In this document: positions 1 through 64,000 of the stretch, one piece after another
Position numbering within the stretch: position 1 is the stretch's first letter
How the letters are laid out: every line of letters begins with the position of its first letter
DNA from: Escherichia coli
Lineage (GTDB): Bacteria > Pseudomonadota > Gammaproteobacteria > Enterobacterales > Enterobacteriaceae
NCBI RefSeq assembly: GCF_044647545.1
Contig: NZ_CP172818.1
Length of the DNA: 64,000 bases
Direction: 5' to 3' (one strand)
The notes under the pieces: generated by a model
Told to the model about the DNA's origin: nothing
The model's input: only the letters and a program-made list of their open reading frames with translations
The model's database searches: none
Made by a program: the position numbers and the translations under genes

Positions 1-491
1 ATACCACCTGTCGGGCAGAAACGGACCTGGGAGAACGGACCCGCGATCGCCTGCAGGGCTTTCACACCGCCGTTAGCTTCAGCCGGGAAGAATTTGAACT
101 CTTTCAAACCGTAGTCCATACCCAGCATCAGTTCGGAAACAGTGCTGATCCCCGGAATCAGAGGAATAGTCCCTTCGGTAGCAGCTTTCAGCAGCGGCTC
201 GGTCAGACCCGGGCTAATTGCAAACTGTGCACCCGCTTCAGTGACTTCTGCCAGCTGCTGTGGATTCAGCACCGTACCGGCACCCACAATCGCTTCAGGC
301 ACTTCTTTGGCGATAGCACGGATAGCGTCAACTGCGCACTCGGTACGCAGAGTCACTTCCAGAACGCGCACCCCACCAGCAACCAACGCTTTTGCCATCG
401 GCACCGCGTGTTCCAGTTTTTTTACCACGATAACCGGTACAACCGGGCCGGTGGTCAGGATTGATTCTGCACTTGTTTTCCAGTTTTTCAT
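1..491 (-). CDS. eda: KHG/KDPG aldolase (Entner-Doudoroff), 3' end truncated by window start
   Basis: Minus-strand translation starts [20 protein letters not shown] at 491 and runs off the window; sits downstream of edd as in the edd-eda operon. Confidence 0.9.
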
Positions 492-527
492 CAGAGTTTT
501 CTCTCGCCTGATTACAAATTTGTCGTC

Positions 528-2339
528 TTAAAAAGTGATACAGGTTGCGCCCTGTTCGGCACCGGACAGTTTTTCACGCAAGGCGCTGAATAATTCACGT
601 CCTGTTCCCACGCGTGACGCGCTCAGGTCAGGAATGTGCGGTTCGCGAGCAGCCAGTTCCGCTTCGTCTACCAGCAGCGTCAGTTCGCCTGTCTGTCCAT
701 TCACACGAATGATGTCCCCGTCGCGCACTTTTGCCAGCAGCCCGCCATCGTAGGCCTCTGGTGTTACGTGGATAGCTGACGGCACTTTACCTGAAGCGCC
801 GGAGAGTCGTCCATCAGTAACTAACGCAATTTTGAAACACCGGTCCAATAATACACCAAGTGGCGGCATGAGTTTATGTAATTCTGGCATTCCGTTCGCT
901 TTTGGCCCCTGATGACGGACAACAACGACACAATCGCGGTCCAGCAAACCCGCTTCAAAGGCCGGCATAACGTCATGCTGGCTTTCAAAAACAACCGCAG
1001 GCGCTTCAATCACCTGGTTCTCAACCGGCACGGCAGAGGTTTTCATAACCGCACGGCCCAGGTTACCGCTTAACACTTTTGTCCCACCATGATGAGAGAA
1101 AGGTTGTTCGAAGGAAGCGATCACATTGCTGTCGAGTGATTTTTCCGCCCCTTCCCGCCAGTCCAGTTCACCATTATTCAGCCATGGTTCAAGGGTATAA
1201 CGAGACAGACCAAAGCCAGCCACCGTATTGACATCTTCATGCAGCAGGCCTGCTTTGAGCAGTTCACGCACCAGAACCGGTACGCCACCTGCCGCCTGGA
1301 AGTGGTTAATATCAGCCGGACCGTTCGGGTAGAGACGTGCCATCAGCGGTACAACATCAGAAAGGTCAGAGAAGTCATCCCAGTTAATCTGAATACCGGC
1401 CGCGCGTGCCATCGCCACCAGGTGCATGGTGTGGTTAGTGGAACCACCGGTCGCCAGCAGTGCAACGATACCGTTCACCACCACTTTCTCATCTATCATC
1501 TTACCGATCGGCATCCATTCATTACCATTACCGGTCATGCGTGTAACCTGGCGCGCAGCGGCTGCGGTCAAAGCATCGCGCAGCGGAGAATCCGGATGAA
1601 CAAAAGAAGAGCCTGGCAACTGCATCCCCATAAACTCCACCACCATCTGGTTGGTGTTGGCAGTACCGTAGAAAGTACATGTTCCCGGCGCATGATAAGA
1701 CGCGGCTTCTGACTCCAGTAATGCCATGCGGTCCACTTTACCTTCGGCATAAAGCTGGCGAATACGCACTTTTTCTTTATTTGGCAAACCGCTTGCCATC
1801 GGTCCAGACGGCACAAACACCGCAGGCAAATGCCCAAACGACAGGGCTGCCATCGTCAGACCCGGGACAATCTTGTCGCACACACCGAGGAACAGCGCAC
1901 CATCAAACATGTTATGGGACAGCCCCACCGCCGCAGACATCGCAATCACTTCGCGGCTTAACAGCGACAATTCCATTCCATCCTGCCCCTGGGTGACACC
2001 ATCACACATCGCCGGAACACCGCCCGCAACCTGACCAACCGCATTCGCTTCATGCAGAGCTTTACGAATGATTTCCGGATAGTGTTCATAAGGCTGGTGC
2101 GCGGAGAGCATGTCGTTATAGGAGGTGATGATGGCGATATTGTTACGCAACATGCTTTTCAAAGAGGCTTTGTCTTCTGGCTGGCAAGCAGCGAAACCGT
2201 GTGCCAGGTTACCGCATGCCAACTGCGAACGATGAACGGTCGAAGTTTTCGCTTGTTCTATCCGGGCGAGATAAGCAGAGCGAGTCTCGCGCGAACGTTC
2301 AATGATTCGATTTGTTACGCGTAACAATTGTGGGTTCAT
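528..2339 (-). CDS. edd: Phosphogluconate dehydratase, 603 aa
   Basis: ORF 528..2396; the recognised N-terminus [20 protein letters not shown] begins at the ATG at 2337-2339, so the track's first 19 codons are dropped. Confidence 0.95.
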
Positions 2340-2461
2340 AAAGGCTCCTGAAGTTGAGTTGTCAGAGCAGGATGATTCACAACGCGTTTCATACATGGAA
2401 ATTATGATTGAAACGCCTGTAACCGGAGCTCATAGGGCAAAAACGTTTCAGTCAGTGTAAT

Positions 2462-2495
2462 AAAAAAAGCCTCGTGGGTGAATCCGCACGAGGCC
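2462..2495 (-). terminator. Rho-independent terminator downstream of zwf
   Basis: GC-rich hairpin gcctcgtg...cacgaggc followed by a T-run on the minus strand, just after the zwf stop. Confidence 0.6.
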
Positions 2496-2573
2496 TGAAA
2501 GTGTAAAAATTGTTCTACAATCTGTGCAAGATCATGTTACCGGTAAAATAACCATAAAGGATGAGCGCAGATA

Positions 2574-4049
2574 TTACTCAAACTCATTCCAGGAACGACC
2601 ATCACGGGTGATCATCGCCACTGAGGCAACAGGTCCCCAGGTTCCGGCCTGATACGGTTTCGGCGCATCATTGTCCATCGCCCACGCCTCAGTAATGGAG
2701 TCTACCCATTTCCAGGCTTCTTCCACTTCATCACGACGTACAAACAGTGCCTGAATACCACGCATGGTTTCCAGCAGCAGACGTTCATAGGCATCTGCCA
2801 GATGCGTTTGATTAAAGGTTTCTGAATAGCTCAGATCCAGCTTGGTGATTTGCAGGTTATGTTTGTGGTCAAGGCCAGGAACTTTATTCAGTACCTGGAT
2901 ATCCACGCCTTCATCAGGTTGCAGACGGATAGTCAGTTTATTCTGCGGCAGATCCTGCCACGACTCTTTAAACAGATTCAGTTCAGGTGTTTTGAAATAG
3001 ACCACGACTTCAGAACATTTGGTCGGCAGACGTTTACCAGTACGCAGGTAGAATGGCACACCGGCCCAGCGCCAGTTATCAATGTCGACGCGGATCGCCA
3101 CGAAGGTTTCTGTATTGCTGCTCTTGTTCGCGCCCTCTTCTTCCAGATAGCCCGGCACTTTTTTGCCCTGAGCGAAGCCCGCAGTATATTGCCCGCGTAC
3201 GGTTTTTTCGCGCACATTGGAGCGGTCGATGCGGCGCAGAGACTTCAGTACTTTCACTTTTTCATCGCGGATGCTGTCTGCGCTCAGGTCAGACGGCGGA
3301 GACATCGCAATCATGCAAAGAATTTGCAGCAGGTGGTTCTGGATCATGTCGCGCATCTGACCGGCTTTATCAAAATAGCCCCAGCGCCCTTCGATCCCCA
3401 CTTCTTCTGCCACGGTAATCTCAACATGATCAATGGTGCGATTGTCCCAGTTATTCACAAACAGGGAGTTAGCAAAACGCAGCGCCAACAGGTTCAGCAC
3501 CGTTTCTTTACCAAGATAGTGGTCGATACGGTAAACCTGGCACTCCTCGAAGTATTCGCCAACCTGATCGTTGATTTCCTGCGAGGTCGCCAGCGACGTC
3601 CCCAGCGGTTTCTCCATGACTACGCGTGCCGGTTTAGCATTCAGTTTTGCCTCACCAAGCCCTTTGCAAATTGCGCCAAAAGTGCTGGGCGGCATGGCAA
3701 AATAGTTAATGGTGATACGATTTTTTTGATCCAGCATCGCGCCGAGACGGCTGAATGCAGCAGTGTCATTGACATCGAGATTACAAAAATCCAGACGTGC
3801 ACTCAGGGTGTCCCATAAACCTTCATCAATGGTTTCTTTCATGAAAGTTTCGAGCGCCTCGCGGACAACTTTGGTATAAGCCGCTTTATCCCAGTCAGCA
3901 CGCCCTACGCCGATAATCCGGGTGTCCGGGTTGAGCTGACCGGCTTTTTCCAGTTGATACAGGGAAGGCAGCAATTTACGACGCGCAAGGTCGCCTTTCG
4001 CGCCGAAAATGACCAGGTCACAGGCCTGGGCTGTTTGCGTTACCGCCAT
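2574..4049 (-). CDS. zwf: Glucose-6-phosphate 1-dehydrogenase, 491 aa
   Basis: ORF product [28 protein letters not shown]... with G6PD motifs; expected length. Confidence 0.96.
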
Positions 4050-4386
4050 GTCATTCTCCTTAAGTTAACTAACCCGGTACTTAAGCCAGGGTATACTTGT
4101 AATTTTCTTACGGTGCACTGTACTGCTTTTACGAGCTTGCGAAAACTGTAAACGCTTATCCACCCGTGCGATTACGGTAAAAGCGCGCAAAGTGCGGCAA
4201 AACTGATAAAAAAATCATCGTTTTCCATTGGGTAAAAATCTGACACTGATCATGTTATGAAAAAAAATAACAACTTTTTTATCTGCTTTTGTCATTAACA
4301 CAGCACACAGGCGTAATATCTGACAAAACTGCATTTCGATTTCTTTCAGTGCGGAAATCGTCATTACCCGTGAGTCTCTTTACATC

Positions 4387-5256
4387 ATGAATATGCTGGA
4401 AAAAATCCAGTCTCAGCTGGAACATTTGAGCAAATCAGAGCGCAAAGTTGCCGAGGTCATTCTGGCTTCGCCCGATAACGCGATCCATTCGAGTATTGCT
4501 GCTCTGGCGCTGGAAGCCAATGTTAGCGAACCGACGGTGAATCGTTTCTGTCGCAGCATGGACACGCGCGGTTTTCCTGATTTTAAACTTCATCTGGCAC
4601 AAAGTCTGGCGAATGGCACTCCCTATGTTAATCGCAACGTCAATGAAGATGACAGCGTTGAATCATACACGGGGAAAATATTTGAGTCCGCAATGGCAAC
4701 GCTCGATCATGTCCGTCATTCATTGGATAAATCTGCCATCAACCGCGCCGTCGACTTGCTCACTCAGGCAAAAAAAATCGCCTTTTTCGGATTAGGCTCT
4801 TCTGCCGCTGTTGCCCACGATGCGATGAATAAGTTCTTTCGTTTTAATGTTCCGGTGGTGTACTCCGATGATATTGTGCTGCAACGCATGAGTTGTATGA
4901 ATTGTAGCGACGGAGACGTGGTGGTGCTGATTTCTCACACGGGAAGAACAAAAAATCTGGTCGAGCTGGCGCAGCTGGCACGCGAAAACGACGCCATGGT
5001 GATTGCCCTCACCTCTGCGGGCACCCCGCTCGCCCGGGAAGCAACGCTGGCAATTACCCTCGACGTACCGGAAGATACTGACATTTATATGCCCATGGTT
5101 TCTCGACTTGCGCAGCTGACCGTGATAGATGTGCTGGCGACAGGATTTACTTTGCGACGCGGTGCAAAATTCAGAGATAACTTGAAGCGGGTCAAGGAAG
5201 CGCTGAAGGAATCGCGTTTTGATAAGCAGTTACTTAATTTAAGTGACGATCGCTAA
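4387..5256 (+). CDS. hexR: RpiR/HexR-family transcriptional regulator with SIS domain, 289 aa
   Basis: HTH plus SIS-domain protein transcribed divergently from zwf; matches YebK/HexR. Confidence 0.9.
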
Positions 5257-5383
5257 AAACGACTGTCACTGTCCTAATCTTATACGACATCCGAATGAGA
5301 TTAATTTATCGCCATCGCGGCGTTATTTCATTCGGATTTCATGTTCAAGCAACACCTGGTTGTTTCAGTCAACGGAGTATTAC

Positions 5384-6826
5384 ATGTCCAGAAGGCTTCG
5401 CAGAACAAAAATCGTTACCACGTTAGGCCCAGCAACAGATCGCGATAATAACCTTGAAAAAGTTATCGCGGCGGGTGCAAACGTTGTACGTATGAACTTT
5501 TCTCACGGCTCGCCTGAAGATCACAAAATGCGCGCGGATAAAGTTCGTGAGATTGCCGCAAAACTGGGGCGTCATGTGGCTATTCTGGGTGACCTCCAGG
5601 GGCCCAAAATTCGTGTATCCACCTTTAAAGAAGGCAAAGTTTTCCTCAATATTGGGGATAAATTCCTGCTCGACGCCAACCTGGGTAAAGGTGAAGGCGA
5701 CAAAGAAAAAGTCGGTATCGACTACAAAGGCCTGCCTGCTGACGTTGTGCCTGGTGACATCCTGCTGCTGGACGATGGTCGCGTTCAGTTAAAAGTACTG
5801 GAAGTTCAGGGCATGAAAGTGTTCACCGAAGTGACCGTTGGTGGTCCCCTCTCCAACAATAAAGGTATCAACAAACTTGGCGGCGGTTTGTCGGCTGAAG
5901 CGCTGACCGAAAAAGACAAAGCAGACATTAAGACTGCGGCGTTAATTGGCGTAGATTACCTGGCTGTCTCCTTCCCACGCTGCGGCGAAGATCTGAACTA
6001 TGCCCGTCGGCTGGCACGCGATGCAGGATGTGATGCGAAAATTGTTGCCAAGGTTGAACGTGCGGAAGCCGTATGCAGCCAGGATGCAATGGATGACATC
6101 ATCCTCGCCTCTGACGTGGTAATGGTTGCACGCGGCGACCTTGGTGTGGAAATTGGCGATCCGGAACTGGTCGGCATTCAGAAAGCGTTGATCCGTCGTG
6201 CGCGTCAGCTTAACCGCGCAGTAATCACGGCGACCCAGATGATGGAGTCAATGATTACTAACCCGATGCCGACGCGTGCAGAAGTCATGGACGTAGCAAA
6301 CGCCGTTCTGGATGGTACTGACGCTGTGATGCTGTCTGCAGAAACTGCTGCTGGTCAGTATCCTTCAGAAACTGTTGCAGCCATGGCGCGCGTTTGCCTG
6401 GGTGCGGAAAAAATCCCGAGCATCAACGTTTCTAAACACCGTCTGGACGTGCAGTTCGACAATGTGGAAGAAGCTATTGCCATGTCAGCAATGTACGCGG
6501 CTAACCACCTGAAAGGCGTTACGGCGATCATCACCATGACCGAATCGGGTCGTACCGCGCTGATGACCTCCCGTATCAGCTCTGGTCTGCCAATTTTCGC
6601 CATGTCACGCCATGAACGTACGCTGAACCTGACTGCTCTCTATCGCGGCGTTACGCCGGTGCACTTCGATAGCGCTAATGACGGCGTAGCAGCTGCCAGC
6701 GAAGCGGTTAATCTGCTGCGCGATAAAGGTTACTTGATGTCTGGTGACCTGGTGATTGTCACCCAGGGCGACGTGATGAGTACCGTGGGTTCTACTAATA
6801 CCACGCGTATTTTAACGGTAGAGTAA
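5384..6826 (+). CDS. pykA: Pyruvate kinase II, 480 aa
   Basis: Recognised N-terminus [19 protein letters not shown] begins at the ATG at 5384; the track's ORF 5243..6826 is over-extended upstream. Confidence 0.95.
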
Positions 6827-6830
6827 GTAC

Positions 6831-6869
6831 GTTGCCGGATGCGGCGAAAACGCCTCATCCGGCCTACAG
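6831..6869. repeat. REP (repetitive extragenic palindromic) element
   Basis: gttgccggatgcggcgaaaacgcctcatccggcctacag matches the canonical REP motif GCCGGATGCGGCG...CCTTATCCGGCCTAC. Confidence 0.8.
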
Positions 6870-6931
6870 TTCAATGATAGTTCAACAGATTTCGAATCTT
6901 CTGAAGCAAACTTGAACTTATCACACGGCGG

Positions 6932-6960
6932 AAGCCTCTCCTCGCGAGAGGCTTTTTTTA
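6932..6960. terminator. Hairpin plus T-run between convergent pykA and lpxM, likely bidirectional terminator
   Basis: aagcctctcctcgcgagaggcttttttta; overlaps the lpxM stop codon. Confidence 0.55.
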
Positions 6961-7929
6961 TTTGATGGGATAAAGATCTTTGCGCTTATACGGTTGGATT
7001 TCGCCCGGTTTGCGAGTTTTCAGCAATTTTAATATCCAGGTGTATTGTTCTGGTCGCGGACCAACAAAAATCTCGACTTCTTCATTCATCCGCCGCGCAA
7101 TCGTATGGTCATCCGCCTCTAACAGATCATCCATCGGTGGGCGCACCTGAATCGTCAGACGATGCGTCTTGCCATCATAAATCGGAAACAGCGGTACAAC
7201 GCGCGCACGACACACTTTCATCAAACGACCAATCGCGGGCAACGTCGCTTTATAGGTGGCAAAGAAATCAACAAATTCGCTGTGCTCTGGGCCATGATCC
7301 TGATCGGGTAAATAATATCCCCAGTAGCCCTGACGTACCGACTGGATGAATGGTTTAATACCATCATTTCTCGCATGCAGACGACCGCCAAAGCGACGAC
7401 GCACCGTGTTCCAGACATAATCAAAAACCGGGTTGCCCTGATTATGGAACATCGCTGCCATTTTCTGCCCTTGCGAGGCCATCAGCATGGCCGGGATATC
7501 GACGGCCCAACCGTGTGGCACCAGAAAAATCACTTTCTCGTTATTACGCCGCATCTCTTCGATGATCTCCAGCCCTTGCCAGTCAACGCGCGGCTGAATT
7601 TTCTCCGGCCCGCGTATTGCCAACTCAGCCATCATTGCCATCGCTTGCGGCGCGGTGGCAAACATCTCATCAACAATCGCTTCGCGTTCAGCTTCACTAC
7701 GTTCTGGAAAGCAGAGCGACAAATTGATTAACGCACGACGGCGTGAGCTTTTTCCCAGTCGTCCGGCAAAACGTCCCAGCCGTGCCAGAATGGGATCACG
7801 GAACTTTGGCGGCGTTAAAGCGATACCCGCCATCGCCGCTACGCCCAGCCATGCTCCCCAGTAGCGCGGGTGGCGAAAGGATTTATCAAACTCAGGAATG
7901 TATTCGCTATTATTTTTTTTCGTTTCCAT
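6958..7929 (-). CDS. lpxM: Lipid A myristoyltransferase (Kdo2-lauroyl-lipid IVA acyltransferase), 323 aa
   Basis: Full-length [32 protein letters not shown]...; LpxM/MsbB family. Confidence 0.93.
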
Positions 7930-8001
7930 GCTTTTCCAGTTTCGGATAAGGCAAAAATCAATCTGGTGATAGTGTAGCGGCGCAACTTGCCCCGCACCAA
8001 A

Positions 8002-8033
8002 TAAAAAAAGCCGGTACTGACTGCGTACCGGCT
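8002..8033 (-). terminator. Rho-independent terminator downstream of mepM
   Basis: Hairpin gccggtac...gtaccggc followed on the minus strand by a T-run. Confidence 0.55.
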
Positions 8034-8048
8034 GCGAATGGATGTTAA

Positions 8049-9371
8049 TTAATCAAACCGTAGCTGCGGCACAATCTCTTTGGCCTGCGCCAGGAATTCG
8101 CGACGATCGGAACCGGTCAGCCCTTCGGTACGCGGCAGTTTTGCCGTCAGCGGGTTTACGGCCTGCTGGTTTATCCATACTTCATAGTGCAGATGCGGCC
8201 CGGTTGAACGTCCGGTATTACCGGAAAGCGCGATGCGGTCGCCACGTTTCACCTTCTGTCCCGGTTTCACCAGAATCTTGCGCAGGTGCATATAACGCGT
8301 GGTGTAGCTGCGACCATGACGAATAGCCACATAATAACCTGCTGCGCCACTGCGTTTGGCAACCACCACTTCACCGTCACCCACTGAAAGCACCGGCGTA
8401 CCCTGTGGCATGGCGAAATCAACACCTCTGTGTGGCGCAACACGACCAGTCACCGGATTAGTACGACGCGGGTTAAAGTTAGACGAGATACGGAACTGTT
8501 TCGCCGTCGGGAATCGCAAGAATCCTTTCGCCAGACCAGTACCGTTACGATCGTAGAATTTGCCATCTTCAGCGCGGATTGCGTAATAATCTTTACCTTC
8601 TGAACGCAAACGTACGCCCAGCAGCTGGCTTTGCTCACGTTTACCATCAAGCATTTCTCGAGACATTAACACCGCAAATTCATCGCCTTTTTTCAGTTTG
8701 CGGAAATCCATTTGCCACTGCATGGCTTTAATCACTGCGCTCACTTCGGCGCTGGTTAAACCGGCGTTTCTGGCGCTGGCAACAAAGCTCCCTCCGACGG
8801 TACCTTTCAGCAGATTGTTAACCCACTCTCCTTGCTGCATTTCGCTGGTCATTTTAAAACCGTTAGCGGCAGTACGGTCATAGGTTCGGGTTTCACGACG
8901 AGACACTTCCCAGGTGAGGCGCTGCAGTTCGCCGTCCGCGGTTAATGTCCAGGAGAGTTGTTGACCGATTTTCAGGTTACGCAATTCTTTGTCGGCAGCA
9001 GCCAGTTGGGTGATATCACCCATATCAATACCATACTGATTGAGAATGCTACTTAGCGTATCGCCAGTGGAAACAACATATTCATGCACGCCCGCTTCAC
9101 CGGCGATTTTGTCATCCAGTTCATCCTGGGGAATGGCTTCATCTTCTTGTGCAGCTTGATCAATCGGCTCACTGGCTTCAGGTAAGAGCGAACGAATTTC
9201 GTTCTGTTCCAGCTCAATGGTTTTGACAATTGGCGTGGCGTCGCGGTGATAAACATAGGGCCGCCAGACAGCGACGGCCAGAGTAAGAACGGTGAGCGAC
9301 CCCAACATAACGCGGTGTGGTCGCGGTAAATTATTAAACGCCAGGGCGACAGAGCGGGCTATCTGTTGCAC
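8049..9371 (-). CDS. mepM: Murein DD-endopeptidase, LysM plus M23 peptidase domains, 440 aa
   Basis: 440-aa ORF with the M23 HxH motif (GPHLHYEV) and a LysM-like segment; matches YebA/MepM. Confidence 0.93.
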
Positions 9372-9386
9372 GTAATCACTTCCTCA

Positions 9387-10319
9387 TTAATCTCCTTTCA
9401 GGCAGCTCGCATACTGGTTGGCTAATTGATTCAGGAATTCTGAATAGCTTGTTTTACCCAGTTTGATATTCGTCCCCAGGGGATCCAACGTTCCCATACG
9501 AACGGATGTCCCTCGTGCGACGCTCTCAACGACCGCTGGCCTGAACTGTGGCTCAGCAAAAACGCAGGTTGCTTTTTGCTCAACCAACTGTGTTCTTATT
9601 TCATGTAAACGCTGCGCGCCAGGTTGAATCTCAGGGTTAACGGTAAAATGACCAAGCGGTGTCAGTCCGAACTGTTTTTCGAAGTAGCCGTAAGCATCGT
9701 GAAAAACGAAATAACCTTTCCCCTTGAGCGGCGCGAGCTCGTTACCAACCTGCGTTTCGGTTGAGGCTAATTGTGCCTCAAAATCCTTCAGGTTGGCGTC
9801 AAGTTTGGCTCGACTTTGCGGCATAAGTTCCACTAATTTTCCATGGATTGCAACCGCTGTAGCCCGCGCTATCTCTGGGGAAAGCCAAAGATGCATGTTG
9901 AAATCGCCGTGATGGTGATCTTCGTCACTTTTTTCCGCGTGATCGTGATCATCATCATCGTCGTGAATACTTTTCATCAGCAGCGGTTTCACATCTTCTA
10001 GCTGCGCAATCGTTACCTGTTTCGCTTCTGGTAATTTACTTACCGGTTTTTGCATGAAAGCTTCCATCTCCGGGCCAACCCAAACGACTAAGTCCGCGTT
10101 CTGTAAGCGTTTTACATCCGATGGACGCAGTGAATAATCATGTTCTGAAGCGCCGTCAGGCAGTAAAACCTGCGTTTCTGTTACCCCATCAGCAATGGCA
10201 GAAGCGATGAACCCAACAGGTTTAAGCGAAGCGACAACGGCGGCATCTGCGGCCTGTGTTGCACCGCCCCAGAGAGCGGCGGATAATGCTGCGAAAAGAA
10301 GCGTTTTTTTATGTAACAT
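9387..10319 (-). CDS. znuA: Periplasmic zinc-binding protein of the ZnuABC transporter, 310 aa
   Basis: Signal-peptide start [23 protein letters not shown] at the ATG at 10317-10319 (track ORF over-extended); His/Asp-rich loop [21 protein letters not shown]. Confidence 0.93.
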
Positions 10320-10350
10320 AATGCGACCAATCATCGTAATGAATATGAGA

Positions 10351-10371
10351 AGTGTGATATTATAACATTTC
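10351..10371. promoter_or_regulatory. Zur operator (zinc-responsive) in the divergent znuA / znuCB promoter region
   Basis: Near-palindromic agtgtgatattataacatttc between the divergent znuA and znuC starts. Confidence 0.6.
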
Positions 10372-10397
10372 ATGACTACTGCAAGACTAAAATTAAC

Positions 10398-11153
10398 ATG
10401 ACAAGTCTGGTTTCCCTGGAAAATGTCTCGGTTTCTTTTGGCCAACGCCGCGTCCTCTCTGATGTGTCGCTGGAACTTAAACCTGGAAAAATTTTGACTT
10501 TACTTGGGCCAAATGGCGCAGGTAAGTCGACACTGGTACGGGTAGTGCTCGGGCTGGTAACACCCGATGAAGGGGTTATCAAGCGCAACGGAAAACTGCG
10601 CATCGGCTATGTACCGCAGAAGCTGTATCTCGACACCACGTTGCCACTGACCGTAAACCGTTTTTTACGCTTACGACCTGGCACACATAAAGAAGATATT
10701 TTGCCTGCACTGAAACGTGTCCAGGCCGGACACCTGATTAACGCACCGATGCAAAAGCTCTCGGGTGGCGAAACGCAGCGTGTACTGTTAGCGCGAGCAT
10801 TGTTAAATCGACCGCAATTATTAGTGCTGGATGAACCCACTCAGGGCGTGGATGTGAATGGTCAGGTGGCGTTATATGACCTTATTGGCCAACTGCGTCG
10901 TGAACTGGATTGTGGCGTTTTAATGGTCTCTCACGATCTGCATCTGGTAATGGCAAAAACCGATGAAGTGCTTTGCCTGAATCACCACATTTGTTGTTCC
11001 GGCACACCGGAAGTTGTTTCCCTGCATCCGGAGTTTATTTCTATGTTTGGTCCTCGTGGTGCTGAACAACTGGGTATCTATCGCCATCATCATAATCATC
11101 GTCACGATTTACAGGGACGAATTGTTTTGCGTCGGGGAAATGATCGCTCATGA
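10398..11153 (+). CDS. znuC: Zinc ABC transporter ATP-binding protein, 251 aa
   Basis: Walker [13 protein letters not shown] signature LSGGETQRV, His-rich C-terminus. Confidence 0.95.
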
Positions 11154-11935
11154 TTGAATTATTATTTCCTGGTTGGTTAGCCGGGATCATGCTCGCCTGT
11201 GCCGCGGGTCCGCTGGGTTCGTTTGTCGTCTGGCGTCGTATGTCTTATTTCGGTGATACGCTGGCTCATGCCTCATTACTTGGCGTCGCGTTTGGTTTGT
11301 TGCTGGACGTGAATCCATTCTATGCGGTGATTGCCGTTACGCTGCTGCTGGCGGGCGGTCTGGTATGGCTGGAGAAGCGTCCACAACTGGCGATCGACAC
11401 GTTATTAGGGATTATGGCGCACAGTGCCCTGTCGCTGGGCCTGGTGGTCGTTAGTCTGATGTCTAATATTCGTGTTGATTTGATGGCTTACCTGTTCGGT
11501 GATTTACTGGCAGTGACGCCAGAAGATCTCATCTCTATTGCGATTGGCGTGGTCATCGTGGTGGCTATTTTGTTCTGGCAATGGCGCAATTTGCTGTCGA
11601 TGACGATTAGCCCGGATCTGGCGTTTGTTGATGGTGTGAAATTACAGCGCGTGAAATTGTTGTTGATGCTGGTGACGGCATTGACGATTGGTGTAGCGAT
11701 GAAATTTGTCGGCGCGTTGATTATTACTTCGTTGCTGATTATTCCTGCTGCTACAGCGCGTCGCTTTGCCCGCACGCCGGAACAGATGGCCGGTGTCGCT
11801 GTTTTGGTGGGAATGGTGGCAGTAACTGGCGGTTTAACCTTTTCCGCATTTTACGATACGCCGGCGGGTCCGTCGGTAGTGCTATGTGCGGCACTGTTAT
11901 TTATTCTCAGTATGATGAAAAAGCAGGCCAGCTAA
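11150..11935 (+). CDS. znuB: Zinc ABC transporter permease, 261 aa
   Basis: Polytopic membrane ORF whose start overlaps the znuC stop by 4 nt. Confidence 0.95.
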
Positions 11936-11954
11936 TCTGTCGCTGAACACATTT

Positions 11955-13095
<1,141 letters not shown>

Positions 13096-13100
13096 TTACC

Positions 13101-13712
13101 TCATAACGCGGCGCGTAGGGCTTCGCGAATTAATGTTTCACTGCTGGCGTCAGGGCGAGCGATTTTGCTCACCATGCGGCTTGCTTCTTGTGGTTTATAG
13201 CCCAGCGCCACCAGCGCGGCAACAGCTTCCTGTTCAGCATCGTCGGTCGCCGGGCTGGCAGGTGACGTGAGTACCAGGTCGGCAGCTGGCGTAAAGAGAT
13301 CGCCATGCAAACCTTTAAATCGGTCTTTCATTTCAACAATCAAGCGTTCGGCGGTTTTTTTGCCAATACCCGGCAGTTTCACCAGCGCCCCCACTTCTTC
13401 ACGCTCAACGGCATTAACGAACTGCTGCGCTGACATTCCAGAGAGGATCGCCAGCGCCAACTTCGGGCCGACGCCGTTGGTTTTGATCAACTCTTTGAAC
13501 AACGTGCGCTCTTGTTTATTGTTAAAACCGTACAGCAGTTGCGCGTCTTCACGCACCACAAAGTGGGTGAAAACGATCGCTTCCTGACCCGCTTCAGGGA
13601 GTTCATAAAAACAGGTCATCGGCATATGCACTTCATAGCCTACGCCGCCCACTTCAATTAACACCAGCGGGGGTTGTTTTTCAATGATGATGCCTCTGAG
13701 TCTGCCTATCAC
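13101..13712 (-). CDS. ruvA: Holliday junction DNA-binding protein, 203 aa
   Basis: [28 protein letters not shown]...; immediately upstream of ruvB. Confidence 0.96.
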
Positions 13713-13763
13713 ATGACGCTCCTGCGTAATGAATCAAAGATAATGCTGTATGATAAAAAAATG

Positions 13764-13779
13764 CTGGATAGATATCCAG
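13764..13779. promoter_or_regulatory. LexA (SOS) box upstream of ruvAB
   Basis: CTGGATAGATATCCAG fits the CTG-N10-CAG palindrome, 52 nt upstream of the ruvA start. Confidence 0.7.
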
Positions 13780-13986
13780 CGAAGGATGAAGAAAACTTGC
13801 GAGGCGTCCCGATGTTCTGAAAAATGACGCAGTATAATTTTTTCTACAGGTTATATTGGAAGCAAATATTTAAATATTACATATTCAGTGAAGAAATGCG
13901 TAATAAAAATATACATTGCGCCTCCTGAAAAAATAAATTTTTTATGCTATTACGTATATTCATATCTATTTCAATGGAATGACAAC

Positions 13987-14589
13987 ATGAATATTAATTA
14001 CCCTGCTGAATATGAAATTGGTGATATCGTCTTTACATGTATAGGTACTGCCTTATTTGGCCAAATATCAGCTGCATCAAATTGCTGGAGTAATCACGTC
14101 GGTATCATTATCGGTCATAACGGTGAAGACTTCCTGGTTGCAGAAAGCCGGGTTCCCCTTTCAACTATCACCACGCTATCTCGTTTTATTAAACGTTCTT
14201 CTAATCAACGCTATGCTATAAAGCGATTAGACGCCGGGCTTACAGAACAACAAAAACAACGAATTGTTGAACAGGTTCCCTCCCGGCTACGCAAACTTTA
14301 CCACACCGGTTTTAAATACGAATCTTCGCGCCAGTTCTGTTCAAAATTTGTTTTTGATATTTATAAAGAGGCGCTATGTATTCCGGTGGGTGAAATAGAG
14401 ACGTTTGAAGAACTGTTAAACAGCAATCCGAATGCAAAACTCACTTTCTGGAAATTCTGGTTCCTGGGTTCTATTCCGTGGGAGCGTAAAACCGTCACGC
14501 CAGCCAGTTTGTGGCATCATCCGGGTTTAGTGTTGATTCATGCGGAGGGAGTGGAAACGCCTCAGCCGGAACTGACCGAGGCGGTATAA
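13987..14589 (+). CDS. yebB: Uncharacterised protein, 200 aa
   Basis: ORF between ruvA and ruvC; start taken at [13 protein letters not shown] (ATG 13987), giving the 200-aa length I recall for YebB. Confidence 0.8.
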
Positions 14590-14590
14590 C

Positions 14591-15112
14591 TTAACGCAGT
14601 CGCCCTCTCGCCAGGTTCAGCCGCGATTCGCTCATCTGCATCGCATTCTGACTGACGTGACAATGAGTAATCGCGATAGCTAACGCATCGGCGGCATCCG
14701 CCTGTGGATTAGCGGGCAGTTTCAGCAAGGTGCGGACCATATGCTGCACCTGGCTTTTTTCGGCACTACCAATACCTACCACCGTTTGCTTTACCTGACG
14801 TGCCGCGTATTCAAATACCGGCAATTCCTGATTCACCGCCGCCACAATCGCCACGCCGCGCGCCTGCCCCAGTTTCAGGGCCGAGTCGGCATTTTTGGCC
14901 ATAAAGACTTGTTCGATTGCGAAATAATCAGGCTGGAACTGGGTGATGATTTCCGTCACGCCCGCATAGATGAGCTTCAGACGAGACGGTAAATCATCCA
15001 CTTTGGTGCGTATGCATCCGCTACCCAGGTAGGACAGTTGCCTGCCTACCTGGCGGATGACGCCATAGCCGGTCACGCGCGAACCCGGGTCAATGCCGAG
15101 AATAATAGCCAT
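14591..15112 (-). CDS. ruvC: Holliday junction resolvase, 173 aa
   Basis: [19 protein letters not shown]... RNase H-like resolvase; start at the second Met of the track ORF. Confidence 0.95.
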
Positions 15113-15146
15113 CACGCGTCTCCGTTTTGCTGTTTAGCAGGCCTCA

Positions 15147-15887
15147 TCAGAGAGTCGCTGCAACCTCATCAGAGATTTCACCGTTATGGTAAACTTCCTG
15201 CACGTCGTCGCAATCTTCCAGCATATCGATCAGACGCATCAGTTTCGGTGCGGTTTCTGCATCCATATCAGCTTTGGTGGACGGGATCATGGAAACTTCC
15301 GCGCTGTCTGCTTTCAGACCTGCCGCTTCCAGAGCGTCGCGTACTTTGCCCATTTCTTCCCATGCAGTGTAGACATCAATCGCGCCGTCATCATAGGTCA
15401 CAACGTCTTCAGCACCGGCTTCCAGGGCTGCTTCCATGATGGTGTCTTCATCGCCTTTCTCGAAGGAGATCACGCCTTTTTTGCTGAACAGATAAGCTAC
15501 GGAACCATCAGTACCGAGGTTACCGCCACATTTGCTGAATGCATGACGCACTTCAGCAACGGTACGGTTGCGGTTGTCAGACAGACATTCAATCATGATT
15601 GCCGTGCCGCCAGGACCGTAACCTTCGTAGATGATGGTTTCCATGTTTGCATCATCATCACCACCCACACCTCGTGCAATTGCGCGGTTCAGAGTGTCAC
15701 GGGTCATGTTGTTAGACAGTGCTTTATCAATTGCTGCACGCAAACGCGGGTTAGCGTCCGGATCACCACCGCCCAGCTTAGCCGCGGTTACCAGCTCACG
15801 AATGATTTTAGTGAAGATTTTACCGCGCTTAGCATCCTGCGCAGCTTTACGATGTCTGGTGTTGGCCCATTTACTATGACCTGCCAT
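15147..15887 (-). CDS. yebC: YebC/PmpR-family transcriptional regulator, 246 aa
   Basis: [27 protein letters not shown]... conserved YebC family. Confidence 0.93.
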
Positions 15888-15915
15888 AAAAATATCTCCA
15901 GATAGCCCTGCCTGT

Positions 15916-16329
15916 TCAGGCAGCGTTAATTACAAACTGTTCAATCGCCTGCCGGTTGCTCCAGGACTTAGTGAGCGCCGCCGCAGCATGCGCATCAAGC
16001 CACTTGTAGGCCAGATGTTCAGTGAAGACGACCTGGCGTTCGTGCGGAAGCGCAAGACAGAACCATGATTCCGTATTACGCGTCACGCCCGGCGCATAGC
16101 GATGACGTAAATGTGAAAAAATTTCAAATTCTACCGTGCGCTGACAGTCAATTAAGGTCAGTTGTTCAGCGACAACATCAATGGTGACCTCTTCCTTTAC
16201 TTCGCGCATGGCAGCTTGCGGCGCGGTTTCACCCTCTTCCACGCTGCCGGTTACCGACTGCCAGAAATCGGGATCGTCACGCCGCTGCAACATCAGCACC
16301 CGTTTCGTATCTTGTGCGTAGATGACCAC
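15916..16329 (-). CDS. nudB: Nudix hydrolase (dihydroneopterin triphosphate diphosphatase); start codon uncertain
   Basis: Nudix box [21 protein letters not shown]; the track starts at GTG 16327-16329; the aspS TGA is in-frame 30 nt upstream with no ATG between. Confidence 0.8.
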
Positions 16330-16359
16330 TAAGATCGAAACGGGACGCTTATAGCCATA

Positions 16360-18132
16360 TCAGTTATTCTCAGCCTTCTTCACAACCTGAATGCTCAGCT
16401 CAGCCAGTGCAGTCGGGTTAGCAAAGCTCGGTGCTTCAGTCATCAGACACGCCGCCGCCGTGGTTTTCGGGAAGGCGATAACGTCACGGATATTGTCGGT
16501 GCCGGTCAGCAGCATGGTCAAACGGTCAAGACCAAATGCCAGACCTGCGTGCGGCGGAGTACCGTATTTCAGGGCGTCGAGCAGGAAGCCGAATTTCTCG
16601 CGCTGTTCCTCTTCGTTGATACCCAGAATACCAAACACTGTCTGCTGCATATCACCATTATGGATACGCACAGAACCACCGCCCACTTCGTAACCATTGA
16701 TGACCATATCGTAAGCGTTCGCCACCGCATTTTCCGGTGCAGCTTTCAGTTCTGCTGCCGTCATGTCTTTTGGTGAGGTGAACGGATGGTGCATTGCCGT
16801 CAGGCCGCCTTCACCGTCGTCTTCAAACATCGGGAAGTCGATAACCCACAGCGGTGACCATTTGCTTTCGTCGGTCAGACCAAGGTCTTTACCCACTTTC
16901 AGGCGCAGTGCACCCATCGCGTCGGCAACAATTTTCTTGTTGTCGGCACCGAAGAAAATCGTATCGCCATCTTGCGCGGCAGTACGATCCAGGATGGCTT
17001 CGATGATTTCTGCATTAAGGAACTTCGCTACCGGGCTGTTGATACCTTCCAGACCTTTCGCGCGTTCGTTAACTTTGATGTACGCCAGACCTTTCGCGCC
17101 GTAGATTTTAACGAAGTTACCGTATTCGTCGATCTGTTTACGGGTCAGCGATGCGCCGCCCGGAACGCGCAGAGCCGCTACGCGACCTTTCGGATCGTTC
17201 GCCGGACCTGCAAATACTGCAAATTCAACGGATTTCAGCAGATCGGCAACGTCGGTCAGTTCCATCGGGTTACGCAGATCCGGTTTATCAGAACCATAAC
17301 GGCGTTCTGCTTCTGCAAAGGTCATTACCGGGAAATCGCCCAGATCCACGCCCTTCACTTCCAGCCACAGATGACGCACCAGCGCTTCCATCACTTCACG
17401 CACTTGCGGGGCGGTCATGAAAGAAGTTTCCACATCGATCTGAGTAAATTCAGGCTGACGGTCAGCACGCAGGTCTTCGTCACGGAAGCATTTAACGATC
17501 TGATAGTAGCGGTCAAAGCCGGACATCATCAGCAGCTGTTTGAACAACTGCGGGGATTGCGGCAGTGCGTAGAATTTACCTTTGTGCACACGAGAAGGCA
17601 CCAGGTAGTCACGCGCGCCTTCCGGCGTGGCTTTGGTCAGCATCGGAGTTTCGATGTCGAGAAAGCCGTGGTCATCCATAAAACGGCGCACCAGGCTGGT
17701 GATTTTAGCGCGGGTTTTCAGGCGCTGAGCCATTTCCGGGCGACGCAGGTCGAGGTAGCGGTATTTCAGACGCGCTTCTTCGGTGTTGACGTGGTTAGAG
17801 TCAAGCGGCAGAACATCTGCGCGGTTGATGATAGTCAGCGAGGACGCCAGCACTTCGATTTCGCCGGTCGCCATATCGCGGTTAATATTTTTTTCGTCAC
17901 GCGCACGTACGGTGCCCGTGACCTGAATGCAGAACTCATTACGCAGTTCAGAGGCCAGCTTTAACGCGTCCGCACGATCCGGATCGAAAAATACCTGCAC
18001 GATACCTTCGCGGTCGCGCATATCGATGAAGATCAGGCTACCAAGATCACGACGACGGTTGACCCAACCACACAGAGTCACCTGCTGCCCCACGTGGGAC
18101 AAACGGAGCTGTCCACAATATTCTGTACGCAT
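16360..18132 (-). CDS. aspS: Aspartate--tRNA ligase, 590 aa
   Basis: [24 protein letters not shown]... class II aaRS; C-terminus ...VVKKAENN. Confidence 0.97.
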
Positions 18133-18441
18133 GAGATATCCCTTAACTTAGCTGCCGGCGGATGCCCCCTGCTGCGCAGGTGACCAAGTCGCAGCGTTAG
18201 CTGTATGTCACAACTGAATGAAAAAAGGCGGCTATTATACTGGAAATTCTGCCGCACCGTAAGAGCCTGGCCCGCGCTGGAACGCCTCGTTACCACTTTA
18301 TATCGGGCCTGAAATCAGGCTCTACGCCAGTTTGCTATAAAGGTGTTGCCCGAACTCATAAAAATTAACAAAATTTGTCGTTCCGCCATCGGCTAATCGC
18401 ATTAAGGTGAGAGGCACGATTTTGTTTTGTCAGGAGTCATC

Positions 18442-19008
18442 ATGCTTGAACTTAATGCTAAAACCACCGCGCTGGTGGTGATTGATTTACAAGAAGGCAT
18501 CTTACCTTTTGCCGGTGGTCCACATACTGCCGATGAGGTGGTTAATCGCGCCGGGAAGCTGGCGGCGAAATTTCGCGCGAGCGGTCAGCCCGTGTTTCTG
18601 GTGCGCGTTGGCTGGTCTGCCGATTATGCCGAAGCATTAAAACAGCTGGTTGATGCCCCCTCCCCCGCTAAAGTGTTACCCGAAAACTGGTGGCAACATC
18701 CTGCTGCATTAGGTGCAACCGACAGCGATATCGAAATCATCAAACGTCAATGGGGTGCGTTTTACGGTACGGATCTGGAGTTGCAATTACGCCGCCGGGG
18801 TATCGATACCATTGTTTTATGTGGGATCTCGACCAATATCGGTGTTGAATCCACCGCCCGCAATGCCTGGGAACTCGGTTTTAATCTGGTGATTGCCGAA
18901 GATGCCTGTAGCGCCGCCAGCGCCGAGCAGCACAATAACAGCATCAACCATATCTACCCACGCATCGCCCGTGTGCGCAGTGTGGAAGAGATCCTCAACG
19001 CATTATGA
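18442..19008 (+). CDS. yecD: Isochorismatase-family hydrolase, 188 aa
   Basis: [20 protein letters not shown]...; start at the internal ATG of the track ORF. Confidence 0.88.
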
Positions 19009-19823
19009 TTTACATCGGTCTGCCGCAATGGTCGCATCCTAAATGGGTGCGGTTGGGGATCACCAGCCTTGAAGAGTATGCCCGCCACTTTAACTGTGTG
19101 GAGGGCAACACCACGCTATACGCCCTGCCGAAACCTGAGGTTGTCCTGCGCTGGCGTGAGCAAACCACAGATGACTTCCGCTTCTGTTTTAAGTTTCCGG
19201 CGACCATTTCGCATCAGGCAACATTACGGCATTGCGATGATTTAGTGACTGAATTTTTGACCCGCATGTCACCATTGGCTCCGCGCATTGGGCAATACTG
19301 GCTGCAACTGCCTGCCACATTCGGCCCACGGGAGCTGCCTGCGCTTTGGCATTTTCTCGATTCTCTCCCTGGCGAATTTAATTATGGTGTGGAAGTCCGC
19401 CATCCACAGTTTTTCGCCAAAGGGGAAGAGGAACAAACGCTTAATCGCGGTTTACATCAGCGCGGCGTTAATCGGGTGATTTTAGACAGCCGCCCGGTTC
19501 ATGCAGCACGTCCACACAGTGAAGCTATTCGCGACGCTCAACGAAAAAAACCTAAAGTTCCGGTACATGCTGTACTGACGGCGACAAATCCGCTGATCCG
19601 TTTTATCGGTAGTGATGATATGACGCAAAACCGGGAATTATTTCAGGTCTGGTTACAAAAATTAGCGCAGTGGCATCAGACCACTACGCCTTATCTTTTT
19701 TTACATACGCCAGATATTGCCCAGGCCCCGGAACTGGTACATACCCTGTGGGAAGACTTACGTAAAACGCTTCCAGAGATCGGAGCAGTTCCGGCTATTC
19801 CACAGCAATCTTCTCTTTTCTGA
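19005..19823 (+). CDS. yecE: DUF72-family protein, 272 aa
   Basis: Full-length ORF whose start overlaps the yecD stop. Confidence 0.88.
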
Positions 19824-19875
19824 ATTTGCCACCTATCATAGACAGGTGCCATCGGCCATTTTAAAGGGAGTTTGT

Positions 19876-22023
<2,148 letters not shown>

Positions 22024-22055
22024 AGTAGCGCCCGTTTCCGGGCGCTTTTCACGTC

Positions 22056-24485
22056 TTATGCCTGAACAGCTGGCTGATCAAACGCCGTTAACTTCGGCGC
22101 ATTGCTCGTATATTTTTCGATATACACTAGCGCAGAGTTACCGGCACAGGCATTTGCCAGCTGCGAGCTGGGGATATCCGCCGTTAACACGTTCGCACTG
22201 CCGTTTTTACACAAGCCATTTTCCAGATCTGGCCATGCACCTTCATGCACGCATACCACGCCTTTTTTGATCCCGTCAGTCACCACCGCGCCTGTCAGGA
22301 TCTGACCACGTTTGTTCCAGACACGCACCAGATCGCCATTCGCAATACCAAAGCGAGCAGCATCTTCGGTGTGAATAGTGATCGGTTCACGATCGGCAAC
22401 CGCATATTTTTTACGCAGTTCCGCATAGTTAAGCTGACTGTGTAAACGGTGTGCCGGATGTGCGGTCAGAAGCTGCAACTGCTTCTCGTCGGCGGTACCC
22501 TTCCACTCATCAGGCGCAAGCCAGGTTGGGTGTGCCGGGCAATCCTTATAGCCAAATTTTTCCAGCGTTTTGGAGTAAATCTCAATTTTGCCGCTTGGCG
22601 TACCCAGCGCATTTTTCACCGGATCGGCGCGGAAATCACCATAACGAACGTACTGTTCGTTCTTCTCGCTGCGGCGCATTTCGATCAGTTTATTTTGCTG
22701 CCAGAAAGCATTAAACATCGGCATAGTCACGCGTTGCGCACGCGCACCTTTCTGAGCGGCATCATAGAAAAATTTCAGCCACGCCATTTCATCTTTACCT
22801 TCGGTATAGATCTCTTTTCCGCCAGGTTTGAGTAATTCAGCAAGATCGGCAAACACATCAAAATCGTTACGCGCTTCAAATTGCGGAGCCACAGCCTGCT
22901 TCATCGGCACAATATGCTGGTTGCTGTAATCACCGGTCATCGTTAAGTCATTTCGCTCAAACGATGTGGTGATCGGTAATACGATATCTGCATGTTTAGC
23001 AGCTGCGGTCCAGTAGCATTCAGAAACGACGATCATCTCCGGTTTCTGCCATGCTTTAATCAGACGATTAGTATCCTGGTGATGGGTAAAGTTACCGCCA
23101 CCCGCCCACCAGATCATTTTGATATTCGGATACGTTTGTTCTTTACCGTTATGCTGATATTTGCCGCCAGGATTTTCCAGCGCATCGACGATACGGGCAA
23201 CAGGAATCGCCGTCATTCCGCCATCATCAGCGGCCTCGCTGGCCTGTCCGGCAATCGCCGCAGACATTTCCGGCAGCACGCCGCCAACACGCGTCGGGTT
23301 GCCACCATTGGAGTAATGATAAGAGAAACCAAAACCGCCGCCCGGTGTACCAATCTGCCCTAACATCGCCGCCAGCGTCACCAGCATCCAGTGTTTCTGT
23401 TCACCATATTGCTGGCGCTGAATTCCCCAGCCTGCCATCAGCATTGTGCGATTCGCCGCCATCAGTTCAGCGAGTTTGACTATCTGCGCTTCCGGTACGC
23501 CAGTAATTTCCGCCGCCCAGGCCGCGCTCTTCGGCGTATTATCGCTCTTACCTGTCAGATACTCTTCAAACTGCGGGTAGCCGGTGGTGTATTTTTCCAG
23601 GAAGGCCTTATCGTGCTTACCTTGTACCATCAAGGTGTGCGCAATCCCTAACATCAACGCCACGTCGGTACCCATATTTGGGGCGATCCAGGTGGCGTTA
23701 TCGCCAAAGAAGTCGATGGTTTCGGAGCGGATAGGATCAATGGCAATCACGGGTTTGCCAGATTTTTTCAGCTGATGGAAGTATTCCAGCCCTTGCTCAT
23801 CGGTACTGCTCCAGGCAATTTTCAAGGTATTCAGCGGGTTCATCCCCCACAGCACCACAACCTGGCTGTTTTCCAGAATCAGCGGCCAGGAGGTCTGCTG
23901 TTCATACACCTCTACAGAACCGACCACATGCGGCATGATCACCTGTGCTGCCCCGGTTGAATAATCGCCGCTATGCCCGGAATAACCGCCCGCCAGTTTC
24001 ATATAACGTTGCAGTAAGGTTTGCGCTTTATGCAACACGCCAGAAGAGCGCCAGCCGTAAGATCCGGCAAAAATGGCCGATGGTCCGTTAGCTTTACGAA
24101 TACGATCGTGTTGCTCATGAATCAGTTTTAATGCTTGTTCCCAGCTCACCTGTACATAGGTATCTTCGCCACGACCTTTCACCGGTTGCAGTGGATTATC
24201 GAGATAGCTTTTTCTCACCATCGGATGCTGAATACGCGCCGTGGTGTGTACCTGATCCGCCGCCGTAGACTGTAAGGAGTTCGGTATGGTTTTCGCCAGC
24301 GCGCCTGTCGAAGAAACAATCTTGCCGTCCTTCACTTCTACGTTCATCGCTCCCCAACGGCCCGCGGTGAGAATTTTGCCGCCCTTCTCTTCTGCCCATG
24401 CAGGTAACGGTGCAGCCGATGTCACCACCAGCGCCCCTGCCGCAATACCGCTATGTTTAATAAATTCACGTCTTGTTAATGTCAT
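22056..24485 (-). CDS. torZ: Periplasmic molybdoenzyme, TMAO/S- and N-oxide reductase, 809 aa
   Basis: Tat signal [31 protein letters not shown]; molybdopterin oxidoreductase; start at the internal ATG 24485. Confidence 0.93.
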
Positions 24486-24509
24486 AACTTCCTCCCTGAT
24501 CAACGAGGA

Positions 24510-25610
24510 TCACTGTTTCTCGGTAATATCTTTGGCGTTGTACTGGAAGTACCGCGTCAAAATGTCCAGTTCGTTTTCGCTCATGCTGGTTCGCGCACCC
24601 ATTCCTTTGGCAATGGACGGCCATGTATTGACGGTGTAATGGTCGGCGGCAATAGGGGCATGGCAGCCAGCGCAATAGGTATCGTCAAGTTTTTCAGCGT
24701 ATTGCCATAGCGGTTTACGGTCCGCTAATGCGGGATCGGTAAGCGCACCCTGTAAAGACGCCTGACGCCATTGATTGCCGTATTCGTCAGCCTGCCATTC
24801 CCCGTTTACCGTTAGCGCCTTGATACCTTCTTCACTTAATGTGGCTAGCGCCAGCCGTTGACCTGCCGCCAGGTAGAGCGTGTTTTCACTGCCCTGCATT
24901 TGATAACCCTGCAACCGAACAATTGGCTGTTTGCCACTGGCATCAACGACGGTGAGATCGGTACCAGGATTCACGGTAGCCAGTTCGCCTATACGAGAAG
25001 GTTTGAAAGGATAAATATGTGCGCCATTGGTAACTGAAGTAGCGGCCTGACTTTCCAGCTCATGCGCCGCGTTGTCATCCATTTTTATTTCTGGTGGAAA
25101 ATGGGCAATGCCTTTATGACAATCGATACAGGTTTCGCCGTCCTTTTGCGCTTTGTTATGCATTTTCTGCGCAGATTCACTTTGCGAAGCAATATCCATG
25201 GCATCAAAAGAATGGCAACTACGACACGTTGCAGAATCAGTTGCTTTTAATTCTTTCCATACTGTTTCGGCCATTTCCTGGCGATGAGCTTCGAACTTAT
25301 CGTCACTGTCTATTTTGCCGCTAACAAATTCATGATAAATATCTTTAGATGCTTTTAATTTAGCAAATAAATAATCCATCCCTGACTTTGGAATATGGCA
25401 ATCGGCACATTCCGCACGTATCCCTTTCTGGTTCAAAAAGTGGACAGTTCCCTGATATTCCTCAAAAGGTTTACTCATCGAGTGGCAGGAAAGGCAAAAT
25501 GCGGTATCCGACGTTTTATGTAAGGCTTTTTGCGCCAGCAATAACCCGCCGCCACCAACCACAACCGCTATCAGCAAAAACAATAACCCAATGCGTTTTT
25601 TCCCTCGCAT
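24510..25610 (-). CDS. torY: Pentahaem c-type cytochrome of the NapC/NirT family, 366 aa
   Basis: Several CxxCH haem motifs (CLSCH, CADCH, CRSCH, CIDCH, CAGCH) after an N-terminal membrane anchor. Confidence 0.93.
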
Positions 25611-25916
25611 AGATTCCTCTAATTAAATTCCAGAACACCGAAATCATTGTATAAATAAATACACAACGAATTGACTACTTGCTTAATTCGGCACAACACT
25701 GCCTGAAATAATCGATAAAGAATATGATTTATTACAATGTAATCATTAATTGCTAAGGAATAACCCAGTTGTTATTTAGAATATATATTTGTCAGTTTTG
25801 GCAATTTAAATCACATAATGAATGTGAATATATAAAATATTTTTGGCACAACGCTATGCGCACTGTCACCCGCTCAACAGATCACGGCAATCGTTCGTTT
25901 TTTATACTGCTCAGGG

Positions 25917-25952
25917 ATAAAAAAAGGCCCCTGTTGAAATTGCAGGGGCCTG
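25917..25952 (-). terminator. Rho-independent terminator downstream of cutC
   Basis: Hairpin aggcccctg...caggggcct followed on the minus strand by a T-run (aaaaaaa on plus). Confidence 0.6.
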
Positions 25953-25997
25953 GTACGAGCAAGCATCATATTGGGCAACATGATGCAACGGTAAAAA

Positions 25998-26753
<756 letters not shown>

Positions 26754-26757
26754 TTAG

Positions 26758-27324
26758 TTACGCCGACTGCTCGCTGGCCACGATCTCTTCAATGGACCAC
26801 GGATGAAACTTAATGGTTGTTTTGCCATCGGTGACCGCCAGCGTCGGATTCGGTAATCGTTCATGCTCACCTTTTGGCGAACTGGTTTTAACTGAGATCC
26901 CCGGCAGGCTGAGTCCTTCATCAGAAAGCAATGCCAGCGCACGGGCATTCAACGTTTCTGGATCACCCGGCAGAACGATTTCAATATGTTCCCAACCTTC
27001 GTGCGGGTAACGTTTTTCCCCGGGCCACGGTAGCTCCACAATGGAAAACTGCCAGTGAGCAACCTGTACCGGTTCATGCAATTTAAACAGACAAATCGGC
27101 CTGCCATTGATCATATTATCTGACAGGAGTTCGCCGCACTGTTCAAACCCGCGACGCCAGCGTTCAGCGGTGGCGTTTTGATGGCAACGCAAAGAAATGT
27201 GATCGGCAGCCAGCGGGGTGGTATCCAGCCCCAGACGACGGGAAAGTTCGTCTAATGCATGGATAAATCGCGGTAAATCTGTTGCAATATCCTGCAACTC
27301 GTCGATAGATTGCCAGTTCGCCAT
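26758..27324 (-). CDS. yecM: YecM-family protein (glyoxalase-like fold), 188 aa
   Basis: MANWQSIDELQDIATDLPRF...; start at the third Met of the track ORF. Confidence 0.85.
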   Translation of the reverse strand: MANWQSIDELQDIATDLPRFIHALDELSRRLGLDTTPLAADHISLRCHQNATAERWRRGFEQCGELLSDNMINGRPICLFKLHEPVQVAHWQFSIVELPWPGEKRYPHEGWEHIEIVLPGDPETLNARALALLSDEGLSLPGISVKTSSPKGEHERLPNPTLAVTDGKTTIKFHPWSIEEIVASEQSA

Positions 27325-27539
27325 AATCACTCTTCATCTTTCAGTAAAAGCGTTAATTTACCCTGTTGCCCTGCGCCAACCAACCGCTGATTTCACGCCG
27401 CTTCTGATGCAATAGTGAAAACGGCAATACTCCACGCGCACGTTGCTGACGAAAACAGCCATTTGCAGTATACTCCCGCCCTAATTTCTTTAACTGGTGC
27501 GGGCAAATTTTGCTCGCTTCATCAATGTAAGGTATTCCG

Positions 27540-29273
27540 GTGAATATTCAGGCTCTTCTCTCAGAAAAAGTCCGTCAGGCCATGATTGCGGCAGGCGCGC
27601 CTGCGGATTGCGAACCGCAGGTTCGTCAGTCAGCAAAAGTTCAGTTCGGCGACTATCAGGCTAACGGCATGATGGCAGTTGCTAAAAAACTGGGTATGGC
27701 ACCGCGACAATTAGCAGAGCAGGTGCTGACTCATCTGGATCTTAACGGTATCGCCAGCAAAGTTGAGATCGCCGGTCCAGGCTTTATCAACATTTTCCTT
27801 GATCCGGCATTCCTGGCTGATCATGTTCAGCAGGCGCTGGCGTCCGATCGTCTCGGTGTTGCTACGCCAGAAAAACAGACCATTGTGGTTGACTACTCTG
27901 CGCCAAACGTGGCGAAAGAGATGCATGTCGGTCACCTGCGCTCTACCATTATTGGTGACGCAGCAGTTCGTACTCTGGAGTTCCTCGGTCACAAAGTGAT
28001 TCGCGCAAACCACGTCGGCGACTGGGGCACTCAGTTCGGTATGCTGATTGCGTGGCTGGAAAAGCAGCAGCAGGAAAACGCCGGTGAAATGGAGCTGGCT
28101 GACCTTGAAGGTTTCTACCGCGATGCGAAAAAGCATTACGACGAAGATGAAGAGTTTGCCGAGCGTGCACGTAACTACGTGGTAAAACTGCAAAGCGGTG
28201 ACGAATATTTCCGCGAGATGTGGCGCAAACTGGTCGACATCACCATGACGCAGAACCAGATCACCTACGATCGTCTCAACGTGACGCTGACCCGTGATGA
28301 CGTGATGGGTGAAAGCCTCTACAACCCAATGCTGCCGGGTATCGTGGCGGACCTGAAAGCCAAAGGTCTGGCAGTAGAAAGTGAAGGCGCGACCGTCGTA
28401 TTCCTTGATGAGTTCAAAAACAAGGAAGGCGAACCGATGGGTGTGATCATTCAGAAGAAAGATGGCGGCTATCTCTACACCACCACTGATATCGCCTGTG
28501 CGAAATATCGTTATGAAACGCTGCATGCCGATCGCGTGCTGTATTACATCGACTCCCGTCAGCATCAACACCTGATGCAGGCATGGGCGATCGTCCGTAA
28601 AGCAGGCTATGTACCGGAATCCGTACCGCTGGAACACCACATGTTCGGCATGATGCTGGGTAAAGACGGCAAACCGTTCAAAACCCGCGCGGGTGGTACA
28701 GTGAAACTGGCCGATCTGCTGGATGAAGCCCTGGAACGTGCACGCCGTCTGGTGGCAGAAAAGAACCCGGATATGCCAGCCGACGAGCTGGAAAAACTGG
28801 CTAACGCGGTTGGTATTGGTGCGGTGAAATATGCGGATCTCTCCAAAAACCGCACCACGGACTACATCTTCGACTGGGACAACATGCTGGCGTTTGAGGG
28901 TAATACCGCGCCATACATGCAGTATGCTTACACGCGTGTATTATCCGTGTTCCGTAAAGCAGAAATTGACGAAGAGCAACTGGCTGCAGCTCCGGTAATC
29001 ATCCGTGAAGATCGTGAAGCACAACTAGCAGCTCGCCTGCTGCAGTTTGAAGAAACCCTCACTGTGGTTGCCCGTGAAGGCACGCCGCATGTGATGTGTG
29101 CTTACCTGTACGATCTGGCCGGTCTGTTCTCTGGCTTCTACGAGCACTGCCCGATCCTCAGCGCAGAAAACGAAGAAGTGCGTAACAGCCGTCTGAAACT
29201 GGCACAACTGACGGCGAAGACGCTGAAGCTGGGTCTGGATACGCTGGGTATTGAGACAGTAGAGCGTATGTAA
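27540..29273 (+). CDS. argS: Arginine--tRNA ligase, 577 aa
   Basis: Class I aaRS with the HVGH motif ([10 protein letters not shown]). Confidence 0.97.
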
Positions 29274-29326
29274 TCGGTTATACCAACAGCCGATGTCATG
29301 GAGACCGCTTTTTATTTTTTTATCAT

Positions 29327-29719
29327 TCAACGATAATTCACAATCACTTCATTCCGTTGTACCTTTAGCGGCGGAATTAACCGCCCACCGCCAGGCACTT
29401 CCCAGATAAATCGCAACGGTTCTATCGCCGGTATACCGGAAAAGGCCACGGTGGTTCCACTCTGCCCTTCTAATTCGACACAACGAGATTGCGAACACAA
29501 GCGAACCCGCAGTCCTGCAGGTGTCGGGCCGATAAGCTGATAACGCCACGCCACCAGCGTCATCAATCCTGCAGCAGGTTGTCGAGTAGAAAGAGGCGCT
29601 GACGACATCGATTCACCACGGTGATTCAGCGTAACGCCCACACTACTCGCCTGCCACATCCCCTCCCCCGCGGCTTGCACCAGCAGCGGAAACAATAATA
29701 TTGCTAATAAGGTTCTCAT
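29327..29719 (-). CDS. flhE: Flagellar protein FlhE, 130 aa
   Basis: MRTLLAILLFPLLVQAAGEG... signal peptide; last gene of flhBAE; its ATG overlaps the flhA stop. Confidence 0.9.
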   Translation of the reverse strand: MRTLLAILLFPLLVQAAGEGMWQASSVGVTLNHRGESMSSAPLSTRQPAAGLMTLVAWRYQLIGPTPAGLRVRLCSQSRCVELEGQSGTTVAFSGIPAIEPLRFIWEVPGGGRLIPPLKVQRNEVIVNYR

Positions 29720-31797
29720 CATTTACCGCCAATTGTCGCCGTCATGCGGATATGTCGGTTATCAGACAGTTCCAGATTCGACAGCACCACTAACTGCGGC
29801 AAGCTGCGGCGCAGGAAGCGAGACAATAATGGTCGCAGCGCGTGGTTCACCAACAATACCGGCGGCGCACCCAACATCTCCTGACGGGATAGCGCTTCCT
29901 GAGTTTGCGCCAGTAAACGATCCGCCAGCCCTGGCTCCAGTCCGCCCCCGCCCTGCAACGCCTGTAGCAACAAACGTTCCAGCGGTGTATCGAGGCCAAT
30001 AACATGAACTTCATCTTTGCCAGGAAACCACTGCTGGGTAATCGCCCGTCCCAACGCCACGCGCACGACGGCGGTTAATTCATGTGGATCGCTCTGGATG
30101 GGCGCATGTTCCGCCAGCGTTTCGAGAATGGTGCGCATATCGCGAATCGGCACTTTTTCATCGAGCAGATTTTGCAGCACTTTATGCAGTGTGGTGAGCG
30201 TGACGACGCCAGGAACGAGATCTTCCGTCAGCTTTGGCATCTCCTGGGCGACGCGATCCAACAGCTGTTGCGCCTCCTGACGACCAAACAGCTCTGCGGC
30301 ATGCTGGCTAATGAGGTGGTTAAGATGCGTTGCCACCACCGTGCTGGCCTCAACCACGGTGTACCCCTGAATCTGCGCCTGTTCTTTAAGCGCACTTTCA
30401 ATCCAGATAGCATTCAGGCCAAATGCCGGATCGACGGTCGCCTCACCAGGTAACGTCCCGGCAGCGGTACCAGGGTTAATCGCCAACCAACGCCCCGGAT
30501 AAGCATCACCACTGCCTATCTCCACGCCTTTCATCAAAATGCGATAGCGGGCAGGTTGCAGATCCATATTGTCGCGAATGTGCACCACCGGTGGCAGAAA
30601 CCCCATCTCCTGGGCAAATTTCTTGCGAATACTGCGTATACGGCCCAGCAACTCACCATCCTGCTGGAAATCGACCATCGGGATCAGGCGATAACCCACT
30701 TCCATTCCCAGAGAATCTTCCAGTTGTACATCGTTCCACGTCGCTTCGACAACGGTATTATTCTCTGCCATTTTTACCGGTTTTGGTTCGGCAGGCGCTT
30801 TTTGTTCACGTCCACGGATCCACCAGGCCAGCCCAAGCAATCCGGCAGTGAACAGCAAAAATACCAGGTTCGGCATTCCGGGCACCAGGCCGAGTAAACC
30901 GAGCACGGCGGCGCTTAACAACATAACGCTTGGGTTACTGAAAAGCTGATTCACCATCTGCTCGCCAACATCCTGATCGGTGCTGACACGCGTAACGATG
31001 ACCCCCGCGGCGGTAGAAATCACCAACGCCGGAATTTGTGCCACCAGACCGTCGCCAATGGTCAATAGCGTATAACTTTCCGCCGCGTGTCCCATGCTCA
31101 TGCCATGTTGCAGCACGCCGACCAGCAACCCGCCGACAACGTTAATGACCATGATGAGGATCCCGGCGATGGCATCGCCGCGAACAAACTTACTTGCCCC
31201 ATCCATTGAGCCGTAAAAATCGGCTTCCTGAGTCACTTCGGAGCGGCGTTTTTTCGCCTCATCTTCACCAATCAATCCAGCGTTAAGGTCGGCGTCAATC
31301 GCCATCTGCTTACCCGGCATGCCATCGAGAACAAAGCGCGCACCCACTTCTGCGATACGCCCGGCACCTTTGGTGATAACCATAAAGTTGATGATCACGA
31401 GAATGACGAACACCACGATACCGATAGCGAAATTGCCACCAACGAGGAAGTGACCGAACGCTTCGACCACCTTCCCAGCCGCCGCCGCGCCGGTATGCCC
31501 TTCCATCAAAATGATACGGGTTGAAGCCACATTAAGTGCCAGACGCAACAGCGTGGTAAACAACAGAATGGTCGGAAACGCAGCAAACTCAAGCGTGCGC
31601 TGGGTAAACATCGCCACCAGCAACACCATGATCGACAAGGCAATATTGAAGGTAAACAACAGGTCGAGTATGAATGCGGGCAGTGGCAGCACCATCATCG
31701 ACAAGATCAACAGGATCAAAATCGGTCCGGCAAGGATCTGCCATTGTGTCGATTTCAGGTTTGCAGGCAGGCGCAGCATCGCGGCCAGATTACTCAT
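29719..31797 (-). CDS. flhA: Flagellar type III export apparatus protein FlhA, 692 aa
   Basis: MSNLAAMLRLPANLKSTQWQILAGP...; start at the internal ATG 31797. Confidence 0.95.
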   Translation of the reverse strand: MSNLAAMLRLPANLKSTQWQILAGPILILLILSMMVLPLPAFILDLLFTFNIALSIMVLLVAMFTQRTLEFAAFPTILLFTTLLRLALNVASTRIILMEGHTGAAAAGKVVEAFGHFLVGGNFAIGIVVFVILVIINFMVITKGAGRIAEVGARFVLDGMPGKQMAIDADLNAGLIGEDEAKKRRSEVTQEADFYGSMDGASKFVRGDAIAGILIMVINVVGGLLVGVLQHGMSMGHAAESYTLLTIGDGLVAQIPALVISTAAGVIVTRVSTDQDVGEQMVNQLFSNPSVMLLSAAVLGLLGLVPGMPNLVFLLFTAGLLGLAWWIRGREQKAPAEPKPVKMAENNTVVEATWNDVQLEDSLGMEVGYRLIPMVDFQQDGELLGRIRSIRKKFAQEMGFLPPVVHIRDNMDLQPARYRILMKGVEIGSGDAYPGRWLAINPGTAAGTLPGEATVDPAFGLNAIWIESALKEQAQIQGYTVVEASTVVATHLNHLISQHAAELFGRQEAQQLLDRVAQEMPKLTEDLVPGVVTLTTLHKVLQNLLDEKVPIRDMRTILETLAEHAPIQSDPHELTAVVRVALGRAITQQWFPGKDEVHVIGLDTPLERLLLQALQGGGGLEPGLADRLLAQTQEALSRQEMLGAPPVLLVNHALRPLLSRFLRRSLPQLVVLSNLELSDNRHIRMTATIGGK

Positions 31798-32938
31798 GGG
31801 TCGGTTTCTCGTTAATAAAATCCAGGGCTTCCGGCACCGGAAGATGAGTAGGTTGTACAGGGCGCTGTCCACCAGCCAGACGCCAGCGTTTCAGTTGCCA
31901 GACCCAGGCCAGCACTTCCGCCACTGCGGCGTACAGTTGACCCGGGATTTGTTGACCGATCTCCGCATGTCGATACAGCGCTCGCGCCAGCGGCGGCGCT
32001 TCAAGCGTCGGGACGTTATTTTCAGCGCCAATTTCACGAATGCGCAGCGCGACCAGCCCTGCACCTTTAGCGACCACTTTCGGTGCGCTCATTTTGTTTT
32101 CGTCATACTGCAACGCTACCGAATAGTGGGTCGGGTTATTGACAATGACATCCGCTTTCGGCACATCGGCCATCATCCGACGCCGTGCAGCCGCTCGCTG
32201 CATCTGACGTATCCGCCCTTTAACATGGGGGTCGCCTTCGCTTTGTTTGAACTCATCACGAATATCCTGCCGCGACATACGCAGCTTTTTCAGGTGGCTG
32301 AAGATTTGGAAAAAGACGTCAAATCCCACCATTGGAATGACACCAAGCACCACCAGCAGTGCGCATAGCCCTACCAGATCCATCGCATTACCCATGGCGG
32401 TAATCGGAGACTCGGCCATTAAGCGCATCATCTGCGGCCAGTGATGCCAGAGAAAAAACCCCGTCACGCTGCCAACCAGGATGGTTTTCAAAATTGCCTT
32501 AAGCAACTCCGCGCCAGTCTGAGCCGAGAACATCCGTTTAATGCCCGGTAGCGGGTTGAGTTTGGAAAACTTCGGCTGCAAGGATTTGCCGCTAAATACC
32601 AGCCCTCCCAGCATGACCGGAGAAATGAGCGCCACCAGCACCACGCCGCTAATCAGTGGCAGCAGCGCCAGCATGGCTTCTCTGATCAGCAGAATAATCT
32701 GCCCGAGGATCAGATTCGGGTCATTGATAATACTGTGATCAAAATGCAGCCCAGCGGAGAGCATGCCCGACAATCGACGGGCCAGCGACACACCGCCAAA
32801 CCAGATAACACACACGCCCACTAACAAAATCAGCAGCGAGGTCAGTTCACGGGAACGCGGGATTTGCCCCTCTTCCCGCGCTTTTTCTAGTCGGTGAGGT
32901 GTGGGGGCTTCTGTTTTGTCGTCGCTCTCGTCAGACAC
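31790..32938 (-). CDS. flhB: Flagellar export apparatus switch protein FlhB, 382 aa
   Basis: Contains the NPTH autocleavage motif (VNNPTHYSVAL). Confidence 0.95.
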   Translation of the reverse strand: MSDESDDKTEAPTPHRLEKAREEGQIPRSRELTSLLILLVGVCVIWFGGVSLARRLSGMLSAGLHFDHSIINDPNLILGQIILLIREAMLALLPLISGVVLVALISPVMLGGLVFSGKSLQPKFSKLNPLPGIKRMFSAQTGAELLKAILKTILVGSVTGFFLWHHWPQMMRLMAESPITAMGNAMDLVGLCALLVVLGVIPMVGFDVFFQIFSHLKKLRMSRQDIRDEFKQSEGDPHVKGRIRQMQRAAARRRMMADVPKADVIVNNPTHYSVALQYDENKMSAPKVVAKGAGLVALRIREIGAENNVPTLEAPPLARALYRHAEIGQQIPGQLYAAVAEVLAWVWQLKRWRLAGGQRPVQPTHLPVPEALDFINEKPTHE

Positions 32939-33105
32939 GTCGCCAATCCTGGAAAGAGTATTAAGCGTAAATGATGCCAGATCGCAAAGCGTTCAATGGT
33001 TTGAGTAAGGGGCAAAACAGGCGGGATTTAGGGCGTTTGCTGCCAAAAATAGATAGTGATGCGTTTAGTCGGATGCGGCGTTTTCGCTTATCACGCCTCA
33101 AAAAA

Positions 33106-33188
<83 letters not shown>

Positions 33189-33204
33189 GTTAAGGCAATA
33201 CAAA

Positions 33205-33849
33205 TCAAAATCCAAGACTATCCAACAAATCGTCCACCTGATCCTGACTGGCTACCACACCGGCTTTGCTGGTATCGACCTGAGGTCCATTAAGCAAACT
33301 CTGGTTTTCACGTTTTGGACGCGACTCCTGTTCCGGGATGTTTTCCAACAGCACCATCAGCAACTGACGTTCGATCTCCTGAATGACATCCATCATCCGC
33401 TTAATAACCTGCCCGGTGAGATCCTGAAAATCCTGCGCCATCATGATTTCCAGCAGTTGCGCGTTAGTAAAGCTGGTATGCGCGGGGACATCTGCCAGAA
33501 ATTGCCGCGTATCTGTTACCAGTTCTCGGGCGTCGGCAAGGTCAATCGGATCGGCAAACCAGTCATCCCAACGTTGGGTTAACGCTTTTGCTGATTTCTC
33601 CATTTGATCCTGATGCGGTTGTGACGCCTCAACACTGTTCAGCGCCCGCTCCGCAGCCTGGGCGGTCATCTGCACAACATAGTACAAACGATCGCGCGCA
33701 TCGGGGATGGCTTCCGCCGCTTCGGCAATGGCCTGATCCAGCCCCAGCTCCCGCAAACTGTCGCGCAGCATACGCGTCAGGCTGCCGATGCGCGCAATGA
33801 TATCGCCAGCTGAATGCTCGTCAGCAGGTTTGATTGATGGTTGCATCAT
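33205..33849 (-). CDS. cheZ: CheY-P phosphatase, 214 aa
   Basis: [36 protein letters not shown]...; start at the internal Met. Confidence 0.95.
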
Positions 33850-33859
33850 AGTCGCATCC

Positions 33860-35313
<1,454 letters not shown>

Positions 35314-35315
35314 CG

Positions 35316-36176
35316 TTAATCCTTACTTAGCGCATACACCGTCTGACCACGCAGCGTGAAGCGGCGCTCAAGGTGGCTAAAGTTTTCAGAGTGACCCGCA
35401 AACAGCAATCCGTCGGGTTTAAGGAGCGGAACAAAGCGGCGCAAAATCTCCTGCTGGGTAGTTTGATCGAAGTAGATCATGACGTTACGACAGAAGATCG
35501 CATCAAACGGCCCCGGCACGGTGTACTGTTTCGCCAGTAAATTCAGCGGGGCAAAATCAACATAGTTCGCCAGCTCCTGACGCACGCGTACCAGCCCTTC
35601 ATGCGGTCCCGTCCCTCGCATGAAATACCGTTGCAGTTGCTGCGGCGTCAGGTTTTTCAACTCTTCATGGCGATAAATACCGCTTCTGGCTTTTTCCAGC
35701 ACTTCGGTGTCGATATCGCTGGCAAACACTTTCCAGCGTCCGGGCACGGTGCCCAATGTGTCAGCCAGCGTCATCGCAATGCTGTACGGCTCTTCGCCGG
35801 TCGAAGCCGCCGCGCTCCATACGCGATACTCGCCAGAACGGCGACGTGCGTGATCCGCGAGCAGAGGAAAATGATGCGCCTCACGGAAAAATGCCGTCAG
35901 ATTCGTGGTCAGCGAATTGATAAACGCCTGCCACTCACCGCTGTGCTGATTAGATTCCAGCAAGTTCAGGTAATGACCGAAATCCGTCAGTCCCAGCGAA
36001 CGCAAACGACGAACCAGTCGGTTGTAAACCATGTCGCGTTTATGGTCGGCCAGGACGATCCCGGCTCGTTGATAGATCAATTGACTTATCCGCCGAAAAT
36101 GCGCGTCGGAAAGCGCCAGGCGCTCGGTCATCTGTAACAATAAAGACGTTTGCCCACAGGGCAGAGATGAAGTCAT
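35316..36176 (-). CDS. cheR: Chemotaxis receptor methyltransferase, 286 aa
   Basis: [40 protein letters not shown]... Confidence 0.97.
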
Positions 36177-36194
36177 AGCGCCTTCTCAATCACT

Positions 36195-37796
36195 TCAGGA
36201 TACCACTGGCGCAATTTGTAACTGCGCCGACTCATGTCGTGCTACTTCATGCTCTTCAAGGGTAAATACCGCCACGCGCGACGAAAGATGGTCGGCCTGA
36301 TTCGCCAGTTGTTCTGTTGCCACCGCCGCTTCTTCTACCAGGGAGGCGTTCTGCTGTGTCACCTGATCCATCTGGCTGACAGCCTGTGCAACCTGCTCAA
36401 TCCCCCGCCGTTGTTCTTCCGAGGCCGAAGCAATTTCTCCCATAATGTCGTTCACGCGGGTCACCGAACTGACAATATCAGTCATGGTCGCGGCGGCGTT
36501 ATTCACCAGTTTCGAACCCTGCTGGACACGATTGACTGACTCTTCGATCAGCCCTTTGATCTCTTTTGCTGCCTGGGCGCTACGGCTGGCAAGATTGCGC
36601 ACTTCACCTGCCACTACCGCAAAACCACGCCCCTGCTCTCCGGCGCGAGCCGCTTCCACTGCCGCATTCAGGGCCAGAATATTGGTCTGGAAAGCAATGC
36701 CGTCGATAACGCTGATAATGTCGCCAATTTTTTGCGAGCTGGTGGCGATCTCCTGCATGGTGTGAGTCATGGTACTGACCTGAACACCGCCCGCCTGTGC
36801 CGTTGTCGCGGCATTTTTTGCCAGTTCCGACGCCTGGCGCGCGTTATCGGCGTTTTGCCCTACCGTGGCGGTTAATTGCTCCATACTGGCGGCCGTTTGT
36901 GCCAGCGATGCCGCCTGCTGTTCGGTACGACTTGAGAGATCGTTATTGCCTGCGACAATCTCCGCGATACCAATGTGCATCTCCTGGCTTCCCTTACGCA
37001 CATCACTTACCGTCCCACGCAAAGCCTGCTGCATGGTCTTCAGACTGGCAAAAATGGCGGTGATCTCATTGCGACCATACACCGCAATCGGACGCGCCAG
37101 ATTACCCGCAGCAATGCTGTCAAAATGGCTACCGATAATGGCCAGTGGTTGAACAATCATCTTGCGCGTCCACCACAGCGCACTGCTGATGTAGATCGCC
37201 GCAACAATAATCATGCTGATAAACACCAGCGCCGAAATCTGATAGTTACGCTGGCTTTGCGCACTGGCAGCTTCCAGCACATGGTTGATCTCCAGCTGCC
37301 AGGCCTCAAAGTTAACGTCAAACGCATTCTGTGATTCCTGCACCGGCGCAGTGAGGAAATCCGAAAGTTGATTACTTTCAAGCCAGGTCGCCTGATGTTC
37401 GAGATCGTTGTGCCAGCGGGCAAAACTTTTCTCCGTCTCTTTTTGCAACGCCCTGACGTGCTCGTTGCCCGCAGTCATCGCCATAAAACTTTTAAACAGC
37501 GTGGTGGATTGCGTCAGACTGGCGCGCGCCGTCGTCATCAACGTTTTAATGTCATCCGCCGGATAGCTAAGCGCCGTCAGAGTGCCCGCTTTGTTCAGCG
37601 CGGTACTGGCCTGTAACATTACCGCCCGAGTTTGCGCTAAAGCCGCACGTTGCTGATTGCTCTGCTCGACCTGATTCAGTCGTTGCACATCGTCGCGAAA
37701 TGCCCAAAAAGACATGCCGTTACTGCCAATCTGCAAGATCCCGCAGAGAATCAAAATTAAAAACAGCGTGGTCGAAATTCGAATACGATTAAACAT
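36195..37796 (-). CDS. tap: Methyl-accepting chemotaxis protein IV (dipeptide/pyrimidine sensing), 533 aa
   Basis: MFNRIRISTTLFLILILCGILQ...; MCP signalling domain; lies between cheR and tar. Confidence 0.93.
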   Translation of the reverse strand: MFNRIRISTTLFLILILCGILQIGSNGMSFWAFRDDVQRLNQVEQSNQQRAALAQTRAVMLQASTALNKAGTLTALSYPADDIKTLMTTARASLTQSTTLFKSFMAMTAGNEHVRALQKETEKSFARWHNDLEHQATWLESNQLSDFLTAPVQESQNAFDVNFEAWQLEINHVLEAASAQSQRNYQISALVFISMIIVAAIYISSALWWTRKMIVQPLAIIGSHFDSIAAGNLARPIAVYGRNEITAIFASLKTMQQALRGTVSDVRKGSQEMHIGIAEIVAGNNDLSSRTEQQAASLAQTAASMEQLTATVGQNADNARQASELAKNAATTAQAGGVQVSTMTHTMQEIATSSQKIGDIISVIDGIAFQTNILALNAAVEAARAGEQGRGFAVVAGEVRNLASRSAQAAKEIKGLIEESVNRVQQGSKLVNNAAATMTDIVSSVTRVNDIMGEIASASEEQRRGIEQVAQAVSQMDQVTQQNASLVEEAAVATEQLANQADHLSSRVAVFTLEEHEVARHESAQLQIAPVVS

Positions 37797-37841
37797 CAAC
37801 GCTCCCCATCAGGCGGCAATGACCGCGTTAGTAAATACTCG

Positions 37842-39503
37842 TCAAAATGTTTCCCAGTTTGGATCTTGTTCAGCAATTCGCAGTCGTGGCTGTGCCGGTG
37901 GTTGCTCACTGGCAGGACGGGATGGTGTTTGCGGTTTATTGGTGAGTGGGCTGGCTGTCAGACGGAACGCGGAAACCGCTTGCGTTAAACGACTCGCCTG
38001 TTCTTCCAGCGCAGCTGCGGCGGCAGCTGATTCCTGCACCAGCGATGCGTTCTGTTGCGTGACGCGATCCATTTCCGAAACCGCCAATGCGACTTGATCG
38101 ATGCCACGGCTCTGTTCATCCGATGCTGATGCAATCTCGCCCATAATGTCAGTCACGCGGGTGACAGCATTGACGATATTGTTCATTGTTTCCCCGGCGC
38201 TTTCGACCAGCACCGAACCGGTATCAACGCGCGAGACGGAGTCTTCAATGAGGGCTTTGATCTCTTTTGCCGCCTGGGCGCTGCGACTGGCAAGATTACG
38301 CACTTCGCCCGCCACCACGGCAAAACCACGGCCTTGTTCACCCGCTCGCGCGGCTTCAACCGCGGCATTCAGCGCGAGGATATTAGTCTGGAAGGCAATA
38401 CCGTCGATAACGCTGATAATGTCGGCAATTTTCTTCGAACTATCGGCGATCTCATGCATCGTTTTCACTACGCCATCCACCACTTTGCCGCCGTGCTGGG
38501 CGGTGTCGGAGGCACTTTGCGCCAGTTGCGAGGCCTGGCGGGCGTTATCGGCGTTTTGCTTCACTGTCGCGGTGAGCTGCTCCATGCTGGCGGCAGTTTC
38601 TTCCAGCGCGGATGCCTGCTGTTCAGTACGGGAGGAAAGATCGGTGTTGCCCGCCGCAATTTCACGGGTACCGGCATAGATGGCATCTGAACCTTCGCGC
38701 ACATGAGTGACGGTGTCAGTCAAAGAGCGTTGCATATGTGAAACACTCTGCGCCAGGTCGCCCATTTCACTGCGCCCGTCAATGGTCAGGGTATTCGCCA
38801 GGTTACCACCGGCAATTTCGCGAATATGCGCAATAATTTTTGCCAGCGGTGTAAGCAACATACGGCGAATGCCGTACCACGCCACCAGCAGAATCAATAT
38901 CACCACCAGCGCGATAACCGCCAGTTGCCACTGGGCAAATCGGTAATCATCTGCGTTGTCAGTGACGATATCGCGATACAGTTTTTCACTGCTGAGGGCG
39001 TACTGAGCAAACGCTTCGCCCATTGCATTTTGCATTCCCTGGGTTGGCTGAGCGAAATAAGCTCCAGTATTGCCATAATCAAGATAATCAATCAGTTCAG
39101 TTAACGCTGTGTGATAGTTTTTATATTTTTCATCAATATTACGACTGGTAGCGACCATTTCAGGTAACGGTGCCATGCTTTTGAATTTTTTATAATGCGT
39201 CGCTGCCTGGGCCAATGTTTTCCTGGCGCTATCGAGCAATTCAACTTTGGCATTACTTTGCTGATTGGATGAATCCATCATCATCCGCACCGCTGAACGA
39301 CTCAGGTTAATGCGCGTTTGCAGCATTAAATCCCATGTAGACGTCAGCTCGCCCTGCTGTTCCCGTAATTGATTGGAAACCACAAAGCTCTTCTGGCTAT
39401 GGTGAAGGGAAGAAAAAAACAGACTGCCGGAAATAAGCTGTAACAGTGCGAATACCCCCAGCACCATTACCAACAGCGTGACTACGCGGATACGGTTAAT
39501 CAT
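37842..39503 (-). CDS. tar: Methyl-accepting chemotaxis protein II (aspartate/maltose), 553 aa, C-terminal NWETF
   Basis: [23 protein letters not shown]... ending ...QDPNWETF; start at the internal ATG 39503. Confidence 0.95.
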
Positions 39504-39534
39504 AAGGCACCTTCCTGAAAACAAGTTGATCTCG

Positions 39535-39561
39535 TTATCGGCAAGGAAGGGGGAAACTTTA
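39535..39561 (-). promoter_or_regulatory. Sigma-28 (FliA) class 3 promoter for the tar-tap-cheRBYZ operon
   Basis: Minus strand reads TAAAGTTT, 11-nt spacer, GCCGATAA, matching the sigma-28 consensus, about 30 nt upstream of the tar ATG. Confidence 0.8.
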
Positions 39562-39592
39562 TTGCTGATGCCACCCGCCGCGAAATTGAAAT

Positions 39593-39621
39593 AAAAAACC
39601 CGATGCGCAGATCATCGGGTT
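39593..39621 (-). terminator. Rho-independent terminator downstream of cheW
   Basis: Hairpin cccgatg...catcggg followed on the minus strand by a T-run. Confidence 0.65.
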
Positions 39622-39647
39622 CATTTCAATTGAGGAAATCGGGAGAA

Positions 39648-40151
39648 TTACGCCACTTCTGACGCCGCGCTATCTAACAGCGCCATCTCTTCGCTGTTCA
39701 GCAGTTTTTCGATGTTCACCAGAATCAACATCCGGTCGCCCAGTGCGCCCAGTCCAGTGAGATATTCGGTTGAAAGCGTCACGGCAAATTCCGGTGCCGG
39801 ACGAATTTGCTCCGCCGTCAATGAAAGCACGTCTGAAACGCCGTCAACCACGATGCCGACCACCCGCTGTCCGAGATTCAGGACGATAACTACCGTGTTG
39901 TCGTTATAGTCCACATCCACCTGGCTGAACTTAATTCGTAAGTCAACAATCGGCACAATAACGCCGCGCAGATTCGTGACGCCTTTGATAAACGCTGGCG
40001 TGTTCGCAATCCGTGTCACCTGATCGTAGCCACGGATCTCCTGCACTTTCAGAATATCAATACCGTACTCTTCATCACCAAGGGTAAATACCAGAAATTC
40101 CTGGCCTGACGGCTCGCTGGCCAGCTTTGTTACATTCGTCATACCGGTCAT
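39648..40151 (-). CDS. cheW: Chemotaxis coupling protein, 167 aa
   Basis: [42 protein letters not shown]... Confidence 0.97.
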
Positions 40152-40171
40152 ATTGTTACCTTTTTACTCAT

Positions 40172-43063
<2,892 letters not shown>

Positions 43064-43067
<4 letters not shown>

Positions 43068-43951
43068 GCTTCCTCGGTTGTCGTCTGTTGTTGCGGATTT
43101 TTCACCGCACGCACATGCTCTTCCAGTTCAATAAACGACGGACGTTCGCTGGAATAGAGCGTTTTGCGACCAAACTCAACGGCGATAGGCGGTGCGTAAC
43201 CGTTCAGATTAGATAGCAGTGTGACTTTGACGCACTGCATCATTTTGCTGGTTTCGGCGCTTTTCTGACGTAAAACACTCGCTAATGGGGAAATAAATCC
43301 GTAAGCCAATAAAATGCCGAGGAAAGTCCCCACCATCGCATGTGCGATAAGCGCCCCCAGCTCGGCGGCAGGACGATCGGCTGAACCTAACGCGTGAACG
43401 ACCCCCATTACAGCCGCGACAATACCAAACGCCGGAAGTGAGTCCCCGACCAACGCCAGACTGTTCGCCGGGACTTCTGCCTCGCTTTCGTGCGTCTCAA
43501 TCTCTTCATCCATCAGAGCTTCGATTTCGAAGGTGTTCATGTGACCGCTGATAATCAGGCGCAGATAATCGACGATAAATTCAAGCATGACGCTATCCGC
43601 AAGGATGCGTGGGTAGCTGGCGAAGATCTCGCTCTCACGGGGATTTTCAATATCGCGTTCCAGCGAAAACATCCCCATCTGCCGCGATTTCGCCATCAAC
43701 CGATAAAGCAGAGCCAGCAGATCCATATACATTGCTTTGGTGTATTTGGAGCGACGAAACAGCAACGGCAGCGCCTTCAGCGTGCCTTTAATCGCTTTGC
43801 CATTATTGCCGACGATAAACGACCCAATCCCTGCACCGGCAATAATCACCAGTTCAGCGGGTTGATAGAGTGCTCCAAGGCTTCCACCGGTCATCAAATA
43901 ACCGCCGAAAACTGTACCGAGAACAACCAGGTAACCTAATAAGATAAGCAC
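43064..43951 (-). CDS. motA: Flagellar stator proton-channel protein MotA, 295 aa, GTG start
   Basis: [23 protein letters not shown]...; first codon is GTG; stop overlaps the motB start. Confidence 0.95.
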
Positions 43952-44008
43952 GACATCATCCTTCCACTGTTGACCATGACAGGATGTTCAGTCGTCAGGC
44001 GTTAACGC

Positions 44009-44041
44009 GCGATTGGGGCAAAAAAAAGCAGCGGTACGTCG
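44009..44041 (-). terminator. Hairpin plus T8 between flhC and motA (flhDC terminator or attenuator)
   Basis: gcagcggtaacgacgtaccgctgc followed by tttttttt on the minus strand, about 37 nt after the flhC stop. Confidence 0.6.
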
Positions 44042-44077
44042 TTACCGCTGCTGGAATGTTGCGCCACACCGTATAAG

Positions 44078-44656
44078 TTAAACAGCCTGTACTCTCTGTT
44101 CATCCAGCAGTTGTGGGATAATATCGGCAGGATTCTGGGAAAGTTTACGTCTTTTTACTGCCCGGGATGGCGGCTGACATAAGCTGCAGGCAAAGCTGCC
44201 AACAGGCTGGTGAGCGTGGGTAATAAAATTGCCGCCGCAGCAGTTGCAGCTGGAAAGTTGCAGTAATCCACTTTCAACAAACCGTACCAATGTCCAGGCA
44301 CGGGTTAATGCCAGCAGCGGTCCGTCTTCTGCTTGCGGGCACTGTTCAAGGTATAAACGGTAGGCTTTGATCACCGCATCGACGCCATTACACAAGCCGG
44401 TTTTCAGTAAAAACTGCCATGCGTTACAGAACATTGAAGCATGAACGTTTTGTTCCCAGGTCATAAACCAGTCGGTTGAGAATGGCAGCATGCCTTTCGG
44501 CGGTGGGCTTCCGCGTAGTTCTTTATAGAGTTTTATCAGGCGTCCGCGACTTAACTGTGTTTCGCTTTCCAGCATCTGCAAACGAGCGCCCAGGGTGATC
44601 AATTCCATTGCCAGCTGAATATCCCGCGCTTCCTGAACAATGCTTTTTTCACTCAT
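44078..44656 (-). CDS. flhC: Flagellar master regulator subunit FlhC, 192 aa
   Basis: [33 protein letters not shown]...; zinc-binding Cys cluster. Confidence 0.97.
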
Positions 44657-44658
44657 GA

Positions 44659-45009
44659 TCAGGCCCTTTTCTTGCGCAGCGCTTCTTCAGGCTGATTAAC
44701 ATCATTCAGCAAGCGTGTTGAGAGCATGATGCCGGTATGAATTTGCTGGAGATCGTCAACGCGGGAATCTTGCGTCAATTGAGTAATCGTCTGGTGGCTG
44801 TCAAAACGGAAGTGACAAACCAGTTGATTGGTTTCTGCCAGCTTAACCATTTGCGGAAGAGTCAGTGCCGCTAACGTTGTCGCCATTTCTTCATTTATGC
44901 CGAGACGAAACATAGCGGACGCTTTGTCCTGAACAATCAGACGCTGTGCAAGTAGTAAATATGACAAGTTGATGTCATAAATGTGTTTCAGCAACTCGGA
45001 GGTATGCAT
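44659..45009 (-). CDS. flhD: Flagellar master regulator subunit FlhD, 116 aa (119 aa if the upstream MGI Met is used)
   Basis: [38 protein letters not shown]... Confidence 0.95.
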
Positions 45010-45270
45010 TATTCCCACCCAGAATAACCAACTTTATTTTTATGCGGTCTCACCGCACCCCGTGATGTCGCCGGGAAGCCCCGGTAAAAAATAATTAGCA
45101 TTAGAATAGTTGCGATAAGCTGCAATAAGCAGAACCACCTTTTTGGTTTAATAAGTCCTTACAAATAGAAAGGGGTCTTTACACTTATCTAAGATTTTTC
45201 CTAAATCGACGCAACTGTACTCGTCACTACACGCACATACAACGGAGGGGGGCTGCGATTTTCAATAATG

Positions 45271-45286
45271 TGTGATGCAGATCACA
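45271..45286. promoter_or_regulatory. CRP-binding site in the flhDC promoter
   Basis: Perfect palindrome TGTGATGCAGATCACA about 260 nt upstream of the flhD ATG, matching the CRP half-sites TGTGA/TCACA. Confidence 0.75.
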
Positions 45287-45961
45287 CAAAACACTCAATT
45301 ACTTAAATTTAACACAAATCATCAACAAAAATACAACTTCCATTCAATCTCTTTATTAATACACCTTCCACCATCCACATATAAAACACATTCGAATTCT
45401 TACACCACCCTCAACTAAAGGACACAAAAACAAACCAACACCTCAAAAACACCACATACACTAAACAAGCAGCATCACCCATAAATGTATAAGTCATACT
45501 TTTGTTTTGGGTGTATTTCAATCTGTTAAAAAGTTTTTCGCAACGCTAGCAAGCAAAAATGAAACAGGAATAATCGAAATGGGATGTTGCGCACAGTTAA
45601 AATAACTCACCGTAAATAATCATCTGCTATAAATAATCACTTTCATGCAATACCCGATAAGCTATTTTTAAACAGACACTTACCGCACAACAAACTAATT
45701 AAATACAAAGAAAGGCAACAATCAACCTAATGTTAATAAAATGTTTTGCATATATTAACCACTTGTTTAATATGGGAAATCAGTACATTATTTTCTTATA
45801 AATACAGTTGAAATCATATGATCACCGAGAGTGATTGATTAATTATCTTTACTAATGACCAGACTAATATTTACCTGTTTTACTGAGTTGGGATTGCGTC
45901 GTTTCTCCATTAGGAGTAAAGCTTTAATGTCACCTGCAGTTCACAGAATAAGGAACAGGTT

Positions 45962-46390
45962 ATGAGCTATAGCAATATTCTTGTCGCCGTTGCGGTTACA
46001 CCGGAAAGTCAGCAACTGCTGGCAAAAGCGGTATCTATCGCCAGGCCAGTAAAGGGACACATCAGTTTAATTACTCTCGCTTCCGACCCGGAAATGTACA
46101 ATCAATTAGCCGCGCCGATGCTTGAAGATTTACGCAGCGTGATGCAGGAAGAAACGCAAAGCTTTCTTGATAAGTTAATTCAGGATGCGGGGTATCCCGT
46201 TGACGAGACGTTTATTGCCTACGGTGAGTTAAGCGAACATATTCTGGAGGTTTGTCGCAAACATCATTTCGATTTGGTGATTTGCGGTAATCACAATCAC
46301 AGTTTCTTTTCGCGAGCATCCTGCTCGGCGAAAAGAGTGATTGCCTCTAGTGAGGTCGATGTGCTGTTAGTTCCACTTACGGGAGATTAA
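45962..46390 (+). CDS. uspC: Universal stress protein C, 142 aa
   Basis: MSYSNILVAVAVTPESQQLLAKAVSIARP... UspA-family fold. Confidence 0.92.
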   Translation: MSYSNILVAVAVTPESQQLLAKAVSIARPVKGHISLITLASDPEMYNQLAAPMLEDLRSVMQEETQSFLDKLIQDAGYPVDETFIAYGELSEHILEVCRKHHFDLVICGNHNHSFFSRASCSAKRVIASSEVDVLLVPLTGD

Positions 46391-46396
46391 CCGCTC

Positions 46397-49749
<3,353 letters not shown>

Positions 49750-49763
49750 CATACTCTCCTTAC

Positions 49764-51278
49764 TCAGGCAACTGCCTGGCTGACTTTAGGCATCGCAAGG
49801 CTCAGTGCCTGACGCTCATCTGCCTGCTCGTGTAACAATTCACCGGCGATTTCGCCTTCCCGCATCACCACAATCCGGTCGGCAACGCCGAGGACTTCAG
49901 GTAAGTCGCTGGAGGCAAACAGCACCGCCACACCCTGTGCCGCCAGCGCATAAATCACGTTGTAAATTTCATGCTTAGCACCAACATCAATGCCACGCGT
50001 AGGTTCATCCAGCAAAATGACCTTCATCTCTTCCGATAACCAGCGGCCCAGAATGGCTTTTTGCTGATTTCCGCCTGAAAGATTCATGATCAGTTGCTCT
50101 GCGCCCGGCGTTTTGATGTTGAGCGAACGAATGTGGTGATCGGCATTGTTTTCTTCCCAACCGTTGTTGATTACACAACCGCCAAGCACATGTTTACGTC
50201 TGGCACTGATGTTGATATTGTCGCGAACGGAGTGCACGGGAATAATGCCTTCCGCTTTGCGATCTTCCGGACAGAGCATCATGCCTGCGGCAATGGCGTG
50301 GCTCGGTTTACGAATATCGATCGGCTGTTGGTCGATATAAACCTGACCGGCGGTGATTTGCGTCCCGCCAAACATGCCTTTCATTAATTCGCTACGCCCT
50401 GCCCCGACCAGACCAAACAGACCGACAATTTCACCACTGCGAACCGCCAGACTTATTGGCGTACGCACGCCTGGTGCTTTCACAGCATCAAGACGCAGCC
50501 GCTCCTCGCCATAACTACGCGGTTGCCAGCCGTAGATATCGCCGATGTCGCGCCCAACCATCGCCTGTACCAGTGCGTCGTGGTCAACCTGCTGCATATC
50601 GGTAAAGGTTTTGACATAACGCCCATCTTTAAAGACAGTGATGGCATCGCTTAGGGCAAATATTTCTTCCATACGGTGAGAAACGTATAAGATCACCCGC
50701 CCCTCTTTTCGCAGTTCACGAATGACGCGAAAAAGATTGTCGATTTCACGGGCAGAGAGGGAGCTGGTTGGCTCATCAAAGGCGATAATTTTGGCATTAC
50801 GCGCCAGGGCTTTGGCAATTTCAACCATCTGCCACTGACCAATGGAGAGATATTTCAGCGGCGTGTCCGGGTCAATATCCATACCAAGATGTTTAAGTTG
50901 TAAACCCGCCTCATAATTCAGCAATGAGCGATTCACAATGCCGCCTTTATGCGGCAGCTGGCCGAGATAGATGTTTTCCGCGACGGTCATTTCCGGCACG
51001 AGATGCAGTTCCTGGTAAATAATCGCCACCCCCGCGTTAAGTGCTGCGGTCGTGTCGGAAAAGGACATTTCCTGCCCATTAATCACTACAGAACCCGTGG
51101 TTGGCGCATAGTTGCCGCTGAGGATTTTTAAGAGAGTTGATTTTCCTGCGCCATTTTCACCCATCAACGCATGAACCTGACCGGCATAGCAATCAAAACT
51201 AATATCCGTCAGCGCCTTAACGCCGGGAAATGTTTTACCGATGCCGCGAAATGAGAGATACGGGGTAGACTGTTGCAT
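49764..51278 (-). CDS. araG: L-arabinose ABC transporter ATP-binding protein (two ABC domains), 504 aa
   Basis: [28 protein letters not shown]...; two Walker A / signature sets; start at the internal ATG 51278. Confidence 0.95.
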
Positions 51279-51347
51279 AACGTCTCCGTGAATCACTGGT
51301 CGTTCACACCCCCTCTGCATCATGCAGAGGGGAATTTTTCCGGCAAA

Positions 51348-52337
51348 TTACTTACCGCCTAAACCTTTTTTCTCCAGTTCTTCTTTAAAGTTGTCACGCG
51401 TGATCAGTACCACGTCGGTAACTTCGGTAAATTTTGGCGGTTCAACGTCTTTTGCTACCCAGTTGTAAAGCATTTCGCTGGATTTATAGCCATGTACGTC
51501 CGGGCTTGGCAGCAGGGAACCGTAGAAGCCGGTTGCCTGTGCCTTAGACAGTTCGCTCACCGCATCCACACCGTTAATACCGATACCGATGATATCGGCC
51601 GCTTTAAAGCCCTGACCTTCCGTCGCGCGTACGCCGCCCAGCACGGTGCTGTCGTTCATACCGACGATCAGCCAATGTTTAACTTCCGGATGTTGAACCA
51701 GCATTGAGTTGGCAGCGTCAAATGCCCCCGGGATGTCGTTAGATTTGGTAGGTACCTGATAAATTTGTTTTTCCGGGAATCCTGCAGCTTTCAGCGCATC
51801 CATAGACCCCGTAGTACGGCGACGGGCGGTATCCAGTTCGTTGGCGGTAATCGCCATCACCGCGCTTTCTTTGACATCCCAGCCACGTTTCTGCATCTCT
51901 TTATACAGTTCCTGGCCCTGACGTTCGCCAATTTTAGTCGCCGCCATCATCACCAGAGGAACGGTATCCATTGGCTTACCTTTGGCGTTAACAAACTGGT
52001 CATCCACGGCAATGACTTTCATATCGTAGCCACGCGCTTTCGCGACGATGGCAGAGCCGAGTTTGGGGTCCGGAGTACAAATAACGAAACCTTTTGCGCC
52101 ACTGGCTGCCAGGCTGTCGATCGCGTTCAATGTTTTTTCGCCATCCGGCACGGCAATCTTAATAACCTCAAACCCTAAATCCTTCCCGGCTTTATCGGCA
52201 AACTTCCATTCGGTCTGGAACCACGGCTCTTCCGGTTGCTTCACCAGGAAACCGAGCTTCAGGTTCTCCGCCATAGCGGATTGTGACATAACGGCTGCCA
52301 GACCAATGGCTGCCAGGGCTTTAGTAAATTTGTGCAT
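51348..52337 (-). CDS. araF: Periplasmic L-arabinose-binding protein, 329 aa
   Basis: MHKFTKALAAIGLAAVMSQSAMAENLKLGFLVKQPEEPWFQ...; signal peptide; start at the internal ATG. Confidence 0.95.
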   Translation of the reverse strand: MHKFTKALAAIGLAAVMSQSAMAENLKLGFLVKQPEEPWFQTEWKFADKAGKDLGFEVIKIAVPDGEKTLNAIDSLAASGAKGFVICTPDPKLGSAIVAKARGYDMKVIAVDDQFVNAKGKPMDTVPLVMMAATKIGERQGQELYKEMQKRGWDVKESAVMAITANELDTARRRTTGSMDALKAAGFPEKQIYQVPTKSNDIPGAFDAANSMLVQHPEVKHWLIVGMNDSTVLGGVRATEGQGFKAADIIGIGINGVDAVSELSKAQATGFYGSLLPSPDVHGYKSSEMLYNWVAKDVEPPKFTEVTDVVLITRDNFKEELEKKGLGGK

Positions 52338-53132
52338 GGTTCTCTCCAGCTTTAGTGTCGTTTTGTGTAGGGCAAAAACGAATGACATTCGTTAAATTAA
52401 TCGGAAAACAAAGCATTACCTTTTAACTAAAAGATAAGTGACTGTGTTGACATAGTTTTAGCGAGAAATTAATTCTCCATAGGAGAGCAATATCACATCG
52501 CAGAATTACAGTGAGAACGTGCATAAATTTAGCGGGAAAAGACATAAGGAAAAGCCAATTTGTCTGACAAATTGTCTAGTGCACAGCAGATTAATCCATA
52601 AGATTAGCCTGGAAATCCTTGTTGTCTTTGGTACCCAGCGGGATGTCTTTTTTTTAACCAGTCAATAGGCCACATTACCTGGCGTTGAGTTTTTGCAATG
52701 GTGTAATAACCGCAACTCAAAGATGTGGAAAAAGCGCGTCATTCATTTCGCCATTAATTATCACCGTGTTCATTAATTAACAGAACACGTATACTGAGAG
52801 CCATATCGCAAAAATGAAAAAACGTTTTAAAAAATCATTGCTTCATCATGAATTCAAATTCACCGATTAATATCAACAAGATACAAAAAGCACTATCATT
52901 AAAATTCATTGCAGTTACATTGATTTCATCAATGAAATGTAAAAATATATAAACTTGATGATTTAAGCATTTTCTTATACCCATTCAGACGTTATTCTTA
53001 TTTCAGATCATCGTCAGAATTGACTCCACGATCACATTTCGGACCGGCAGAAAGGAATTATTCTGCAAACAGTAATTATGGTGTTTTGATTTATCTTGCA
53101 CCTCTCCACTTCTGGATATAAGGATATTAGGT

Positions 53133-53636
53133 ATGGCAACCGCTGGAATGCTTCTCAAACTCAACTCTCAAATGAACCGCGAGTTTTACGCATCCAATCT
53201 CTACCTTCACCTGAGTAACTGGTGTTCTGAACAGAGTCTGAACGGCACCGCCACTTTCCTTCGCGCCCAGGCACAGAGTAACGTGACCCAAATGATGCGC
53301 ATGTTTAACTTTATGAAGAGTGTCGGCGCTACTCCCATCGTTAAAGCCATTGATGTTCCCGGTGAAAAACTGAACTCACTGGAAGAACTTTTCCAAAAAA
53401 CGATGGAAGAATACGAGCAACGTTCAAGCACGCTGGCACAGTTAGCCGATGAAGCTAAAGAACTGAATGATGATTCAACCGTCAATTTCCTGCGCGATCT
53501 GGAAAAAGAACAGCAGCATGATGGCCTGTTGCTGCAAACCATTCTTGATGAAGTGCGCAGTGCGAAACTTGCTGGTATGTGCCCTGTGCAGACCGACCAA
53601 CATGTTCTGAATGTCGTGTCGCATCAGCTGCATTGA
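53133..53636 (+). CDS. ftnB: Ferritin-like protein, 167 aa
   Basis: [44 protein letters not shown]...; ferritin four-helix fold, paralogous to ftnA. Confidence 0.9.
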
Positions 53637-53640
53637 TCGT

Positions 53641-53676
53641 CATCGGCGCTAATGCAATTGCGCCGATGAAGTTTTT
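53641..53676 (+). terminator. Rho-independent terminator downstream of ftnB
   Basis: Hairpin catcggcgc...gcgccgatg followed by a T-run. Confidence 0.6.
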
Positions 53677-53681
53677 GAGAA

Positions 53682-53716
53682 ACCGCTGCCTCATCTTTTT
53701 GAAGCAGCGGTTTTTT
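53682..53716. terminator. Second hairpin plus T6 between ftnB and yecJ, possibly bidirectional
   Basis: aaccgctgc...gcagcggtttttt abutting the yecJ stop. Confidence 0.5.
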
Positions 53717-53966
53717 AATGGGATTCGCCCTGTGGGGTAAACTTGAGTTCAATCAGCGCGATGGCTTTTTGGATTGCCCGCATGGTGACCGGGTCTGCGG
53801 CGGCGGGATGGTGAGTAAAGTCGATATTCTTCAGCTGGCTGGACATTTTTTCGCGAACTTCAACGGGCGCGATTACATCCAGAACGTCGAGAATTTGTTT
53901 GATAACCAACTGGCAAGCAACCACATCAGAAACCAGTTCCTGATCGGCATTCAGCGGCTGGGACAT
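53715..53966 (-). CDS. yecJ: DUF2766-family small protein, 83 aa
   Basis: [41 protein letters not shown]... Confidence 0.85.
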
Positions 53967-54052
53967 CGTAAACTCCTGATAGCATTTTGAAAGCCGTTAT
54001 AGTAGCGGCTTCACATCTTCAGCGATAGTCACATCCACCGTCACCAGGACAC

Positions 54053-54080
54053 AAAAAAACCTGCCGGAGCAGGTTTTTTG
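54053..54080. terminator. Bidirectional terminator (A-run, hairpin, T-run) at the azuC 3' end
   Basis: acaaaaaaacctgccggagcaggttttttg; symmetric flanks permit termination in both directions. Confidence 0.65.
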
Positions 54081-54167
54081 TTATCGGAACATATTGCCTG
54101 GCGGTACGTCTTTGAACGTCTTGCAATAGTTATTGAACATACTTTTCAGGATTTTGCGCAGTTTCAT
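54081..54167 (-). CDS. azuC: 28-aa small protein AzuC
   Basis: Minus-strand ORF atgaaactgcgcaaaatcctg... translating to MKLRKILKSMFNNYCKTFKDVPPGNMFR; below the 60-aa cutoff of the ORF track. Confidence 0.85.
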   Translation of the reverse strand: MKLRKILKSMFNNYCKTFKDVPPGNMFR

Positions 54168-54249
54168 CGCGGCACTCCGACCATTTGTTATACAGGTGTT
54201 ATTGTCTTTGCACTTATAATATGACAACCATCACAAAAATCAATCTTTA

Positions 54250-54265
54250 TGTGATGCAAATCACA
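54250..54265. promoter_or_regulatory. CRP-type palindrome upstream of azuC
   Basis: TGTGATGCAAATCACA, perfect CRP-like half-sites, about 85 nt upstream of the azuC ATG. Confidence 0.65.
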
Positions 54266-54428
54266 TAAATACCCCTTTAATGTTATAAAAATGATAATCA
54301 AAAAGCAGCCCCCCATTTCTGACACCTACAGATGGCAAGAAATAGCGCCTGCCAGGCGTCTTTTTCGGCCATTGTCGCAGCGCTGTAACACGTAAAATAG
54401 TGCTTTCTCTTACTCTTCTGGCTGGACC

Positions 54429-54752
54429 ATGAGACTTCTGATTCTGACTCTTTCATTAATAACGCTGGCGGGGTGTACGGTTACTCGCCAGGCCCATGTG
54501 AGCGAAGTTGACGCGGCAACAGGTATTGTACGGTTGGTTTATGACCAGGCTTTTTTGCAGCATGCCCATACCGATCGTTATGTCAGTCGCGGGATCGCCG
54601 ATCGCGCATGCCAGCAGGAAGGCTATACCCACGCGATCCCCTTTGGTCAGCCAGTAGGCAACTGTAGCCTCTTTGCGGGTTCCTTATGTTTGAATACGGA
54701 ATTCACTTTGTCATATCAGTGCCATCATTCCGCCTTCCCTGTCTTTCTCTAA
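54429..54752 (+). CDS. yecR: Lipoprotein YecR, 107 aa
   Basis: MRLLILTLSLITLAGCTVTRQ... lipobox LAGC. Confidence 0.88.
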   Translation: MRLLILTLSLITLAGCTVTRQAHVSEVDAATGIVRLVYDQAFLQHAHTDRYVSRGIADRACQQEGYTHAIPFGQPVGNCSLFAGSLCLNTEFTLSYQCHHSAFPVFL

Positions 54753-54922
54753 ATGTTTTAATCAGCGAGGGGATCTTCGCTGATTAAATAAATAGCGGTA
54801 ATGCGTTTTATTCCCATTCGTATTTTTAATAATTGAAGTTTATATTTTACCTTTTGCAAATAATAAAATAACAAATTATAGTGACGCCACAGCAACAAAT
54901 ATAACCTTTGTGGAGCACTATC

Positions 54923-55420
54923 ATGCTGAAACCAGAAATGATTGAAAAACTTAATGAGCAGATGAACCTGGAACTGTACTCTTCACTGCTTTATCAGCAA
55001 ATGAGCGCCTGGTGCAGCTATCATACCTTCGAAGGTGCTGCCGCGTTCCTGCGCCGCCACGCCCAGGAAGAGATGACGCATATGCAGCGTCTGTTTGATT
55101 ATCTGACTGATACCGGCAACTTACCGCGTATTAATACCGTTGAATCTCCGTTTGCTGAATATTCCTCACTTGATGAATTATTCCAGGAAACCTATAAACA
55201 CGAACAATTAATCACGCAGAAAATTAACGAACTGGCTCATGCTGCGATGACCAATCAGGACTACCCAACATTTAATTTCCTGCAATGGTATGTTTCTGAG
55301 CAGCATGAAGAAGAGAAACTGTTCAAATCGATTATTGATAAATTAAGCCTGGCAGGCAAAAGCGGCGAAGGTCTGTATTTTATCGACAAAGAACTCTCTA
55401 CCCTCGACACACAAAACTAA
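54923..55420 (+). CDS. ftnA: Ferritin (iron storage), 165 aa
   Basis: [56 protein letters not shown]...; start at the internal ATG 54923. Confidence 0.95.
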
Positions 55421-55426
55421 TGTTCT

Positions 55427-55453
55427 CCGGCGGCAGGTTTACTGCCGCCGTTT
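55427..55453 (+). terminator. Hairpin downstream of ftnA (weak T-run)
   Basis: ccggcggcag gtttact gccgccg ttt. Confidence 0.35.
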
Positions 55454-55457
55454 CAAA

Positions 55458-55697
55458 TCAGTGACGGCAAATCTTACTCTGATCGGTCGAAAAACCTTCT
55501 TCCGAAGGTATAAATTTGCCTTTTGCTGCCAGAAACGCTACCAGCTCTCCCGCTGTCATCCCTTCTGCCGAGCAGGTGTGAAAACGTGCCTGTTCACCAA
55601 AACGCGCTTTAATCGCAGCTTCCAGACTGGCATGCGTATATTGCTCGCCTGATTCAATCATCATATTTAACACTTCGTGACCGTGAATAGAGTCCAT
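55458..55697 (-). CDS. yecH: Small Cys-containing protein YecH, 79 aa
   Basis: MDSIHGHEVLNMMIESGEQYTHASLEAAIKARFGEQARFHTCSAEGM... Confidence 0.85.
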   Translation of the reverse strand: MDSIHGHEVLNMMIESGEQYTHASLEAAIKARFGEQARFHTCSAEGMTAGELVAFLAAKGKFIPSEEGFSTDQSKICRH

Positions 55698-55778
55698 CGT
55701 TCCTCCTCAAAAAAAGGCTAGCGTAGCGATTGCCGCTTACCAAGACTTTGCGCCAGCGCAGGACTGAACGCATTTTAT

Positions 55779-55796
55779 TGTACATTTATATTTACA
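55779..55796. promoter_or_regulatory. TyrR box in the tyrP promoter
   Basis: TGTACATTTATATTTACA fits TGTAAA-N6-TTTACA, about 90 nt upstream of tyrP. Confidence 0.65.
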
Positions 55797-55887
55797 CCAC
55801 ATGTAACGCCGGTTTGACGAACCAGCCGTTATGCCTTAACCTGCGCCGCAGATATCACTCATAAAGATCGTCAGGACAGAAGAAAGC

Positions 55888-57099
55888 GTGAAAAACAGAA
55901 CTCTGGGAAGTGTTTTTATCGTGGCGGGAACCACAATTGGCGCAGGCATGCTGGCAATGCCGCTGGCTGCGGCAGGTGTTGGTTTTAGCGTCACGTTAAT
56001 CTTGTTGATTGGGCTTTGGGCGTTGATGTGCTACACGGCGCTATTACTGCTGGAGGTGTACCAGCATGTCCCGGCAGATACCGGCCTGGGCACGCTGGCA
56101 AAACGCTATCTGGGACGCTACGGTCAGTGGCTGACGGGCTTCAGTATGATGTTCTTAATGTATGCTCTGACTGCGGCATACATCAGCGGTGCCGGTGAAT
56201 TGTTGGCCTCCAGCATCAGCGACTGGACAGGTATTTCAATGTCGGCAACCGCTGGCGTGCTGTTGTTCACTTTTGTTGCCGGTGGCGTGGTTTGTGTCGG
56301 GACATCGCTGGTCGATTTGTTTAACCGTTTTCTGTTCAGCGCCAAGATTATTTTTCTGGTGGTAATGCTGGTACTACTGCTGCCGCATATTCACAAAGTG
56401 AATCTTTTAACCCTGCCGTTGCAACAGGGACTGGCACTGTCTGCAATCCCGGTGATTTTTACGTCGTTTGGTTTTCACGGTAGCGTGCCGAGTATTGTCA
56501 GCTATATGGATGGCAACATTCGTAAGCTACGCTGGGTGTTTATAATCGGTAGTGCGATCCCCCTGGTGGCATATATTTTCTGGCAGCTGGCGACCCTTGG
56601 CAGCATTGATTCAACAACCTTTATGGGATTGCTGGCTAATCATGCCGGATTAAACGGGCTGTTACAGGCGTTACGCGAAATGGTGGCCTCTCCGCATGTT
56701 GAGCTGGCGGTGCATTTATTTGCTGATTTAGCCCTCGCCACGTCATTTCTCGGCGTTGCGTTAGGCTTATTTGATTATCTGGCTGATTTGTTTCAGCGTT
56801 CAAATACCGTTGGTGGACGATTGCAAACTGGTGCAATTACCTTTCTGCCGCCACTGGCGTTTGCACTGTTTTATCCACGAGGATTTGTGATGGCGCTGGG
56901 TTACGCCGGTGTGGCGCTGGCGGTACTGGCATTGATTATCCCTTCGCTGTTGACCTGGCAAAGCAGAAAGCACAATCCTCAGGCGGGTTACCGGGTGAAA
57001 GGTGGTCGTCCGGCGCTGGTGGTGGTGTTTCTCTGTGGTATTGCTGTGATTAGCGTGCAATTTTTGATTGCGGCAGGTTTGTTACCAGAAGTGGGGTAA
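55888..57099 (+). CDS. tyrP: Tyrosine-specific transport protein, 403 aa
   Basis: [36 protein letters not shown]...; aromatic amino acid permease family. Confidence 0.95.
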
Positions 57100-57149
57100 T
57101 CAGATTCTTATTGGGTGCCAGAATTAACGCTGACACCCAATTTGACCTC

Positions 57150-57815
57150 TTAATGCAGGCAGCACTGCTTAAATTTCTTACCACTGCCGCACGGGCAAGG
57201 ATCATTTCGCCCCGATTTCTCTTCTGCTTTGATCGGTTGCTGAACAGCTTTTTCCTGCGGATGCGCCATCCAGTATGCATGTAAATCAAGCGCCGCCAGT
57301 CGAATAGCATCTACGCTCTCTTCAAACGCTTCTGGCGACATCTTCTCTACCCGCTCGAAGTTTTCCTCAGTACCGTGCAGCGCAATCGCCTCCAGCGCTG
57401 GTTTTAACGAATCGGGCAACGTTGACCAGTCAGAAAGTGCCACGCCCCGCATATAGCCAAAGCACCACTCCTCAACAATCGTCAGCTCGCTGCCATCGAC
57501 TTCTCGCAAGCCGAATAACGGCTCAAACTGCTCCGGGAATTCGTTCAGACGCTCTGCGGTATCGGCCATATGTTGAAAAGCCAGGTTCATAAAGCGTGTC
57601 ATCTCTTTCTCTGACGCCCAGCGCGGCACATAGTCAGCACCACCCCACACGGCAACCAGCCACTGTGCCGGTTCAATCTCTTGCGGAGAACTCAACACCG
57701 CCGTCAATAAACCGTCCAGCTCCGCCACATCAAGGATGGCGTGGTCAGTGTTGTATTTGGTCAGAATATCGTCCAGCCATTCCAACTCACTTTCGTTTAA
57801 CGGTCCCGTTTTCAT
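57150..57815 (-). CDS. yecA: UPF0149 / SEC-C-motif protein YecA, 221 aa
   Basis: C-terminal SEC-C metal-binding motif ...[17 protein letters not shown]. Confidence 0.9.
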
Positions 57816-57943
57816 ACGCTTTTCCTTGTGGATCTCAACTCGCCAGCACCTATCTTATATGCCGGTCCGTATCAGAGATACTTTTTGAGTGGCTTTGCCG
57901 GCGATTAAAAATTAAGGAGGGTGTAACGACAAGTTGCAGGCAC

Positions 57944-57965
57944 AAAAAAACCACCCGAAGGTGGT
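57944..57965 (-). terminator. Rho-independent terminator downstream of the tRNA operon
   Basis: Hairpin ccacccgaaggtgg followed by T7 on the minus strand. Confidence 0.6.
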
Positions 57966-58010
57966 TTCACGACACTGCTTATTGCTTTGATTTTATTCTT
58001 ATCTTTCCCA

Positions 58011-58097
58011 TGGTACCCGGAGCGGGACTTGAACCCGCACAGCGCGAACGCCGAGGGATTTTAAATCCCTTGTGTCTACCGATTCCACCATCCGGGC
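58011..58097 (-). tRNA. leuZ: tRNA-Leu (anticodon UAA)
   Basis: Reverse complement reads GCCCGGATGGTGGAATCGGTAGACACAAGGGATTTAAAATCCC...GGGTTCAAGTCCCGCTCCGGGTACCA, 87 nt with long variable arm. Confidence 0.97.
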
Positions 58098-58109
58098 TCG
58101 GGAAGAAAG

Positions 58110-58183
58110 TGGAGGCGCGTTCCGGAGTCGAACCGGACTAGACGGATTTGCAATCCGCTACATAACCGCTTTGTTAACGCGCC
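58110..58183 (-). tRNA. cysT: tRNA-Cys (anticodon GCA)
   Basis: Reverse complement reads GGCGCGTTAACAAAGCGGTTATGTAGCGGATTGCAAATCCGTCTAGTCCGGTTCGACTCCGGAACGCGCCTCCA. Confidence 0.97.
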
Positions 58184-58237
58184 AAATTCTTCAGGCCTTT
58201 CAGCCAGACATCCGCTTGACGCCGATGTCTTTTAAAC

Positions 58238-58313
<76 letters not shown>

Positions 58314-58464
58314 ATTCATCAAGCAATCAGTTAATCACTTGATTTTATTATCGTCTGGCAATCAGTGCCGCCGTTCGATGCGTTGCATTCTACTTACCTG
58401 GCGCGATGAGTCAACGATATTTTTCACCACTTTTGATCGTTTGCTGAAAATTGCGCCGAAACGA

Positions 58465-59013
58465 TCACTGATCAAGCAAATCTGCACGCGCAGCGCTCAA
58501 ATATTGCAACATTGACCACAGCGTCAGTACCGCAGCCACAAAGAAAAGTGCAATACCGGCGTACTCAACCCAAATGTTCGGACGCCACAGCAGCCAGGCC
58601 AACGCCACCATCTGGGCAGTTGTTTTCACTTTCCCAATCCAGGAGACAGCCACGCTACTGCGTTTACCCAACTCCGCCATCCATTCGCGTAGCGCAGAAA
58701 TAATAATTTCACGGGCGATCATCGTTGCCGCCGGTAATGTCACCCACCAGCTGTGATAATGCTCGGTTACCAGCACCATGGCGATAGCCACGAGAACTTT
58801 ATCTGCGACAGGGTCAAGGAAAGCACCAAACCGGGTACTCTGGTTCCAGCGGCGTGCCAGAAAACCATCGAACCAGTCAGTCACCGCCGCGACGCAGAAA
58901 ATGAGCGCGGCGGCAAACGGCGACCAGGTGACAGGCAGATAAAAGACCAATACAAAGAATGGGATAAGGATGACACGGAACAGTGTAAGCAACGTAGGGA
59001 TATTAAATTGCAT
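58465..59013 (-). CDS. pgsA: CDP-diacylglycerol--glycerol-3-phosphate 3-phosphatidyltransferase, 182 aa
   Basis: [27 protein letters not shown]... CDP-alcohol phosphatidyltransferase motif. Confidence 0.95.
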
Positions 59014-59069
59014 AATGACGGGTAACTATCTGTTGTCAGTAAGATTACCCCTATGTTGCTACAGAGACA

Positions 59070-60902
59070 TCAATGTTTCAACGACCAGAAGATCTTTTCT
59101 GCCAGACCTTGCGAAATACCCGGCACTTTTGCAATTTCCTCAACGCTGGCGTTACGTAAACCTTGCAAACCGCCCATATATTTCAACAACATTTGCCGAC
59201 GTTTTGGCCCGACGCCTTCAATGGTTTCCAGGGAACTGGTATTTTTGACCTTCGCCCGTTTCTTACGGTGCCCACCAATCGCGTGATCGTGAGATTCATC
59301 GCGAATATGCTGGATAACATGCAGCGCGGGAGAATCTGGCGGCAAACTGAATCCCTCACCTTCCGGCTCAAAGAACAGCGTTTCCAGCCCAGCTTTACGG
59401 TCTGCTCCTTTGGCAACGCCAAGTAGCAGCGGATGATTTTTATCCCATGAGACATCCAGTTCGGCGAAGACATTTTTCGCCTGCGCAAGCTGGCCTTTGC
59501 CGCCGTCGATAAGGATCACATCCGGGATCTTACTGTCGTCAATGGCTTTACCATAACGCCGACGCAGCACCTGATTCATCGCCGCATAATCATCGCCCGG
59601 CGTGATGCCAGTAATGTTATAGCGCCGATACTCCGCACGCAGCGGGCCGTTAGCATCAAACACCACACAGGAGGCGACGGTTTGTTCACCCATGGTATGG
59701 CTGATGTCAAAGCACTCCATCCGCTTCACTTCCGGCAATTTCAACACGCTGGCAAGCGCGGTCAGTCGCTGGTGAACGGTAGATTGCTGCGAAAGTTTGC
59801 TGGTTAAGGCCGTCGCCGCATTGGTGCGCGCGAGTTTCAGATAACGCGCCCTATCGCCGCGAGGTTTGGTTTGAACATTAATCTTGCGTCCCGCCAGTTC
59901 TGAAAGGGAATCGGCGAGCAGCGTTTTATCGCTAAGATTAAAATCGAGCAGGATCTCACCCGGTAAGGTGCGCATCTGGCTGCCTTGTAAATAGAACTGA
60001 CCTACGAAGGTTTCCACCACCTCGCTCAGTTCCGTACCGCCAGGCACTTTCGGGAAATAGCTACGGCTGCCGAGCACTTTGCCCTGACGAATGAACAATA
60101 CGTGGACACAAGCCATGCCCGCATCAAACGCCACACCAATAACGTCAAGGTCGTCGCCGGTATTGGACACAAACTGTTTTTCGGTGACGCGTCGCACCGC
60201 CTGAATTTGGTCGCGAATACGTGCCGCTTCTTCAAACTCCAGATTCTGGCTGGCAGTTTCCATACGGCTAATGAGTTGCGTAAGCACCTGATCATCTTTG
60301 CCAGACAAAAACAGGCGCACATACTCGACCTGCTGAGCGTATTCTTCTTCACTCACCAGTCCTTCAACGCACGGTCCCAGACAGCGCCCTATCTGATATT
60401 GCAGACACGGACGCGAGCGATTGCGATAAACACTATTTTCGCACTGGCGAATGGGGAATATCTTTTGCAGTAACGCCAGTGTTTCACGTACGGCATAGCC
60501 ATTCGGGAACGGGCCGAAATATTCACCTTTGGCATGCTTCGCACCACGATGCATCGCCAGACGCGGGTGGGTATCGCCACTCAGGAAGATAAAAGGATAA
60601 GATTTATCATCGCGTAGCAAAACGTTGTAACGCGGCTGATAGAGTTTGATGTAGTTGTGTTCCAGCAACAGCGCTTCGGTTTCTGTATGAGTAACCGTTA
60701 CATCAATTTGCTGGATCTGGGCGACCAGCGCTTCGGTTTTGCGCGAAGCGAGGTTGCTACGGAAATAGCTGGAAAGCCGTTTTTTCAGGTCTTTCGCTTT
60801 GCCGACATAGATAACCGTACCACCAGCATCGTACATGCGATAAACGCCTGGCTGGCTGGTTACGGTTTTTAAAAACGCTTTTGCGTCAAACTGATCACTC
60901 AC
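59070..60902 (-). CDS. uvrC: Excinuclease ABC subunit C, 610 aa
   Basis: [47 protein letters not shown]... GIY-YIG N-terminal domain. Confidence 0.97.
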
Positions 60903-61555
60903 TGACTTGATAATGTCTCCGCATTACACAGACCATGGCGAATTGCCAGGTGAGTCAGCTCAACATCGCCATGAATGTTTAGTTTACTGAACATACGATA
61001 GCGGTAGCTGTTCACCGTTTTCGGACTGAGATTGAGCTGTTCTGAGATCTCATTGACCTTCTGGCCCTTGGTGATCATCAGCATAATCTGCAATTCACGT
61101 TCAGACAAACTGGCAAATGGGCTTTCTGTTTTTTCTGGTTCGATCTGGCTTAACGCCATTTGTTGAGCGATGTCATAAGCAATGTAACGCTGCCCTGAAT
61201 AGACAGAACGGATCGCACTCACGACTTCCTGCGGAGCCGCGCCTTTGCTGAGGTAGCCCGCAGCACCGGCCTGCATGACTTTCGCTGGTAAAGGGTTTTC
61301 TGTATGGACAGTAAGCATGATGATTTTGACATCAGCTGTGGAACGCGCGATTTTACGCGTCGCCTCAAGACCGCCAATGCCCGGCATACTCATGTCCATT
61401 AGCACCACGTCAACGGCATTTGCCCGGCACCACTTAACGGCGTCTTCACCGCACGATGCCTCACCGACGACTTTTATACCCTTTATATCTTCCAGAATGC
61501 GTCGTATCCCTGCGCGCACCAGTTCGTGGTCATCAACAAGTAGAACGTTGATCAA
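60899..61555 (-). CDS. uvrY: Response regulator UvrY (BarA/UvrY two-component system), 218 aa
   Basis: [33 protein letters not shown]... receiver plus LuxR-type HTH; stop overlaps the uvrC start. Confidence 0.96.
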
Positions 61556-62013
61556 AGGAATATCTCCAGAAATAGGGATAACGCTACTGATAGTTAGTCA
61601 TTCGTATATTAGCGGTTTTTATTGCAACTTTGAAACGTTAAAAATGGTGGGTATTCGATTTTTCTCTCGTTTTTGTAAATTCGATTGTCCACAGTTATGG
61701 TCACGCCCGTCACCAACGGCTTCCGGGATCGTTTCACAGTAAGCCCTGCGATGAAATGTGACAAAAATTGACTTTATTCAGCAAAAATGAAAATCAGCCC
61801 GCTGAATATGTAACATTAATTAACCCGAACAATACGGGCAAAAAACATTCATGATAAAAATATTTATTGGTCATTATATTAACGTATTTTATAGTACTGT
61901 TGATATCACGCTCAAAAAACAACCACTGCTATTTTTAGCAAAGCTTATGGTATACTCCGCCGCCTTAACATTTTTCACCGCAAATTTTCATTGCAACATG
62001 ACGAGGAAAATAA

Positions 62014-62238
62014 ATGAGTACGCCTGATTTTTCTACTGCCGAGAATAATCAAGAACTGGCAAATGAAGTCTCCTGCCTGAAAGCGATGCTGACGCTGATG
62101 CTGCAGGCGATGGGACAAGCTGACGCGGGCCGCGTGATGTTAAAGATGGAAAAACAGCTTGCGCTGATCGAAGACGAAACCCAGGCTGCAGTATTTTCCA
62201 AAACGGTTAAGCAAATTAAACAAGCCTACCGTCAGTAA
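62014..62238 (+). CDS. yecF: Small protein YecF (DUF2594), 74 aa
   Basis: [51 protein letters not shown]... Confidence 0.85.
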
Positions 62239-62242
62239 TATA

Positions 62243-62278
62243 AAACCGGCTGAGAGCGTGTCTTTCAGCCGGTTTTTG
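62243..62278 (+). terminator. Terminator between convergent yecF and sdiA
   Basis: Hairpin aaaccggctga...tcagccggttt followed by tttt. Confidence 0.6.
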
Positions 62279-62304
62279 CATCTGGCACGCAGAAAGAAAA
62301 GCGA

Positions 62305-63027
62305 TCAAATTAAGCCAGTAGCGGCCGCGTAACAGGCCACCTGGGTCTTATTCGGTGCATTGATTTTTTTCTGCATGTTTTTCTGATGGAAATTGACCGT
62401 ATTCTCAGAGATTGACAAAATCATCGCTATCTCTGCTGATGTCTTCCCTTCCGCCGTCCATTTCAGAATTTCTTTTTCGCGCTTGCTGAAATTCATCTCT
62501 GGCGTCATCACTATTTCATCATTTAAACGCATTAGAGCCATCAGACTTTCGCGCACCAGTAACTGCATTTTTAATTGCAGTTCATCACTAAGAATGGGTA
62601 TTTCGCGCGTGCTGCAACGGGAAAAGGACAAAAAGCCCAGCGCCCGATTTGGCAGCATTAAATACTGAGTGACACCGCGGCGTAAACCATGTGCGCGCGC
62701 AGCTTCCCATAACGGCTGTGCTTCGCTGAATAAGTCATCATTCCACATTAAATGGCCCTGACTAAAGTTTTCAGGGTTCAGCACAGGATCAATTGCGAGA
62801 AAATTTTTTGCCTGATAATAACTAACCCACGACTCAGGGTAATTGGTGTAGAAAGCCACTTTAGGTCGCGTGAATGGTACCGGGTGGCGAACACATAACG
62901 AATAGTAATCGTACTCCAGCTGCTGAGCCTGAAGCTCTATTTCATGGTAGACCTCTTCTGCGGCCTCCATCCTCTGAAAACGCAACAGCATCGTGCGAAG
63001 CCAGCTGAAAAAATCCGTATCCTGCAT
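62305..63027 (-). CDS. sdiA: LuxR-family acyl-homoserine-lactone-responsive regulator SdiA, 240 aa
   Basis: MQDTDFFSWLRTMLLRFQRMEAAEEVYHEIELQAQQLEYDYYSLCVRHP... autoinducer-binding plus LuxR HTH domains; start at the internal ATG. Confidence 0.95.
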   Translation of the reverse strand: MQDTDFFSWLRTMLLRFQRMEAAEEVYHEIELQAQQLEYDYYSLCVRHPVPFTRPKVAFYTNYPESWVSYYQAKNFLAIDPVLNPENFSQGHLMWNDDLFSEAQPLWEAARAHGLRRGVTQYLMLPNRALGFLSFSRCSTREIPILSDELQLKMQLLVRESLMALMRLNDEIVMTPEMNFSKREKEILKWTAEGKTSAEIAMILSISENTVNFHQKNMQKKINAPNKTQVACYAAATGLI

Positions 63028-63256
63028 AGTAAACCGCAACGCCCCTGAGAGTGAGTATCATTTATAATGATAATTCAAACTATCACATAAATAAGATTTA
63101 TATATAATTTATATTATTCAGGCAATGAATTACTTTTGCAAGCCATCGCATTCTCTTATGTTATTAATGAGTTATGCTGATTTGTTAAGCAGTTTTATCA
63201 CGTTTGAAGTGGCGCACCGCCCCGACTGGTGAATCGTCGGGGCTGATTTTTTCTTA

Positions 63257-64000
63257 TTATTGCAGCAGAAACTTCTCCAGGAACTGGCGGGTGCGAGGCT
63301 GCTGAGGATCGGCAAATAACGCTTTTGCAGCCCCCTGCTCGACTATCCGCCCCTGGTCCATAAAGATCGCCCGGTCCGCAACATCCCGGGCAAAGCTCAT
63401 TTCGTGCGTCACAATCACCATTGTGCGCTTTTCCTGCGCCAGCTGGCGGATGGTGTTCAGGACTTCGCCCACCAGCTCTGGATCCAACGCCGACGTTGGC
63501 TCGTCAAACAAAATCACCTCAGGACGCATTGCCAGCGCACGCGCAATCGCAACTCGCTGCTGTTGACCGCCAGACAAACGACGTGGATAGCTGGTTTCTT
63601 TACCGGCCAGCCCAACTTTCGCTAACAGCTCGCGAGCGCGCGCCGTGGCCTCTTCTTTTGGTTCGCCTTTGACGATCACCGGACCTTCAATAATGTTTTC
63701 CAGCACCGTACGATGCGGAAACAAATTAAAGTTCTGGAAGACAAACCCGACGTGTTGACGCAACTGGCGAATCAGCGATTTTTGCTGACTTAATGAACGT
63801 GCAGTATCAATAGTGATATCGCCAACGGTGATGGTTCCCGCTTCCGGTTGTTCCAGCAGATTTATGCTGCGTAGCAACGTGGTTTTGCCGGAACCACTCG
63901 GACCGATAATTGCCACTACTTCGCCAGGCTTCACCTCAAGGTCGATACCGTGCAGCACCGTCTGACCGTGGAATTTTTTCACCAGGTTCTTAACTTCAAT
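63257..64000 (-). CDS. tcyN: Cystine ABC transporter ATP-binding protein, 5' end beyond the window
   Basis: Walker A GPSGSGKTT, signature LSGGQQQRV; minus-strand reading frame continues past position 64000. Confidence 0.9.
   Translation of the reverse strand: MEVKNLVKKFHGQTVLHGIDLEVKPGEVVAIIGPSGSGKTTLLRSINLLEQPEAGTITVGDITIDTARSLSQQKSLIRQLRQHVGFVFQNFNLFPHRTVLENIIEGPVIVKGEPKEEATARARELLAKVGLAGKETSYPRRLSGGQQQRVAIARALAMRPEVILFDEPTSALDPELVGEVLNTIRQLAQEKRTMVIVTHEMSFARDVADRAIFMDQGRIVEQGAAKALFADPQQPRTRQFLEKFLLQ

Follow-up and report, generated by a model that had tools for sequence, protein, structure and literature searches.

The junction between aspS and nudB, a gene of the folate pathway, is found in two forms in Escherichia coli: an ERIC element is present there in about 3,750 complete genomes and is absent from about 1,509. 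The K-12 gene has the element. Its NudB protein (150 aa, PDB 2O1C and related) begins at a GTG and reads M-K-D-K-V-Y-K-R-P-V. In the alignment K-12 has 125 extra nt between ATG(A/G)CT and TATAAG (L002:748-872); 117 nt lie between the aspS stop and the GTG, and these together with the first five codons belong to the 125-nt insert. We identified the insert as ERIC by the sites of the ERIC1R and ERIC2 primers: in its centre the ERIC-PCR primer sites are matched in 18/22 positions for ERIC2 and in 17/22 for the complement of ERIC1R, and the two lie next to each other as they should. This repeat is dispersed, and in the median genome it can be detected in 4 places. ERIC has been described as a MITE of about 127 bp flanked by TA (PMC3184786). 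A literature search on ERIC together with aspS gave nothing relevant.

The element occupies the same position in E. albertii, two Salmonella subspecies, three Citrobacter species and Pseudenterobacter. The ERIC-bearing loci other than K-12 are L011, L023, L035, L046, L062, L067 and L084; the site corresponds to 16353-16358 in the window, by which we mean the whole stretch of 64,000 nucleotides of E. coli DNA which was analysed. In ERIC-bearing loci the old TGA-T-ATG is still found upstream, and the 3' end of the element gives AGAGG followed by GTG AAG GAT AAA GTG; the pairing of this ERIC-borne Shine-Dalgarno sequence is -5.8 kcal/mol. The old ATG opens a 20-codon ORF inside ERIC. On the alignment, the N-terminus of the crystallised K-12 NudB (the GTG and K-D-K-V) is encoded by the repeat. 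That this one site is occupied in several genera implies that the polymorphism is old and the element was precisely lost, or that insertions recur at a hot spot.

The second form has no insert. In FDAARGOS_497, UM146 and ECONIH1 it reads AAT AAC TGA T ATG GCT TAT AAG CGT CCC, with M-A-Y-K-R-P-V as its translation. The RefSeq annotation of nudB in insert-free strains has 150 aa and starts at an ATA 8 nt inside aspS (ITDMAYKRPV); its sites are L001:734-741, L003:734-741 and L004:16514-16521, which correspond to approximately 16360-16367 in the window. The conserved ATG three codons downstream of this ATA, which gives 147 aa, appears far more likely to be the start. We compared the nudB loci of 80 species-representative genomes of Enterobacteriaceae. 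An ATG is found two codons before the motif [YF]-K-x-P-[VI]-S-[VI]-L in 72/80 of them; it lies 1 nt after the aspS stop in 66/72, 5 nt after it in 2, and overlaps it (TAATG) in 4. The segment [YF]K.PVS[IV]L, upstream of the GTG position which we discuss below, is conserved as protein in 80/80 species. Since its position directly after the aspS stop is conserved to this extent, the ATG at 16358-16356 is, as judged from the species comparison, the ancestral start of nudB.

This arrangement belongs to the termination-reinitiation type of coupling (UGAUG / UAAUG), with UGA-U-AUG in the native junction and UAAUG in the four species mentioned. In the native TGA-T-ATG the stop is near enough to the start for coupling to be predicted. 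The Shine-Dalgarno sequence of the native ATG is weak and poorly spaced, with an anti-SD pairing of -3.3 kcal/mol; an ATG directly after the aspS stop with a weak Shine-Dalgarno fits translational coupling to aspS, as we infer it. At a normal junction, ribosomes which finish aspS could thus start nudB, and the protein would begin with M-A-Y-K-R-P-V-S-I-L and have 147 aa.

The junction in the window

In the window the second form is found: like 1,509 other genomes, it has no ERIC/IRU insert at the junction. The protein is the same as that of K-12 from Y-K-R-P-V on, but K-12 has ERIC exactly between codon 2 and the YKRPV codon. The flanks and the TGA-T-ATG arrangement are those of ECONIH1, FDAARGOS_497, UM146 and most Enterobacteriaceae, and the neighbourhood aspS-nudB-yebC-ruvC is kept (ORF list; annotations of ECONIH1, K-12 and UM146). 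However one T after codon 2 is absent and the ATG is out of frame, which is the case for no other member of this group; apart from this T the junction is identical to that of the three insert-free genomes. The coordinates of the features are given in Table 1.

Table 1. Features of the aspS-nudB region in the window
Feature	Position	Strand	Basis
aspS (aspartate--tRNA ligase), intact, 590 aa	16360..18132	minus	ORF list; 0 differences from ECONIH1 aspS WP_022645809.1 here
Conserved native start codon of nudB (ATG), separated by 1 nt from the aspS stop and not in the frame of the nudB body	16356..16358	minus	sequence; alignment with FDAARGOS_497, UM146 and K-12
Deletion site; the window has GCTATAAGC, its relatives GCTTATAAGC, a perfect 10-nt palindrome	16347..16355	minus	alignment; BLAST difference list against ECONIH1
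9-codon frameshift ORF MAISVPFRS* from the native ATG	16329..16358	minus	translation
Residual nudB frame from GTG 16329-16327, 137 aa, lacking residues 1-10 of the 147-aa protein	15916..16329	minus	ORF list
yebC, downstream in the same cluster, intact	15147..15887	minus	ORF list; ECONIH1 annotation
ruvC, next after yebC, same cluster	14591-15115		ORF list

The aspS gene ends with AAC TGA, its stop being at 16362-16360 of the minus strand, and in the same frame it is followed by TAT GGC TAT AAG CGT CCC GTT TCG ATC TTA GTG. The sequence-only reading had described this continuation from the aspS TGA into TAT GGC TAT AAG CGT CCC, and the sequence confirms it. The first start in the aspS frame is also the one it had given, the GTG at 16327-16329, which leads to 137 aa and has no ATG before it. 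Its claim that nudB has no canonical ATG holds for the aspS frame only: the ATG at 16358-16356, whose frame is +1 to that of the nudB body, had been overlooked. Read in that frame, the bases after the aspS TGA are T ATG GCT ATA AGC GTC CCG TTT CGA TCT TAG TGG TCA.

The closest E. coli genomes have ATG GCT TAT AAG where the window has ATG GCT ATA AG (TGATATGGCTTATAAG and TGATATGGCTATAAG in the alignment). A single T is absent between 16353 and 16352, at the boundary of nudB codons 2 and 3. It falls in a palindrome which was read directly from the sequence, its 5-nt arms being shorter than the seed length of the repeat search. Because one T of GCTTATAAGC is missing, the frame from the native ATG shifts at codon 3 and stops after 9 codons; no uninterrupted nudB frame runs from the conserved start. 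The TAG of the short ORF (16331-16329) shares one base with the GTG, in the TAGTG at 16331-16327. The rest of nudB falls into the aspS frame, where it has no ATG; that it shares the frame of the aspS stop is no more than a side effect of losing 1 nt. Among the loci compared, the window is the only sequence with the frame broken between codon 2 and the Y/F codon.

As it is written, nudB is, on this alignment, a frameshifted gene and not a gene with an unusual start. The single missing T pushes a canonical and conserved ATG out of frame, which by comparison with the relatives is an ordinary single-base frameshift. Frameshifted pseudogenes and indel errors in bacterial records likewise consist of a single-base indel near the 5' end of a gene which is otherwise conserved, and are seen in one record only; nothing sets the window apart from them. 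It is neither a new start mechanism nor a rearrangement. Of the small deletion or rearrangement which had been proposed earlier only the first part stands: the alignment and the difference list give a single T missing with respect to all close relatives. That proposal took as its reference a NudB of about 150 aa with extra residues and a short spacer before YKRPV. The size and the residues are right for K-12 (MKDKV). K-12 also has a spacer, but it is made by the ERIC insertion and is not short. The relevant reference is not K-12 but the insert-free form, TGA-T-ATG-GCT-TAT-AAG. The mismatch with the reference NudB is, from the sequences compared, the result of two causes, a common presence/absence polymorphism of ERIC and a private deletion of 1 nt.

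The identity of the gene as NudB is beyond doubt as far as sequence comparison goes. The NCBIfam profile NF006961 (NudB, dihydroneopterin triphosphate diphosphatase; Nudix superfamily equivalog) has a cut-off of 103 bits. The repaired protein of 147 aa reaches 247 bits over profile positions 3-149, and the 137-aa ORF 226 bits, over positions 13-149 only. The repaired form is nearly identical to the E. coli enzyme which has been characterised experimentally and crystallised: PDB entries 2o1c, 2o5w, 5u7e, 5u7f and 5u7h match at E = 1.3e-94, and its residues 2-147 differ from residues 5-150 of that enzyme by two substitutions. The Nudix box GX5EX7REUXEEXGU is found as G38-SVEEG-E44-TAPQAAM-R52-E53-V-K-E56-E57-V-T-I; its final G is T in the window, and the K-12 enzyme is identical over that stretch.

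The GTG at 16329 has no Shine-Dalgarno sequence (anti-SD pairing +0.3 kcal/mol), and ribosomes could use it only if they reinitiated once the overlapping UAG had stopped them. The leader ORF of the window, which ends in UAGUG overlapping the GUG, shares this geometry with the coupled junctions described above, but here the overlap arose accidentally through the deletion and shows no conservation, and its GUG lacks Shine-Dalgarno support. According to the alignment a product which started at the GTG would miss the invariant residues K4, P6, S8 and L10; it would also lose the first four residues of the predicted strand beta-1 (residues 7-15, mean pLDDT of the model 87). Because these residues and the start of the strand are lost, the activity of a NudB lacking residues 1-10 appears doubtful.

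Distribution of the allele and other private features

A 901-nt query covering the junction has matches in 5,425 of the 5,426 complete E. coli genomes. By length they form two classes, one with a single piece of 902 nt and one with two pieces which make up 1,027 nt, and the alignment accounts for both. We also searched the complete E. coli genomes with a 61-nt probe centred on the deletion site. Each of the 1,509 one-piece matches has an identity of 98.4% to it, and the difference is always the single gap. A one-piece match with 100% identity is found in none of the complete genomes, and the allele is present in 0/1,509 of the insert-free ones. In an exact-pattern scan of metagenome contigs there were 0 copies of it, while the intact allele, used as a positive control, was found in 39 contigs. 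The sequence-only reading would have been refuted by reference genomes which share this junction and have a GTG or other start annotated at this position; the junction occurs in no genome.

The same 137-aa product is found once in public assemblies, in the Logan contig SRR11867861_54. Its deletion is a different one, CCC to CC, 9 nt away, which yields the same 137-aa call; we rejected it as a second instance of the allele of the window. In this contig yebC and ruvC are split and there are many other frameshifts. It is an independent, artefactual example of a frameshift in nudB.

No complete RefSeq E. coli genome matches the entire window. Its left 33 kb have no substitutions with respect to ECONIH1 outside one short spacer stretch. 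Over 24 kb the window is about 100% identical to ECONIH1-like genomes, including ten others, without substitutions and yet with private deletions. Its right part is 99.8% identical to SCU-301. In 33052-33151 it lacks about 2.4 kb which ECONIH1 has between flhB and cheZ, with a dgt-like dGTPase gene and a hypothetical gene. In 58066-64000 it has the tRNA-pgsA-uvrC-uvrY-sdiA arrangement of SCU-301 and not the restriction-system island of ECONIH1; beyond about 58 kb the differences from its best relative are ordinary substitutions, that is SNP divergence. In the aligned 58 kb the missing T of nudB is the only indel with respect to ECONIH1 which is found in a coding region.

Other private features are found in spacers. 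At 22025-22026 there is a private deletion of 2 nt (AT), 3 nt after the cmoB stop and immediately 5' of the terminator hairpin AGCGCCCG-TTTC-CGGGCGCT. It is exactly the site where many strains carry a REP/BIME insert of 132 nt, and a one-piece 100% match to it is found in 0/5,426 complete genomes. In the argS-flhE spacer (29277-29328) other E. coli have a strong convergent terminator whose hairpin is lost in the window: within 55 nt its 3' arm is garbled by 5 substitutions and about 8 indel positions. The folding energy is -21.5 kcal/mol for ECONIH1 (z = -4.6) but -9.2 kcal/mol for the window (z = -0.7); the best full-length identity of the spacer in the 5,426 complete genomes is 90.3%. This garbling looks like a local problem of sequence quality. 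The flhD-uspC spacer contains a stretch of 173 nt (45307-45479) which is very poor in G, with the composition A78 C55 T35 G5. It is not present in ECONIH1 or SCU-301, and it is found in 0/5,426 complete E. coli genomes. We rejected its origin as a G-to-A or C-to-T converted local copy, since it scores as shuffled sequences do. The stretch lies upstream of flhDC, so if it is real it could affect the regulation of motility. Finally, in the otsB-araH spacer (48732) a homopolymer A8 is changed to A7, a difference which is common to one complete genome, GF131.

We also considered both private deletions as footprints of an imprecise excision of ERIC or BIME elements. This is unlikely: the flanks are identical to those of insert-free relatives, which have intact sites.

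Explanations of the missing T

We lean, with slightly better than even confidence, towards an error of the record and not a property of the strain as the most likely cause of the missing T. We favour this explanation because further anomalies private to the window are found at structured sites, a garbled terminator hairpin among them. Dense private changes which are confined to palindromes, hairpins and homopolymers, amid DNA which is otherwise identical to its relatives, typically come from problems of sequencing or assembly more than from evolution. The deletion beside the cmoB hairpin, the argS-flhE spacer, the A8-to-A7 change and the G-poor stretch all point in this direction. The error-ridden Logan contig, with a similar artefactual frameshift in the same gene, is a further argument. 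On the other hand palindromes and homopolymers are also natural hot spots of indels, and a change of TT to T is not a classic error of long homopolymers. Only one private indel is coding in a window which is mostly coding; purifying selection on real mutations gives the same pattern. Moreover a real loss would be tolerable, since nudB is dispensable: the delta-nudB strain is viable, with a hypersusceptibility of more than 300-fold to sulfamethoxazole (SMX) and of 60-fold to trimethoprim (TMP) (PMC5843663).

A real deletion comes second, and we hold it to be plausible with somewhat less than even confidence. It would be a frameshift private to the strain, which leaves nudB as a pseudogene or a weak hypomorph. 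Translation would start at the AUG coupled to aspS, go through 9 codons and end at UAG; a small fraction of ribosomes could re-initiate at the GUG of 16329 through the UAGUG. Here the sequence is taken as it is given, with the overlap of stop and start directly visible in TAGTG. The viability of the mutant (PMC5843663) agrees with it, as does the fact that the private indels are mostly intergenic, which is what is expected after selection. The site is also a plausible mutational hot spot, being a perfect palindrome of 10 nt and at the same time the TA-rich insertion site of ERIC. What weighs against a real deletion is that no other genome or metagenome contig has the allele, and that the garbled terminator and the other private anomalies suggest an unreliable record. 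Re-initiation in particular would have to proceed without a Shine-Dalgarno sequence and would give the truncated product, whose activity we consider doubtful on the structural model.

If the deletion is real, a working NudB without residues 1-10 might still be made by a two-step relay of termination and reinitiation, from UGA to AUG, through the leader of 9 codons, and from UAGUG to GUG. We consider this improbable. In that case NudB could do without the conserved segment of its N-terminal strand, and an accidental overlap of stop and start which has no Shine-Dalgarno would be able to rescue a frameshift at codon 3. Anything beyond an error of the record or a real private frameshift appears very improbable to us.

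Two further explanations can be dismissed briefly. It is hardly credible that ribosomes read through the aspS UGA and make a fusion of AspRS and NudB, or that a -1 frameshift from the frame of the native ATG is programmed and restores the full-length NudB: such recoding has only the geometry in its favour, with no stop between the aspS stop and the nudB body in their shared frame, but the frames differ in all relatives and the shared frame is conserved nowhere, being a by-product of the private deletion. Direct inspection of 16358-16329 gave no slippery heptamer X XXY YYZ, no stimulatory element or selenocysteine signal is evident at the junction, and we rejected both forms of recoding on the lack of a heptamer and on the absence of the arrangement from all relatives. 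It is just as hard to believe that NudB is naturally shorter in this lineage and has the GTG at 16329 as its normal, annotated start; the 137-aa ORF does score above the family cut-off (226 bits against 103), but neither the junction nor such a start annotation is found in any reference genome, the protein sequence encoded upstream of the GTG is conserved in 80/80 species and there is no Shine-Dalgarno, so that the comparative data refute it.

For annotation, these comparisons indicate that nudB of insert-free strains starts at the ATG which a single base separates from the aspS stop, and that the GTG start and the N-terminus MKDKV of K-12 come from an ERIC element. If the missing T is an error of the record, its only effect would be a mistaken annotation of nudB, either as a pseudogene or with a truncated protein of 137 aa. 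If it is real, one strain of the ECONIH1-like lineage would have its NudB lost or weakened. Such a strain would have a lower supply of folate precursors, and strong hypersusceptibility to SMX and TMP is predicted for it (PMC5843663), unless acquired resistance genes mask the effect.

Follow-up and report, generated by a model that had tools for sequence, protein, structure and literature searches.

In the bidirectional terminators of convergent E. coli genes, the stem-loop of the nascent RNA positions head-on collisions between polymerases (Wang, Watters, Ju and Liu, bioRxiv 10.1101/2022.10.23.513370). Between the convergent genes argS and flhE, two alternative junctions are annotated in E. 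coli. The long allele, found in K-12 and O157:H7, runs from an argS terminator through yecV, yecT and a yecT terminator to flhE; in K-12 MG1655 this interval measures 784 bp and contains yecV (14 aa, minus strand) and yecT (b1877, 162 aa, plus strand); the initial annotation had likewise placed yecT between argS and flhE in K-12. K-12 YecT belongs to the LprI family (PF07007, E 1e-17), while the G+C content of the interval is 39%, compared with 53% in argS and flhE. BglJ-RcsB activates yecT, whose function is unknown, and H-NS/StpA influence it (PMC3950696). The short allele lacks yecT and is annotated in CFT073 (phylogroup B2), O25:H4 and ST648 (phylogroup F) strains.

Beyond Escherichia, Salmonella and Citrobacter resemble the locus described here in that flhBAE ends with flhE and is followed by an interval of variable content. 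However, their flhE–argS interval is occupied by a paralogue of PBP2 (MrdA), and it contains neither yecT nor a bare terminator. In Citrobacter sp. Cu233 (L021, 3406-5274) the PBP2 (MrdA) paralogue is present; in S. enterica subsp. diarizonae (L012, 3654-6338), a glycosidase-like gene is present besides the paralogue. Judged from these gene contents, the flhE–argS interval is a variable-content spot across the Enterobacteriaceae.

Gene content of the argS–flhE junction

The window, meaning the whole stretch of 64,000 nucleotides of E. coli DNA that was analysed, is ST648-type, phylogroup F-like sequence; its identity to ST648-type genomes was 100.0% for positions 1-17000 and 99.9% for 17000-41000. 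Within it, argS on the plus strand and flhE on the minus strand converge, with yecM and cutC to the left of argS, and flhA and flhB upstream of flhE on the minus strand (Table 1). The stop codons are TAA for argS (29271-29273) and TGA for flhE (29327-29329; tca on the plus strand), and they enclose a gene-free spacer of 53 nt, just as had been noted from the sequence at the outset. Both proteins, ArgS and FlhE, are 100% identical to their ST648-type counterparts. A spacer of 53 nt between convergent genes is not unusual in itself.

Table 1. Positions of the genes and spacer elements at the argS–flhE junction of the window.
Feature	Position	Strand	Basis and remarks
argS (arginine--tRNA ligase)	27540..29273	+	577 aa; TIGR00456, E 1e-218, 727 bits
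New 7-bp stem AUCGGUU/AGCCGAU	29273..29294	+	RNA fold; captures the old 5' arm, away from the U-tract
Convergent spacer, short (yecT-less) allele in a version seen only in the window	29274..29326	.	Aligned with both the short and the long allele
Intact 5' arm AGCCGATGTC of the conserved hairpin	29288..29297	+	Identical to the canonical short allele of E. coli F and B2
Loop remnant ATGG and degraded 3' arm	29298..29308	+	AGACCGC (29302-29308) replaces CAGACATCGGC
T-rich tract T5-A-T7 (canonical T6), U-tract of the argS terminator	29309..29321	+	Sequence
flhE, last gene of flhBAE	29327..29719 (ORF to 29722; annotated start 29719)	-	NF047946, E 3e-63, 211 bits

The suggestion that this strain lacks yecT was borne out: no homologue of YecT or YecV (by tblastn), and no DNA of the K-12 cassette (by blastn), was found anywhere in the 64-kb window, and there is no PF07007 (LprI) ORF between its argS and flhE. 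The window shares with the long allele its flanking genes and a homologous T-rich right end beside the flhE stop, but the 39%-GC cassette with yecV and yecT is missing altogether. The gene content is that of the short allele, with neither yecT nor yecV and with stops 53 nt apart, against about 52 nt elsewhere.

This absence is widely shared. yecT was present in 3,638 of 5,426 complete E. coli genomes, while approximately 1,783 carried the short junction, with a 52-nt gap and no yecT, where a short junction was counted if at least 80% of a 101-nt query around the window spacer was matched. Two further genomes gave partial junction matches (1,783-1,785), and the yecT and short forms sum to 5,423 of the 5,426 genomes. 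Both alleles also occur among other Escherichia species: the short form, with the same stem, in E. albertii and in the SCPM-O-B-8794 lineage, and yecT in E. whittamii and Escherichia sp. E1V33, while more distant genera hold different genes at this position. By this distribution the locus, a spot of variable content, has long been dimorphic for the presence or absence of yecT, and both alleles are common. Since about a third of E. coli genomes are without yecT, its absence here is ordinary; it is also already known, being annotated in more than 1,700 RefSeq genomes. The initial annotation had reasoned that an equally short spacer in reference genomes would mean that yecT maps elsewhere or that the expected K-12 gene order is wrong. 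Such genomes are indeed many, but the locus is dimorphic and yecT does not map elsewhere. The earlier reading was supported, although it is of little significance, and the biological weight of the finding is small: the yecT-less state is common and annotated, and yecT is a low-GC accessory gene.

A conserved hairpin in the canonical short allele

The canonical short spacer (52-55 nt) contains GCCGATGTC, a loop and GACATCGGC, followed by TTTTTT; the canonical arm reads GACATCGGCTTTTTT. This hairpin with its T6 tract was present in ST648, CFSAN061771, 2014C-3338, BH100N, CFT073, SCPM-O-B-8794 and E. albertii, and the core of the 5' arm is common to the last two lineages also. The stem is GC-rich, 9-10 bp long and closed by a 6-nt loop, which agrees with the form of an intrinsic terminator (a loop of 3-8 nt on a GC-rich stem of roughly 5-12 bp), and its energy where it abuts the T-run is -17.6 kcal/mol. 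Folded in context, the canonical allele reached -24.1 kcal/mol (z = -3.8), and a fold as good was obtained in 0 of 200 shuffles.

Alignment of six short alleles, all of which contain the hairpin, showed that variation is concentrated outside it. Only 1 of 24 columns in the stem and T-run was variable, the sole change being from C-G to U-G with the pair kept, compared with 14 of 31 columns in the rest of the spacer (Fisher p = 0.0007). The loop is freely swapped among alleles (ATGGCA, ATTGCA, GCAGTTACG and GCGGTTACG). A constrained stem and T-run around a free loop is the mark of an intrinsic terminator that functions for argS, and the canonical hairpin with T6 is accordingly regarded as the putative terminator of argS transcription. 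The hairpin of the K-12 argS terminator (AAGCCTGATCAGG.../...CCGATCAGGCTT) differs from it in sequence.

The canonical short allele resembles the bidirectional terminators in having a single stem-loop, 10 nt from one stop codon and approximately 20 nt from the other. It differs from them on the flhE strand, where what comes after the hairpin, UGUUGCCGUAU, makes a poor U-tract; the canonical 5' flank CGGCAACA becomes UGUUGCCG when read on this strand and provides nothing better. The combination that defines a bidirectional terminator, an A-tract 5' and a U-tract 3' of one stem-loop, was not found. In the window the comparison departs further, its stem-loop being lost. A single element fills the 52-nt gap of the short allele: its GC-rich hairpin and T6 would end argS transcripts intrinsically and, read from the flhE strand, the same hairpin would stop or pause flhBAE transcription. 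Termination of flhBAE at this hairpin is plausible, though probably weaker than that of argS, and it may rely on polymerase collisions positioned by the stem-loop, by analogy with the convergent genes described previously (bioRxiv 10.1101/2022.10.23.513370).

The private spacer of the window and its origin

The window has the same gene order and orientation as the short junction of CFT073, O25:H4, ST648 and E. albertii, together with the 5' hairpin arm and a T-run beside the flhE stop; the spacers measure 53 and 52 nt respectively, and their first 30 nt are alike save for two small deletions. Nevertheless, the spacer of the window (TCGGTTATACCAACAGCCGATGTCATGGAGACCGCTTTTTATTTTTTTATCAT) differs from the canonical version: the 3' arm GACATCGGC has become GACCGC and the T6 tract T5-A-T7, with one C and GG absent upstream and an extra C in the region of the flhE stop. 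An affine-gap alignment to the canonical 52-nt spacer resolved these differences as seven indel events (-C, -GG, -C, -AT, -G, +TTTTTAT and +C) and 0 substitutions. The inserted C changes the flhE stop from TAA to TGA and leaves the protein unaltered. Compared with the nearest relatives (L072, L076 and L004) across 26789-33038, there were 14 differing columns, all of them within 29277-29328, so that approximately 6.2 kb around the spacer contains no other difference from ST648-type relatives.

The consequence of these changes is that the conserved hairpin can no longer form. The 3' arm is not complementary to the 5' arm because C, AT and G were lost, and the loss of one C created a new 7-bp stem, AUCGGUU/AGCCGAU. 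The 5' arm of the canonical element is there and the 3' arm is gone; with respect to the general form of an intrinsic terminator, the window spacer has the U-rich tract and lacks the GC-rich stem. A terminator scan (hairpin plus T-run) returned no site in the window spacer, and the best structure abutting the T-run was an interrupted stem of 35 nt at -8.1 kcal/mol, against -17.6 for the canonical hairpin. The regional minimum free energy was -16.5 kcal/mol (z = -2.0), in a fold that uses the new 7-bp stem and pairing with the last codons of argS, while on the flhE strand the fold was on par with shuffled sequence (z = -0.32). Two statements of the initial annotation, that the spacer has a T-rich segment and that it has no strong hairpin, both held. 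Because a strong conserved hairpin was present in all other short-allele genomes that were compared, its absence here is what is truly anomalous and is the sole surprising element of the junction, though probably an artefact.

The window version was not encountered elsewhere. When the 101 nt around its spacer was compared with 5,426 complete E. coli genomes, the best match reached only 86.7%, and exact-pattern scans of metagenome contigs with the 5' half and the 3' half of the private spacer, run without a positive control, gave 0 hits; the genomes in these searches were complete RefSeq assemblies of E. coli, and the metagenomes were those of JGI. The stretch that distinguishes the private version is CAGCCGATGTCATGGAGACCGC. 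A gene-conversion patch from an ectopic donor was considered and rejected, given that the private 22-mer occurred once only in the window, even with 3 mismatches allowed, and that the 101-nt query matched only the orthologous place in E. coli genomes.

Judged from the pattern of differences, the scrambled spacer is most likely a local error of sequencing, assembly or consensus, rather than biology. Natural spacer alleles differ from one another by substitutions, whereas the window version differs by indels only, and no single known mutational mechanism gives a pattern of many tiny indels amid 6 kb of perfect identity. The extra TTTTTAT and the A+T7 form resemble the sequence at the right-hand side of the long (yecT) allele, and the spacer as a whole reads as a blurred hybrid of the short and long alleles. 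Furthermore, it is one of three garbled stretches in the window, the others being at 33039-33192 and 45307-45479, each set in near-perfect sequence. Since all three are unique, deletion-biased and hybrid-looking, and lie at structurally variable sites, a common technical cause is favoured over three independent events; the pattern points to a shared cause such as a consensus taken over heterogeneous or poorly supported sequence. Against an artefact, both proteins are intact despite all of the changes, as selection on a real allele would give, and the new stem with the longer U-tract could be taken to compensate in part. Elsewhere in the window terminators are whole, for example the hairpin at 22030-22050, and there is therefore no general error specific to hairpins.

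The alternative is that the spacer is a real private allele of an ST648-like strain, in which one complex mutational event destroyed the conserved terminator. This seems unlikely, although several observations accord with it: the changes are confined between two stop codons without altering either protein, the alternative structure at -16.5 kcal/mol ends at the U5AU7 tract, and the window is otherwise highly accurate, as its 100.0% identity over 17 kb attests. However, a real allele would have acquired seven separate indels of 1-7 nt and 0 substitutions within 53 nt, against none in the 6.2 kb around them, and simple instability of a palindrome fails to account for this because two of the deletions fall outside the hairpin. 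The element affected is clearly constrained in all other lineages, including E. albertii; there was no second occurrence of the allele in 5,426 genomes or in metagenomes; and the same window contains two more unique segments of non-biological appearance.

argS is a highly expressed housekeeping gene and flhBAE a flagellar export operon. That a natural ST648-like isolate should be without the terminator that is conserved between them from E. albertii to E. coli is rather doubtful. Were it so, argS transcription would be expected to read antisense into flhE-flhA-flhB, while flhBAE transcription would enter the antisense strand of argS and go on until Rho or a collision ended it. Any termination that was left would be due to the weaker composite structure and its long U-tract, to Rho, or to polymerase collisions. 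Expression of the flagellar export genes could drop, and a motility phenotype would be possible. Such an isolate would have modest use as a natural knock-out of the conserved terminator, and as a test case for convergent genes without a shared stem-loop.

It is very improbable that the strain underwent its own recent deletion of yecT from a K-12-like long allele, leaving the 53-nt spacer as a scar. The 3' end of the spacer (A+T7, and TTCA before the flhE stop) does match the right flank of the long allele of an O9:H10 strain at 15 of 16 positions. However, the first 30 nt, including the 5' arm AGCCGATGTC, are those of the short allele (28 matches and two gaps), and the long allele does not have them; the argS and flhE flanks are identical to short-allele ST648 genomes and not to K-12; and the nearest relatives are without exception genomes with the canonical short allele. 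The alignments already largely refute a deletion of this kind, for which a long allele with AGCCGATGTCATGG in its flanks would be needed. Scarcely credible is that the spacer hides a regulatory RNA or a small gene in place of the terminator, since the 38-codon ATG-initiated ORF that starts in the spacer (29293-29409, plus strand) runs antisense through flhE without a Shine-Dalgarno sequence and in a frame made by the private indels, the one sigma-70-like promoter match (9/12, 29299-29326) is at chance level (1 found, 0.8 expected), and comparison of the spacer with Rfam gave no family even at E <= 1.

Other irregular stretches in the window

The second garbled stretch lies in the flhB-cheZ intergenic region. 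In order, 33039-33192 contains a degraded copy of the REP-like sequence that genomes without the island described below have at this place, then a poly(A) run, and lastly the right junction in its ST648-type form; the run itself is 51 nt long (33100-33150) with one C near its start. Its context had no match among the 5,426 complete E. coli genomes, the best covering 88%. The poly(A) stretch looks non-biological, the alternative being a poly(A)-tailed retro-copy. In ST648 relatives this position (approximately 33050-33150 of the window) is occupied by a 2.3-kb flhB–cheZ island (L004, 16177-18406) that is missing from the window; the products of its genes are a dGTPase of defence type (PADLOC PDLC02374, E 3e-70) and a hypothetical protein of 250 aa with no family match. 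Island-less genomes found through FlhB belong to other lineages (97.5% identity), and these carry the canonical argS–flhE spacer.

The third stretch, 45307-45479, is an insert of 173 nt upstream of flhD, composed of 78 A, 55 C, 35 T and 5 G. In alignment it corresponds to the last 251 nt of IS1, as a subsequence riddled with deletions, and ends exactly at the insertion point of IS1H in MG1655 (...GCAGCATCACC|CATAAATG), the left copy of the target site being missing. The insert was found in none of the 5,426 complete E. coli genomes. IS insertions in the region where it is situated, the regulatory region of flhDC, alter motility.

K-12 is structurally unlike ST648 at exactly the three garbled sites, and contamination with K-12 reads is a possibility, though no more than that, as the one cause of all three; the retained share of foreign sequence is inconsistent with it, at about 1% of the yecT cassette and 22% of IS1. 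In practical terms, garbled stretches that are short and unique occur in the window at three or more structurally polymorphic sites, and its intergenic features need comparison with sister genomes before they are interpreted.

Outside the garbled sites, among the few differences from ST648-type genomes in 17000-41000 is a 2-bp (AT) indel at 22026, between cmoB and torZ; it directly follows a stop codon and precedes a terminator hairpin that is intact (GCGCCCG-TTTC-CGGGCGC-TTTT). Lastly, when 57200-64000 was compared with its best match, SCU-301, substitutions were dense from 57207 onwards, with 46 mismatches and hardly any indels. Unlike the indel-only changes of the spacer, this pattern has the ordinary look of a recombination boundary.

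Follow-up and report, generated by a model that had tools for sequence, protein, structure and literature searches.

The adjacency of tar and tap in Escherichia coli and the formation of tar-tap hybrids in the laboratory are already known, textbook matters, the hybrids dating from the 1980s. Slocum, Halden and Parkinson reportedly described spontaneous or selected tar-tap deletions and hybrid transducers in 1987, and Weerasuriya, Schneider and Manson are said to have engineered Tar-Tap and Tap-Tar chimeras in 1998. A literature phrase search for tar-tap fusions, hybrids or chimeras, beyond the reach of which lay the original papers on the laboratory hybrids, returned nothing relevant, and our comparison with those hybrids draws on titles and citing context, junction positions included. 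Outside bacteria, haemoglobin Lepore (delta-beta) and the red-green opsin hybrids arise by unequal exchange between tandem paralogues. Deletions in lacI, which Albertini et al. reportedly described in 1982, exemplify how E. coli deletions cluster at short homologies, and RecA-independent slipped misalignment is said to be treated in a review by Lovett. Finally, Tap loss in uropathogenic and phylogroup B2 E. coli was reportedly described by Lane et al. in 2006 and by Borziak et al. in 2013. The same loss is restated in PMC12623472 and PMC3559539.

The tar/tap locus analysed here lies in a 64-kb window, by which we mean the whole stretch of 64,000 nucleotides of E. coli DNA under study, and contains the following features.

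36195..37796, minus strand: tap, methyl-accepting chemotaxis protein IV, 533 aa (NCBIfam NF007309, 1182 bits, cut-off 903)
37797..37841, minus strand: tar-tap spacer of 45 nt, read from the sequence
37842..39503, minus strand: tar, methyl-accepting chemotaxis protein II, 553 aa (NCBIfam NF011622, 1198 bits, cut-off 900)
39535..39561, minus strand: sigma-28 (FliA) class-3 promoter TAAA-N15-GCCGATAA upstream of tar, an exact consensus match
39596..39622, minus strand: hairpin resembling an intrinsic terminator, with a T run after it, downstream of cheW, from the terminator scan

Both reading frames are full-length, and each scores above its own curated equivalog cut-off (MCP IV and MCP II, Enterobacteriaceae). 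These calls match the RefSeq annotation of FDAARGOS_497, which is 100% identical at the locus, and the original prediction was exact in placing tap and tar here as tandem paralogues. The Pfam order PF02203, PF00672, PF00015 is common to Tar, Tap and the natural hybrid P0002 considered below, with TarH, HAMP and MCPsignal domains at residues 1-167, 209-260 and 323-480 of Tap and at residues 1-169, 212-262 and 325-482 of Tar. Translation shows that Tar ends in ...QDPNWETF, and thus carries the CheR/CheB-docking pentapeptide NWETF, and that Tap ends in ...IAPVVS and lacks it. NWETF tethers CheR and CheB, and low-abundance receptors depend on other receptors (PMC3676780). The pattern at this locus is the expected one, the pentapeptide being present in the high-abundance receptor and absent from the low-abundance receptor. 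Judged from equivalog membership only, the ligands would be aspartate and maltose for Tar and dipeptides, via DppA, for Tap. The flanking genes and the promoter match place tar-tap-cheR-cheB-cheY-cheZ after cheW and behind a sigma-28 promoter. That promoter matches the consensus with 0 mismatches, the observed count being reached in 0 of 100 shuffles, and we take the consensus as given and the site upstream of tar to be the promoter of the tar-tap-cheRBYZ operon. A scan of the tar-tap spacer detected neither promoter nor terminator, and tap is therefore read through from tar. The hairpin downstream of cheW closes the motAB-cheAW operon that lies upstream.

The original prediction described long near-identical DNA in the two signalling domains, forming direct repeats about 1.7 kb apart. 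Orientation and spacing are as described, since both copies lie on the minus strand of one molecule and align in register at an offset of 1701 nt, and the further suggestion that this is the main internal repeat is borne out by the finding that tar/tap are the only repeat families of at least 40 nt within the window. The elements of the repeat, none of which is assigned a strand of its own, are as follows.

36293..36962: tap copy of the direct repeat, comprising methylation-helix and signalling-domain (cytoplasmic) codons
37994..38663: tar copy, in register with the tap copy at +1701 nt
36554..36733: core of the tap copy with the strongest conservation, 85% identity across 180 nt (tar partner 38255-38434)
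36700..36723: longest exact block in tap, 24 nt, coding strand CGACATTATCAGCGTTATCGACGG (tar partner 38401..38424, tar nt 1080-1103)
36841..36858: second-longest exact block in tap, 18 nt, coding strand GCAAAACGCCGATAACGC (tar partner 38542..38559, tar nt 945-962)
36895-36898, 36886-36893 and 36913-36923: short identity blocks in tap of 4, 8 and 11 nt (tar partners at +1701)

Near-identity, however, is not what the measurements show. On the +1701 diagonal the copies are 72.2% identical over 670 nt, and blastn aligns the genes at 74.3% over 635 nt (E = 6e-112), a similarity far above chance, but megablast finds no match between them. Identity peaks at 83.5% in a 200-nt window, 90% in a 60-nt window and 96.7% in a 30-nt window; the longest segments at or above 80, 85 and 90% extend for 246, 180 and 61 nt; and uninterrupted matches reach at most 24, 18 and 16 nt. 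DNA similarity is absent from the N-terminal halves (30-50% per 60 nt). Both 45-nt strings quoted in the original prediction are present on the plus strand, at 36684 and 38385 and hence 1701 nt apart, and agree at 41 of 45 positions. They contain the 24-nt block and are the single best spot of the repeat, not representative of it. The core at 36554..36733 encodes the invariant hairpin-tip block seen in the protein alignment. Efficient recombination substrates offer hundreds of bp at about 95% identity or more, a standard of which the tar/tap repeat falls short. [quoted passage not shown] The E. coli MEPS, as reportedly put forward by Shen and Huang in 1986, is about 23-27 bp. The concept itself is covered in PMC1904282.

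Ongoing gene conversion between the tandem copies (concerted evolution) could in principle keep up their DNA similarity, gene conversion having been named in the original prediction as one route to hybrids, and identical codons are indeed used at conserved residues of the tar/tap signalling domain more often than codon usage predicts (83 observed against 59.8 expected, z = about 3.8-3.9). The unlinked K-12 paralogues tsr and trg served as a control for this effect. In the signalling domain, tar and tap are 72.1% identical in DNA and share no exact run longer than 24 nt, whereas unlinked tar and tsr are 77.7% identical with a run of 28 nt and show the larger excess of identical synonymous codons (z = 4.3 versus z = 3.8). 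Because the unlinked pair is the more alike, we see no sign that being in tandem has homogenised tar and tap. Moreover, tar-tap identity per genome is constant at 71.2-72.1% across nine diverse genomes, and this panel has 213 fixed-difference sites across 730 sites. Small as it is, the nine-genome panel contains no multi-site conversion tract running in one direction and only scattered single shared polymorphisms, the sole cluster being in O157:H7, where three neighbouring sites (tar nt 1221, 1227 and 1233) carry the base of the other paralogue and create a 28-nt exact run. That cluster speaks for conversion, but its directions are mixed. In addition, a search of the protein collection with a synthetic Tap(1-358)+Tar(361-553) query yielded no E. 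coli Tap-Tar protein, and hence no Tap with a Tar-type C-terminus. The synonymous-codon test, the tsr/trg control and the allele panel together led us to reject gene conversion as the cause of the similarity; it is already largely refuted and very unlikely, the synonymous excess and the O157:H7 cluster leaving modest room for very old or very short events. At 72%, then, the copies are no more alike than unlinked paralogues, and the repeat should be taken neither for a hot recombination substrate nor for evidence of gene conversion.

A different account, which we regard as the best explanation and as very probably correct, is that tar and tap are old paralogues held alike by selection at the protein level, with rare in-register deletions at short identity blocks. 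The periplasmic halves would have diverged past recognition at the DNA level, and the cytoplasmic methylation and signalling domains would have been held at 76% protein identity, because this part of each receptor has to fit into mixed trimers and to contact both CheA and CheW. The DNA identity of 72% would follow from that protein identity, so that the repeat would be a side effect of purifying selection acting on the protein rather than of homogenisation between neighbours. With two copies in direct orientation 1701 nt apart, misalignment at short exact blocks would occasionally cause an in-register deletion. Exact blocks of 24, 18, 16 and 11 nt or less would mediate such deletions, each of which would leave one gene of 1608 nt encoding the Tar sensor, HAMP domain and first methylation helix joined to the signalling tip and tail of Tap, without NWETF. 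Fusions of this kind would be rare and recurrent, would favour the longest identity blocks and would persist in lineages.

We looked for such fusions in 5,426 complete E. coli genomes using a synthetic flank query with a predicted joined span of 800 + 678 nt. The exact 1701-bp tar-tap fusion is present in three of them, ETEC4088, ET474 and PEC389, or about 5 in 10,000, and the prediction that the repeat is a substrate for deletions forming tar-tap hybrids is therefore supported. Each of these strains has a single 1608-nt gene between cheW and cheR with the surrounding che genes intact, and each fusion makes one clean switch from tar to tap, with 0 of 544 diagnostic sites discordant. The three represent two independent events. 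ET474 and PEC389 cross over within the 24-nt block, and ETEC4088 does so within the 18-nt block, as do three further hybrid loci, giving four flank backgrounds in all, although a count of independent events made from flanking-allele differences reads a pattern that later recombination could also give. Other natural hybrids (L017, L018, L027 and L019) have their crossovers in the 4-, 8- and 11-nt blocks. Beyond the complete genomes, 535-aa hybrids occur on roughly 130 other contigs, with more hybrids in draft and short-read assemblies; the exact hybrid proteins were found on 71 and on 28 contigs, and nine further 535-aa hybrid variants came to light. Hybrids with crossovers nearer the 3' end are hidden inside the 90% Tar cluster in the protein search, so the hot-spot pattern in the draft data is not unbiased, and the unbiased sample is the complete-genome screen only, with n = 2 events. 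The sources are wild isolates from pig, frog, human and other origins, and the hybrid sequences lack NWETF.

How the two genes were joined can be judged from the junctions. Classical homologous (homeologous) recombination by RecA and RecBCD, started at identity blocks near MEPS, could proceed by unequal sister exchange or by intrachromosomal pop-out, as the original prediction implied, and several observations suit it: every event is in register, the 24-nt block is of MEPS size for E. coli, the 18-nt block has been used again on four flank backgrounds, and the crossovers of both complete-genome events fall in the longest exact blocks, of 24 and 18 nt, for which P is about 0.008 if crossovers are proportional to identical bases (42 among some 478). 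The remaining junctions, however, fall in blocks of only 11, 8 or 4 nt, well under any MEPS, and the flanks are 28% diverged. At such divergence, exchange by RecA is strongly inhibited by mismatch repair. Neither the reciprocal duplication nor its Tap-Tar product is seen in the 5,426 genomes or the protein collection, a padded synthetic DNA query for the tar-[tap/tar]-tap array, in a design without a positive control, having matched 0 of the 5,426. Furthermore, the commonest deletion at the locus uses an 8-nt microhomology, so that short-homology deletion is clearly active here. We therefore give the RecA/RecBCD route a tentative place as the minority reading. Artefact is the other concern, since many of the extra hybrids derive from short-read Logan contigs, in which two similar domains might collapse during assembly, and the odd mosaics P0138 and P0220, on metagenome contigs of at most 2 kb, look chimeric. 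Nevertheless, three hybrids lie in finished circular chromosomes from three laboratories, the identical protein recurs across the two sets of contigs given above, and in each hybrid the sequence switches cleanly once, with the reading frame kept open. Logan assemblies use k = 31. The longest tar/tap identity, at 24-28 nt, is shorter than this value, and a graph mis-join is consequently not expected, which makes artefact an improbable explanation in the extreme, and the least credible of those considered. For deletions at short identity blocks between old paralogues, slippage or annealing without RecA is the probable form of misalignment, because a number of junctions use blocks of just 4-11 nt within such diverged flanks, and RecA-dependent exchange may have operated at the 24-nt block.

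The natural fusions resemble the laboratory hybrids in that the same genes are involved, the sensing half of Tar being in frame with the signalling half of Tap, and in that the conserved cytoplasmic domain makes fusion possible. They differ in that the laboratory examples were made or selected in K-12 whereas the natural ones occur in wild isolates and on many contigs. By analogy, they recall the Lepore and opsin hybrids as in-register fusions of adjacent direct paralogues, with the intervening DNA lost and crossovers within the conserved part. Unlike tar and tap, however, the eukaryotic pairs share 90-98% identity and recombine at meiosis, where the reciprocal duplications have also been seen; the tar/tap pair is 72% identical, with crossover blocks of 4-24 nt and a reciprocal product that was not found in our searches. 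There is a likeness, too, to the short-homology deletion hot spots, in which endpoints fall in short direct repeats and the longest repeats are the hot spots, a pattern that fits the hybrid junctions of 4-11 nt and the deletion within tap described below alike. In contrast to lacI-type hot spots, the short repeats of tar/tap are embedded in a homeologous alignment of 670 nt that keeps the products in frame and functional, so that selection probably shapes what is seen.

What our analysis adds to the known biology is a modest population-level footnote, namely that in-register fusions occur in nature despite the divergence of the two genes. Going further, we consider it an evenly balanced question whether, in wild E. 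coli, tar and tap are repeatedly and stably replaced by one Tar-Tap hybrid through in-register deletion at hot spots, hidden by "MCP II" labels, with a related fusion lacking NWETF in Escherichia fergusonii. The latter is an out-of-register tar::tap fusion consisting of the Tar body and the last four Tap codons, which appears to be widespread and is possibly fixed. The hybrids should sense aspartate and maltose yet act like a receptor of low abundance, relying on Tsr to adapt. Specialists could use them as naturally occurring forms of Tar that lack the NWETF tether and, if the wider proposal is true, the E. coli and Escherichia fergusonii fusions would be natural experiments on an aspartate receptor without the CheR/CheB tether. 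Because the hybrids are annotated plainly as "MCP II", this variation in the chemoreceptor repertoire goes unnoticed.

The commonest natural lesion at the locus is of another kind. About 20% of the complete E. coli genomes (phylogroup B2), including strains such as UTI89 and ATCC 25922, have lost 1374 bp from within tap by a deletion at an 8-nt microhomology, the endpoints of which lie in the arms of an imperfect direct repeat (no strand assigned).

36289..36303: left arm of the imperfect 15-nt direct repeat, endpoint of the 1374-bp deletion; the arms read TGGTCGGCCTGATTC / TGCTCGACCTGATTC, with exact core CCTGATTC
37663-37677: right arm of the same repeat, the other endpoint

A common class of matches with "63% coverage" in the genome search was considered as a tar/tap recombinant and rejected, since it corresponds to this deletion within tap. 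The lesion is thus of the microhomology type and not a product of tar/tap recombination. Like the fusions, it affects the same locus and removes Tap function by deletion while keeping Tar; unlike them, it is independent of the tar/tap repeat, and the Tar of B2 strains retains its own NWETF tail. For surveys of receptor repertoire, "Tap absent" accordingly has at least three molecular histories: the B2 deletion inside tap, the tar-tap fusion and a frameshift. The B2 remnant is a short piece of tap that is annotated as a 152-nt frameshifted partial CDS. In the genome search the N-terminal region of tap also appeared at three extra places, which are more likely to be matches split by an IS.

The annotation of tap and tar as full-length genes is upheld by their open reading frames and by NCBIfam equivalog models:

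36195-37796, minus strand: tap, methyl-accepting chemotaxis protein IV (equivalog score 1182 bits, cut-off 903)
37842-39503, minus strand: tar, methyl-accepting chemotaxis protein II (equivalog score 1198 bits, cut-off 900)

The pair is flanked by cheW and cheA upstream and by cheR and cheB downstream, and the tap/tar annotation of FDAARGOS_497, which is 100% identical over 36000-39700, agrees to the base. Tar carries NWETF at its C-terminus, whereas Tap does not. An exact match to the sigma-28 consensus TAAA-N15-GCCGATAA is present upstream of tar (39535-39561, minus strand), and scanning the 45-nt tar-tap spacer revealed no promoter-like or terminator-like site. Elsewhere in the window, sigma-28 near-consensus sites with one mismatch each are seen at 44121-44147 (minus strand), which is probably the motA operon promoter, and at 47526-47552 (plus strand).

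In a codon-aware alignment, 47% of residues are identical between Tar and Tap over the full length. In 60-nt windows, the half encoding the sensor, the transmembrane segments and HAMP shows 30-50% DNA identity, equivalent to no similarity, against 58-88% in the cytoplasmic half. Along the +1701 diagonal, 36293-36962 and 37994-38663 are 72.2% identical over 670 nt, with best stretches of 83.5% (200 nt), 90% (60 nt) and 96.7% (30 nt) and maximum segments of 246 nt at ≥80%, 180 nt at ≥85% and 61 nt at ≥90% identity. Exact runs reach at most 24 nt (36700-36723 / 38401-38424), followed by 18 nt (36841-36858 / 38542-38559) and 16 nt. The repeat is real because blastn aligns tar with tap at E = 6e-112, and, as the sole repeat of at least 40 nt within the window, it is the main internal repeat, as had been claimed. 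The original prediction of long near-identical DNA, on the other hand, is untrue of the domain as a whole, since identity is modest over the 670 nt and megablast of tar against tap gives zero matches. Both strings quoted in its support are present, at 36684 and 38385 (1701 nt apart, 41/45 positions agreeing), and this 45-mer is the single best spot of the repeat.

The conserved stretch maps to the methylation helices and to Pfam's MCPsignal domain (Tap residues 323-480, Tar residues 325-482), and contains a 57-residue block that is identical between the two proteins. Identical codons are found at 83 identical residues in tar and tap, against 59.8 predicted from codon usage (z = 3.8-3.9). Over the same columns, however, the unlinked tar-tsr pair exceeds tar-tap in DNA identity (77.7% versus 72.1%), longest exact run (28 nt versus 24 nt) and synonymous excess (z = 4.3 versus 3.8), and other pairs lie close to tar-tap (tap-tsr 70.6%, tar-trg 69.5%). 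Identity between tar and tap stays within 71.2-72.1% throughout a panel of nine diverse E. coli genomes, and 213 sites have no base common to tar alleles and tap alleles; shared polymorphisms in this small panel are isolated, apart from one three-site cluster in O157:H7. Given the closer likeness of unlinked tar and tsr and the absence of conversion tracts from the nine genomes, no homogenisation peculiar to the tandem pair is seen, and the proposed gene conversion between tar and tap finds no support in this control and panel as the source of the similarity. The similarity is best explained by purifying selection acting on a signalling module that both proteins share.

The O157:H7 cluster lies in strain N8B7-2 (comparison locus L013) at tar nt 1221-1249, in the region of window positions 38255-38283 / 36554-36582. 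Its directions are mixed, with tar 1221, tap 1227 and tap 1233 bearing the base of the other paralogue, and it turns a local exact match of 16 nt into one of 28 nt, the longest tar/tap block of that lineage. The cluster may reflect micro-conversion or coincidence.

The prediction that the direct repeats yield tar-tap hybrids by deletion is borne out. We searched 5,426 complete E. coli genomes with an 800-nt query made of 400 nt from just beyond either side of the repeat, the pieces of which join only where about 1.7 kb is absent. They are joined in exactly three genomes, each at the predicted 1478-nt span: ETEC4088 (pig, Belgium), ET474 (frog, China) and PEC389 (pig, Korea). Each carries a single 1608-nt gene, annotated "tar", in a locus running from cheW to cheR with the remaining che genes intact. 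Each fusion changes once, cleanly, from bases specific to tar to bases specific to tap, and 0/544 sites are discordant relative to the nine-genome panel. The switch lies within the 24-nt block in ET474 and PEC389, which are identical, and within the 18-nt block in ETEC4088, which points to two separate events, one in each of the two longest identity blocks; the chance of both crossovers falling in these blocks is ~0.008 if crossovers are proportional to identical bases. A padded synthetic DNA query for the reciprocal product, a design without a positive control, matched 0/5,426 genomes, and a protein search with a synthetic Tap-Tar sequence retrieved no E. coli Tap-Tar hybrid.

Beyond the complete genomes, the two hybrid proteins encoded by these fusions have exact residue matches in 71 and 28 contigs of a large protein collection, all named MCP II, and protein searching gave nine more 535-residue hybrid variants. 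At the DNA level, seven more loci place the 18-nt block crossover on four flank backgrounds, which differ by 16-21 and 2-28 positions per ~2.2 kb of flank. Crossovers in an 8-nt interval occur on two backgrounds, with a near-identical locus switching 5 nt away, and one crossover lies in an 11-nt interval. If backgrounds, as judged from flanks, are counted as events, 5/8 fall within the two longest blocks, in a set that is biased because hybrids whose crossovers lie further 3' are hidden inside the 90% Tar cluster. Logan assemblies are built with k = 31, and a graph mis-join is unlikely because the maximum tar/tap exact identity, 24-28 nt, is below this value.

The copies lie in direct orientation in a 1701-nt register that gives a stable in-frame product, and crossovers are restricted to blocks of exact identity, the longest being preferred. 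We infer that the copies would misalign at short homology, probably independently of RecA, by replication slippage or annealing, with selection then retaining in-register, functional products; the 4-11-nt junctions, the 28% divergence of the flanks and an 8-nt microhomology deletion in B2 strains argue for such misalignment. A serious rival, judged less likely than not, is RecA-dependent exchange within the 24-nt block, whose length is at the MEPS.

Tar contributes the sensor, the HAMP domain and the first methylation helix of the hybrids, and Tap contributes the signalling tip and tail. Carriers lose the NWETF tether for CheR/CheB as well as Tap itself. Receptors of low abundance that lack NWETF are methylated poorly and rely on other receptors (PMC3676780), so that adaptation of the hybrids should depend on Tsr. 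On this basis the hybrids are expected to sense aspartate and maltose, with dipeptide taxis abolished.

The tandem arrangement of these paralogues and their conserved signalling domain have been known for a long time, as have tar-tap hybrids made in the laboratory, the hybrids reportedly from Slocum 1987 and Weerasuriya 1998. Literature phrase searches turned up no earlier report of natural tar-tap fusions, and their natural, recurrent and mis-annotated occurrence is a modest addition.

Other rearranged receptors were also observed. Five E. coli proteins (P0017, P0018, P0027, P0028 and P0135; 771, 688, 656, 680 and 958 residues; 1-2 contigs each) are out-of-register, in-frame tar-tap fusions with two partial signalling domains within one protein, and look like illegitimate deletions of ~0.5-1.3 kb over the tar-tap boundary. 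An E. fergusonii Tar-like receptor of 519-521 residues (P0072, P0073; E. fergusonii-type contig L020, 3001-4560; 74 cluster members and 15 contigs) has a Tar body to AFRLTA, followed by the final four codons of Tap (PVVS and stop) and the tap-cheR spacer, and is, on this structure, evidently a tar::tap deletion fusion; its locus lacks NWETF and tap, and a fimbrial usher / SCPU gene lies upstream in place of cheW. P0051 (536 residues, 15 members, 2.9-kb contig) joins a Tar N-terminus to a Trg C-terminus, switching in the same QNADNA block, and P0136 (550 residues, 5.4-kb contig) joins a Tap N-terminus to a Tsr C-terminus with NWETF present. Because these contigs are short, both might stem from chimeras cloned in the laboratory or from chimeric assembly, and not from rearrangement of a chromosome. 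In-frame tandem duplications of 25 residues at the hairpin tip of Tar (P0029) and of 23 (sensor) and 13 residues in Tap (P0137 and P0146) are further evidence for slippage-type events in tar/tap. In another genus of Enterobacteriaceae, P0084 (535 residues, 2-3 kb contig) is Tar-like at its N-terminus and Tap-like at its C-terminus; P0220 (2-3 kb contig) combines a Tap-like sensor with an NWETF tail and, compared with its sibling P0239, contains an internal patch resembling Tar. Such proteins could represent paralogue recombination outside E. coli or metagenome-assembly chimeras.

When the whole locus serves as query, both genes are intact in 4,321 of the 5,426 complete genomes, and ~20%, a class size estimated from coverage, show 63% query coverage in two pieces. 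This class, which includes the B2 strains UTI89 and ATCC 25922, was ruled out as a tar/tap recombinant: in UTI89, the one genome whose junction was examined (locus L001, 1790-1804), a 1374-bp deletion lies wholly inside tap, leaving tar intact and the repeat uninvolved. The deletion arms are imperfect 15-nt direct repeats:

36289-36303: TGGTCGGCCTGATTC, sharing the 8-nt core CCTGATTC
37663-37677: TGCTCGACCTGATTC, sharing the same core

The remnant is a 152-nt frameshifted partial CDS annotated "Tar ligand binding domain-containing protein". Two papers (PMC3559539, PMC12623472) describe Tap loss as known in uropathogenic B2 strains, crediting Lane 2006 and Borziak 2013, and the 1374-bp deletion is this known loss. 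In O103:H2 strain 129 (L012, 196-1796) the annotation marks tap as frameshifted (1601 nt), and in another strain (L011, 196-1800) it bears a 3-nt insertion (1605 nt), so Tap is lost or altered via several routes.

The flhB-cheZ spacer contains an unbroken run of 44 A (33107-33150, in context 33039-33150; T44 on the cheZ-coding strand), which adjoins a hairpin lying beyond the cheZ stop codon and is the sole homopolymer of at least 12 nt in the window. This arrangement is found in 0/5,426 complete genomes. The closest genomes (FDAARGOS_497, ST648 and ECONIH1) are 99.9% identical on either side and carry at this site a 2.44-kb island coding for dGTP triphosphohydrolase (dgt) and a 250-residue hypothetical protein; typical E. 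coli have two REP-like palindromes. Possible readings of the site are a true empty-site variant whose A tract has expanded, an artefact of assembly, or an edit.

Follow-up and report, generated by a model that had tools for sequence, protein, structure and literature searches.

What lies between cheW and tar, and on which strand it functions, is the question raised by this locus in the window, that is, the whole 64-kb stretch of DNA that was analysed. It is almost certain that the interval represents the boundary of two class-3 flagellar operons, where the predicted terminator of cheW is followed by the FliA (sigma-28) promoter Ptar.

The cheW–tar junction and its sigma-28 promoter

With at least 95% identity, the 201 nt around the junction were found in 5,373 of 5,426 complete E. 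coli genomes, annotated as cheW on one side and tar on the other. In the annotation of matching E. coli genomes, flhDC is followed by motAB-cheAW and this in turn by tar-tap-cheRBYZ, which confirms the genes flanking the operon boundary that an earlier note, made from the sequence alone, had placed here between motAB-cheAW and its neighbour tar-tap-cheRBYZ. The features of the junction, from cheW toward tar, are listed below.

39648..40151, minus strand: cheW coding sequence, 167 aa plus stop, from the list of open reading frames and annotated as cheW in identical or near-identical E. coli; last gene of motAB-cheAW, with the stop codon TAA at 39650-39648
39585..39630, minus strand: outer inverted repeat rich in A/T, with the arms ATTGAAAT at 39630-39623 and ATTTCAAT at 39592-39585; it lengthens the helix of the terminator and is paired in the MFE structure
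39589..39622, minus strand: predicted intrinsic terminator of cheW, with the stem GAACCCGATG / CATCGGGTTT, the loop ATCTGCG, and a T6-A-T3 tail
39620-39613 and 39605-39598, minus strand: hairpin arms ACCCGATG and CATCGGGT, with the loop ATCTGCG between them
39598-39589, minus strand: T6-A-T3 tail
39561-39554, minus strand: -35 box of Ptar, TAAAGTTT, exact consensus
39553-39543, minus strand: 11-nt spacer of Ptar, CCCCCTTCCTT, which differs from MG1655 by one C-to-T change
39542-39535, minus strand: composite -10 box of Ptar, GCCGATAA, exact consensus
39527, minus strand: A, the +1 of tar, with its position transferred from the published K-12 Ptar (Goldman 2015)
39526-39504, minus strand: remainder of the 24-nt tar leader, with the Shine-Dalgarno sequence AGGAAGG at 39516-39510
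37842..39503, minus strand: tar coding sequence, 553 aa plus stop, from the list of open reading frames and annotation; first gene of tar-tap-cheRBYZ

The consensus of FliA-dependent promoters was given by Hollands et al. as TAAAGTTT-n11-GCCGATAA (PMC2859248). All 16 specified bases of Ptar agree with it without a mismatch, and the two boxes and the 11-nt spacer had been read from the minus strand correctly to the base. This is the sole exact match in the window. The gap between the -10 box and the ATG of tar (39503-39501), read on the minus strand, is 31 nt, close to the earlier estimate of about 30 nt. The genes driven by Ptar, tar-tap-cheRBYZ, are late flagellar and chemotaxis genes, as expected of a class-3 promoter.

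Matches to a consensus can arise by chance, and this general caution is the only ground for regarding the Ptar motif as a coincidence devoid of function. Against it, an exact match of 16 bases is expected only about 3e-5 times in 128 kb by our arithmetic. When up to three mismatches were allowed, four matches were observed in the window while 0.52 were expected, and none of 100 shuffles reached this count. The conservation across genera described below also speaks against a chance match, the published ChIP-seq and transcription data already refute it, and its probability is negligible.

By ChIP-seq of K-12 MG1655, Fitzgerald 2014 mapped a FliA site, TAAAGTTTCCCCCCTCCTTGCCGATAAC, at tar-tap-cheRBYZ with FAT 57, and the deletion of fliA in K-12 reduced tar expression from 251 to 0 (PMC4183435). 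Both results agree with the reading of this motif as a FliA promoter in the earlier note, which had also named the mapping of the transcription start as a check. Goldman 2015 printed Ptar as TAAAGTTTcccccctccttGCCGATAAcgagatcA, where the capitalised final A is the +1, 8 nt past GCCGATAA, which places the K-12 start at the position of 39527 (PMC4604602) and answers that check. In vitro as well as in vivo, cloned Ptar gave transcripts only when sigma-28 was present (Goldman 2015, PMC4604602). A discordant result came from genomic SELEX with the RpoF holoenzyme, a method of low resolution with an arbitrary cut-off: the tar promoter was without a peak, and a 4.3-fold peak was seen inside cheA, about 1 kb away.

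K-12 Ptar, the model sigma-28 promoter of the "meche" operon, has the same boxes, 11-nt spacing, +1 context, and leader as the window. From the end of cheW to the start of tar, 160 of 161 nt are identical between the window and MG1655, and the sole difference is a single C-to-T change in the spacer, which reads CCCCCTTCCTT in the window and CCCCCCTCCTT in MG1655. The FliA occupancy, the FliA dependence, and the +1 of Ptar are established in K-12, and by this identity they would hold in the window strain as well. Among the four E. coli lineages compared, both promoter boxes are invariant, and the variation consists of two spacer positions, one base of the terminator loop, the length of the T-run, and two flanking intergenic bases.

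Other class-3 FliA promoters, such as motA (inside flhC), tsr, fliC, flgMN, and yhjH, resemble tar in having two boxes, an 11-nt spacer, and FliA occupancy in ChIP-seq. They deviate from the consensus by at least one base, whereas tar does not; among the 52 mapped FliA sites, the perfect consensus is found only at tar (PMC4183435). The promoters of aer and some other genes require CRP, whereas CRP does not bind the tar fragment (Hollands et al., PMC2859248).

The other three matches to the sigma-28 motif in the window are as follows.

44121..44147, minus strand: TAAACTTT-N11-GCCGATAT, inside flhC, with two mismatches; promoter of motAB-cheAW and also the MotR promoter
47526-47552, plus strand: match in otsA, whose string is a weak published FliA ChIP-seq site, FAT 2 (PMC4183435)
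5635-5661, plus strand: match with three mismatches, CAAAGTTT...GGGGATAA, in which GGGGATAA replaces GCCGATAA

The string at 44121-44147 is listed as the FliA ChIP-seq site (flhC)motAB-cheAW with FAT 101 (PMC4183435), and this promoter starts the operon that is closed by the cheW terminator. Three of the four matches in the window are thus mapped in-vivo FliA sites, since their strings stand in the ChIP-seq table. The fourth, at 5635-5661, falls within the pyruvate kinase gene, as located by the offset to the annotation of a relative, and its string has no entry in the published FliA ChIP-seq list (PMC4183435). With about 0.5 such matches expected and no ChIP-seq entry, it was rejected as a FliA promoter and is probably a chance match.

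The predicted cheW terminator and the C0465 family on the opposite strand

The hairpin behind cheW begins 25 nt past the stop codon, and the terminator spans from about 25 to 60 nt past it. The terminator scan recognized 10 pairs, of which 5 are G-C, around a loop of 7 nt. As RNA the hairpin folds with -19.4 kcal/mol (z = -4.6), and none of 200 shuffles folds equally well. The clean terminator hairpin that had been noticed from the sequence is therefore canonical by both scan and fold and is a strong prediction. The promoter had been described as following directly after it; the order is right, and the adjacency is approximate, as about 27 nt lie between the end of the T-run and the -35 box. 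No cheW 3′ end was retrieved from the 3′-end mapping supplements that were searched, and we infer from the scan and the fold that the hairpin probably terminates most motAB-cheAW transcripts.

Under strict criteria, a hairpin followed by a T-run was found after cheW in 43 of 81 loci, while 1.1 were expected. The hairpins after cheW are non-homologous between genera. Because the arrangement recurs without homology, termination after cheW looks conserved in function and turning over in sequence. In an O157-like strain, 7784 (locus L003, 301-499), the T-run of the cheW terminator that corresponds to window 39593-39598 has four Ts, not six. This shorter T-run could lead to weaker termination and more read-through into tar.

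Nearly the same interval carries, on the opposite strand, a match to an Rfam family, which the earlier note had missed.

39551..39628, plus strand: match to the sRNA C0465 (RF00116), 111.6 bits by cmscan with the gathering score at 40, full length (78/78)

The match runs antisense across the -35 box, a portion of the spacer, and the terminator of cheW. C0465 and the pair of Ptar and the terminator thus share nearly the same interval, and the hairpin of one is the reverse complement of the other, but they belong to opposite strands. This raises the alternative that the functional unit here is the plus-strand sRNA C0465, produced as an independent transcript, and that the interval is conserved through selection on the C0465 RNA. 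The full-length match to RF00116 with 111.6 bits is what such an RNA would give, C0465 was included in the count of 83 K-12 sRNAs, and the hairpin of the window can also form on the plus strand, with -17.9 kcal/mol. C0465 is lost in two Shigella strains. The bit score is high only through identity to the E. coli intergenic sequence, and in the fetched stretch of the current MG1655 record tar and cheW are the only annotations, C0465 being absent. C0465 has no entry in the published flagellar RNA-seq supplements that were searched.

The structure of the RNA was compared on both strands. The plus-strand hairpin is followed by CATTTCAATT, not by a U-run. In seven Escherichia sequences, the shared helix has 102 of 105 standard pairs when read as minus-strand RNA and 96 of 105 when read as plus-strand RNA, and each of the seven folds more stably as the minus strand. 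The better fit of the minus-strand helix is explained by A-to-G changes: in one strand they produce G-U pairs, in the other A-C mismatches. Two of the six pairs in the middle helix of C0465 break in divergent Escherichia, where no double compensatory change is seen, and covariation support for the C0465 structure was not found among the seven sequences, a small sample of two clades.

The position of the match also argues against selection on C0465. The conserved -10 box lies outside it, its 5′ end falls within the variable spacer, and at the loci inspected outside Escherichia the DNA following cheW is unrelated to the Escherichia junction. A consensus scan of the plus strand recognized no sigma-70-like site upstream of 39551, where a weak promoter or one for another sigma factor could escape such a scan, and the sole plus-strand match lies inside C0465. 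Overexpression of C0465 left biofilm, swimming, swarming, and fimbriae unaffected, thus giving no motility or biofilm phenotype. The promoter and terminator reading is favoured over C0465. Since the sample covers only two clades, C0465 as the selected feature is graded as unlikely and no more strongly than that.

Considering these results, what RF00116 describes may be the reverse complement of Ptar and the cheW terminator, and not a functional RNA, a point that matters to users who take Rfam matches as evidence of sRNA genes. Expression of C0465 was reported in early stationary phase only. Another idea, also improbable, is that C0465 is a genuine transcript initiated in the Ptar spacer, with the complement of the cheW hairpin serving as a bidirectional terminator, and that it damps Ptar firing or the formation of the cheW 3′ end in early stationary phase. 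Early stationary phase is about the time when class-3 genes peak, and the reported timing of C0465 would fit that peak. If this idea were true, C0465 would act via transcriptional interference or antisense pairing, and there would be RNA-level control at the boundary of the chemotaxis operons.

Insertions, islands, and deletions around the junction

The earlier note had taken the regulatory architecture of this region to be intact. This claim should be limited to the cheW–tar junction: the control region of flhDC, at the top of the cascade, contains an insertion, and fliA is outside the window. The insertion is 173 bp long (window 45307-45479) and lies between uspC and flhD, within the region that controls the flagellar master regulator and about 300 bp upstream of the flhD ATG. 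Its plus strand is almost free of G, with 78 A, 55 C, 35 T, and 5 G, and contains TTCGAATTC, which includes BstBI and EcoRI sites. It was found in none of the 5,426 complete E. coli genomes, and in none of the plasmids, phages, and metagenome or viral contigs searched. Neither a target-site duplication nor an Rfam match, a promoter, a terminator, or a notable fold was recognized. The possibility of a G-to-A converted (purine-collapsed) copy was examined and rejected, as it had no support in the window or in metagenomes. The insertion resembles synthetic DNA of a three-letter alphabet or an artefact.

A run of 44 A is located in the spacer between cheZ and flhB (window 33107-33150), and reads T44-G-T6 on the sense strand of cheZ and flhB. 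It is the sole homopolymer of at least 9 nt in the 64-kb window, and this allele occurs in none of the 5,426 complete E. coli genomes. The closest relatives (99.9% identical) carry at this position an insertion of 2,386 bp that includes a dGTPase-like gene; in K-12 the position is occupied by a REP-like element. The run may be an artefact of the assembly, a scar left by engineering, or a real tract where a deletion was joined. Together, the 173-bp insertion and the A44 run resemble artefacts or engineered DNA more than they do mobile elements.

FDAARGOS_497 is identical to the window over the 201-nt query; collinearity with it was rejected outside 33151-45306 by base-by-base comparison. The insertion with the dGTPase-like gene and a restriction island belong to FDAARGOS_497, whereas the window is without both. 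In the closest relatives the island of about 14.5 kb follows yecA (NZ_CP033850.1, about 4467900-4482400), and its annotated part encodes a type I restriction subunit, a DUF262 protein, and an M48 peptidase. In the window, a stretch of about 125 nt (about 57942-58066) finds its match at each end of the relative's island, which is what an empty integration site would give. The difference at yecA is ordinary variation of the accessory genome.

In E. coli MB50 (locus L005, NZ_CP073949.1, 2248-3011), an IS1 is present 65 nt upstream of the tar ATG. The strain has lost Ptar and everything else that runs from the uspC side over flhDC and motAB up to and including cheAW, and tar is left without a promoter. 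This is a case of IS1-mediated loss of motility genes.

Conservation of Ptar in Enterobacteriaceae

Scanning with CheW yielded 80 loci from some 25 genera of Enterobacteriaceae, and in 19 usable loci a tar homologue was found by tblastn with Tar downstream on the same strand. In these 19 loci and the window, the Ptar motif is present with no or one mismatch (20/20), while none of 4,000 shuffled upstream regions scored below three mismatches. The spacer is 11 nt long in all 20, and its sequence is unrelated between genera. Invariant in all 20 are GCCGATAA and the T preceding it. Only the last base of the -35 box varies across genera, and the box is unchanged in the seven Escherichia sequences. 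The A at +1 is kept in all 18 loci that share the register, 18 of the 20 loci have 31 nt between the -10 box and the ATG, and the cross-genus alignment revealed a conserved A.GgTG block 5′ of the tar ATG. The tar promoters of Salmonella, Citrobacter, Kosakonia, Cedecea, Atlantibacter, Kluyvera, and Pseudocitrobacter are written as TAAAGTT[T/A/C]-N11-GCCGATAA, and they share the 31-nt gap to the ATG, the +1 A, and the Shine-Dalgarno sequence with the window.

In Escherichia, cheW and tar are separated by 144-145 nt, and in S. enterica diarizonae by 238 nt. The distance measures 257-375 nt in Atlantibacter, Cedecea, and Kosakonia, while Citrobacter and others have 1.6-1.9 kb. The gap of Citrobacter braakii, which was inspected at locus L009 of the scan, contains a convergent gene and REP-like palindromes. 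At the scanned loci of Enterobacter, Leclercia, and Lelliottia, the 2.5 kb next to cheW hold no tar homologue. The cases with a long gap or without tar come from loci L009, L013, L018, L026, L040-L042, and others. The boundary of the cheW and tar operons is a recurrent insertion point. Since the distance varies by genus, the tight junction of terminator and promoter is specific to Escherichia; since the promoter stays with tar despite this variation, Ptar is an independent unit.

This independence bears on another explanation, in which most tar expression would come from read-through that starts at the motA promoter and crosses a weak cheW hairpin, with a minor role for the sigma-28 motif. As FliA is required by both operons, read-through and Ptar activity cannot be told apart by the fliA-deletion data alone; moreover, the efficiency of the hairpin rests on prediction, and the T-run of the O157-like strain is shorter (four versus six). 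Nevertheless, Ptar cloned alone drives sigma-28-dependent transcription (PMC4604602), and the tar motif has its own separate FliA ChIP-seq peak (PMC4183435). The promoter is also kept in genera where tar lies 1.6-1.9 kb from cheW, even with the convergent gene in between in Citrobacter braakii, and the cheW hairpin is a canonical terminator by scan and fold. It is very unlikely that read-through is the main source of tar transcripts.

In the favoured reading of a terminator followed by Ptar, transcripts of motAB-cheAW would end after cheW at the Rho-independent terminator, a GC-rich hairpin with a U-run. About 27 nt beyond it, RNA polymerase with FliA (sigma-28) would read Ptar, and initiation at A39527 would produce a 24-nt leader with AGGAAGG ahead of the tar ATG. 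FlhDC activates fliA, FliA is restrained by FlgM, and class-3 promoters such as Ptar fire once FlgM has been exported by the hook-basal body. As FliA thus becomes active only when the hook-basal body is complete, tar-tap-cheRBYZ would be switched on late.

Ptar is real, conserved, and already well characterised; it is an ordinary promoter, and nothing new is added to it here. It serves as the reference sigma-28 promoter in biochemical and synthetic-biology work, and the value of the present case lies in calibration, as an operon boundary was correctly read from raw sequence. The functional bases of Ptar are under purifying selection across genera. In the cross-genus comparison, selection acts on the two boxes, their exact spacing of 11 nt, the +1 A, and the fixed distance of 31 nt to the ATG, but on neither the sequence of the spacer nor the cheW junction.

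Follow-up and report, generated by a model that had tools for sequence, protein, structure and literature searches.

In Escherichia coli K-12, the small RNA MotR derives from the motA 5′ UTR and is transcribed from a σ28 promoter located within flhC, which also drives motAB-cheAW (Melamed et al. 2023, eLife 12:RP87151, PMC10578931). Its synthesis is fliA-dependent, a band of ~95 nt co-immunoprecipitates with Hfq, and longer bands were ascribed to ‘readthrough of the MotR terminator’ (PMC10578931). MotR was found in RIL-seq chimeras, pairs within the rpsJ and fliC coding sequences, and raises S10 and flagella number (PMC10578931). FliX, FlgO and UhpU resemble MotR in being σ28-dependent, UTR-derived and Hfq-binding and in affecting flagella synthesis; however, they originate from 3′ UTRs, FliX and FlgO by processing, whereas MotR is a primary 5′-UTR transcript that arises by premature termination (PMC10578931). 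Termination within a leader also separates a short RNA from the full mRNA, as in MotR, in the case of GraL (greA leader, PMC2836576) and of Listeria Rli51 (mpl 5′ UTR, PMC11394854), and Rli51 is described as both cis-attenuating and trans-acting. MotR shows no sequence relationship to either of them and, in contrast to both, has its promoter and its first 37 nt inside the upstream gene and a terminator that very probably also ends the upstream operon.

The locus described here is part of a 64-kb window of E. coli DNA, by which we mean the whole stretch analysed (64,000 nt), where the flagellar genes flhDC-motAB-cheAW are encoded on the minus strand and motA is followed downstream by motB and then by cheA. 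With K-12 MotR (b4828) it shares genomic position, synteny, σ28 promoter, transcription start, the length of 95 nt, terminator and U8 tract, as well as 93 of the 95 nucleotides. The two substitutions are U instead of G at nt 40 (44075) and U instead of A at nt 49 (44066), the second of which falls into the seed. The hairpin and the U8 tract in the flhC-motA spacer are the 3′ end of this published sRNA, i.e. a feature that is already known and not new. The elements of the locus are as follows, in window positions:

44659..45018, minus strand: flhD, from the ORF list
44078..44656, minus strand: flhC, from the ORF list
44121..44147, minus strand: σ28 (FliA) promoter of motR and motAB-cheAW inside the flhC coding sequence, TAAACTTT-N11-GCCGATAT, from a consensus scan
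44020..44114, minus strand: MotR sRNA of 95 nt, running from the A at 44114 (+1) to the last U at 44020, projected from b4828
44078..44114, minus strand: overlap of MotR nt 1-37 with flhC, comprising the last 11 sense codons, the TAA stop and one base of the preceding codon
44061..44072, minus strand: MotR seed, nt 43-54 (ACGGUGUGGCGC), from the rpsJ duplex and the M1 primer SM467
44027..44052, minus strand: terminator stem-loop with 5′ arm 44052..44043, loop 44042..44037 and 3′ arm 44036..44027
44020..44027, minus strand: U8 tract at which transcription terminates, expected to serve as the 3′ tail for Hfq binding, from the sequence
43952..44019, minus strand: distal part of the motA 5′ UTR, present in readthrough transcripts only, from the ORF coordinates (total 5′ UTR 163 nt)
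43064..43951, minus strand: motA with a GTG start, from the ORF list

The spacer between flhC and motA extends from 43952 to 44077 and is exactly 126 nt long, in agreement with the outer coordinates of the initial annotation. Several E. coli chromosomes contain the surrounding 1 kb, used as a query, with 100% identity; of 5426 complete E. coli genomes, 5375 match at least 80% of this query, and 5376 match MotR itself at the same coverage. The names flhC, motA and flhD are those annotated beneath the 100%-identical genome matches. Between motA and flhC, the RefSeq record of MG1655 (NC_000913.3) lists the ncRNA motR (b4828, ‘small RNA MotR’) at 1977208..1977302 on the minus strand, overlapping flhC by 37 nt, and this entry could be aligned without gaps onto 44020..44114 of the window. 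The initial annotation had anticipated a short motA-leader RNA with its end at the hairpin and had mentioned reports of a small RNA of the motA 5′ UTR. Both expectations are borne out by MotR as described by Melamed et al. 2023 (PMC10578931), the 3′ end of b4828 coinciding with the final T of T8. The placement of this RNA proved correct for its 3′ end at the hairpin but not for its start, which is located 37 nt inside flhC and not in the spacer. The sequence at +1, ACAACTGC, agrees with the cloning primer and with the numbering of the variant MotR*: primer SM001 (ACAACTGCTGG...; in its longer form ACAACTGCTGGATG...) matches the window sequence from 44114 onwards, and the definition of MotR* (TGC at nt 6-8) fits a start at this position. 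Positions 43000..46000 gave no family match in Rfam 15 at E<=1, hence no curated MotR model was available to score against. While motR is annotated in the MG1655 record, flhC alone is annotated at this place among the other E. coli matches listed (H1-H34), and with PGAP-annotated E. coli genomes listed without motR, naive scans will rediscover the feature.

Table 2 of Fitzgerald et al. 2014 reports a FliA ChIP-seq motif for (flhC)motAB-cheAW, FAT score 101, and the promoter TAAACTTT-N11-GCCGATAT is identical both to this motif and to the K-12 promoter sequence.

The spacer hairpin is a canonical intrinsic (Rho-independent) terminator and is highly conserved. On the minus strand, the terminator scan returned a 10-pair stem (6 GC) with a 6-nt loop at 44052..44027, AGCAGCGGTAACGACGTACCGCTGCT followed by TTTTTTT, in which arms and loop read AGCAGCGGTA-ACGACG-TACCGCTGCT ahead of the T run; it represents the strongest terminator-like site within 42000..46000. 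A 41-nt segment containing the hairpin folds with −17.3 kcal/mol compared to −5.6 ± 2.1 kcal/mol in 200 dinucleotide shuffles (z = −5.6), none of which was equally good. The fold of the whole spacer yields a z of only −2.2, the signal being seated in the hairpin itself. The stem begins 25 nt past the flhC stop, and the last U lies 58 nt past this stop and 68 nt ahead of the motA GTG. A hairpin with T8 on the minus strand had been recognized in the initial annotation, and both the terminator scan and the fold statistics attest its presence; its coordinates (44009-44041), however, were about 11 nt off: they take in just the 3′ arm and the T run and then extend 11 nt too far. Likewise, the distances given there, 37 nt from the flhC stop and 58 nt to the motA GTG, have to be corrected to 25 nt (up to the stem) and 68 nt (counted from the final U). 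A terminator on the plus strand, or a bidirectional one, was rejected: in that orientation A8 stands ahead of the hairpin and GGAATGTTG, which has no T run, behind it, and no plus-strand site was returned there by the scan.

The same hairpin very probably also terminates flhDC transcription, a conclusion derived from published RNA-seq data. The normalised expression values of flhC and motA are 320 and 302 in motile MG1655, and 107 and 1 in a ΔfliA strain (Fitzgerald et al. 2014 Table 2). Therefore, transcripts that cover flhC in the absence of σ28 stop before motA, and such a missing continuation from flhC to motA is the prediction of an efficient terminator in the spacer. The role as flhDC terminator, originally assigned on the basis of the position of the hairpin, thus gains support. 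Direct mapping of the flhDC 3′ end was looked for in an E. coli Term-seq paper (PMC7815308), whose main text and supplementary text contain no entry for motA, for flhC or for the coordinate of this site.

Conservation was analysed by a FlhC-based scan with one genome per species, which provided 80 loci from Escherichia to Yersinia. In 79 of them motA is retained 3′ of flhC, mostly with a spacer of 113-135 nt, and the distance from the σ28 promoter to the flhC end is exactly 70 nt in 79/79 usable loci. The hairpin is kept in 67 loci of Enterobacteriaceae and Erwiniaceae in the form UCCAGCAGCGG...CCGCUGCU(6-9), with an outer stem of invariant sequence and a variable apex and loop. When 66 distinct homologues were aligned, 96.2% of the cells were paired, three apical pairs were changed on both sides, the terminator register outscored all slid controls, and the T-run columns were at least 90% conserved. 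In place of the enterobacterial terminator, the spacers of Pectobacterium and Brenneria (L069-L073) contain an unrelated hairpin of 13-16 bp with a U-rich tail, which ends ~95 nt from the conserved σ28 start site; this arrangement suggests an analogous MotR-sized RNA in these genera, as judged from their sequences. The spacers of Serratia, Yersinia and Dickeya carry hairpins but no U tract and no obvious intrinsic terminator, and a MotR-type terminator is unsupported for them. In the locus of Enterobacter cloacae DSM 26481, the FlhC match ends at residue 173 and the frame runs into the spacer; flhC thus appears to be frameshifted or truncated in this genome, whereas promoter and terminator are intact in sequence.

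We are confident that in the motR locus one Rho-independent terminator serves the transcripts of two promoters, combined with an action of MotR in trans. According to this model, FliA/σ28 RNA polymerase would initiate at 44114 on the minus strand from the promoter embedded in the last flhC codons. Part of these untranslated transcripts would halt at the hairpin/U8 element (44052..44020) to form MotR (95 nt), which would bind Hfq through its hairpin and U tail, and the others would read through and produce the motAB-cheAW mRNA with a leader of 163 nt. Transcripts from the class-1 flhDC promoter would stop at the same hairpin, and we infer from the published RNA-seq values that flhDC mRNA and MotR share a common 3′ end. 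MotR would act in trans via nt ~43-54 by pairing within the coding sequences of rpsJ (S10) and fliC, thereby raising S10 and the number of flagella. Initiation, termination with MotR release, readthrough and the trans steps are taken from K-12 experiments performed by others and are applied here because the sequence is nearly identical.

As an addition to this model and not as its replacement, the MotR terminator might operate as a translation-gated attenuator, a possibility which we consider rather unlikely. In the untranslated σ28 transcript, nt 1-12 would pair with nt 60-71 before the 3′ arm of the terminator is made, and this early pairing would delay closure of the lower stem and result in partial readthrough into motAB-cheAW. 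In the flhDC mRNA, ribosomes finishing flhC would cover the 5′ segment, the terminator would fold freely and the stop would be nearly complete. In attenuators of the trp-leader type, mutually exclusive helices compete for the 5′ arm of the terminator, and translation decides between them. MotR would be comparable with them just under the alternative-helix hypothesis and would, unlike the trp leader, lack a leader peptide; the translated segment would instead be the end of flhC, and only in the transcripts of the other promoter. The core of the putative helix consists of two segments:

44103..44110, minus strand: candidate antiterminator strand, MotR nt 5-12 CUGCUGGA, flhC codons Leu-Leu-Asp, complementary to nt 60-67
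44048..44055, minus strand: candidate antiterminator partner, MotR nt 60-67 UCCAGCAG, three flanking nt plus the first five nt of the terminator 5′ arm

The 8-bp complementarity between CUGCUGGA and UCCAGCAG covers five nucleotides of the terminator 5′ arm. In simulated nascent RNAs of 67-82 nt, the helix between nt 5-12 and nt 60-67 is formed with a probability of 0.97, the terminator becomes dominant only from 88 nt on, and the structures with the forced helix and with the terminator are ~3 kcal/mol apart. For 65 of the 67 homologues the helix has a predicted P>0.5 despite a divergent intervening sequence, 99.4% of the cells in its alignment are paired, and the flanking UCC, though not part of the terminator stem, hardly varies. 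One both-sided change (GAU to AAU together with CC to UC, in L054/L076) and one wobble-compatible change (L067) were also detected. However, most of this conservation is uninformative, since five of the eight pairs are invariant and the 5′ strand is held constant by its coding function; moreover, the sole covarying event is common to two related genomes, and the helix is disrupted in E. albertii. When nt 1-59 were dinucleotide-shuffled, the GC-rich arm was also sequestered almost as often as in the native sequence (mean P 0.55 compared to 0.67), and the ΔΔG was as low as the native one in 32 of 500 shuffles (p~0.06). An extension of the alternative helix by the outer pairs A1-U71 and C2-G70 was discarded, these pairs being without covariation and lost in loci with A70.

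An effect of the 5′ segment might be seen in MotR* (nt 6-8 UGC to GAG), in which the helix is predicted to be abolished. This mutant was found ‘by chance’ and is more abundant, the clone containing the native terminator and the whole leader (PMC10578931). Because pZE-MotR spans +1 to the motA GTG, the higher abundance of MotR* could reflect better termination, but it could equally be a matter of stability. Readthrough also appears to be asymmetric when motA in the ΔfliA strain (1, with flhC at 107) is set against motA in the wild type (302; Fitzgerald et al. 2014), and a far lower readthrough of flhDC transcripts would follow if flhC-finishing ribosomes mask nt 5-12. In the literature searched there is no description of an alternative-helix or antiterminator structure of MotR, and its authors favour a protein-mediated antitermination by S10-NusB instead (PMC10578931). 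Altogether, the evidence for a translation-gated antiterminator is suggestive only. If true, such gating would account for a single hairpin being a tight barrier behind the class-1 operon and yet leaky for the class-3 promoter, and for the higher sRNA level of a chance mutant at nt 6-8. A 5′ arm complementary to the transcript’s own 5′ end would provide a simple RNA-based account of promoter-specific readthrough beside the S10-NusB model.

Returning to the model of one terminator for two promoters with a trans-acting MotR, its last element has to be weighed against a purely cis-acting locus, in which the hairpin would be an operon terminator and leader attenuator and the 95-nt RNA of this strain a by-product devoid of trans activity. 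We consider this reading improbable. The relevant data concern the seed. RNAduplex pairs nt 43-54 of K-12 MotR with positions 141-152 of the rpsJ coding sequence over 12 continuous bp (−22.4 kcal/mol), in agreement with the published site at ‘~+150’ (PMC10578931). U49 of the window allele places a U-U mismatch in the middle of this duplex (−18.0 kcal/mol), and the mismatch is generally uncompensated, since 5299 of 5425 genomes carry the identical rpsJ target site. A by-product would also be compatible with the finding that compensatory rpsJ mutations failed to restore MotR binding (PMC10578931). On the other hand, the chromosomal three-base seed mutant motR-M1 of K-12 has fewer flagella and a lower motility at an unchanged MotR level, and MotR is recovered with Hfq and in RIL-seq chimeras (PMC10578931). 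The M1 exchange, G46U47G48 to CAC as read from the mutagenesis primer SM467, lies next to U49; it destroys the calculated rpsJ duplex (−11.2 kcal/mol), whereas the window allele still reaches −18 kcal/mol. Furthermore, the window allele shares its seed form GGUGUGG with Salmonella, Citrobacter and E. albertii, pointing to an ancestral seed that is functional. By this comparison of sequences A49 of K-12 therefore looks derived and the U49 form ancestral. On the basis of the duplex energies, the trans activity of the U49 allele may be weaker than that of K-12 MotR. The exact window allele of MotR occurs in 566 of the 5376 matching E. coli genomes and the exact K-12 allele in 2897. About a tenth of the complete E. 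coli genomes carry the U49 seed variant, which weakens the predicted pairing of the characterised rpsJ interaction and is possibly of specialist interest.

That the 3′ end is cut by RNase from a longer motA leader or flhDC 3′ UTR, or that the hairpin is present by chance, is hardly credible: nothing specific speaks for it except that the σ28-dependent sRNAs FliX and FlgO are processing products (PMC10578931), and it is opposed by the canonical layout, in which a GC-rich 10-bp stem passes directly into U8 and the annotated 3′ end is the final U, by the fold z of −5.6, by the retention in 67 genomes with compensatory changes, and by the situation in Pectobacterium and Brenneria, where an unrelated hairpin and U-rich tail, equally far from the transcription start, have taken its place.

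Downstream of the terminator, in the distal motA leader (43952..43990, minus strand), a CAUCCU element could pair with the motA Shine-Dalgarno sequence AGGAUG and possibly form a sequestering hairpin. Across 28 Enterobacteriaceae, 79% of its cells are paired, which lends weak support, and the two both-sided pair changes both belong to one lineage (L031/L037, AGUCC/GGACU). The sequestering hairpin was not retained as a candidate, given a non-significant single-sequence z of only −0.4 and no call by RNAalifold.

The σ28 consensus scan of the 64-kb window yielded four matches compared to 0.52 expected. Besides the motR promoter, it identified a perfect consensus, TAAAGTTT-N11-GCCGATAA, at 39535..39561 on the minus strand, which is nearly identical to the tar-tap-cheRBYZ motif of Fitzgerald et al. 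2014 and differs from it in one spacer base. A σ28-like match, TGAAATTGCACCAGATCGAGCCGATAA, is located at 47526..47552 on the plus strand, antisense within an otsA-like ORF (46397..47830), and has the same sequence as ‘(otsA)’, a weak FliA ChIP site of the intragenic kind (Fitzgerald et al. 2014 Table 2).

Follow-up and report, generated by a model that had tools for sequence, protein, structure and literature searches.

Does the spacer between flhD and uspC in this window (the whole 64,000-nt stretch of E. coli DNA that was analysed) carry an insertion sequence, and does it allow any prediction of motility? That IS elements upstream of flhDC are polymorphic and affect motility is textbook knowledge, and an IS-free spacer is the normal state in E. 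coli. IS insertions in this region lead to higher flhDC expression and motility (PMC11237407; PMC5100188; PMC8652233), and in MG1655 (NC_000913.3) an IS1H with insA5 and insB5 is annotated between the two genes. The preliminary description of the window, made from the letters alone, had stated both points correctly. It took the region to be free of IS-derived sequence and predicted lower basal motility from this.

The features of the locus are collected in Table 1. flhC and flhD are read from the minus strand, uspC from the plus strand, and a 351-nt flhD, the identical gene, is annotated in the genomes FDAARGOS_497, WB61 and MG1655. With this flhD the spacer is 45010-45961, or 952 bp. It had earlier been delimited as 45019-45961, 943 bp; these coordinates and the gene identities stand, but the start came from a GTG-extended flhD ORF that reaches 45018, and the length itself is abnormal. 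The putative flhD transcription start at 45207 gives a 198-nt leader, a length that we take from what is established for the flhD promoter of K-12. The annotated end of the antisense RNA asflhD in MG1655 is equivalent to the same position in a gap-free alignment to that genome.

Table 1. Features of the flhD-uspC locus, in positions of the 64-kb window
Feature	Position	Strand	Description
flhD CDS	44659-45009	minus	351 nt, ATG at 45009; from the ORF list and the annotation of relatives
flhD 5' leader	45010-45207	minus	putative transcription start at 45207, 198 nt upstream of the ATG
TTAA	45303-45306	.	-96 to -99 from the putative flhD start; abuts the insert
Insert, left part	45307-45399	.	93 nt with one G (within TTCGAATTC)
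Insert, right part	45400-45479	minus	80 nt, deletion-only derivative of the insA-proximal IRL end of IS1
CATAAATG	45480-45487	.	8-bp flank that is duplicated around IS1H in MG1655; single copy here, right of the insert
Distal flhD-uspC spacer	45480-45961	.	includes the uspC promoter region; 173 bp farther from the flhD promoter
uspC CDS	45962-46390	plus	142 aa; from the ORF list and the annotation of relatives

The species norm for this spacer is 779 bp and 952 bp is abnormal, since an uninterrupted match of 777-780 bp was found in 58 of 60 genomes, sampled at even steps from the 5,421 matching E. coli. The closest relatives also have 779 bp. With the 6 kb around the locus as the query, many ST648-like genomes (FDAARGOS_497, WB61, ECONIH1 and others) match at 100% identity, but the matches are 172-173 bp shorter. 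Local alignment to FDAARGOS_497 places the difference exactly: 44659-45306 is identical over all 648 bp, 45480-46390 (the distal spacer and uspC) is identical to the directly following 911 bp, and the 173 bp between them (45307-45479) have no counterpart. The nearest genomes over 40000-64000, SCU-301 and 2014C-3075 (99.8%), also lack these 173 bp. The locus is therefore not colinear with an IS-free spacer of about 779 bp, but consists of an ordinary 779-bp ST648-like spacer, about 4% different from that of K-12, and a 173-bp segment.

The segment has an unusual composition (A78 C55 T35 G5) and is the sole part of the window in which any base falls to 5% or less over 100 bp. It begins at -100 from the flhD transcription start, a position that depends on the putative start at 45207. 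Its left edge lies directly after ...CAATTACTTAA and its own left end reads ATTTAACAC.... The region around -100 is a published IS1/IS5 hot spot of the flhD promoter, and the TTAA at -96 to -99 is a published IS5 target within it (PMC5100188). At the right edge the segment ends in ...GCAGCATCACC, followed by CATAAATGTATAAG. The order in MG1655 is ACTTAA-CATAAATG-IS1H-CATAAATG-TATAAG, with IS1H also ending in ...GCAGCATCACC. The right junction, GCAGCATCACC to CATAAATGTATAAG, is thus the same as the IS1H junction of MG1655, with the terminal 11 nt identical, and the insertion point and orientation are those of IS1H as well.

The right part of the segment is derived from IS1. All 80 nt of 45400-45479 occur in order within nt 655-768 of IS1H (its terminal 114 nt), with no substitution and no added base. 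None of 2000 composition-matched shuffles of these 80 nt fits into 114 nt, and the shuffles need 326 nt on average. Local alignment to IS1 gives z = 13.6 for nt 133-173 of the segment and z = 4.8 for nt 94-132, tests in reduced alphabets support the same origin, and blastn matches IS1 at 45439-45465. The similarity is significant and reaches the terminus of the element at the chromosomal junction, so these outer 80 nt represent the IS1 end, changed by deletions only, at the IS1H junction. The loss is strongly base-specific. Retention in the 80 nt is 0.95 for A, 0.88 for C, 0.47 for T and 0.17 for G (losses of 5%, 12%, 53% and 83%), and corresponds to some 30 individual small deletions, which remove G or T in almost every case and are accompanied by no substitution.

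The left 93 nt behave differently. Their relation to IS1 is at chance level in cheap-deletion local alignment on both strands, in tightest-subsequence density and in alphabets with G or with G and T dropped, and a G-dropped comparison with the rest of the window also gave no match. The whole segment can be embedded exactly as a subsequence of the target duplication plus IS1H; this embedding is uninformative for the left part because shuffles of that part embed equally well. Retention density switches abruptly from about 0.7 to chance at 45399/45400, next to TTCGAATTC.

The presence of IS-derived sequence at 45400-45479 overturns the view that the interval is IS-free and leaves the prediction of lower basal motility, which was drawn from that view, without its basis. 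What had been said of an intact element holds: none is written in the window. The spacer contains no transposase ORF, its largest ORF is 48 aa (no ORF of at least 60 aa had been noticed earlier either), direct or inverted repeats of at least 12 nt are absent from it, and tblastn detected no InsA or InsB coding potential anywhere in the 64 kb. An intact IS1 would have about 768 bp with insA and insB, both terminal inverted repeats and a target duplication of 8-9 bp. The segment has 173 bp; only the IRL side is recognisable, internally deleted, while at the left end, ATTTAACAC..., no IRR is present; and CATAAATG is present on the right side only, with no left copy of the duplication. It resembles the IS1H of MG1655 (CGSC 7740 type) in its site after ...ACTTAA and by CATAAATG, its orientation and its right junction, but that element is complete, whereas here there are no ORFs of the element and one degraded end. 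As written, the segment is predicted to have neither coding nor transposition capacity.

The 48-aa ORF, which starts with GTG and runs from 45272 to 45418 on the plus strand, lies mostly within the G-poor segment and would encode a low-complexity product in which Q, N, T and H are abundant. This ORF is due to chance, since an exact-protein look-up found no such protein on record; the same was found for a second small ORF that spans the segment. An Rfam scan of 43000-47000 matched no family, and a promoter and terminator consensus scan gave fewer sites than in shuffles.

The segment was also compared with short non-autonomous elements. It is like solo IS ends and MITE-like derivatives in being short, non-coding and bearing an IS terminus, but a MITE has inverted ends on both sides, a target duplication and numerous copies. 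A MITE or other non-autonomous IS derivative is ruled out by the lack of inverted repeats, of a target duplication and of other copies in the collections searched.

No other record in the collections searched contains the full segment. It is absent from 5,426 complete E. coli genomes, in both near and distant search modes, and from plasmid and phage collections, and five exact 27-31-mers from it are absent from collections of genomes, metagenomes and viral contigs. The part with the IS1 end and junction matches 54 of the 5,426 genomes and the rest matches none; 30 of these 54 were listed, and they are derivatives of MG1655 or, like BS-04, K-12-like assemblies. The segment is thus unique to one record, in which its flanks are identical to those of relatives.

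The segment is probably not genuine DNA but a consensus, collapsed and corrupted, of an IS1 insertion that was either real or admixed. Because the flanks are 100% identical to those of insert-free relatives, an IS1 at this site has had no time to decay by evolution, and some 30 deletions biased to G and T with zero substitutions are not an evolutionary signature. We know of no mutational process that causes a deletion-only, strongly base-specific loss. The error signature is moreover accompanied by other damaged sites in the same record, a 44-nt poly(A) and a destroyed terminator (described below). The uniqueness of the segment supports a corrupted consensus, as do these two further intergenic corruptions, which are also unique. 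A technical cause acting on an underlying intact IS1 would then be expected.

The sequenced DNA would have contained molecules with and without an IS1 (768 bp plus target duplication) at the flhD hot spot. The IS1 may have come from a culture that was heterogeneous for a motility-activating insertion, or from admixed MG1655-like DNA. A draft with or without the 0.78-kb insertion would have been corrected base by base on mixed reads, the correction halting before convergence, so that the consensus step retained only a base-biased subset of the IS1. Base-by-base consensus polishing would be the mechanism on general grounds; the proposal names no particular software or chemistry for the preferential loss of G and T. 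A subpopulation as the source fits the hot spot, and admixed MG1655-like DNA fits the identical site and orientation.

A precedent for this reading is found in BS-04 (NZ_CP172819.1), an independent RefSeq assembly with a milder form at the same locus. BS-04 is a 'complete genome' that is K-12-like but labelled as a broiler isolate; a literature search found no paper describing the assembly. Its IS1 (about 1792-2330 of the compared locus) has about 540 nt left, with 235 deletions, one mismatch and one insertion, and carries no annotated features. Retention is 0.79 for A and 0.81 for C versus 0.57 for G and 0.62 for T, and it rises in a gradual gradient, starting at 0.38 on the IRR side and reaching 1.0 at the IRL end, between clean flanks. 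This IS1 looks like a consensus artefact. The two cases are alike in locus, in deletion-only change, in the preferential loss of G and T, in retention that rises towards the IRL end and in their clean flanks, but BS-04 keeps about 70% of the element, recognisable throughout, while the window keeps 22% by length, with only the last 80 nt recognisable.

The published insertions at the hot spot also support a corrupted consensus. They lie at about -100, adjoining the TTAA at -96 to -99 (PMC5100188), and cultures that are mixed for an IS upstream of flhDC have been documented, including a Keio strain and CGSC 7740 (PMC11237407), so within-culture heterogeneity is known for this locus. Those insertions are intact elements in laboratory K-12, whereas the window has an ST648-like background and an element that is not intact.

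Three observations count against a corrupted consensus. No test links the left 93 nt to IS1, and the switch at 45399/45400 is abrupt, unlike the gradual gradient of BS-04; both lie outside a simple dropout model. Elsewhere the window shows very high quality, which one would seldom see in a noisy assembly. A globally noisy assembly is ruled out, as there are 9 to 46 differences per 12-32 kb relative to relatives, like ordinary SNPs.

The abrupt boundary resembles a junction of two different DNAs, and together with the genuine homology to the IS1 end and the exact IS1H-type junction it could mean that the segment really exists in the chromosome, as an IS1 remnant with one end (the IRL side) joined to 93 bp of A/C-rich DNA and left by a hot-spot insertion and a later rearrangement. 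Such a remnant would, as a spacer, lengthen the distance between the flhD promoter and the regulatory DNA upstream by 173 bp, at the site where IS insertions activate flhDC, and would change, probably raise, flhDC expression. IS insertions up to 476 bp upstream are known to stimulate flhDC, which has been taken to mean that upstream topology matters (PMC5100188). The pattern of small deletions between flanks identical to relatives speaks against this origin, as do the absence of a second IS end, of a target duplication and of other copies in any collection searched, and the presence of clearly unnatural sequence elsewhere in the window (the 44-nt poly(A)). We regard a real remnant as unlikely.

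It is also improbable that the strain is IS-free with normal (low) basal flhDC expression, and that the extra bases are noise from minority MG1655-like molecules introduced by contamination or barcode cross-talk. In favour of this, the site, orientation and junction are those of the MG1655 IS1H, the junction occurs in only 54 of the 5,426 genomes (all of those listed being MG1655 derivatives or K-12-like), and an IS-free spacer is normal in the sampled genomes. However, -100 is a recurrent hot spot, which makes an independent insertion plausible, and the interval as written is not IS-free.

A genuine, G-depleted and A/C-rich non-coding insert would have to come from base-biased deletion or repair acting on a fresh IS1, or represent a new one-ended IS1 derivative, and it would rewire flhDC by displacing the upstream control region; we hold this to be very unlikely. 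An engineered or synthetic insertion upstream of flhDC (a three-letter A/C/T design or a cloning scar) might account for the near absence of G and for the overlapping BstBI/EcoRI motif TTCGAATTC at the internal boundary, but no FRT or lox scar is recognisable by eye, a designer would hardly add an IS1 end with so many losses at the junction that IS1H has in nature, and the other anomalies of the window would be left unexplained, which makes it a most implausible origin.

Under the preferred reading of a corrupted consensus, what the locus implies for motility depends on the source of the IS1. If the segment reflects an IS1 in the sequenced culture, higher rather than lower motility would be predicted, and an IS1 really present in the isolate would be a natural case, outside K-12, of a motility-activating insertion at the hot spot. 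If the source was instead admixed MG1655-like DNA, the strain itself could be IS-free and the preliminary description could be right by accident. It would be wrong to treat the interval as regulatory DNA clean of any IS, or to derive a motility phenotype from it.

At least three intergenic stretches of the window are locally corrupted, which could mislead promoter, terminator and mobile-element analyses of this record. In the flhB-cheZ spacer there is a 44-nt poly(A) at 33107-33150, the sole homopolymer of at least 10 nt in the window; none was found in 120 kb of relatives. No genome among the 5,426 E. coli covers 32900-33350 to at least 80%. The spacer sequence at 33053-33150 appears to be a blend, with the common island-free REP-type spacer on the left and the right end of the dgt island of relatives (CCCCCTGCTATCGG...) on the right. 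The poly(A) region is probably a sequence corruption.

The other stretch lies between the convergent argS and flhE, where about 10 small indels are clustered at 29277-29330 and destroy the terminator hairpin. Relatives have AGCCGATGTCATGGCAGACATCGGCTTTTTT and the window has AGCCGATGTCATGGAGACCGCTTTTTATTTTTTT. The best identity over 29200-29400 among the 5,426 genomes is 93.2%, compared with about 99.9-100% for the surroundings. The coding regions of the window are likewise about 99.9-100% identical to relatives.

Other differences from the relatives concern islands. Between flhB and cheZ, the nearest relatives FDAARGOS_497 and SCU-301 have a 2.4-kb island, possibly a cassette of the defence type, with genes for a dGTP triphosphohydrolase (dgt) and for a hypothetical protein; it is missing from the window (about 33050-33150). 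A second FDAARGOS_497 island, by yecA, encodes a type I restriction-modification system, a DUF262 protein, an M48 peptidase and a cold-shock-domain protein. It is absent from the window, which at 58067-64000 runs, like SCU-301, into tRNA-Leu/Cys/Gly, pgsA, uvrC and uvrY. The segment 16653-33052 (aspS to flhB) is 98.2% identical to SCU-301 and 99.93% identical to FDAARGOS_497, and from 33151 on the identity to SCU-301 is 99.7-99.9%. Judged from these identities, the two parts appear to form an ordinary recombination mosaic of the ST648-like lineage.

Follow-up and report, generated by a model that had tools for sequence, protein, structure and literature searches.

Activating insertions of IS5, IS1 and IS3 in the flhDC regulatory region of Escherichia coli have been described (Barker 2004; Wang & Wood 2011; Lee & Park 2013; Fahrner & Berg 2015, as summarised in PMC5100188 and PMC5493358). 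According to these summaries, IS insertions at the flhD hot spot raise flhD expression and motility. For IS5, the hot spot published in PMC5100188 is a TTAA located 96 to 99 bp upstream of the flhD transcription start. The target-site duplication generated by IS1 is given as 8 to 9 bp (PMC12428005). Strain K-12 MG1655 carries IS1H in this region (NC_000913.3, 1978503-1979270), in the order ACTTAA-CATAAATG-IS1H-CATAAATG-TATAAG.

In the window analysed here, i.e. the whole stretch of 64,000 nucleotides of E. coli DNA, the minus strand encodes motB-motA-flhC-flhD, and uspC starts on the plus strand at position 45962. The flhD transcription start was placed at 45207 by collinearity with the asflhD end and the flhD +1 position of MG1655. 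The CRP core is centred 71.5 bp upstream of this presumed start, and other E. coli are identical there save for one polymorphic base. Upstream of the CRP site the window carries an insertion of 173 bp. Like the described IS5, IS1 and IS3 insertions it occupies the flhDC hot spot, with its left edge exactly at the TTAA used by IS5 (-99 to -96). Unlike these, it is not an intact mobile element, and it is known here from an assembled sequence alone. The features of the region are listed below, with the strand where one applies.

44659..45009, minus strand: flhD coding sequence, native, ATG at 45009 (ORF list and annotation of homologous loci)
45271..45286: CRP core TGTGA-N6-TCACA, native and intact (sequence)
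45303..45306: TTAA, left edge of the insertion, -99 to -96 from the flhD transcription start (sequence and collinearity of the start)
45307..45479: insertion of 173 bp, seen in the window sequence only, A-rich, 5 G (clean alignment gap of 173 columns)
45307..45399: left ~92 nt of the insertion, single G at 45394 within GAATTC (no detectable relative)
45400..45479, minus strand: copy of the IRL end of IS1 (its terminal ~115 nt), riddled with gaps and largely stripped of G (local alignment, z = 16)
45480..45487: CATAAATG, 8-bp sequence bordering the insertion on the right; in MG1655 it is the duplicated target of IS1H (junction comparison)

The region had attracted attention by its composition. 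An earlier note on this DNA described a tract just upstream of the flhD CRP site without any G from 45287 to 45393 and with 5 G from 45281 to 45480. Base counts confirmed both figures (A47, C30, T30 and G0 for the shorter stretch; A91, C63, T41 and G5 for the longer one), and the position relative to the CRP core was correct. The five G's are located at 45394, 45420, 45421, 45469 and 45472, and the full G-free run extends over 113 nt (45281-45393). No other stretch of the 64-kb window comes near this length without one of the four bases; after it, the longest ones without G are a poly-A patch of 61 nt (33096-33156) and 47 nt within the same tract (45422-45468). The length of the run is far past chance. 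At the G fraction of the window (0.24) we calculated 0.76^113, or about 3e-14 per start and about 2e-9 per window, and with the lower G fraction of the native part of the intergenic region (about 0.16) a single start still has a probability of about 2e-9. Native DNA makes up no more than 26 nt of the run (45281-45306), and genomes without the insertion exhibit an unremarkable G-free run of only 33 nt at the same place.

With 61 C's and 5 G's between 45287 and 45480, the composition would suit a Rho-utilisation-like tract of a plus-strand transcript, for which C should greatly exceed G over some 80 nt or more of transcribed, unstructured RNA. The plus-strand RNA is unstructured. No promoter-like site was found in the tract or reading into it, and the DNA as such probably does not exist in the strain. 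A known RNA or structured element was rejected: Rfam yielded no match for the insert, and its fold z-scores were 0.2 and 0.9.

The suggestion of the earlier note that the tract might be native flhDC regulatory DNA with an intrinsic strand asymmetry was refuted by comparison with other genomes. The flhD-uspC spacer measured 952 bp in the window and 779 bp in two typical E. coli, and the alignment showed one clean gap of 173 columns. The window thus does not match the canonical flhD upstream sequence base for base, and nearly all of the G depletion resides in the extra 173 bp. A spacer query of 943 bp matched 5,421 of 5,426 complete E. coli genomes with a maximum coverage of 86%. The typical match comprised about 770 bp split in two pieces, and only in K-12 derivatives among the 5,426 genomes did it reach into the insert. 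More than 100 of these genomes are at least 99% identical to the window, and all of them are without the insertion. It is also absent from the nearest relatives, which are about 99.98 to 99.99% identical on both flanks. The closest genome, CFSAN061771 (locus L004), is contiguous over the insertion point (27593 to 27594) and departs from the window by 1 mismatch over the 12,156 bp of one flank and by 3 differences over the 12,588 bp of the other. In ten more public contigs with an identical UspC the spacer was 779 to 782 bp long, and no further carrier of the insert was found in the contexts of UspC, FlhB and AspS.

The 173-bp block (45307-45479) was also searched alone. It had no match among the 5,426 complete E. 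coli genomes, in 72,556 plasmids or in phages, and exact pieces of it were not found in 100,044 species genomes, IMG/VR or the JGI metagenomes. A second copy is absent from the window. The open reading frames of the insert are spurious (at most 48 aa), have no relatives and are absent from a collection of 15 billion proteins. The tract is therefore not native flhDC upstream DNA, as it is absent from every other E. coli examined; position alone speaks for native origin, and the probability left for it is negligible. Because 45307-45479 is not part of the canonical spacer, no footprint or curvature argument made on native DNA applies to it. The location given in the earlier note, the flhD upstream region where IS insertions alter motility, was right, and the link to IS elements proved decisive.

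Over its final 81 nt the insert could be aligned, with many small gaps, to the IRL end of IS1 (the terminal 115 nt), oriented as in IS1H. The local alignment reached a score of 88, compared with 26.9 +/- 3.7 for shuffles (z = 16), and three stretches of 16, 11 and 11 nt agree exactly with the IS1 end. The IRL end on the minus strand reads GGTGATGCTGC...TTTAGTGTATG.TGGTGTTTTTGAGGTG. In the global alignment the A, C and T of IS1 were mostly retained in the right part of the insert. Of the 44 G's of IS1, 13 were replaced by A, 14 by C and 4 by T, while 9 were deleted and 4 kept. Since the G's of the IS1 end are lost while A, C and T mostly stay, the G depletion is a property of how the IS1 copy was degraded.

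In MG1655, IS1H lies between ...ACTTAACATAAATG and CATAAATGTATAAG. The right junction of the window, at which ...GCAGCATCACC meets CATAAATGTATAAG, is identical to that of MG1655. The insert and IS1H share the junction nucleotide on the uspC side (GCAGCATCACC followed by CATAAATG) and the orientation, and they agree in the terminal 11 nt and in two further stretches of the IRL end, 11 and 16 nt long. In contrast to IS1H, with 768 plus 8 bp, the insert has only 173 bp and is devoid of the IRR end, insA/insB and the target duplication. The G's of IS1 are almost all deleted or replaced in it, and its inner 92 nt are unrelated to IS1. A search for the inverted repeats of IS1 (GGTGATGCTGCC... and GGTAATGACTCC...) revealed an IRL-like end at 45469-45479 and inward, while the left end, ATTTAACACAAATC, has no inverted repeat. 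No target-site duplication was found; CATAAATG occurs once only, to the right of the insert, and the left flank ends with ACTTAA.

Several candidates for the origin of the insert were tried and rejected. An intact IS1 would have about 768 bp instead of 173, insA/insB frames, a left inverted repeat and a target-site duplication of 8 to 9 bp, all of which are missing. An IS1-derived MITE was discarded for want of terminal inverted repeats and a target-site duplication, and no further copy occurred in the window, the 5,426 E. coli, the 100,044 species genomes, IMG/VR or the JGI metagenomes. A hypermutated copy of nearby DNA (G-to-A, deaminase or bisulfite-like) was rejected, since collapsing G to A, C or T and searching the window again gave hits at chance level only. 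A superposition of two template signals in register was rejected on inspection, as the IS1 match needs many indels.

The left 92 nt gave no significant match to IS1 in either orientation with plain, G-wildcard or G-collapsed scoring. Specifically, an origin from the IS1 interior or IRR end was not significant with plain or G-wildcard scoring. The same was true for the native flanks and for the target-site duplication joined to the IRR of IS1. An 8-mer (CACCTTCC) hinted at an IS5 end for the left part, and an 11-mer repeated 174 nt apart hinted at a noisy tandem copy of the native flank; neither was significant. Read-through of Illumina Nextera or TruSeq adapters was not significant either.

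The whole window was then considered in a three-way comparison with the lineage of its nearest relatives (L004, L030) and with MG1655 (L032, L005, L031). At 1,175 of the 1,177 SNP sites at which the lineage and MG1655 differ, and at every indel of up to 11 nt, the window had the state of the lineage. MG1655 and the lineage differ by at least 125 nt at six sites in the window, and the window is anomalous at all six. At five of them, the flhD tract included, its defect is unique among the 5,426 genomes. The lineage has islands at two of the sites; the window has neither, and its junction is clean at one of them, leuZ. The six sites are the following.

Site a, 16353/16354, aspS/nudB junction: MG1655 has 125 additional nt; the window is 1 base short of the lineage junction and nudB is frameshifted (40-mer in 0 of 5,426 genomes)
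Site b, 22026, cmoB-torZ junction: MG1655 has an additional REP block of 133 nt; the window is 2 bases short (40-mer in 0 of 5,426 genomes)
Site c, 29277-29328, argS-flhE: MG1655 has 768 additional nt (yecV, yecT); the window is garbled (best match 87.8% among 5,426 genomes)
Site d, 33039-33150: the 2,386-bp dgt island of the lineage is missing; a noisy K-12-type REP runs into 44 A's (33107-33150) (maximum genome coverage 71%)
Site e, 45307-45479: MG1655 has IS1H and the lineage nothing; the window has the 173-bp tract
Site f, 58066, leuZ: the lineage island is missing; the window is collinear with MG1655

At site c the argS terminator hairpin of the lineage, GCCGATGTC...GACATCGGC, is garbled in the window, and the end of flhE is chimeric, with the CGT codon of the lineage followed by the TGA stop of K-12. 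Outside the six sites, only ten isolated changes separate the window from its nearest relative: nine single-base substitutions and one A-run that differs in length by 1 nt.

These results are best explained if the tract is no regulatory element of the cell but, probably, an artefact of assembly or consensus that was templated on, or contaminated by, MG1655 and that represents a residue of IS1H. The anomalies sit at six of the six large indels between MG1655 and the lineage, while the small variants are correct. A local event at flhD cannot account for this, because the unique defects follow MG1655-specific structure over 42 kb, whereas an MG1655-templated or MG1655-contaminated consensus accounts for all six anomalies. 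MG1655 sequence would have served as the base of, or been mixed into, the consensus of a CFSAN061771-like lineage. Single-base differences and indels of up to about 11 nt would have been converted correctly to the state of the sample, while differences of at least 125 nt would have been mishandled, with MG1655-only segments cut out imprecisely and lineage-only islands not brought in. Most of IS1H (768 bp plus the 8-bp target duplication) would have been removed at the flhD site and a residue left behind. The outer end of this residue, next to CATAAATG, would still be readable as the IRL end with its G's dropped or turned into A or C, and further inward it would decay to noise consisting of A, C and T only. 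The technical cause may have been reference-guided polishing or consensus calling, or contamination of a long-read consensus with MG1655. The element would have come from the MG1655 backbone or contaminant, and the G's would presumably have been lost at the consensus step.

Structural-variant sites left unresolved in a reference-guided or polished consensus resemble the window in that small variants are right, large segments present only in the reference are cut out imprecisely, insertions present only in the sample are missing, and junk appears only at junctions. We know of no documented tool signature that produces a G-free, A-rich residue, and the link to consensus tools is one that we infer. 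It counts against the artefact account that no template of the left 92 nt could be traced among IS1, IS5, the native flanks, the target-site duplication plus IRR, and the Illumina adapters. The two missing islands could be natural absences.

The same artefact may have had another cause, namely a long-read consensus from a sample mixed with K-12 MG1655, or a generative or predictive fill-in knowing the MG1655 alleles. Sites c and d do read as blends of lineage and K-12 alleles, and poly-A and A-rich low-complexity output is, in our judgement, typical of degenerate consensus or generation. Contamination alone, however, leaves the absence of both lineage islands unexplained, and nothing in the sequence separates a mixed sample or a fill-in from reference templating; we consider such a cause unlikely. 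A real and very recent insertion, i.e. the scrambled rest of an IS1 that entered the flhD hot spot exactly as in MG1655, in site and orientation, and later lost most of its sequence, is slightly more doubtful still. The right end is truly IS1-derived, and the site is a documented hot spot of IS1, IS5 and IS3 at which insertions raise flhD expression and motility. Nevertheless, the target duplication, the left inverted repeat and open reading frames are lacking, and no known process strips nearly every G from an IS end while the flanks stay 99.99% identical. The five other unique defects at MG1655-specific indel sites are likewise beyond a local biological event.

It is very improbable that the 173 bp are real as the footprint of a novel process at the flhD hot spot, such as an aborted transposition or excision of IS1 combined with error-prone, G-avoiding or untemplated repair. 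If this were true, a new spacer would rewire flhDC control. An engineered G-less spacer or barcode upstream of flhD would fit the three-letter composition of A, C and T and the GAATTC at 45394-45399. Deliberate construction has only a minute probability; against it stand the degraded IS1 end that makes up half of the insert at the MG1655 junction, the lack of recombination scars and of any match in the 72,556 plasmids, and the companion defects elsewhere in the window.

If the insertion were real, its 173 bp would shift the upstream repressor sites (H-NS, LrhA, OmpR and others) away from the CRP site and the promoter, and could derepress flhDC as whole IS elements do. With the artefact as the preferred reading, the native flhDC control region is ordinary here, and the asymmetry belongs to probable assembly junk. 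An empty site or a genuine IS1 in the actual strain would both be ordinary biology, since IS insertions at this place are known to raise flhDC expression. The record should be used with caution, as it contains at least five defects: the frameshifted nudB, the destroyed argS terminator, 44 nt of poly-A, the two missing islands and the flhD tract. Regulatory or comparative inference from its intergenic regions would mislead. Composition anomalies beside famous IS hot spots should be compared with close relatives before anything else.

Some minor observations were made during the comparison. The frameshifted start of nudB leaves an open reading frame of 137 aa that begins with GTG. The same 137-aa NudB frame was present, through a different frameshift, in Logan SRR11867861_54, an indel-rich contig of 4.2 kb from the same lineage in which aspS, yebC and ruvC are split by homopolymer deletions. 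The A-run between otsB and araH at 48732 is one base shorter than in CFSAN061771 and has the K-12 length; the change may be private to either of the two strains. The 2.4-kb island between flhB and cheZ of close relatives (L004 13052-15437, at about 33052/33151 of the window) codes for a dgt-like dGTP triphosphohydrolase with an HD domain and for a hypothetical protein of 250 aa; absent from both the window and K-12, it may be an anti-phage module. The island of the relatives at leuZ (tRNA-Leu; L004 40182-47115, and L008) comprises a type I restriction-modification system, a DUF262 protein, an M48 peptidase, a cold-shock-domain protein and an IS3 remnant.

Follow-up and report, generated by a model that had tools for sequence, protein, structure and literature searches.

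The Escherichia coli araF-ftnB intergenic region very likely combines two known control regions separated by the scar of a lost gene

The 795 bp that lie between araF and ftnB in Escherichia coli very likely form a composite divergent control region, in which the known control regions of araFGH and ftnB are separated by the scar of a lost gene. In the window analysed here, a stretch of 64,000 nucleotides of E. coli DNA, this gap (52338-53132) is the exact intergenic region between the ATG of araF (52337-52335, minus strand) and that of ftnB (53133, plus strand), and every part of it that is conserved belongs to a known regulatory system, save for one palindrome in the araFGH region (52556-52574). 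The sequence matches, the pattern of conservation and divergence and the loss of a DJ-1/PfpI-family gene are direct observations of the present analysis. The original prediction for this DNA had described an AT-rich araF-ftnB intergenic region of 795 bp lacking any ORF of 60 aa or more, a description that the two ATG positions bear out; the longest ORFs wholly within 52338-53132 reach 49 aa, and the gap is 35.0% GC, compared with 50.5% for the window overall. A run of nine T residues placed near 52650 turned out to be one of eight (52648-52655), situated inside AT-rich filler found only in Escherichia. The gap sequence is 100% identical to that of E. coli strain FDAARGOS_497, the gap occurs in 5417 of 5426 complete genomes with no annotation inside it, and the annotation of K-12 MG1655 shows araF and ftnB with no feature between them.

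The anatomy of the gap was derived from a comparison of 38 FtnB-encoding loci in species-representative genomes, in each of which araF was located. The gap measures 789-800 bp in Escherichia (E. coli, cryptic clades, E. whittamii and E. albertii) and 1100-1435 bp in Citrobacter, Leclercia, Lelliottia, Enterobacter, Huaxiibacter and Silvania. When compared with 24 non-Escherichia loci by blastn and by nhmmer, the latter with a profile built from the 24 gaps of other genera, the gap could be aligned only over 52339-52624 and 52827-53128. Divergence was measured between the window and five non-coli Escherichia lineages, with the third positions of the araF and ftnB codons as the benchmark (identity 0.68-0.79). 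Identity was 0.88 for the araF leader, 0.85 for the araF promoter, 0.89 for the ftnB core promoter and 0.96 for the ftnB leader, and it was 0.39, 0.68 and 0.60 for the segments 52622-52740, 52741-52826 and 52827-52928, respectively. Since the middle thus lies at or below the third-codon identity, whereas the flanks lie above it, the middle is unconstrained and both ends are under purifying selection. The conservation analysis that the original prediction had recommended gave a matching picture across genera, where both ends of the gap are conserved and the middle is not.

The araF side (52338-52621) holds the araFGH leader and promoter, with a CRP-like site and two pairs of AraC half-sites that are conserved across genera, as judged from an alignment in araF orientation of 20 sequences from about eight genera. 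Binding of AraC to araFGH and induction of these genes by arabinose are established, and the E. coli promoter, pFGH, is reportedly activated by AraC together with CRP. Judging from promoter geometry, araF transcription would start near 52448, 7 nt past the -10 hexamer, and the predicted 5' leader would therefore span about 111 nt (52338-52448, minus strand); it can be followed in the cross-genus alignment, is 88% identical to non-coli Escherichia and includes the conserved patches GGTAATGCnTTGTTTT and CCCTACAnAAA as well as the ribosome-binding region AAAGCTGGAG. The candidate -10 hexamer TAAAAC (52455-52460, minus strand), kept as TAAAAC, TACAAC or TAAAAA among the 20 sequences, falls within a block that is near-invariant across genera (TGTAATTCTGCGgTGTGATgnnGCTCTCcTATGGAGAATnAATTTCnCGCTAAAACTA in araF orientation), as does the CRP-like site TGTGATATTGCTCTCC (52482-52497, minus strand), which agrees with TGTGA-N6-TCACA at 8 of 10 consensus positions. 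The block TGTAATTCTGCGgTGTGATgnnGCTCTC at this site hardly changes between genera, and a centre at -41.5 from the predicted start would put the site in a class II position.

Farther upstream, the proximal AraC pair consists of CAGTGAGAACGTGCATA and TAGCGGGAAAAGACATA (52509-52546, plus strand; 7/10 and 8/10 against TAGC-N7-TCCATA) and the distal pair of CAGCAGATTAATCCATA-agat-TAGCCTGGAAATCCTTG (52584-52621, plus strand; 9/10 and 8/10). Both pairs show a spacing of 21 bp and are conserved across genera, their half-sites being centred at -69/-90 and -144/-165, respectively, from the predicted araF start; the hallmark of AraC-activated promoters, i.e. 17-bp direct-repeat half-sites placed 21 bp apart, is accordingly found here twice and in about eight genera. 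All four half-sites are read on the plus strand and point away from araF, an orientation that reportedly agrees with the description of pFGH, and the junction within the distal pair, TCCATAAGATTAGC, is identical to the araI1-I2 junction. The locus is the same as that of pFGH: TAGC-N7-TCCATA half-sites come in 21-bp-spaced pairs, a CRP site would sit between AraC and RNA polymerase, and there is no difference in kind, with the site positions given here deduced from sequence and conservation. An araFGH promoter with AraC and CRP sites had been presumed to lie in the gap, and the consensus scan and the cross-genus conservation both support that claim. This promoter very probably depends on its activators, combining a weak -10 hexamer (TAAAAC), a predicted class II CRP site and a leader of about 111 nt with AraC pairs that lie upstream of CRP in the orientation opposite to araI of araBAD, and RNA polymerase would be recruited jointly by arabinose-bound AraC and cAMP-CRP. 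The cross-genus homology of the araF side stops just beyond the distal AraC pair, at about 52623-52624, where other genera continue with the terminator hairpin and stop codon of a DJ-1/PfpI gene.

Between the two AraC pairs lies CAATTTGTC-T-GACAAATTG (52556-52574), a perfect palindrome whose arms are 9 bp long and whose centre falls at about -117 from the predicted araF start. It is the strongest inverted repeat of the gap, a repeat with 9-bp arms being reached in 5% of shuffles. By our own count, about 17 of the 20 sequences in the cross-genus alignment retain its core ATTTGTCnGACAA, slightly varied in places, and the three sequences of the Citrobacter freundii complex have lost it. This palindrome is not known to be part of the pFGH description. 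The dyad also displays a t-GT-N3-AC-a layout of the kind typical of GntR-family operators.

At the opposite end, the ftnB core promoter and leader (52929-53132) contain a published CpxR box and the sole sigma70 ChIP-seq peak of the gap; binding of CpxR, CsrA, sigma70 and H-NS in the region has all been shown in the literature. The tandem GTAAA-N5-GTAAA arrangement expected upstream of a Cpx-induced promoter is present at 52939-52953 (plus strand) as GTAAAAATATATAAA, with 9/10 matches and a centre at about -60 from the ftnB start site. This box is identical to the ftnB entry among known CpxR sites (PMC9600279, Table S1, where it is credited to reference 3 of that paper), is listed again in Table S4 of the same paper for araF-ftnB, and coincides in site and in tandem-pentamer architecture with the ftnB (yecI) box ascribed to Yamamoto and Ishihama 2006 in the citation given by PMC6686035. 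Its pattern is kept as GTAA(A/G)-N5-(G/A)TAA(A/G) from Escherichia to Leclercia, Silvania and Dryocola. The gene is a member of the CpxR regulon and of the CpxR iModulon, and both NlpE overproduction and cpxA24 induce ftnB. The surmise that the gap might house a regulator site for ftnB was hence correct, the site being the CpxR box.

The sigma70 core promoter of ftnB (52966-52998, plus strand), recognised by its cross-genus conservation, comprises TTAAGnATTTTCTTAT, a conserved block at the -35 region, together with TATTCT (52993-52998) as its -10 hexamer. Only one sigma70 ChIP-seq peak was recorded in the araF/ftnB gap, both aerobically and anaerobically, at U00096.2 coordinate 1984820 (Myers 2013; PMC3688515); by our own coordinate conversion it falls at about 53004 of the window, at the ftnB promoter. 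The reported length of the ftnB 5' UTR, 127 nt (PMC6686035), sets the start site at about 53006. A sigmaE promoter for yecI/ftnB is ascribed to Rhodius 2006, as cited in PMC6686035, and a candidate for it, TAAACTT-N16-TCTTA, may be placed at 52950-52977 (plus strand), where it matches GGAACTT-N16-TCTGA at 9 of 12 positions. Very probably, a weak sigma70 promoter with its start near 53006 is activated by phospho-CpxR bound to the box at about -60, with a sigmaE promoter probably overlapping it.

The 127-nt leader that follows (53006-53132, plus strand) carries GGA motifs at 53041, 53054, 53114 and 53122, the last of which is inside the Shine-Dalgarno sequence, and the hairpin GCAGAA-AGGAATTA-TTCTGC (53047-53066), seen in the minimum-free-energy fold, exposes one of these GGA motifs in the loop; the GGA and hairpin motifs are conserved across genera. 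Four GGA motifs, one at the Shine-Dalgarno sequence and one in a hairpin loop, are what is expected of a CsrA-regulated leader, and multiple GGA motifs with this same placement are shared with the CsrA-repressed leaders of ftnB, glgC, cstA, pgaA and hfq. No difference from them exists, the ftnB leader being itself the published footprinted case: a 127-nt 5' UTR with four GGA motifs was described, of which CsrA footprints three, including the Shine-Dalgarno one, and CsrA represses ftnB translation in vitro (Pourciau et al. 2019; PMC6686035). By binding three GGA sites, among them the one at the Shine-Dalgarno sequence, CsrA blocks translation of ftnB.

Upstream of the core promoter, a distal segment (52827-52928) shows weak cross-genus homology, the nhmmer profile alignment extending back to 52827. 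It contains an FNR-type site at 52863-52876, at about -136 from the ftnB start site, which reads CCGATTAATATCAA in the window strain and is the perfect consensus TTGATTAATATCAA in K-12. Measured against TTGAT-N4-ATCAA, the K-12 site scores 10/10, whereas that of the window strain scores 8/10 with CCGAT as its left half-site, and the site is probably weaker or non-functional in the window strain. In K-12, TTGATTAATATCAA is listed as a predicted FNR site that has no ChIP peak and lies within H-NS ChIP-chip signal (Myers 2013, Table S6; PMC3688515), the evidence for H-NS at the K-12 gap being this single table entry. In K-12 the site is thus listed among the FNR sites that are 'silent' because nucleoid proteins mask them, a class from which the degenerate version of the window strain, with its CCGAT left half and 8/10 matches, departs. 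An FNR site at an unusually long distance has been attributed to Partridge 2007, and it is probably this one. In Salmonella, H-NS binds and represses ftnB (PMC3212961).

What, then, occupies the middle of the gap? The extra DNA in the longer gaps of other genera is a gene of 185 aa on the minus strand that belongs to the DJ-1/PfpI family (PF01965, E=3e-29); it is carried by Citrobacter, Salmonella and Leclercia among others, and it has its own terminator and promoter. Twenty-four loci carry an intact copy, whereas the gene is truncated in two (L014 and L038), absent from one (L007) and frameshifted in another (L036); it has thus been lost more than once, the partial losses in L014, L038 and L007 being independent. 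In the window, its position is taken by Escherichia-only AT-rich filler (52622-52826), for which blastn and the nhmmer profile of the 24 gaps found no counterpart over 52625-52826 in the same gap of other genera. Against other Escherichia species the filler retains only 39-68% identity, with indels, i.e. a level at or below third-codon identity. The middle (~52622-52928) is probably what was left over after the Escherichia lineage lost its DJ-1/PfpI-family gene, and this AT-rich DNA would now evolve neutrally under a cover of H-NS that, in K-12, would mask the upstream FNR site.

It is possible, if doubtful, that the DJ-1/PfpI gene instead gave way to DNA of foreign or de novo origin, in which case the middle segment would not be its decayed remnant. 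No protein or DNA similarity of the segment to the gene is detectable, a tblastn search for a remnant in the E. coli gap having left no trace (E>1), and 52622-52740 cannot be aligned between E. coli and either E. albertii or E. whittamii. Against such an origin, the filler has no similarity in phage records, and its matches in the plasmid collection come from E. coli chromosomal DNA that had been deposited as plasmid sequence; a weak similarity that hints at a vestige appears with MAFFT, which sets CTATTGACTGGTTAA and CCCG..CTGGG of E. coli against the last codons of the gene (TATTACCCCTGGTAA) and its terminator hairpin. Far less probable is a hidden gene. The original prediction saw room for an unannotated small RNA in the length of the gap. 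A small RNA or small protein encoded in the middle might draw some encouragement from the roughly 300 bp that belong to neither promoter, from short islands conserved in Escherichia (such as TTAATTATCAC, a TATAAT-like ATAATG at 52791, which is TATACT in the window strain, and CATCATCATGA) and from the neighbouring gap, which carries AzuR/AzuC and so attests to small genes in the area. We nonetheless consider such a gene very unlikely. The extra length is accounted for by the loss of the DJ-1/PfpI gene that sister genera possess, and the middle, which also contains indels, diverges at least as fast as third codon positions do. Neither K-12 nor the PGAP-annotated genomes have an annotation there, and the single K-12 sigma70 peak is at ftnB. 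An Rfam scan of 51300-55500 at E<=1 gave no match in the gap; a promoter and terminator scan of the gap returned no promoters and two weak terminator-like matches, one of them inside the araF promoter; and the middle segment has no excess of RNA structure (fold z-scores of +0.21 and +0.77). The features by which bacterial small RNAs are recognised, namely a promoter and terminator of their own along with conservation, structure or family membership, are thus missing from the middle segment. No ORF of at least 20 aa in the araF-side and middle parts stays intact across Escherichia species, and literature searches retrieved no report of a transcript or small gene within the araF-ftnB gap. Seemingly conserved ORFs in the ftnB leader were set aside, as they only reflect its near-invariance and indels disrupt them in other genera. 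The reading of the region as two control regions with a gene-loss scar between them leaves the palindrome that first drew attention to the gap to be accounted for. That palindrome, said to be nested, imperfect and some 190 nt before ftnB, is indeed so: the 28-nt TTACATTGATTTCATCAATGAAATGTAA (52915-52942; -91 to -64 from the ftnB start site) ends 191 nt 5' of the ftnB ATG, is self-complementary at 20 of 28 positions and is made up of two overlapping perfect repeats with 7-bp arms, CATTGAT-ttc-ATCAATG and ATTTCAT-ca-ATGAAAT, in a TTACAT/ATGTAA frame. It straddles the border between unconstrained and conserved DNA, its left arm lying in the former and its right arm in the core promoter. The last four bases of the right arm, ATCAATGAAATGTAA, are the first four of the CpxR box, and this is the full extent of the overlap with the box, the palindrome itself being no CpxR motif. 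The right arm has only two differing positions among 8 Escherichia sequences, both in E. albertii, and Citrobacter and Salmonella retain part of it, whereas the left arm is altered in E. whittamii, in the cryptic clades and in every other genus. The conserved right arm is very probably part of an extended CpxR/promoter-upstream element, and the left arm very probably arose in neutral filler of the E. coli lineage; the dyad symmetry would therefore be recent, and we infer that it most likely has no function.

Could the palindrome nevertheless be an E. coli-specific operator, bound by a dimeric regulator that sits beside the CpxR box and modulates CpxR- or sigmaE-dependent activation of ftnB? 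Its placement at -91 to -64 would suit an upstream regulator, and a related dyad, AATTGATTTAACCAAT, is kept in E. albertii. Chance alone accounts for a single repeat with 7-bp arms (0.66 per dinucleotide shuffle), yet an overlapping pair with different centres occurs in just 0.8% of 2000 shuffles, in a test that was picked post hoc. Among 5415 matching E. coli genomes, 4174 show an identity of 99% or more over the 65 nt around the palindrome; strong identity inside one species is, however, expected anyway, is compatible with recent common ancestry and is alone no proof of function. The left arm, as described, lies in DNA that changes at the neutral rate, and the palindrome matches none of the FNR, CRP, Fur and AraC consensus sequences. 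An FNR reading in particular was rejected, given that TTGAT-N3-ATCAA has a spacer of three where four are needed and that the FNR-type site lies 45 bp upstream. Neither ftnB nor araF appears in the searchable ArcA ChIP supplementary files, and this absence of ftnB speaks against an operator as well. Such an operator thus seems distinctly unlikely. If both dyads are weighed as candidate operators, the one at 52556-52574, which is conserved across genera, is better supported than the E. coli-specific one at 52915-52942, and there is a slim chance that one or the other serves a regulator not yet linked to araFGH or ftnB. A Fur box, or another iron-responsive operator that would place ftnB under direct Fur control, is the least credible reading of the palindrome and in our view extremely improbable. 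The product of ftnB is ferritin-like, the sequence is AT-rich and symmetric, and expression of ftnB in Salmonella is Fur-dependent; however, the Salmonella gene has no recognisable Fur motif, and an indirect effect via hns was proposed (PMC3212961), while an ftnB'-'lacZ fusion in E. coli is unaffected by fur (PMC6686035). When the 19-bp consensus GATAATGATAATCATTATC, a 7-1-7 form and a three-hexamer form were tested against dinucleotide shuffles of the gap, the palindrome scored 9/19, 7/14 and, for three NATWAT hexamers, 9, values that all shuffles reach; the best match anywhere in the gap, 12/19 at 52885, is attained by 89% of shuffles, and the left arm of the palindrome is not conserved. The original prediction had likened the palindrome to Fur-box repeats, a likeness that 9/19 reduces to chance, the published site at this position being the CpxR box (PMC9600279, Table S1). 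Of the motif scans it proposed, those for AraC and CRP thus uncovered conserved sites and the one for Fur stayed at chance level. The nearby ftnA, about 2 kb from the ftnB region in the same window, offers a comparison, as Fur is reported to activate it by displacing H-NS and so relieving silencing (Nandal 2010, as cited in PMC6686035). Both are ferritin genes with long, AT-rich, H-NS-bound upstream DNA, but the upstream DNA of ftnB has no detectable Fur site, E. coli ftnB does not respond to fur, and what H-NS is reported to mask at ftnB is an FNR site.

Taken as a divergent control region that has already been characterised and that encloses a gene-loss scar, the region gives no hint of a hidden small RNA or of a Fur site, and the significance of this outcome beyond a tidy annotation is little. 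A long, AT-rich and seemingly 'empty' gap of E. coli can be explained in full by known promoters and leaders at its ends and an H-NS-silenced scar in its middle, with no need for a hidden gene; its length reflects the loss of the DJ-1/PfpI gene in Escherichia, and the upstream FNR site of ftnB proves to be polymorphic among E. coli strains. A modest but useful point to emerge is the palindrome between the AraC sites of araFGH, which is conserved across genera.

The araFGH side of the region between araF and ftnB carries a palindrome, CAATTTGTC-T-GACAAATTG, whose 9-bp arms pair perfectly and which is situated between the two predicted AraC half-site pairs (window 52556-52574). Of 20 sequences representing about eight genera, about 17 keep its core, ATTTGTCnGACAA, by manual count. 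Its layout resembles that of GntR-family operators, and no binding protein could be assigned to this candidate operator. The predicted araF leader contains a hairpin with perfect 7-bp arms, AACGAAT-gac-ATTCGTT (window 52377-52393), which in E. albertii is shortened to 6-bp arms around another loop sequence and which other lineages retain only in part.

Upstream of ftnB, an FNR-type site (window 52863-52876) is polymorphic between K-12, where it is the perfect consensus TTGATTAATATCAA, and this strain, where it reads CCGATTAATATCAA, implying that its left half-site is damaged here. The ftnB leader (window 53006-53132) is 96% identical among Escherichia species, a higher conservation than at third codon positions within the ftnB gene, where identity to the non-coli lineages is 68-78%. 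The next gap encodes the 28-aa small protein AzuC (MKLRKILKSMFNNYCKTFKDVPPGNMFR), which K-12 has there too, along with an annotated AzuR RNA (AzuC/AzuR region, window 54081-54227 (-) and 54021-54134); Rfam returned only STnc370 and rsmX there, both below threshold, leaving AzuR without a family match.

What occupies the space between araF and ftnB in other genera? In Citrobacter, Salmonella, Leclercia, Lelliottia, Enterobacter, Silvania and Huaxiibacter it holds a 185-aa DJ-1/PfpI-family gene (e.g. 1927-2484 (-) in locus L008 and 1889-2446 (-) in L009, from Salmonella enterica subsp. diarizonae), found at the equivalent position in 24 loci. L009 has no araF match; its segment 1047-1700 retains an AraH-like ORF fragment together with homologues of the beginning of araF and of the araFGH promoter (matching window 52321-52381 and 52452-52570), and looks like the scar of an internal araFGH deletion. 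In E. coli the position corresponding to the DJ-1/PfpI-family gene is window 52622-52826, and the gene is missing from the araF-ftnB position in every Escherichia sampled. Elsewhere among the ftnB loci compared it is truncated (L014, L038), absent (L007) or frameshifted (L036), which shows repeated loss of this gene.

Follow-up and report, generated by a model that had tools for sequence, protein, structure and literature searches.

The minus-strand open reading frame (ORF) at 54081-54167 of the window, by which we mean the whole 64,000-nt stretch of Escherichia coli DNA analyzed here, is the characterized E. coli azuC gene, which is carried on the AzuCR (IsrB) regulatory RNA and was already known. 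RefSeq places azuC ("stress response protein AzuC") exactly on this ORF in more than 5,400 E. coli genomes, and a 551-nt segment spanning it is present at an identity of at least 95% in 5,419 of 5,426 complete E. coli genomes. The encoded peptide matched the NCBIfam equivalog model NF033642 (stress_AzuC) with a score of 75.9 bits as compared to a cut-off of 30 (E = 1.3e-21), with AzuC residues 2-27 aligned to profile positions 1-26 of 26. Together, the annotation and the profile match bear out the original prediction, which had named azuC and proposed a 28-aa ORF on the minus strand. Pfam has no model for the AzuC peptide, and no model among the Rfam 15 families searched matched the RNA; STnc370 and rsmX were sub-threshold hits driven by the terminator, reaching at most 30 bits against gathering thresholds of 54-56.

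In K-12 MG1655, the equivalent features are the coding sequence azuC (b4663, 1987873-1987959) and the noncoding RNA azuR (b4434, 1987843-1988001). Alignment of the window to K-12 revealed no indels, and both the ORF and the 159-nt RNA are 100% identical to azuC/azuR. The correspondence to K-12 AzuCR (IsrB, IS092; b4663/b4434) thus covers the 28-aa protein and the RNA, and it extends to the neighbors, with yecJ downstream and yecR divergent upstream, and to the promoter, both CRP sites, the FnrS site, and the terminator, all of which are shared. Only three substitutions were found in 264 aligned nucleotides, none of them within the RNA: the first, central in the distal CRP site, has C in the window where K-12 has T; the second is at position -3; and the third is past the 3′ end. 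The RefSeq gene order is araF, ftnB, yecJ, azuC, yecR, ftnA, yecH, tyrP. The ferritin genes ftnB and ftnA, described in the original prediction as flanking the locus, are therefore both nearby, but yecJ and yecR intervene, one gene on each side.

With a high degree of confidence, we consider the best explanation of the region to be the azuCR (isrB) locus with its described promoter, dual RNA function, CRP and FnrS control, and terminator. In this model, a sigma-70 promoter (TTGATT, 16 bp, TATTAT) would start an RNA of 159-164 nt at 54209 on the minus strand, and this RNA would end at the intrinsic terminator at 54053-54080. AzuR would pair through a stretch internal to the ORF with the cadA and galE mRNAs and so repress them, with translation and pairing in competition. 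cAMP-CRP would repress transcription when glucose is absent, presumably by occupying two phased sites 30 bp apart, and CRP at the proximal site would exclude RNA polymerase. Under anaerobiosis, FnrS bound to CACCUGU in the 5′ UTR would block AzuC translation, and an A-tract pairing with the U-tail would most likely form part of a stabilizing 3′ module of the ProQ type. Identity, anatomy, and selection come from the present analysis; GlpD binding, repression of cadA and galE, and control by FnrS and CRP are drawn from the literature. The original prediction described only a small ORF, which RefSeq confirms, but it overlooked the dual-function AzuCR/IsrB small RNA (sRNA) transcript. The annotation of azuC dates from 2008-2010 and the dissection of AzuCR from 2022, and the discovery value of the region is small. 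It is useful as a positive control, in which raw sequence yielded a 28-aa gene together with the operator and terminator belonging to it, though a 60-aa ORF filter hides all three.

For comparison across species, 80 species-level Enterobacteriaceae loci were fetched using the neighboring YecJ as a probe and then searched locally for AzuC with tblastn. The resulting alignment contains 59 distinct orthologous sequences from ∼11 genera.

The AzuCR transcript and its 3′ end

Indel-free alignment to the K-12 RefSeq feature (1987843-1988001) places the 159-nt AzuCR (IsrB/IS092, azuR) transcript at 54051-54209 on the minus strand, with the transcription start site (TSS) at 54209 (K-12 1988001) and the 3′ end at 54051, just past the U-run. 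The main published source on AzuCR, which was first named IS092/IsrB, is Raina et al. 2022 (PMC8915982), which gives the same TSS, 1988001, but has the RNA 164 nt long and the ORF spanning +40 to +126. From that TSS, RefSeq has 159 nt and the ORF at +43 to +129, which is 3-5 nt off the published figures (54043-54051 and 54206-54209). The position of the -10 hexamer and the U-run favor the RefSeq coordinates.

The FnrS pairing site, CACCUGU, lies in the 5′ UTR at 54192-54198 on the minus strand, 25-31 nt upstream of the ATG, where pairing by FnrS is reported to stop translation (PMC8915982). The predicted duplex of K-12 FnrS nucleotides 1-7 with CACCUGU has an energy of -11.5 kcal/mol. In most genera of the alignment, the site reads CACCTGC. 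Seven loci (L018, L031, L037-L040, and L043) have a GTG rather than an ATG start codon for azuC (about locus positions 2270-2320). They belong to the Enterobacter clade, six being labeled Enterobacter and one (L039) Lelliottia nimipressuralis, and all seven carry AGTTGT where the FnrS-pairing CACCTGC otherwise stands. This replacement suggests that FnrS control may have been lost or rewired in the GTG-start clade.

Base pairing of AzuR represses cadA and galE, with compensatory mutations given as proof, and the pairing stretch lies within the ORF, so that translation competes with pairing (PMC8915982). Whole-length RNAduplex runs produced unrealistically long duplexes, and local pairing was therefore predicted using a 30-nt sliding scan, which located the pairing region inside the ORF at AzuCR nucleotides 86-114 (54096-54124, minus strand). 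The best local duplex with cadA positions -15 to +15 involves AzuCR nucleotides 86-114 (-27.9 kcal/mol), and that with galE positions +16 to +44 involves nucleotides 90-114 (-20.7 kcal/mol). At full length, the cadA duplex reached -75 kcal/mol as compared to -51.7 ± 6 kcal/mol for shuffled AzuCR, with none of 300 shuffles as good; the full-length galE duplex energy was no better than that of shuffled RNA. The predicted K-12 duplexes with cadA, galE, and FnrS coincide with the places stated in PMC8915982. Wobble positions within the AzuR pairing stretch vary among genera, which suggests that the sRNA function may be lineage-specific, and younger or narrower than the protein.

The findings of Raina et al. 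are restated in a 2025 review (PMC12612679), which also describes two comparable RNAs. Like AzuCR, Spot 42/SpfP of E. coli and VcdRP of Vibrio cholerae are CRP-repressed dual-function RNAs that encode a protein of less than 30 aa and pair with carbon-metabolism mRNAs (PMC12612679), although both are unrelated to AzuCR in sequence. AzuCR differs from SgrS, RNAIII, and VcdRP in that its pairing region lies inside the ORF and its two functions compete, whereas theirs occupy separate regions (PMC8915982).

Fold prediction and a repeat search identified a symmetric intrinsic terminator, A6-CCUGC-loop-GCAGG-U7, at 54053-54080 on the minus strand. Its arms, AAAAAACCTGC (54054-54064) and GCAGGTTTTTT (54069-54079), are 100% complementary and enclose a 4-nt loop. 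The minus strand folds at -18.6 kcal/mol (z -3.98) and ends in 7 U, and the plus strand folds at -15.8 kcal/mol (z -3.2) and ends in 6 U. A simple terminator scan did not list this terminator, probably because its A and T tracts pair and are counted as stem. Across the 59 sequences and ∼11 genera, the 3′ module is invariant save for the loop and one G-U variant, and its flanks vary. In the same species, substitutions at synonymous sites of azuC approach saturation (pS 0.5), and at a distance of 350 nt the terminator of yecJ shows no conservation. No compensatory changes were found in the terminator stem among the 59 sequences, and this, combined with its invariance, points to sequence-specific selection on the 3′ module. 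The unusual constraint on this module is a modest addition from the comparative data. We tentatively propose that the 28-nt module may exceed a terminator role, serving perhaps as a stability element for ProQ (as opposed to Hfq), as a two-strand insulator, or as a mimic of the FnrS 5′ end.

The original prediction had called this element a bidirectional terminator. That it is symmetric, with a hairpin and U-tract on both strands, holds, but it does not lie between convergent transcription units. A functional bidirectional terminator, one that also halts plus-strand transcription into azuC, would account for the hairpin being followed by 6-7 U in either direction and for an A-tract as invariant as the T-tract across ∼11 genera, as expected if both directions matter. 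We nonetheless regard this reading as unlikely. The locus shares the symmetric A-tract/hairpin/T-tract with bidirectional terminators found between convergent genes, but it has no convergent gene itself, as both azuC and yecJ are read from the minus strand. On the plus strand, the closest gene is ftnB; it stops at 53636, leaving 417 nt up to the A-run, and is followed by its own pair of strong hairpins, one of which carries U6 (z -7). The conservation can also be explained without plus-strand termination by the A-rich motif of ProQ ligands and the proQ-dependent level of AzuCR. AzuCR co-immunoprecipitates with both Hfq and ProQ, and its level is lower in a proQ deletion strain (PMC8915982). 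ProQ-specific RNAs are described as being marked by an A-rich motif that directly precedes the hairpin and pairs with the U-tail, a feature that disfavors Hfq (PMC7367173). Of the features given there for such RNAs (an A-rich 5′ motif, a stem of at least 2 bp, and at least 4 U), the azuC terminator has A6, a 5-bp GC stem, and U7. It thereby resembles the ProQ-ligand terminators malM-3′ and cspE-3′, in which an A-rich tract 5′ of a GC-rich hairpin partly pairs with the oligo-U tail (PMC7367173). Unlike these, AzuCR is additionally bound by Hfq, in its capacity as an mRNA target of FnrS. From these features, a ProQ-type 3′ module would explain the A-tract better than bidirectional termination, and plus-strand termination at the azuC terminator is possible.

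The FnrS target ACCUG (54193-54197; ACCUGC in most genera) recurs in the 5′ arm of the terminator (54069-54075), and this repetition makes the 3′ arm, GCAGGU, identical to FnrS nucleotides 1-6. In the alignment, the 5′-UTR target and the terminator stem showed no covariation. Long-range pairing of the UTR CACCUGC with the terminator GCAGG was considered and found no support: the Enterobacter clade with AGTTGT in its UTR keeps the terminator unchanged, three GCGGG variants do not track the UTR, and the minimum free energy fold keeps the local hairpin.

Two further strong hairpins were observed at 53640-53717, between the convergent genes ftnB (plus strand) and yecJ (minus strand). The second (∼53675-53717) has A/U tracts on either side and z values of -7 to -8 on both strands, which makes true bidirectional termination more plausible there than at azuC.

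The azuC promoter and its CRP-type sites

A promoter scan identified a -35 hexamer, TTGATT, at 54238-54243 and a -10 hexamer, TATTAT, at 54216-54221, both on the minus strand and separated by a 16-bp spacer. The TTG of the -35 is invariant in 59/59 sequences, each position of the -10 is conserved in 55-59 of the 59, and TATTAT lies 7 nt upstream of the K-12-mapped TSS. Upstream, at 54250-54265, is an exact match to the TGTGA-N6-TCACA consensus, TGTGATGCAAATCACA, centered at -48.5 from the TSS (the distal CRP-type site). It belongs to a longer inverted repeat at 54246-54269 with perfect 10-nt arms, TTTATGTGAT (54246-54255) and ATCACATAAA (54260-54269), around a 4-nt center, GCAA, that is not symmetric. 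The description of this site as a perfect CRP-type palindrome was thus correct as to the exact consensus and the 10-nt arms, but the non-symmetric center means that there is no perfect 16-mer. The TGTGA-N6-TCACA core occurs twice in the 64-kb window as compared to 0.05 occurrences expected.

A second, proximal CRP-like site, TGTGAtggttgTCAtA, is read on the minus strand at 54220-54235 with one mismatch to the consensus. Its center is at -18.5, which places it between the -35 and -10 hexamers and partly on top of them. Just three sites in the window, this one included, come within one mismatch of the consensus. The original prediction did not name it. The distal and proximal centers are 30 bp apart in all aligned sequences, with no indels between them. 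In both sites, the half-sites (GTGA and TCAC/TCAT) are invariant in 59/59 sequences and the central six bases vary freely, with 3-4 different bases at the central positions. Fixed half-sites with a free center and free flanks are, judging from this alignment, the classic footprint of a dimeric operator. The promoter and the regulatory elements are each under purifying selection.

Two predicted CRP sites are drawn in Fig. 1A of PMC8915982, citing Hemm et al. 2010, and the same source cites Hemm et al. 2010 for the finding that deletion of crp raises AzuC-SPA levels. On the basis of this literature, CRP acts as a repressor at azuC. Neither site stands where CRP canonically activates, and the proximal one covers part of the core promoter, an arrangement that fits the published repression. 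We infer promoter occlusion as the mechanism of repression.

FNR sites (TTGAT-N4-ATCAA) share the geometry of CRP sites, from which they are distinguished by TTGA/TCAA in place of GTGA/TCAC. An alternative is that the distal palindrome is mainly an FNR site for anaerobic repression, possibly competing with PhoP and NarP, and not a CRP site. In Ekdahl et al. 2025 (PMC12266141), FNR motifs are assigned to K-12 1988039-1988058, corresponding to 54247-54266 in the window. Mutating the motif is reported to cause derepression, as is knocking out fnr, and the paper cites ChIP-seq signal for FNR close to the promoter. The authors further place PhoP and NarP motifs at 54254-54271 and 54268-54284, respectively, mutation of each of which derepresses, and find that changes in IPOD-HR occupancy fall mostly outside annotated CRP sites. 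The reporter data do not discriminate between CRP and FNR, because mutation of the motif would destroy CRP binding as well. On the other side, AzuC is higher in the crp mutant (Hemm 2010, via PMC8915982), and the bases that distinguish CRP from FNR sites are G and C in 59/59 orthologous sequences. Since these bases are fixed, we retain CRP as the factor for which the site is selected and judge a principally FNR site to be distinctly improbable. FNR may be an additional ligand, with the palindrome a shared CRP/FNR operator. Evolution has held the palindrome to a CRP-type identity, which is relevant to the recent assignment of this site to FNR.

The sole other perfect TGTGA-N6-TCACA in the window, TGTGATGCAGATCACA at 45271-45286, precedes the flhD start by about 255-270 nt (the flhD/flhC ORFs occupy 44078-45018 on the minus strand). 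We take it to be centered at about -71.5 of the flhDC promoter, assuming a 198-nt UTR, a position consistent with its being the known CRP activation site of that promoter.

The azuC coding sequence, its product, and its distribution

The 28-aa azuC ORF (54081-54167, minus strand) begins with ATG and ends with TAA, and it translates to MKLRKILKSMFNNYCKTFKDVPPGNMFR followed by the stop. Its boundaries agree between the translation, RefSeq, the identity to K-12, and the NF033642 match. A Shine-Dalgarno sequence, GGAG, is located 7 nt 5′ of the ATG at 54175-54178 on the minus strand, with each position conserved in 56-59 of the 59 sequences. As the original prediction had stated, the ORF is hidden by a 60-aa cut-off; the ORF listing contains the azuC frame only as a 48-aa version from an upstream TTG at 54227. 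This extension was rejected, as its start is upstream of the TSS.

An ORF of 28 aa is by itself uninformative, as 61 ORFs of at least 20 aa overlap the 3.5 kb here, and significance must instead come from conservation. The tBLASTn search suggested in the original prediction recovered AzuC in 58 of the 80 species loci, and the ORF is intact in all of them (58/58 loci having azuC), being 27-29 aa long and starting with ATG or GTG. When the 54 distinct nucleotide versions were compared, 10 variable columns fall at first and 11 at second codon positions, as compared to 26 of 27 at third positions. The pN/pS ratio is 0.16 in the azuC frame and 0.99-3.5 in the other sense frames. The AzuC protein is under purifying selection.

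Chance ORFs of this size are common and the locus was originally described as an sRNA, IS092/IsrB, both of which would be in keeping with a purely noncoding RNA in which the 28-codon ORF is fortuitous. We consider this extremely improbable given the pN/pS of 0.16 with variation at 26/27 wobble positions, the retention of start, stop, Shine-Dalgarno sequence, and length in 58 species, the equivalog match in NCBIfam, and the published detection of AzuC both as an SPA-tagged protein and by ribosome binding (PMC8915982). Coding by the plus strand, with the 48-aa antisense ORF at 54078-54224 as the real gene, can be dismissed as practically negligible and the ORF was rejected: its frame is open in 58/59 orthologous sequences, but its pN/pS is 1.9, a promoter and Shine-Dalgarno search found neither for it, and the frame stays open as a consequence of sense codon content, as an antisense stop requires TTA, CTA, or TCA on the sense strand, codons that a 28-codon ORF with two Leu and one Ser will seldom contain.

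AzuC is a small, basic, and amphipathic membrane protein, with the helix computed here and the membrane localization taken from PMC8915982. Residues 1-20 have a hydrophobic moment (muH) of 0.526 as compared to 0.234 ± 0.119 for shuffled sequences, 1.4% of which reach 0.526, and the net charge of the full 28-aa protein is +6. The C-terminal motif TFKDVPPG-MF is invariant. AzuC is reported to be membrane-associated, to co-purify reciprocally with GlpD, and to raise its dehydrogenase activity (PMC8915982).

Among the 80 loci, AzuC was found directly upstream of yecJ in 58, in Escherichia, the Citrobacter amalonaticus/sedlakii group, Enterobacter, Lelliottia, Leclercia, Kosakonia, Silvania, Huaxiibacter, Pseudescherichia, Pseudenterobacter, and Pseudocitrobacter. 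In Salmonella, the C. freundii complex, C. koseri, and Buttiauxella, tblastn of these loci detected neither azuC nor a remnant of it. The comparative data add that azuC is constantly immediately upstream of yecJ (DUF2766; 53715-53966), which follows ∼110 nt downstream on the same strand in 58/58 azuC-positive species, and this adjacency persists also in loci that lack ftnA, yecR, and ftnB as neighbors. A clear sigma-70 promoter was not found in the 85-nt azuC-yecJ spacer, which makes read-through of the terminator into yecJ conceivable. In one locus, that of Escherichia sp. MOD1-EC7003 (L002, about positions 2231-2500), neither azuC nor yecR is present, ftnA directly adjoins yecJ, and just ∼50 nt of the azuC-yecJ spacer is retained, an arrangement that reads as a natural azuCR-yecR deletion.
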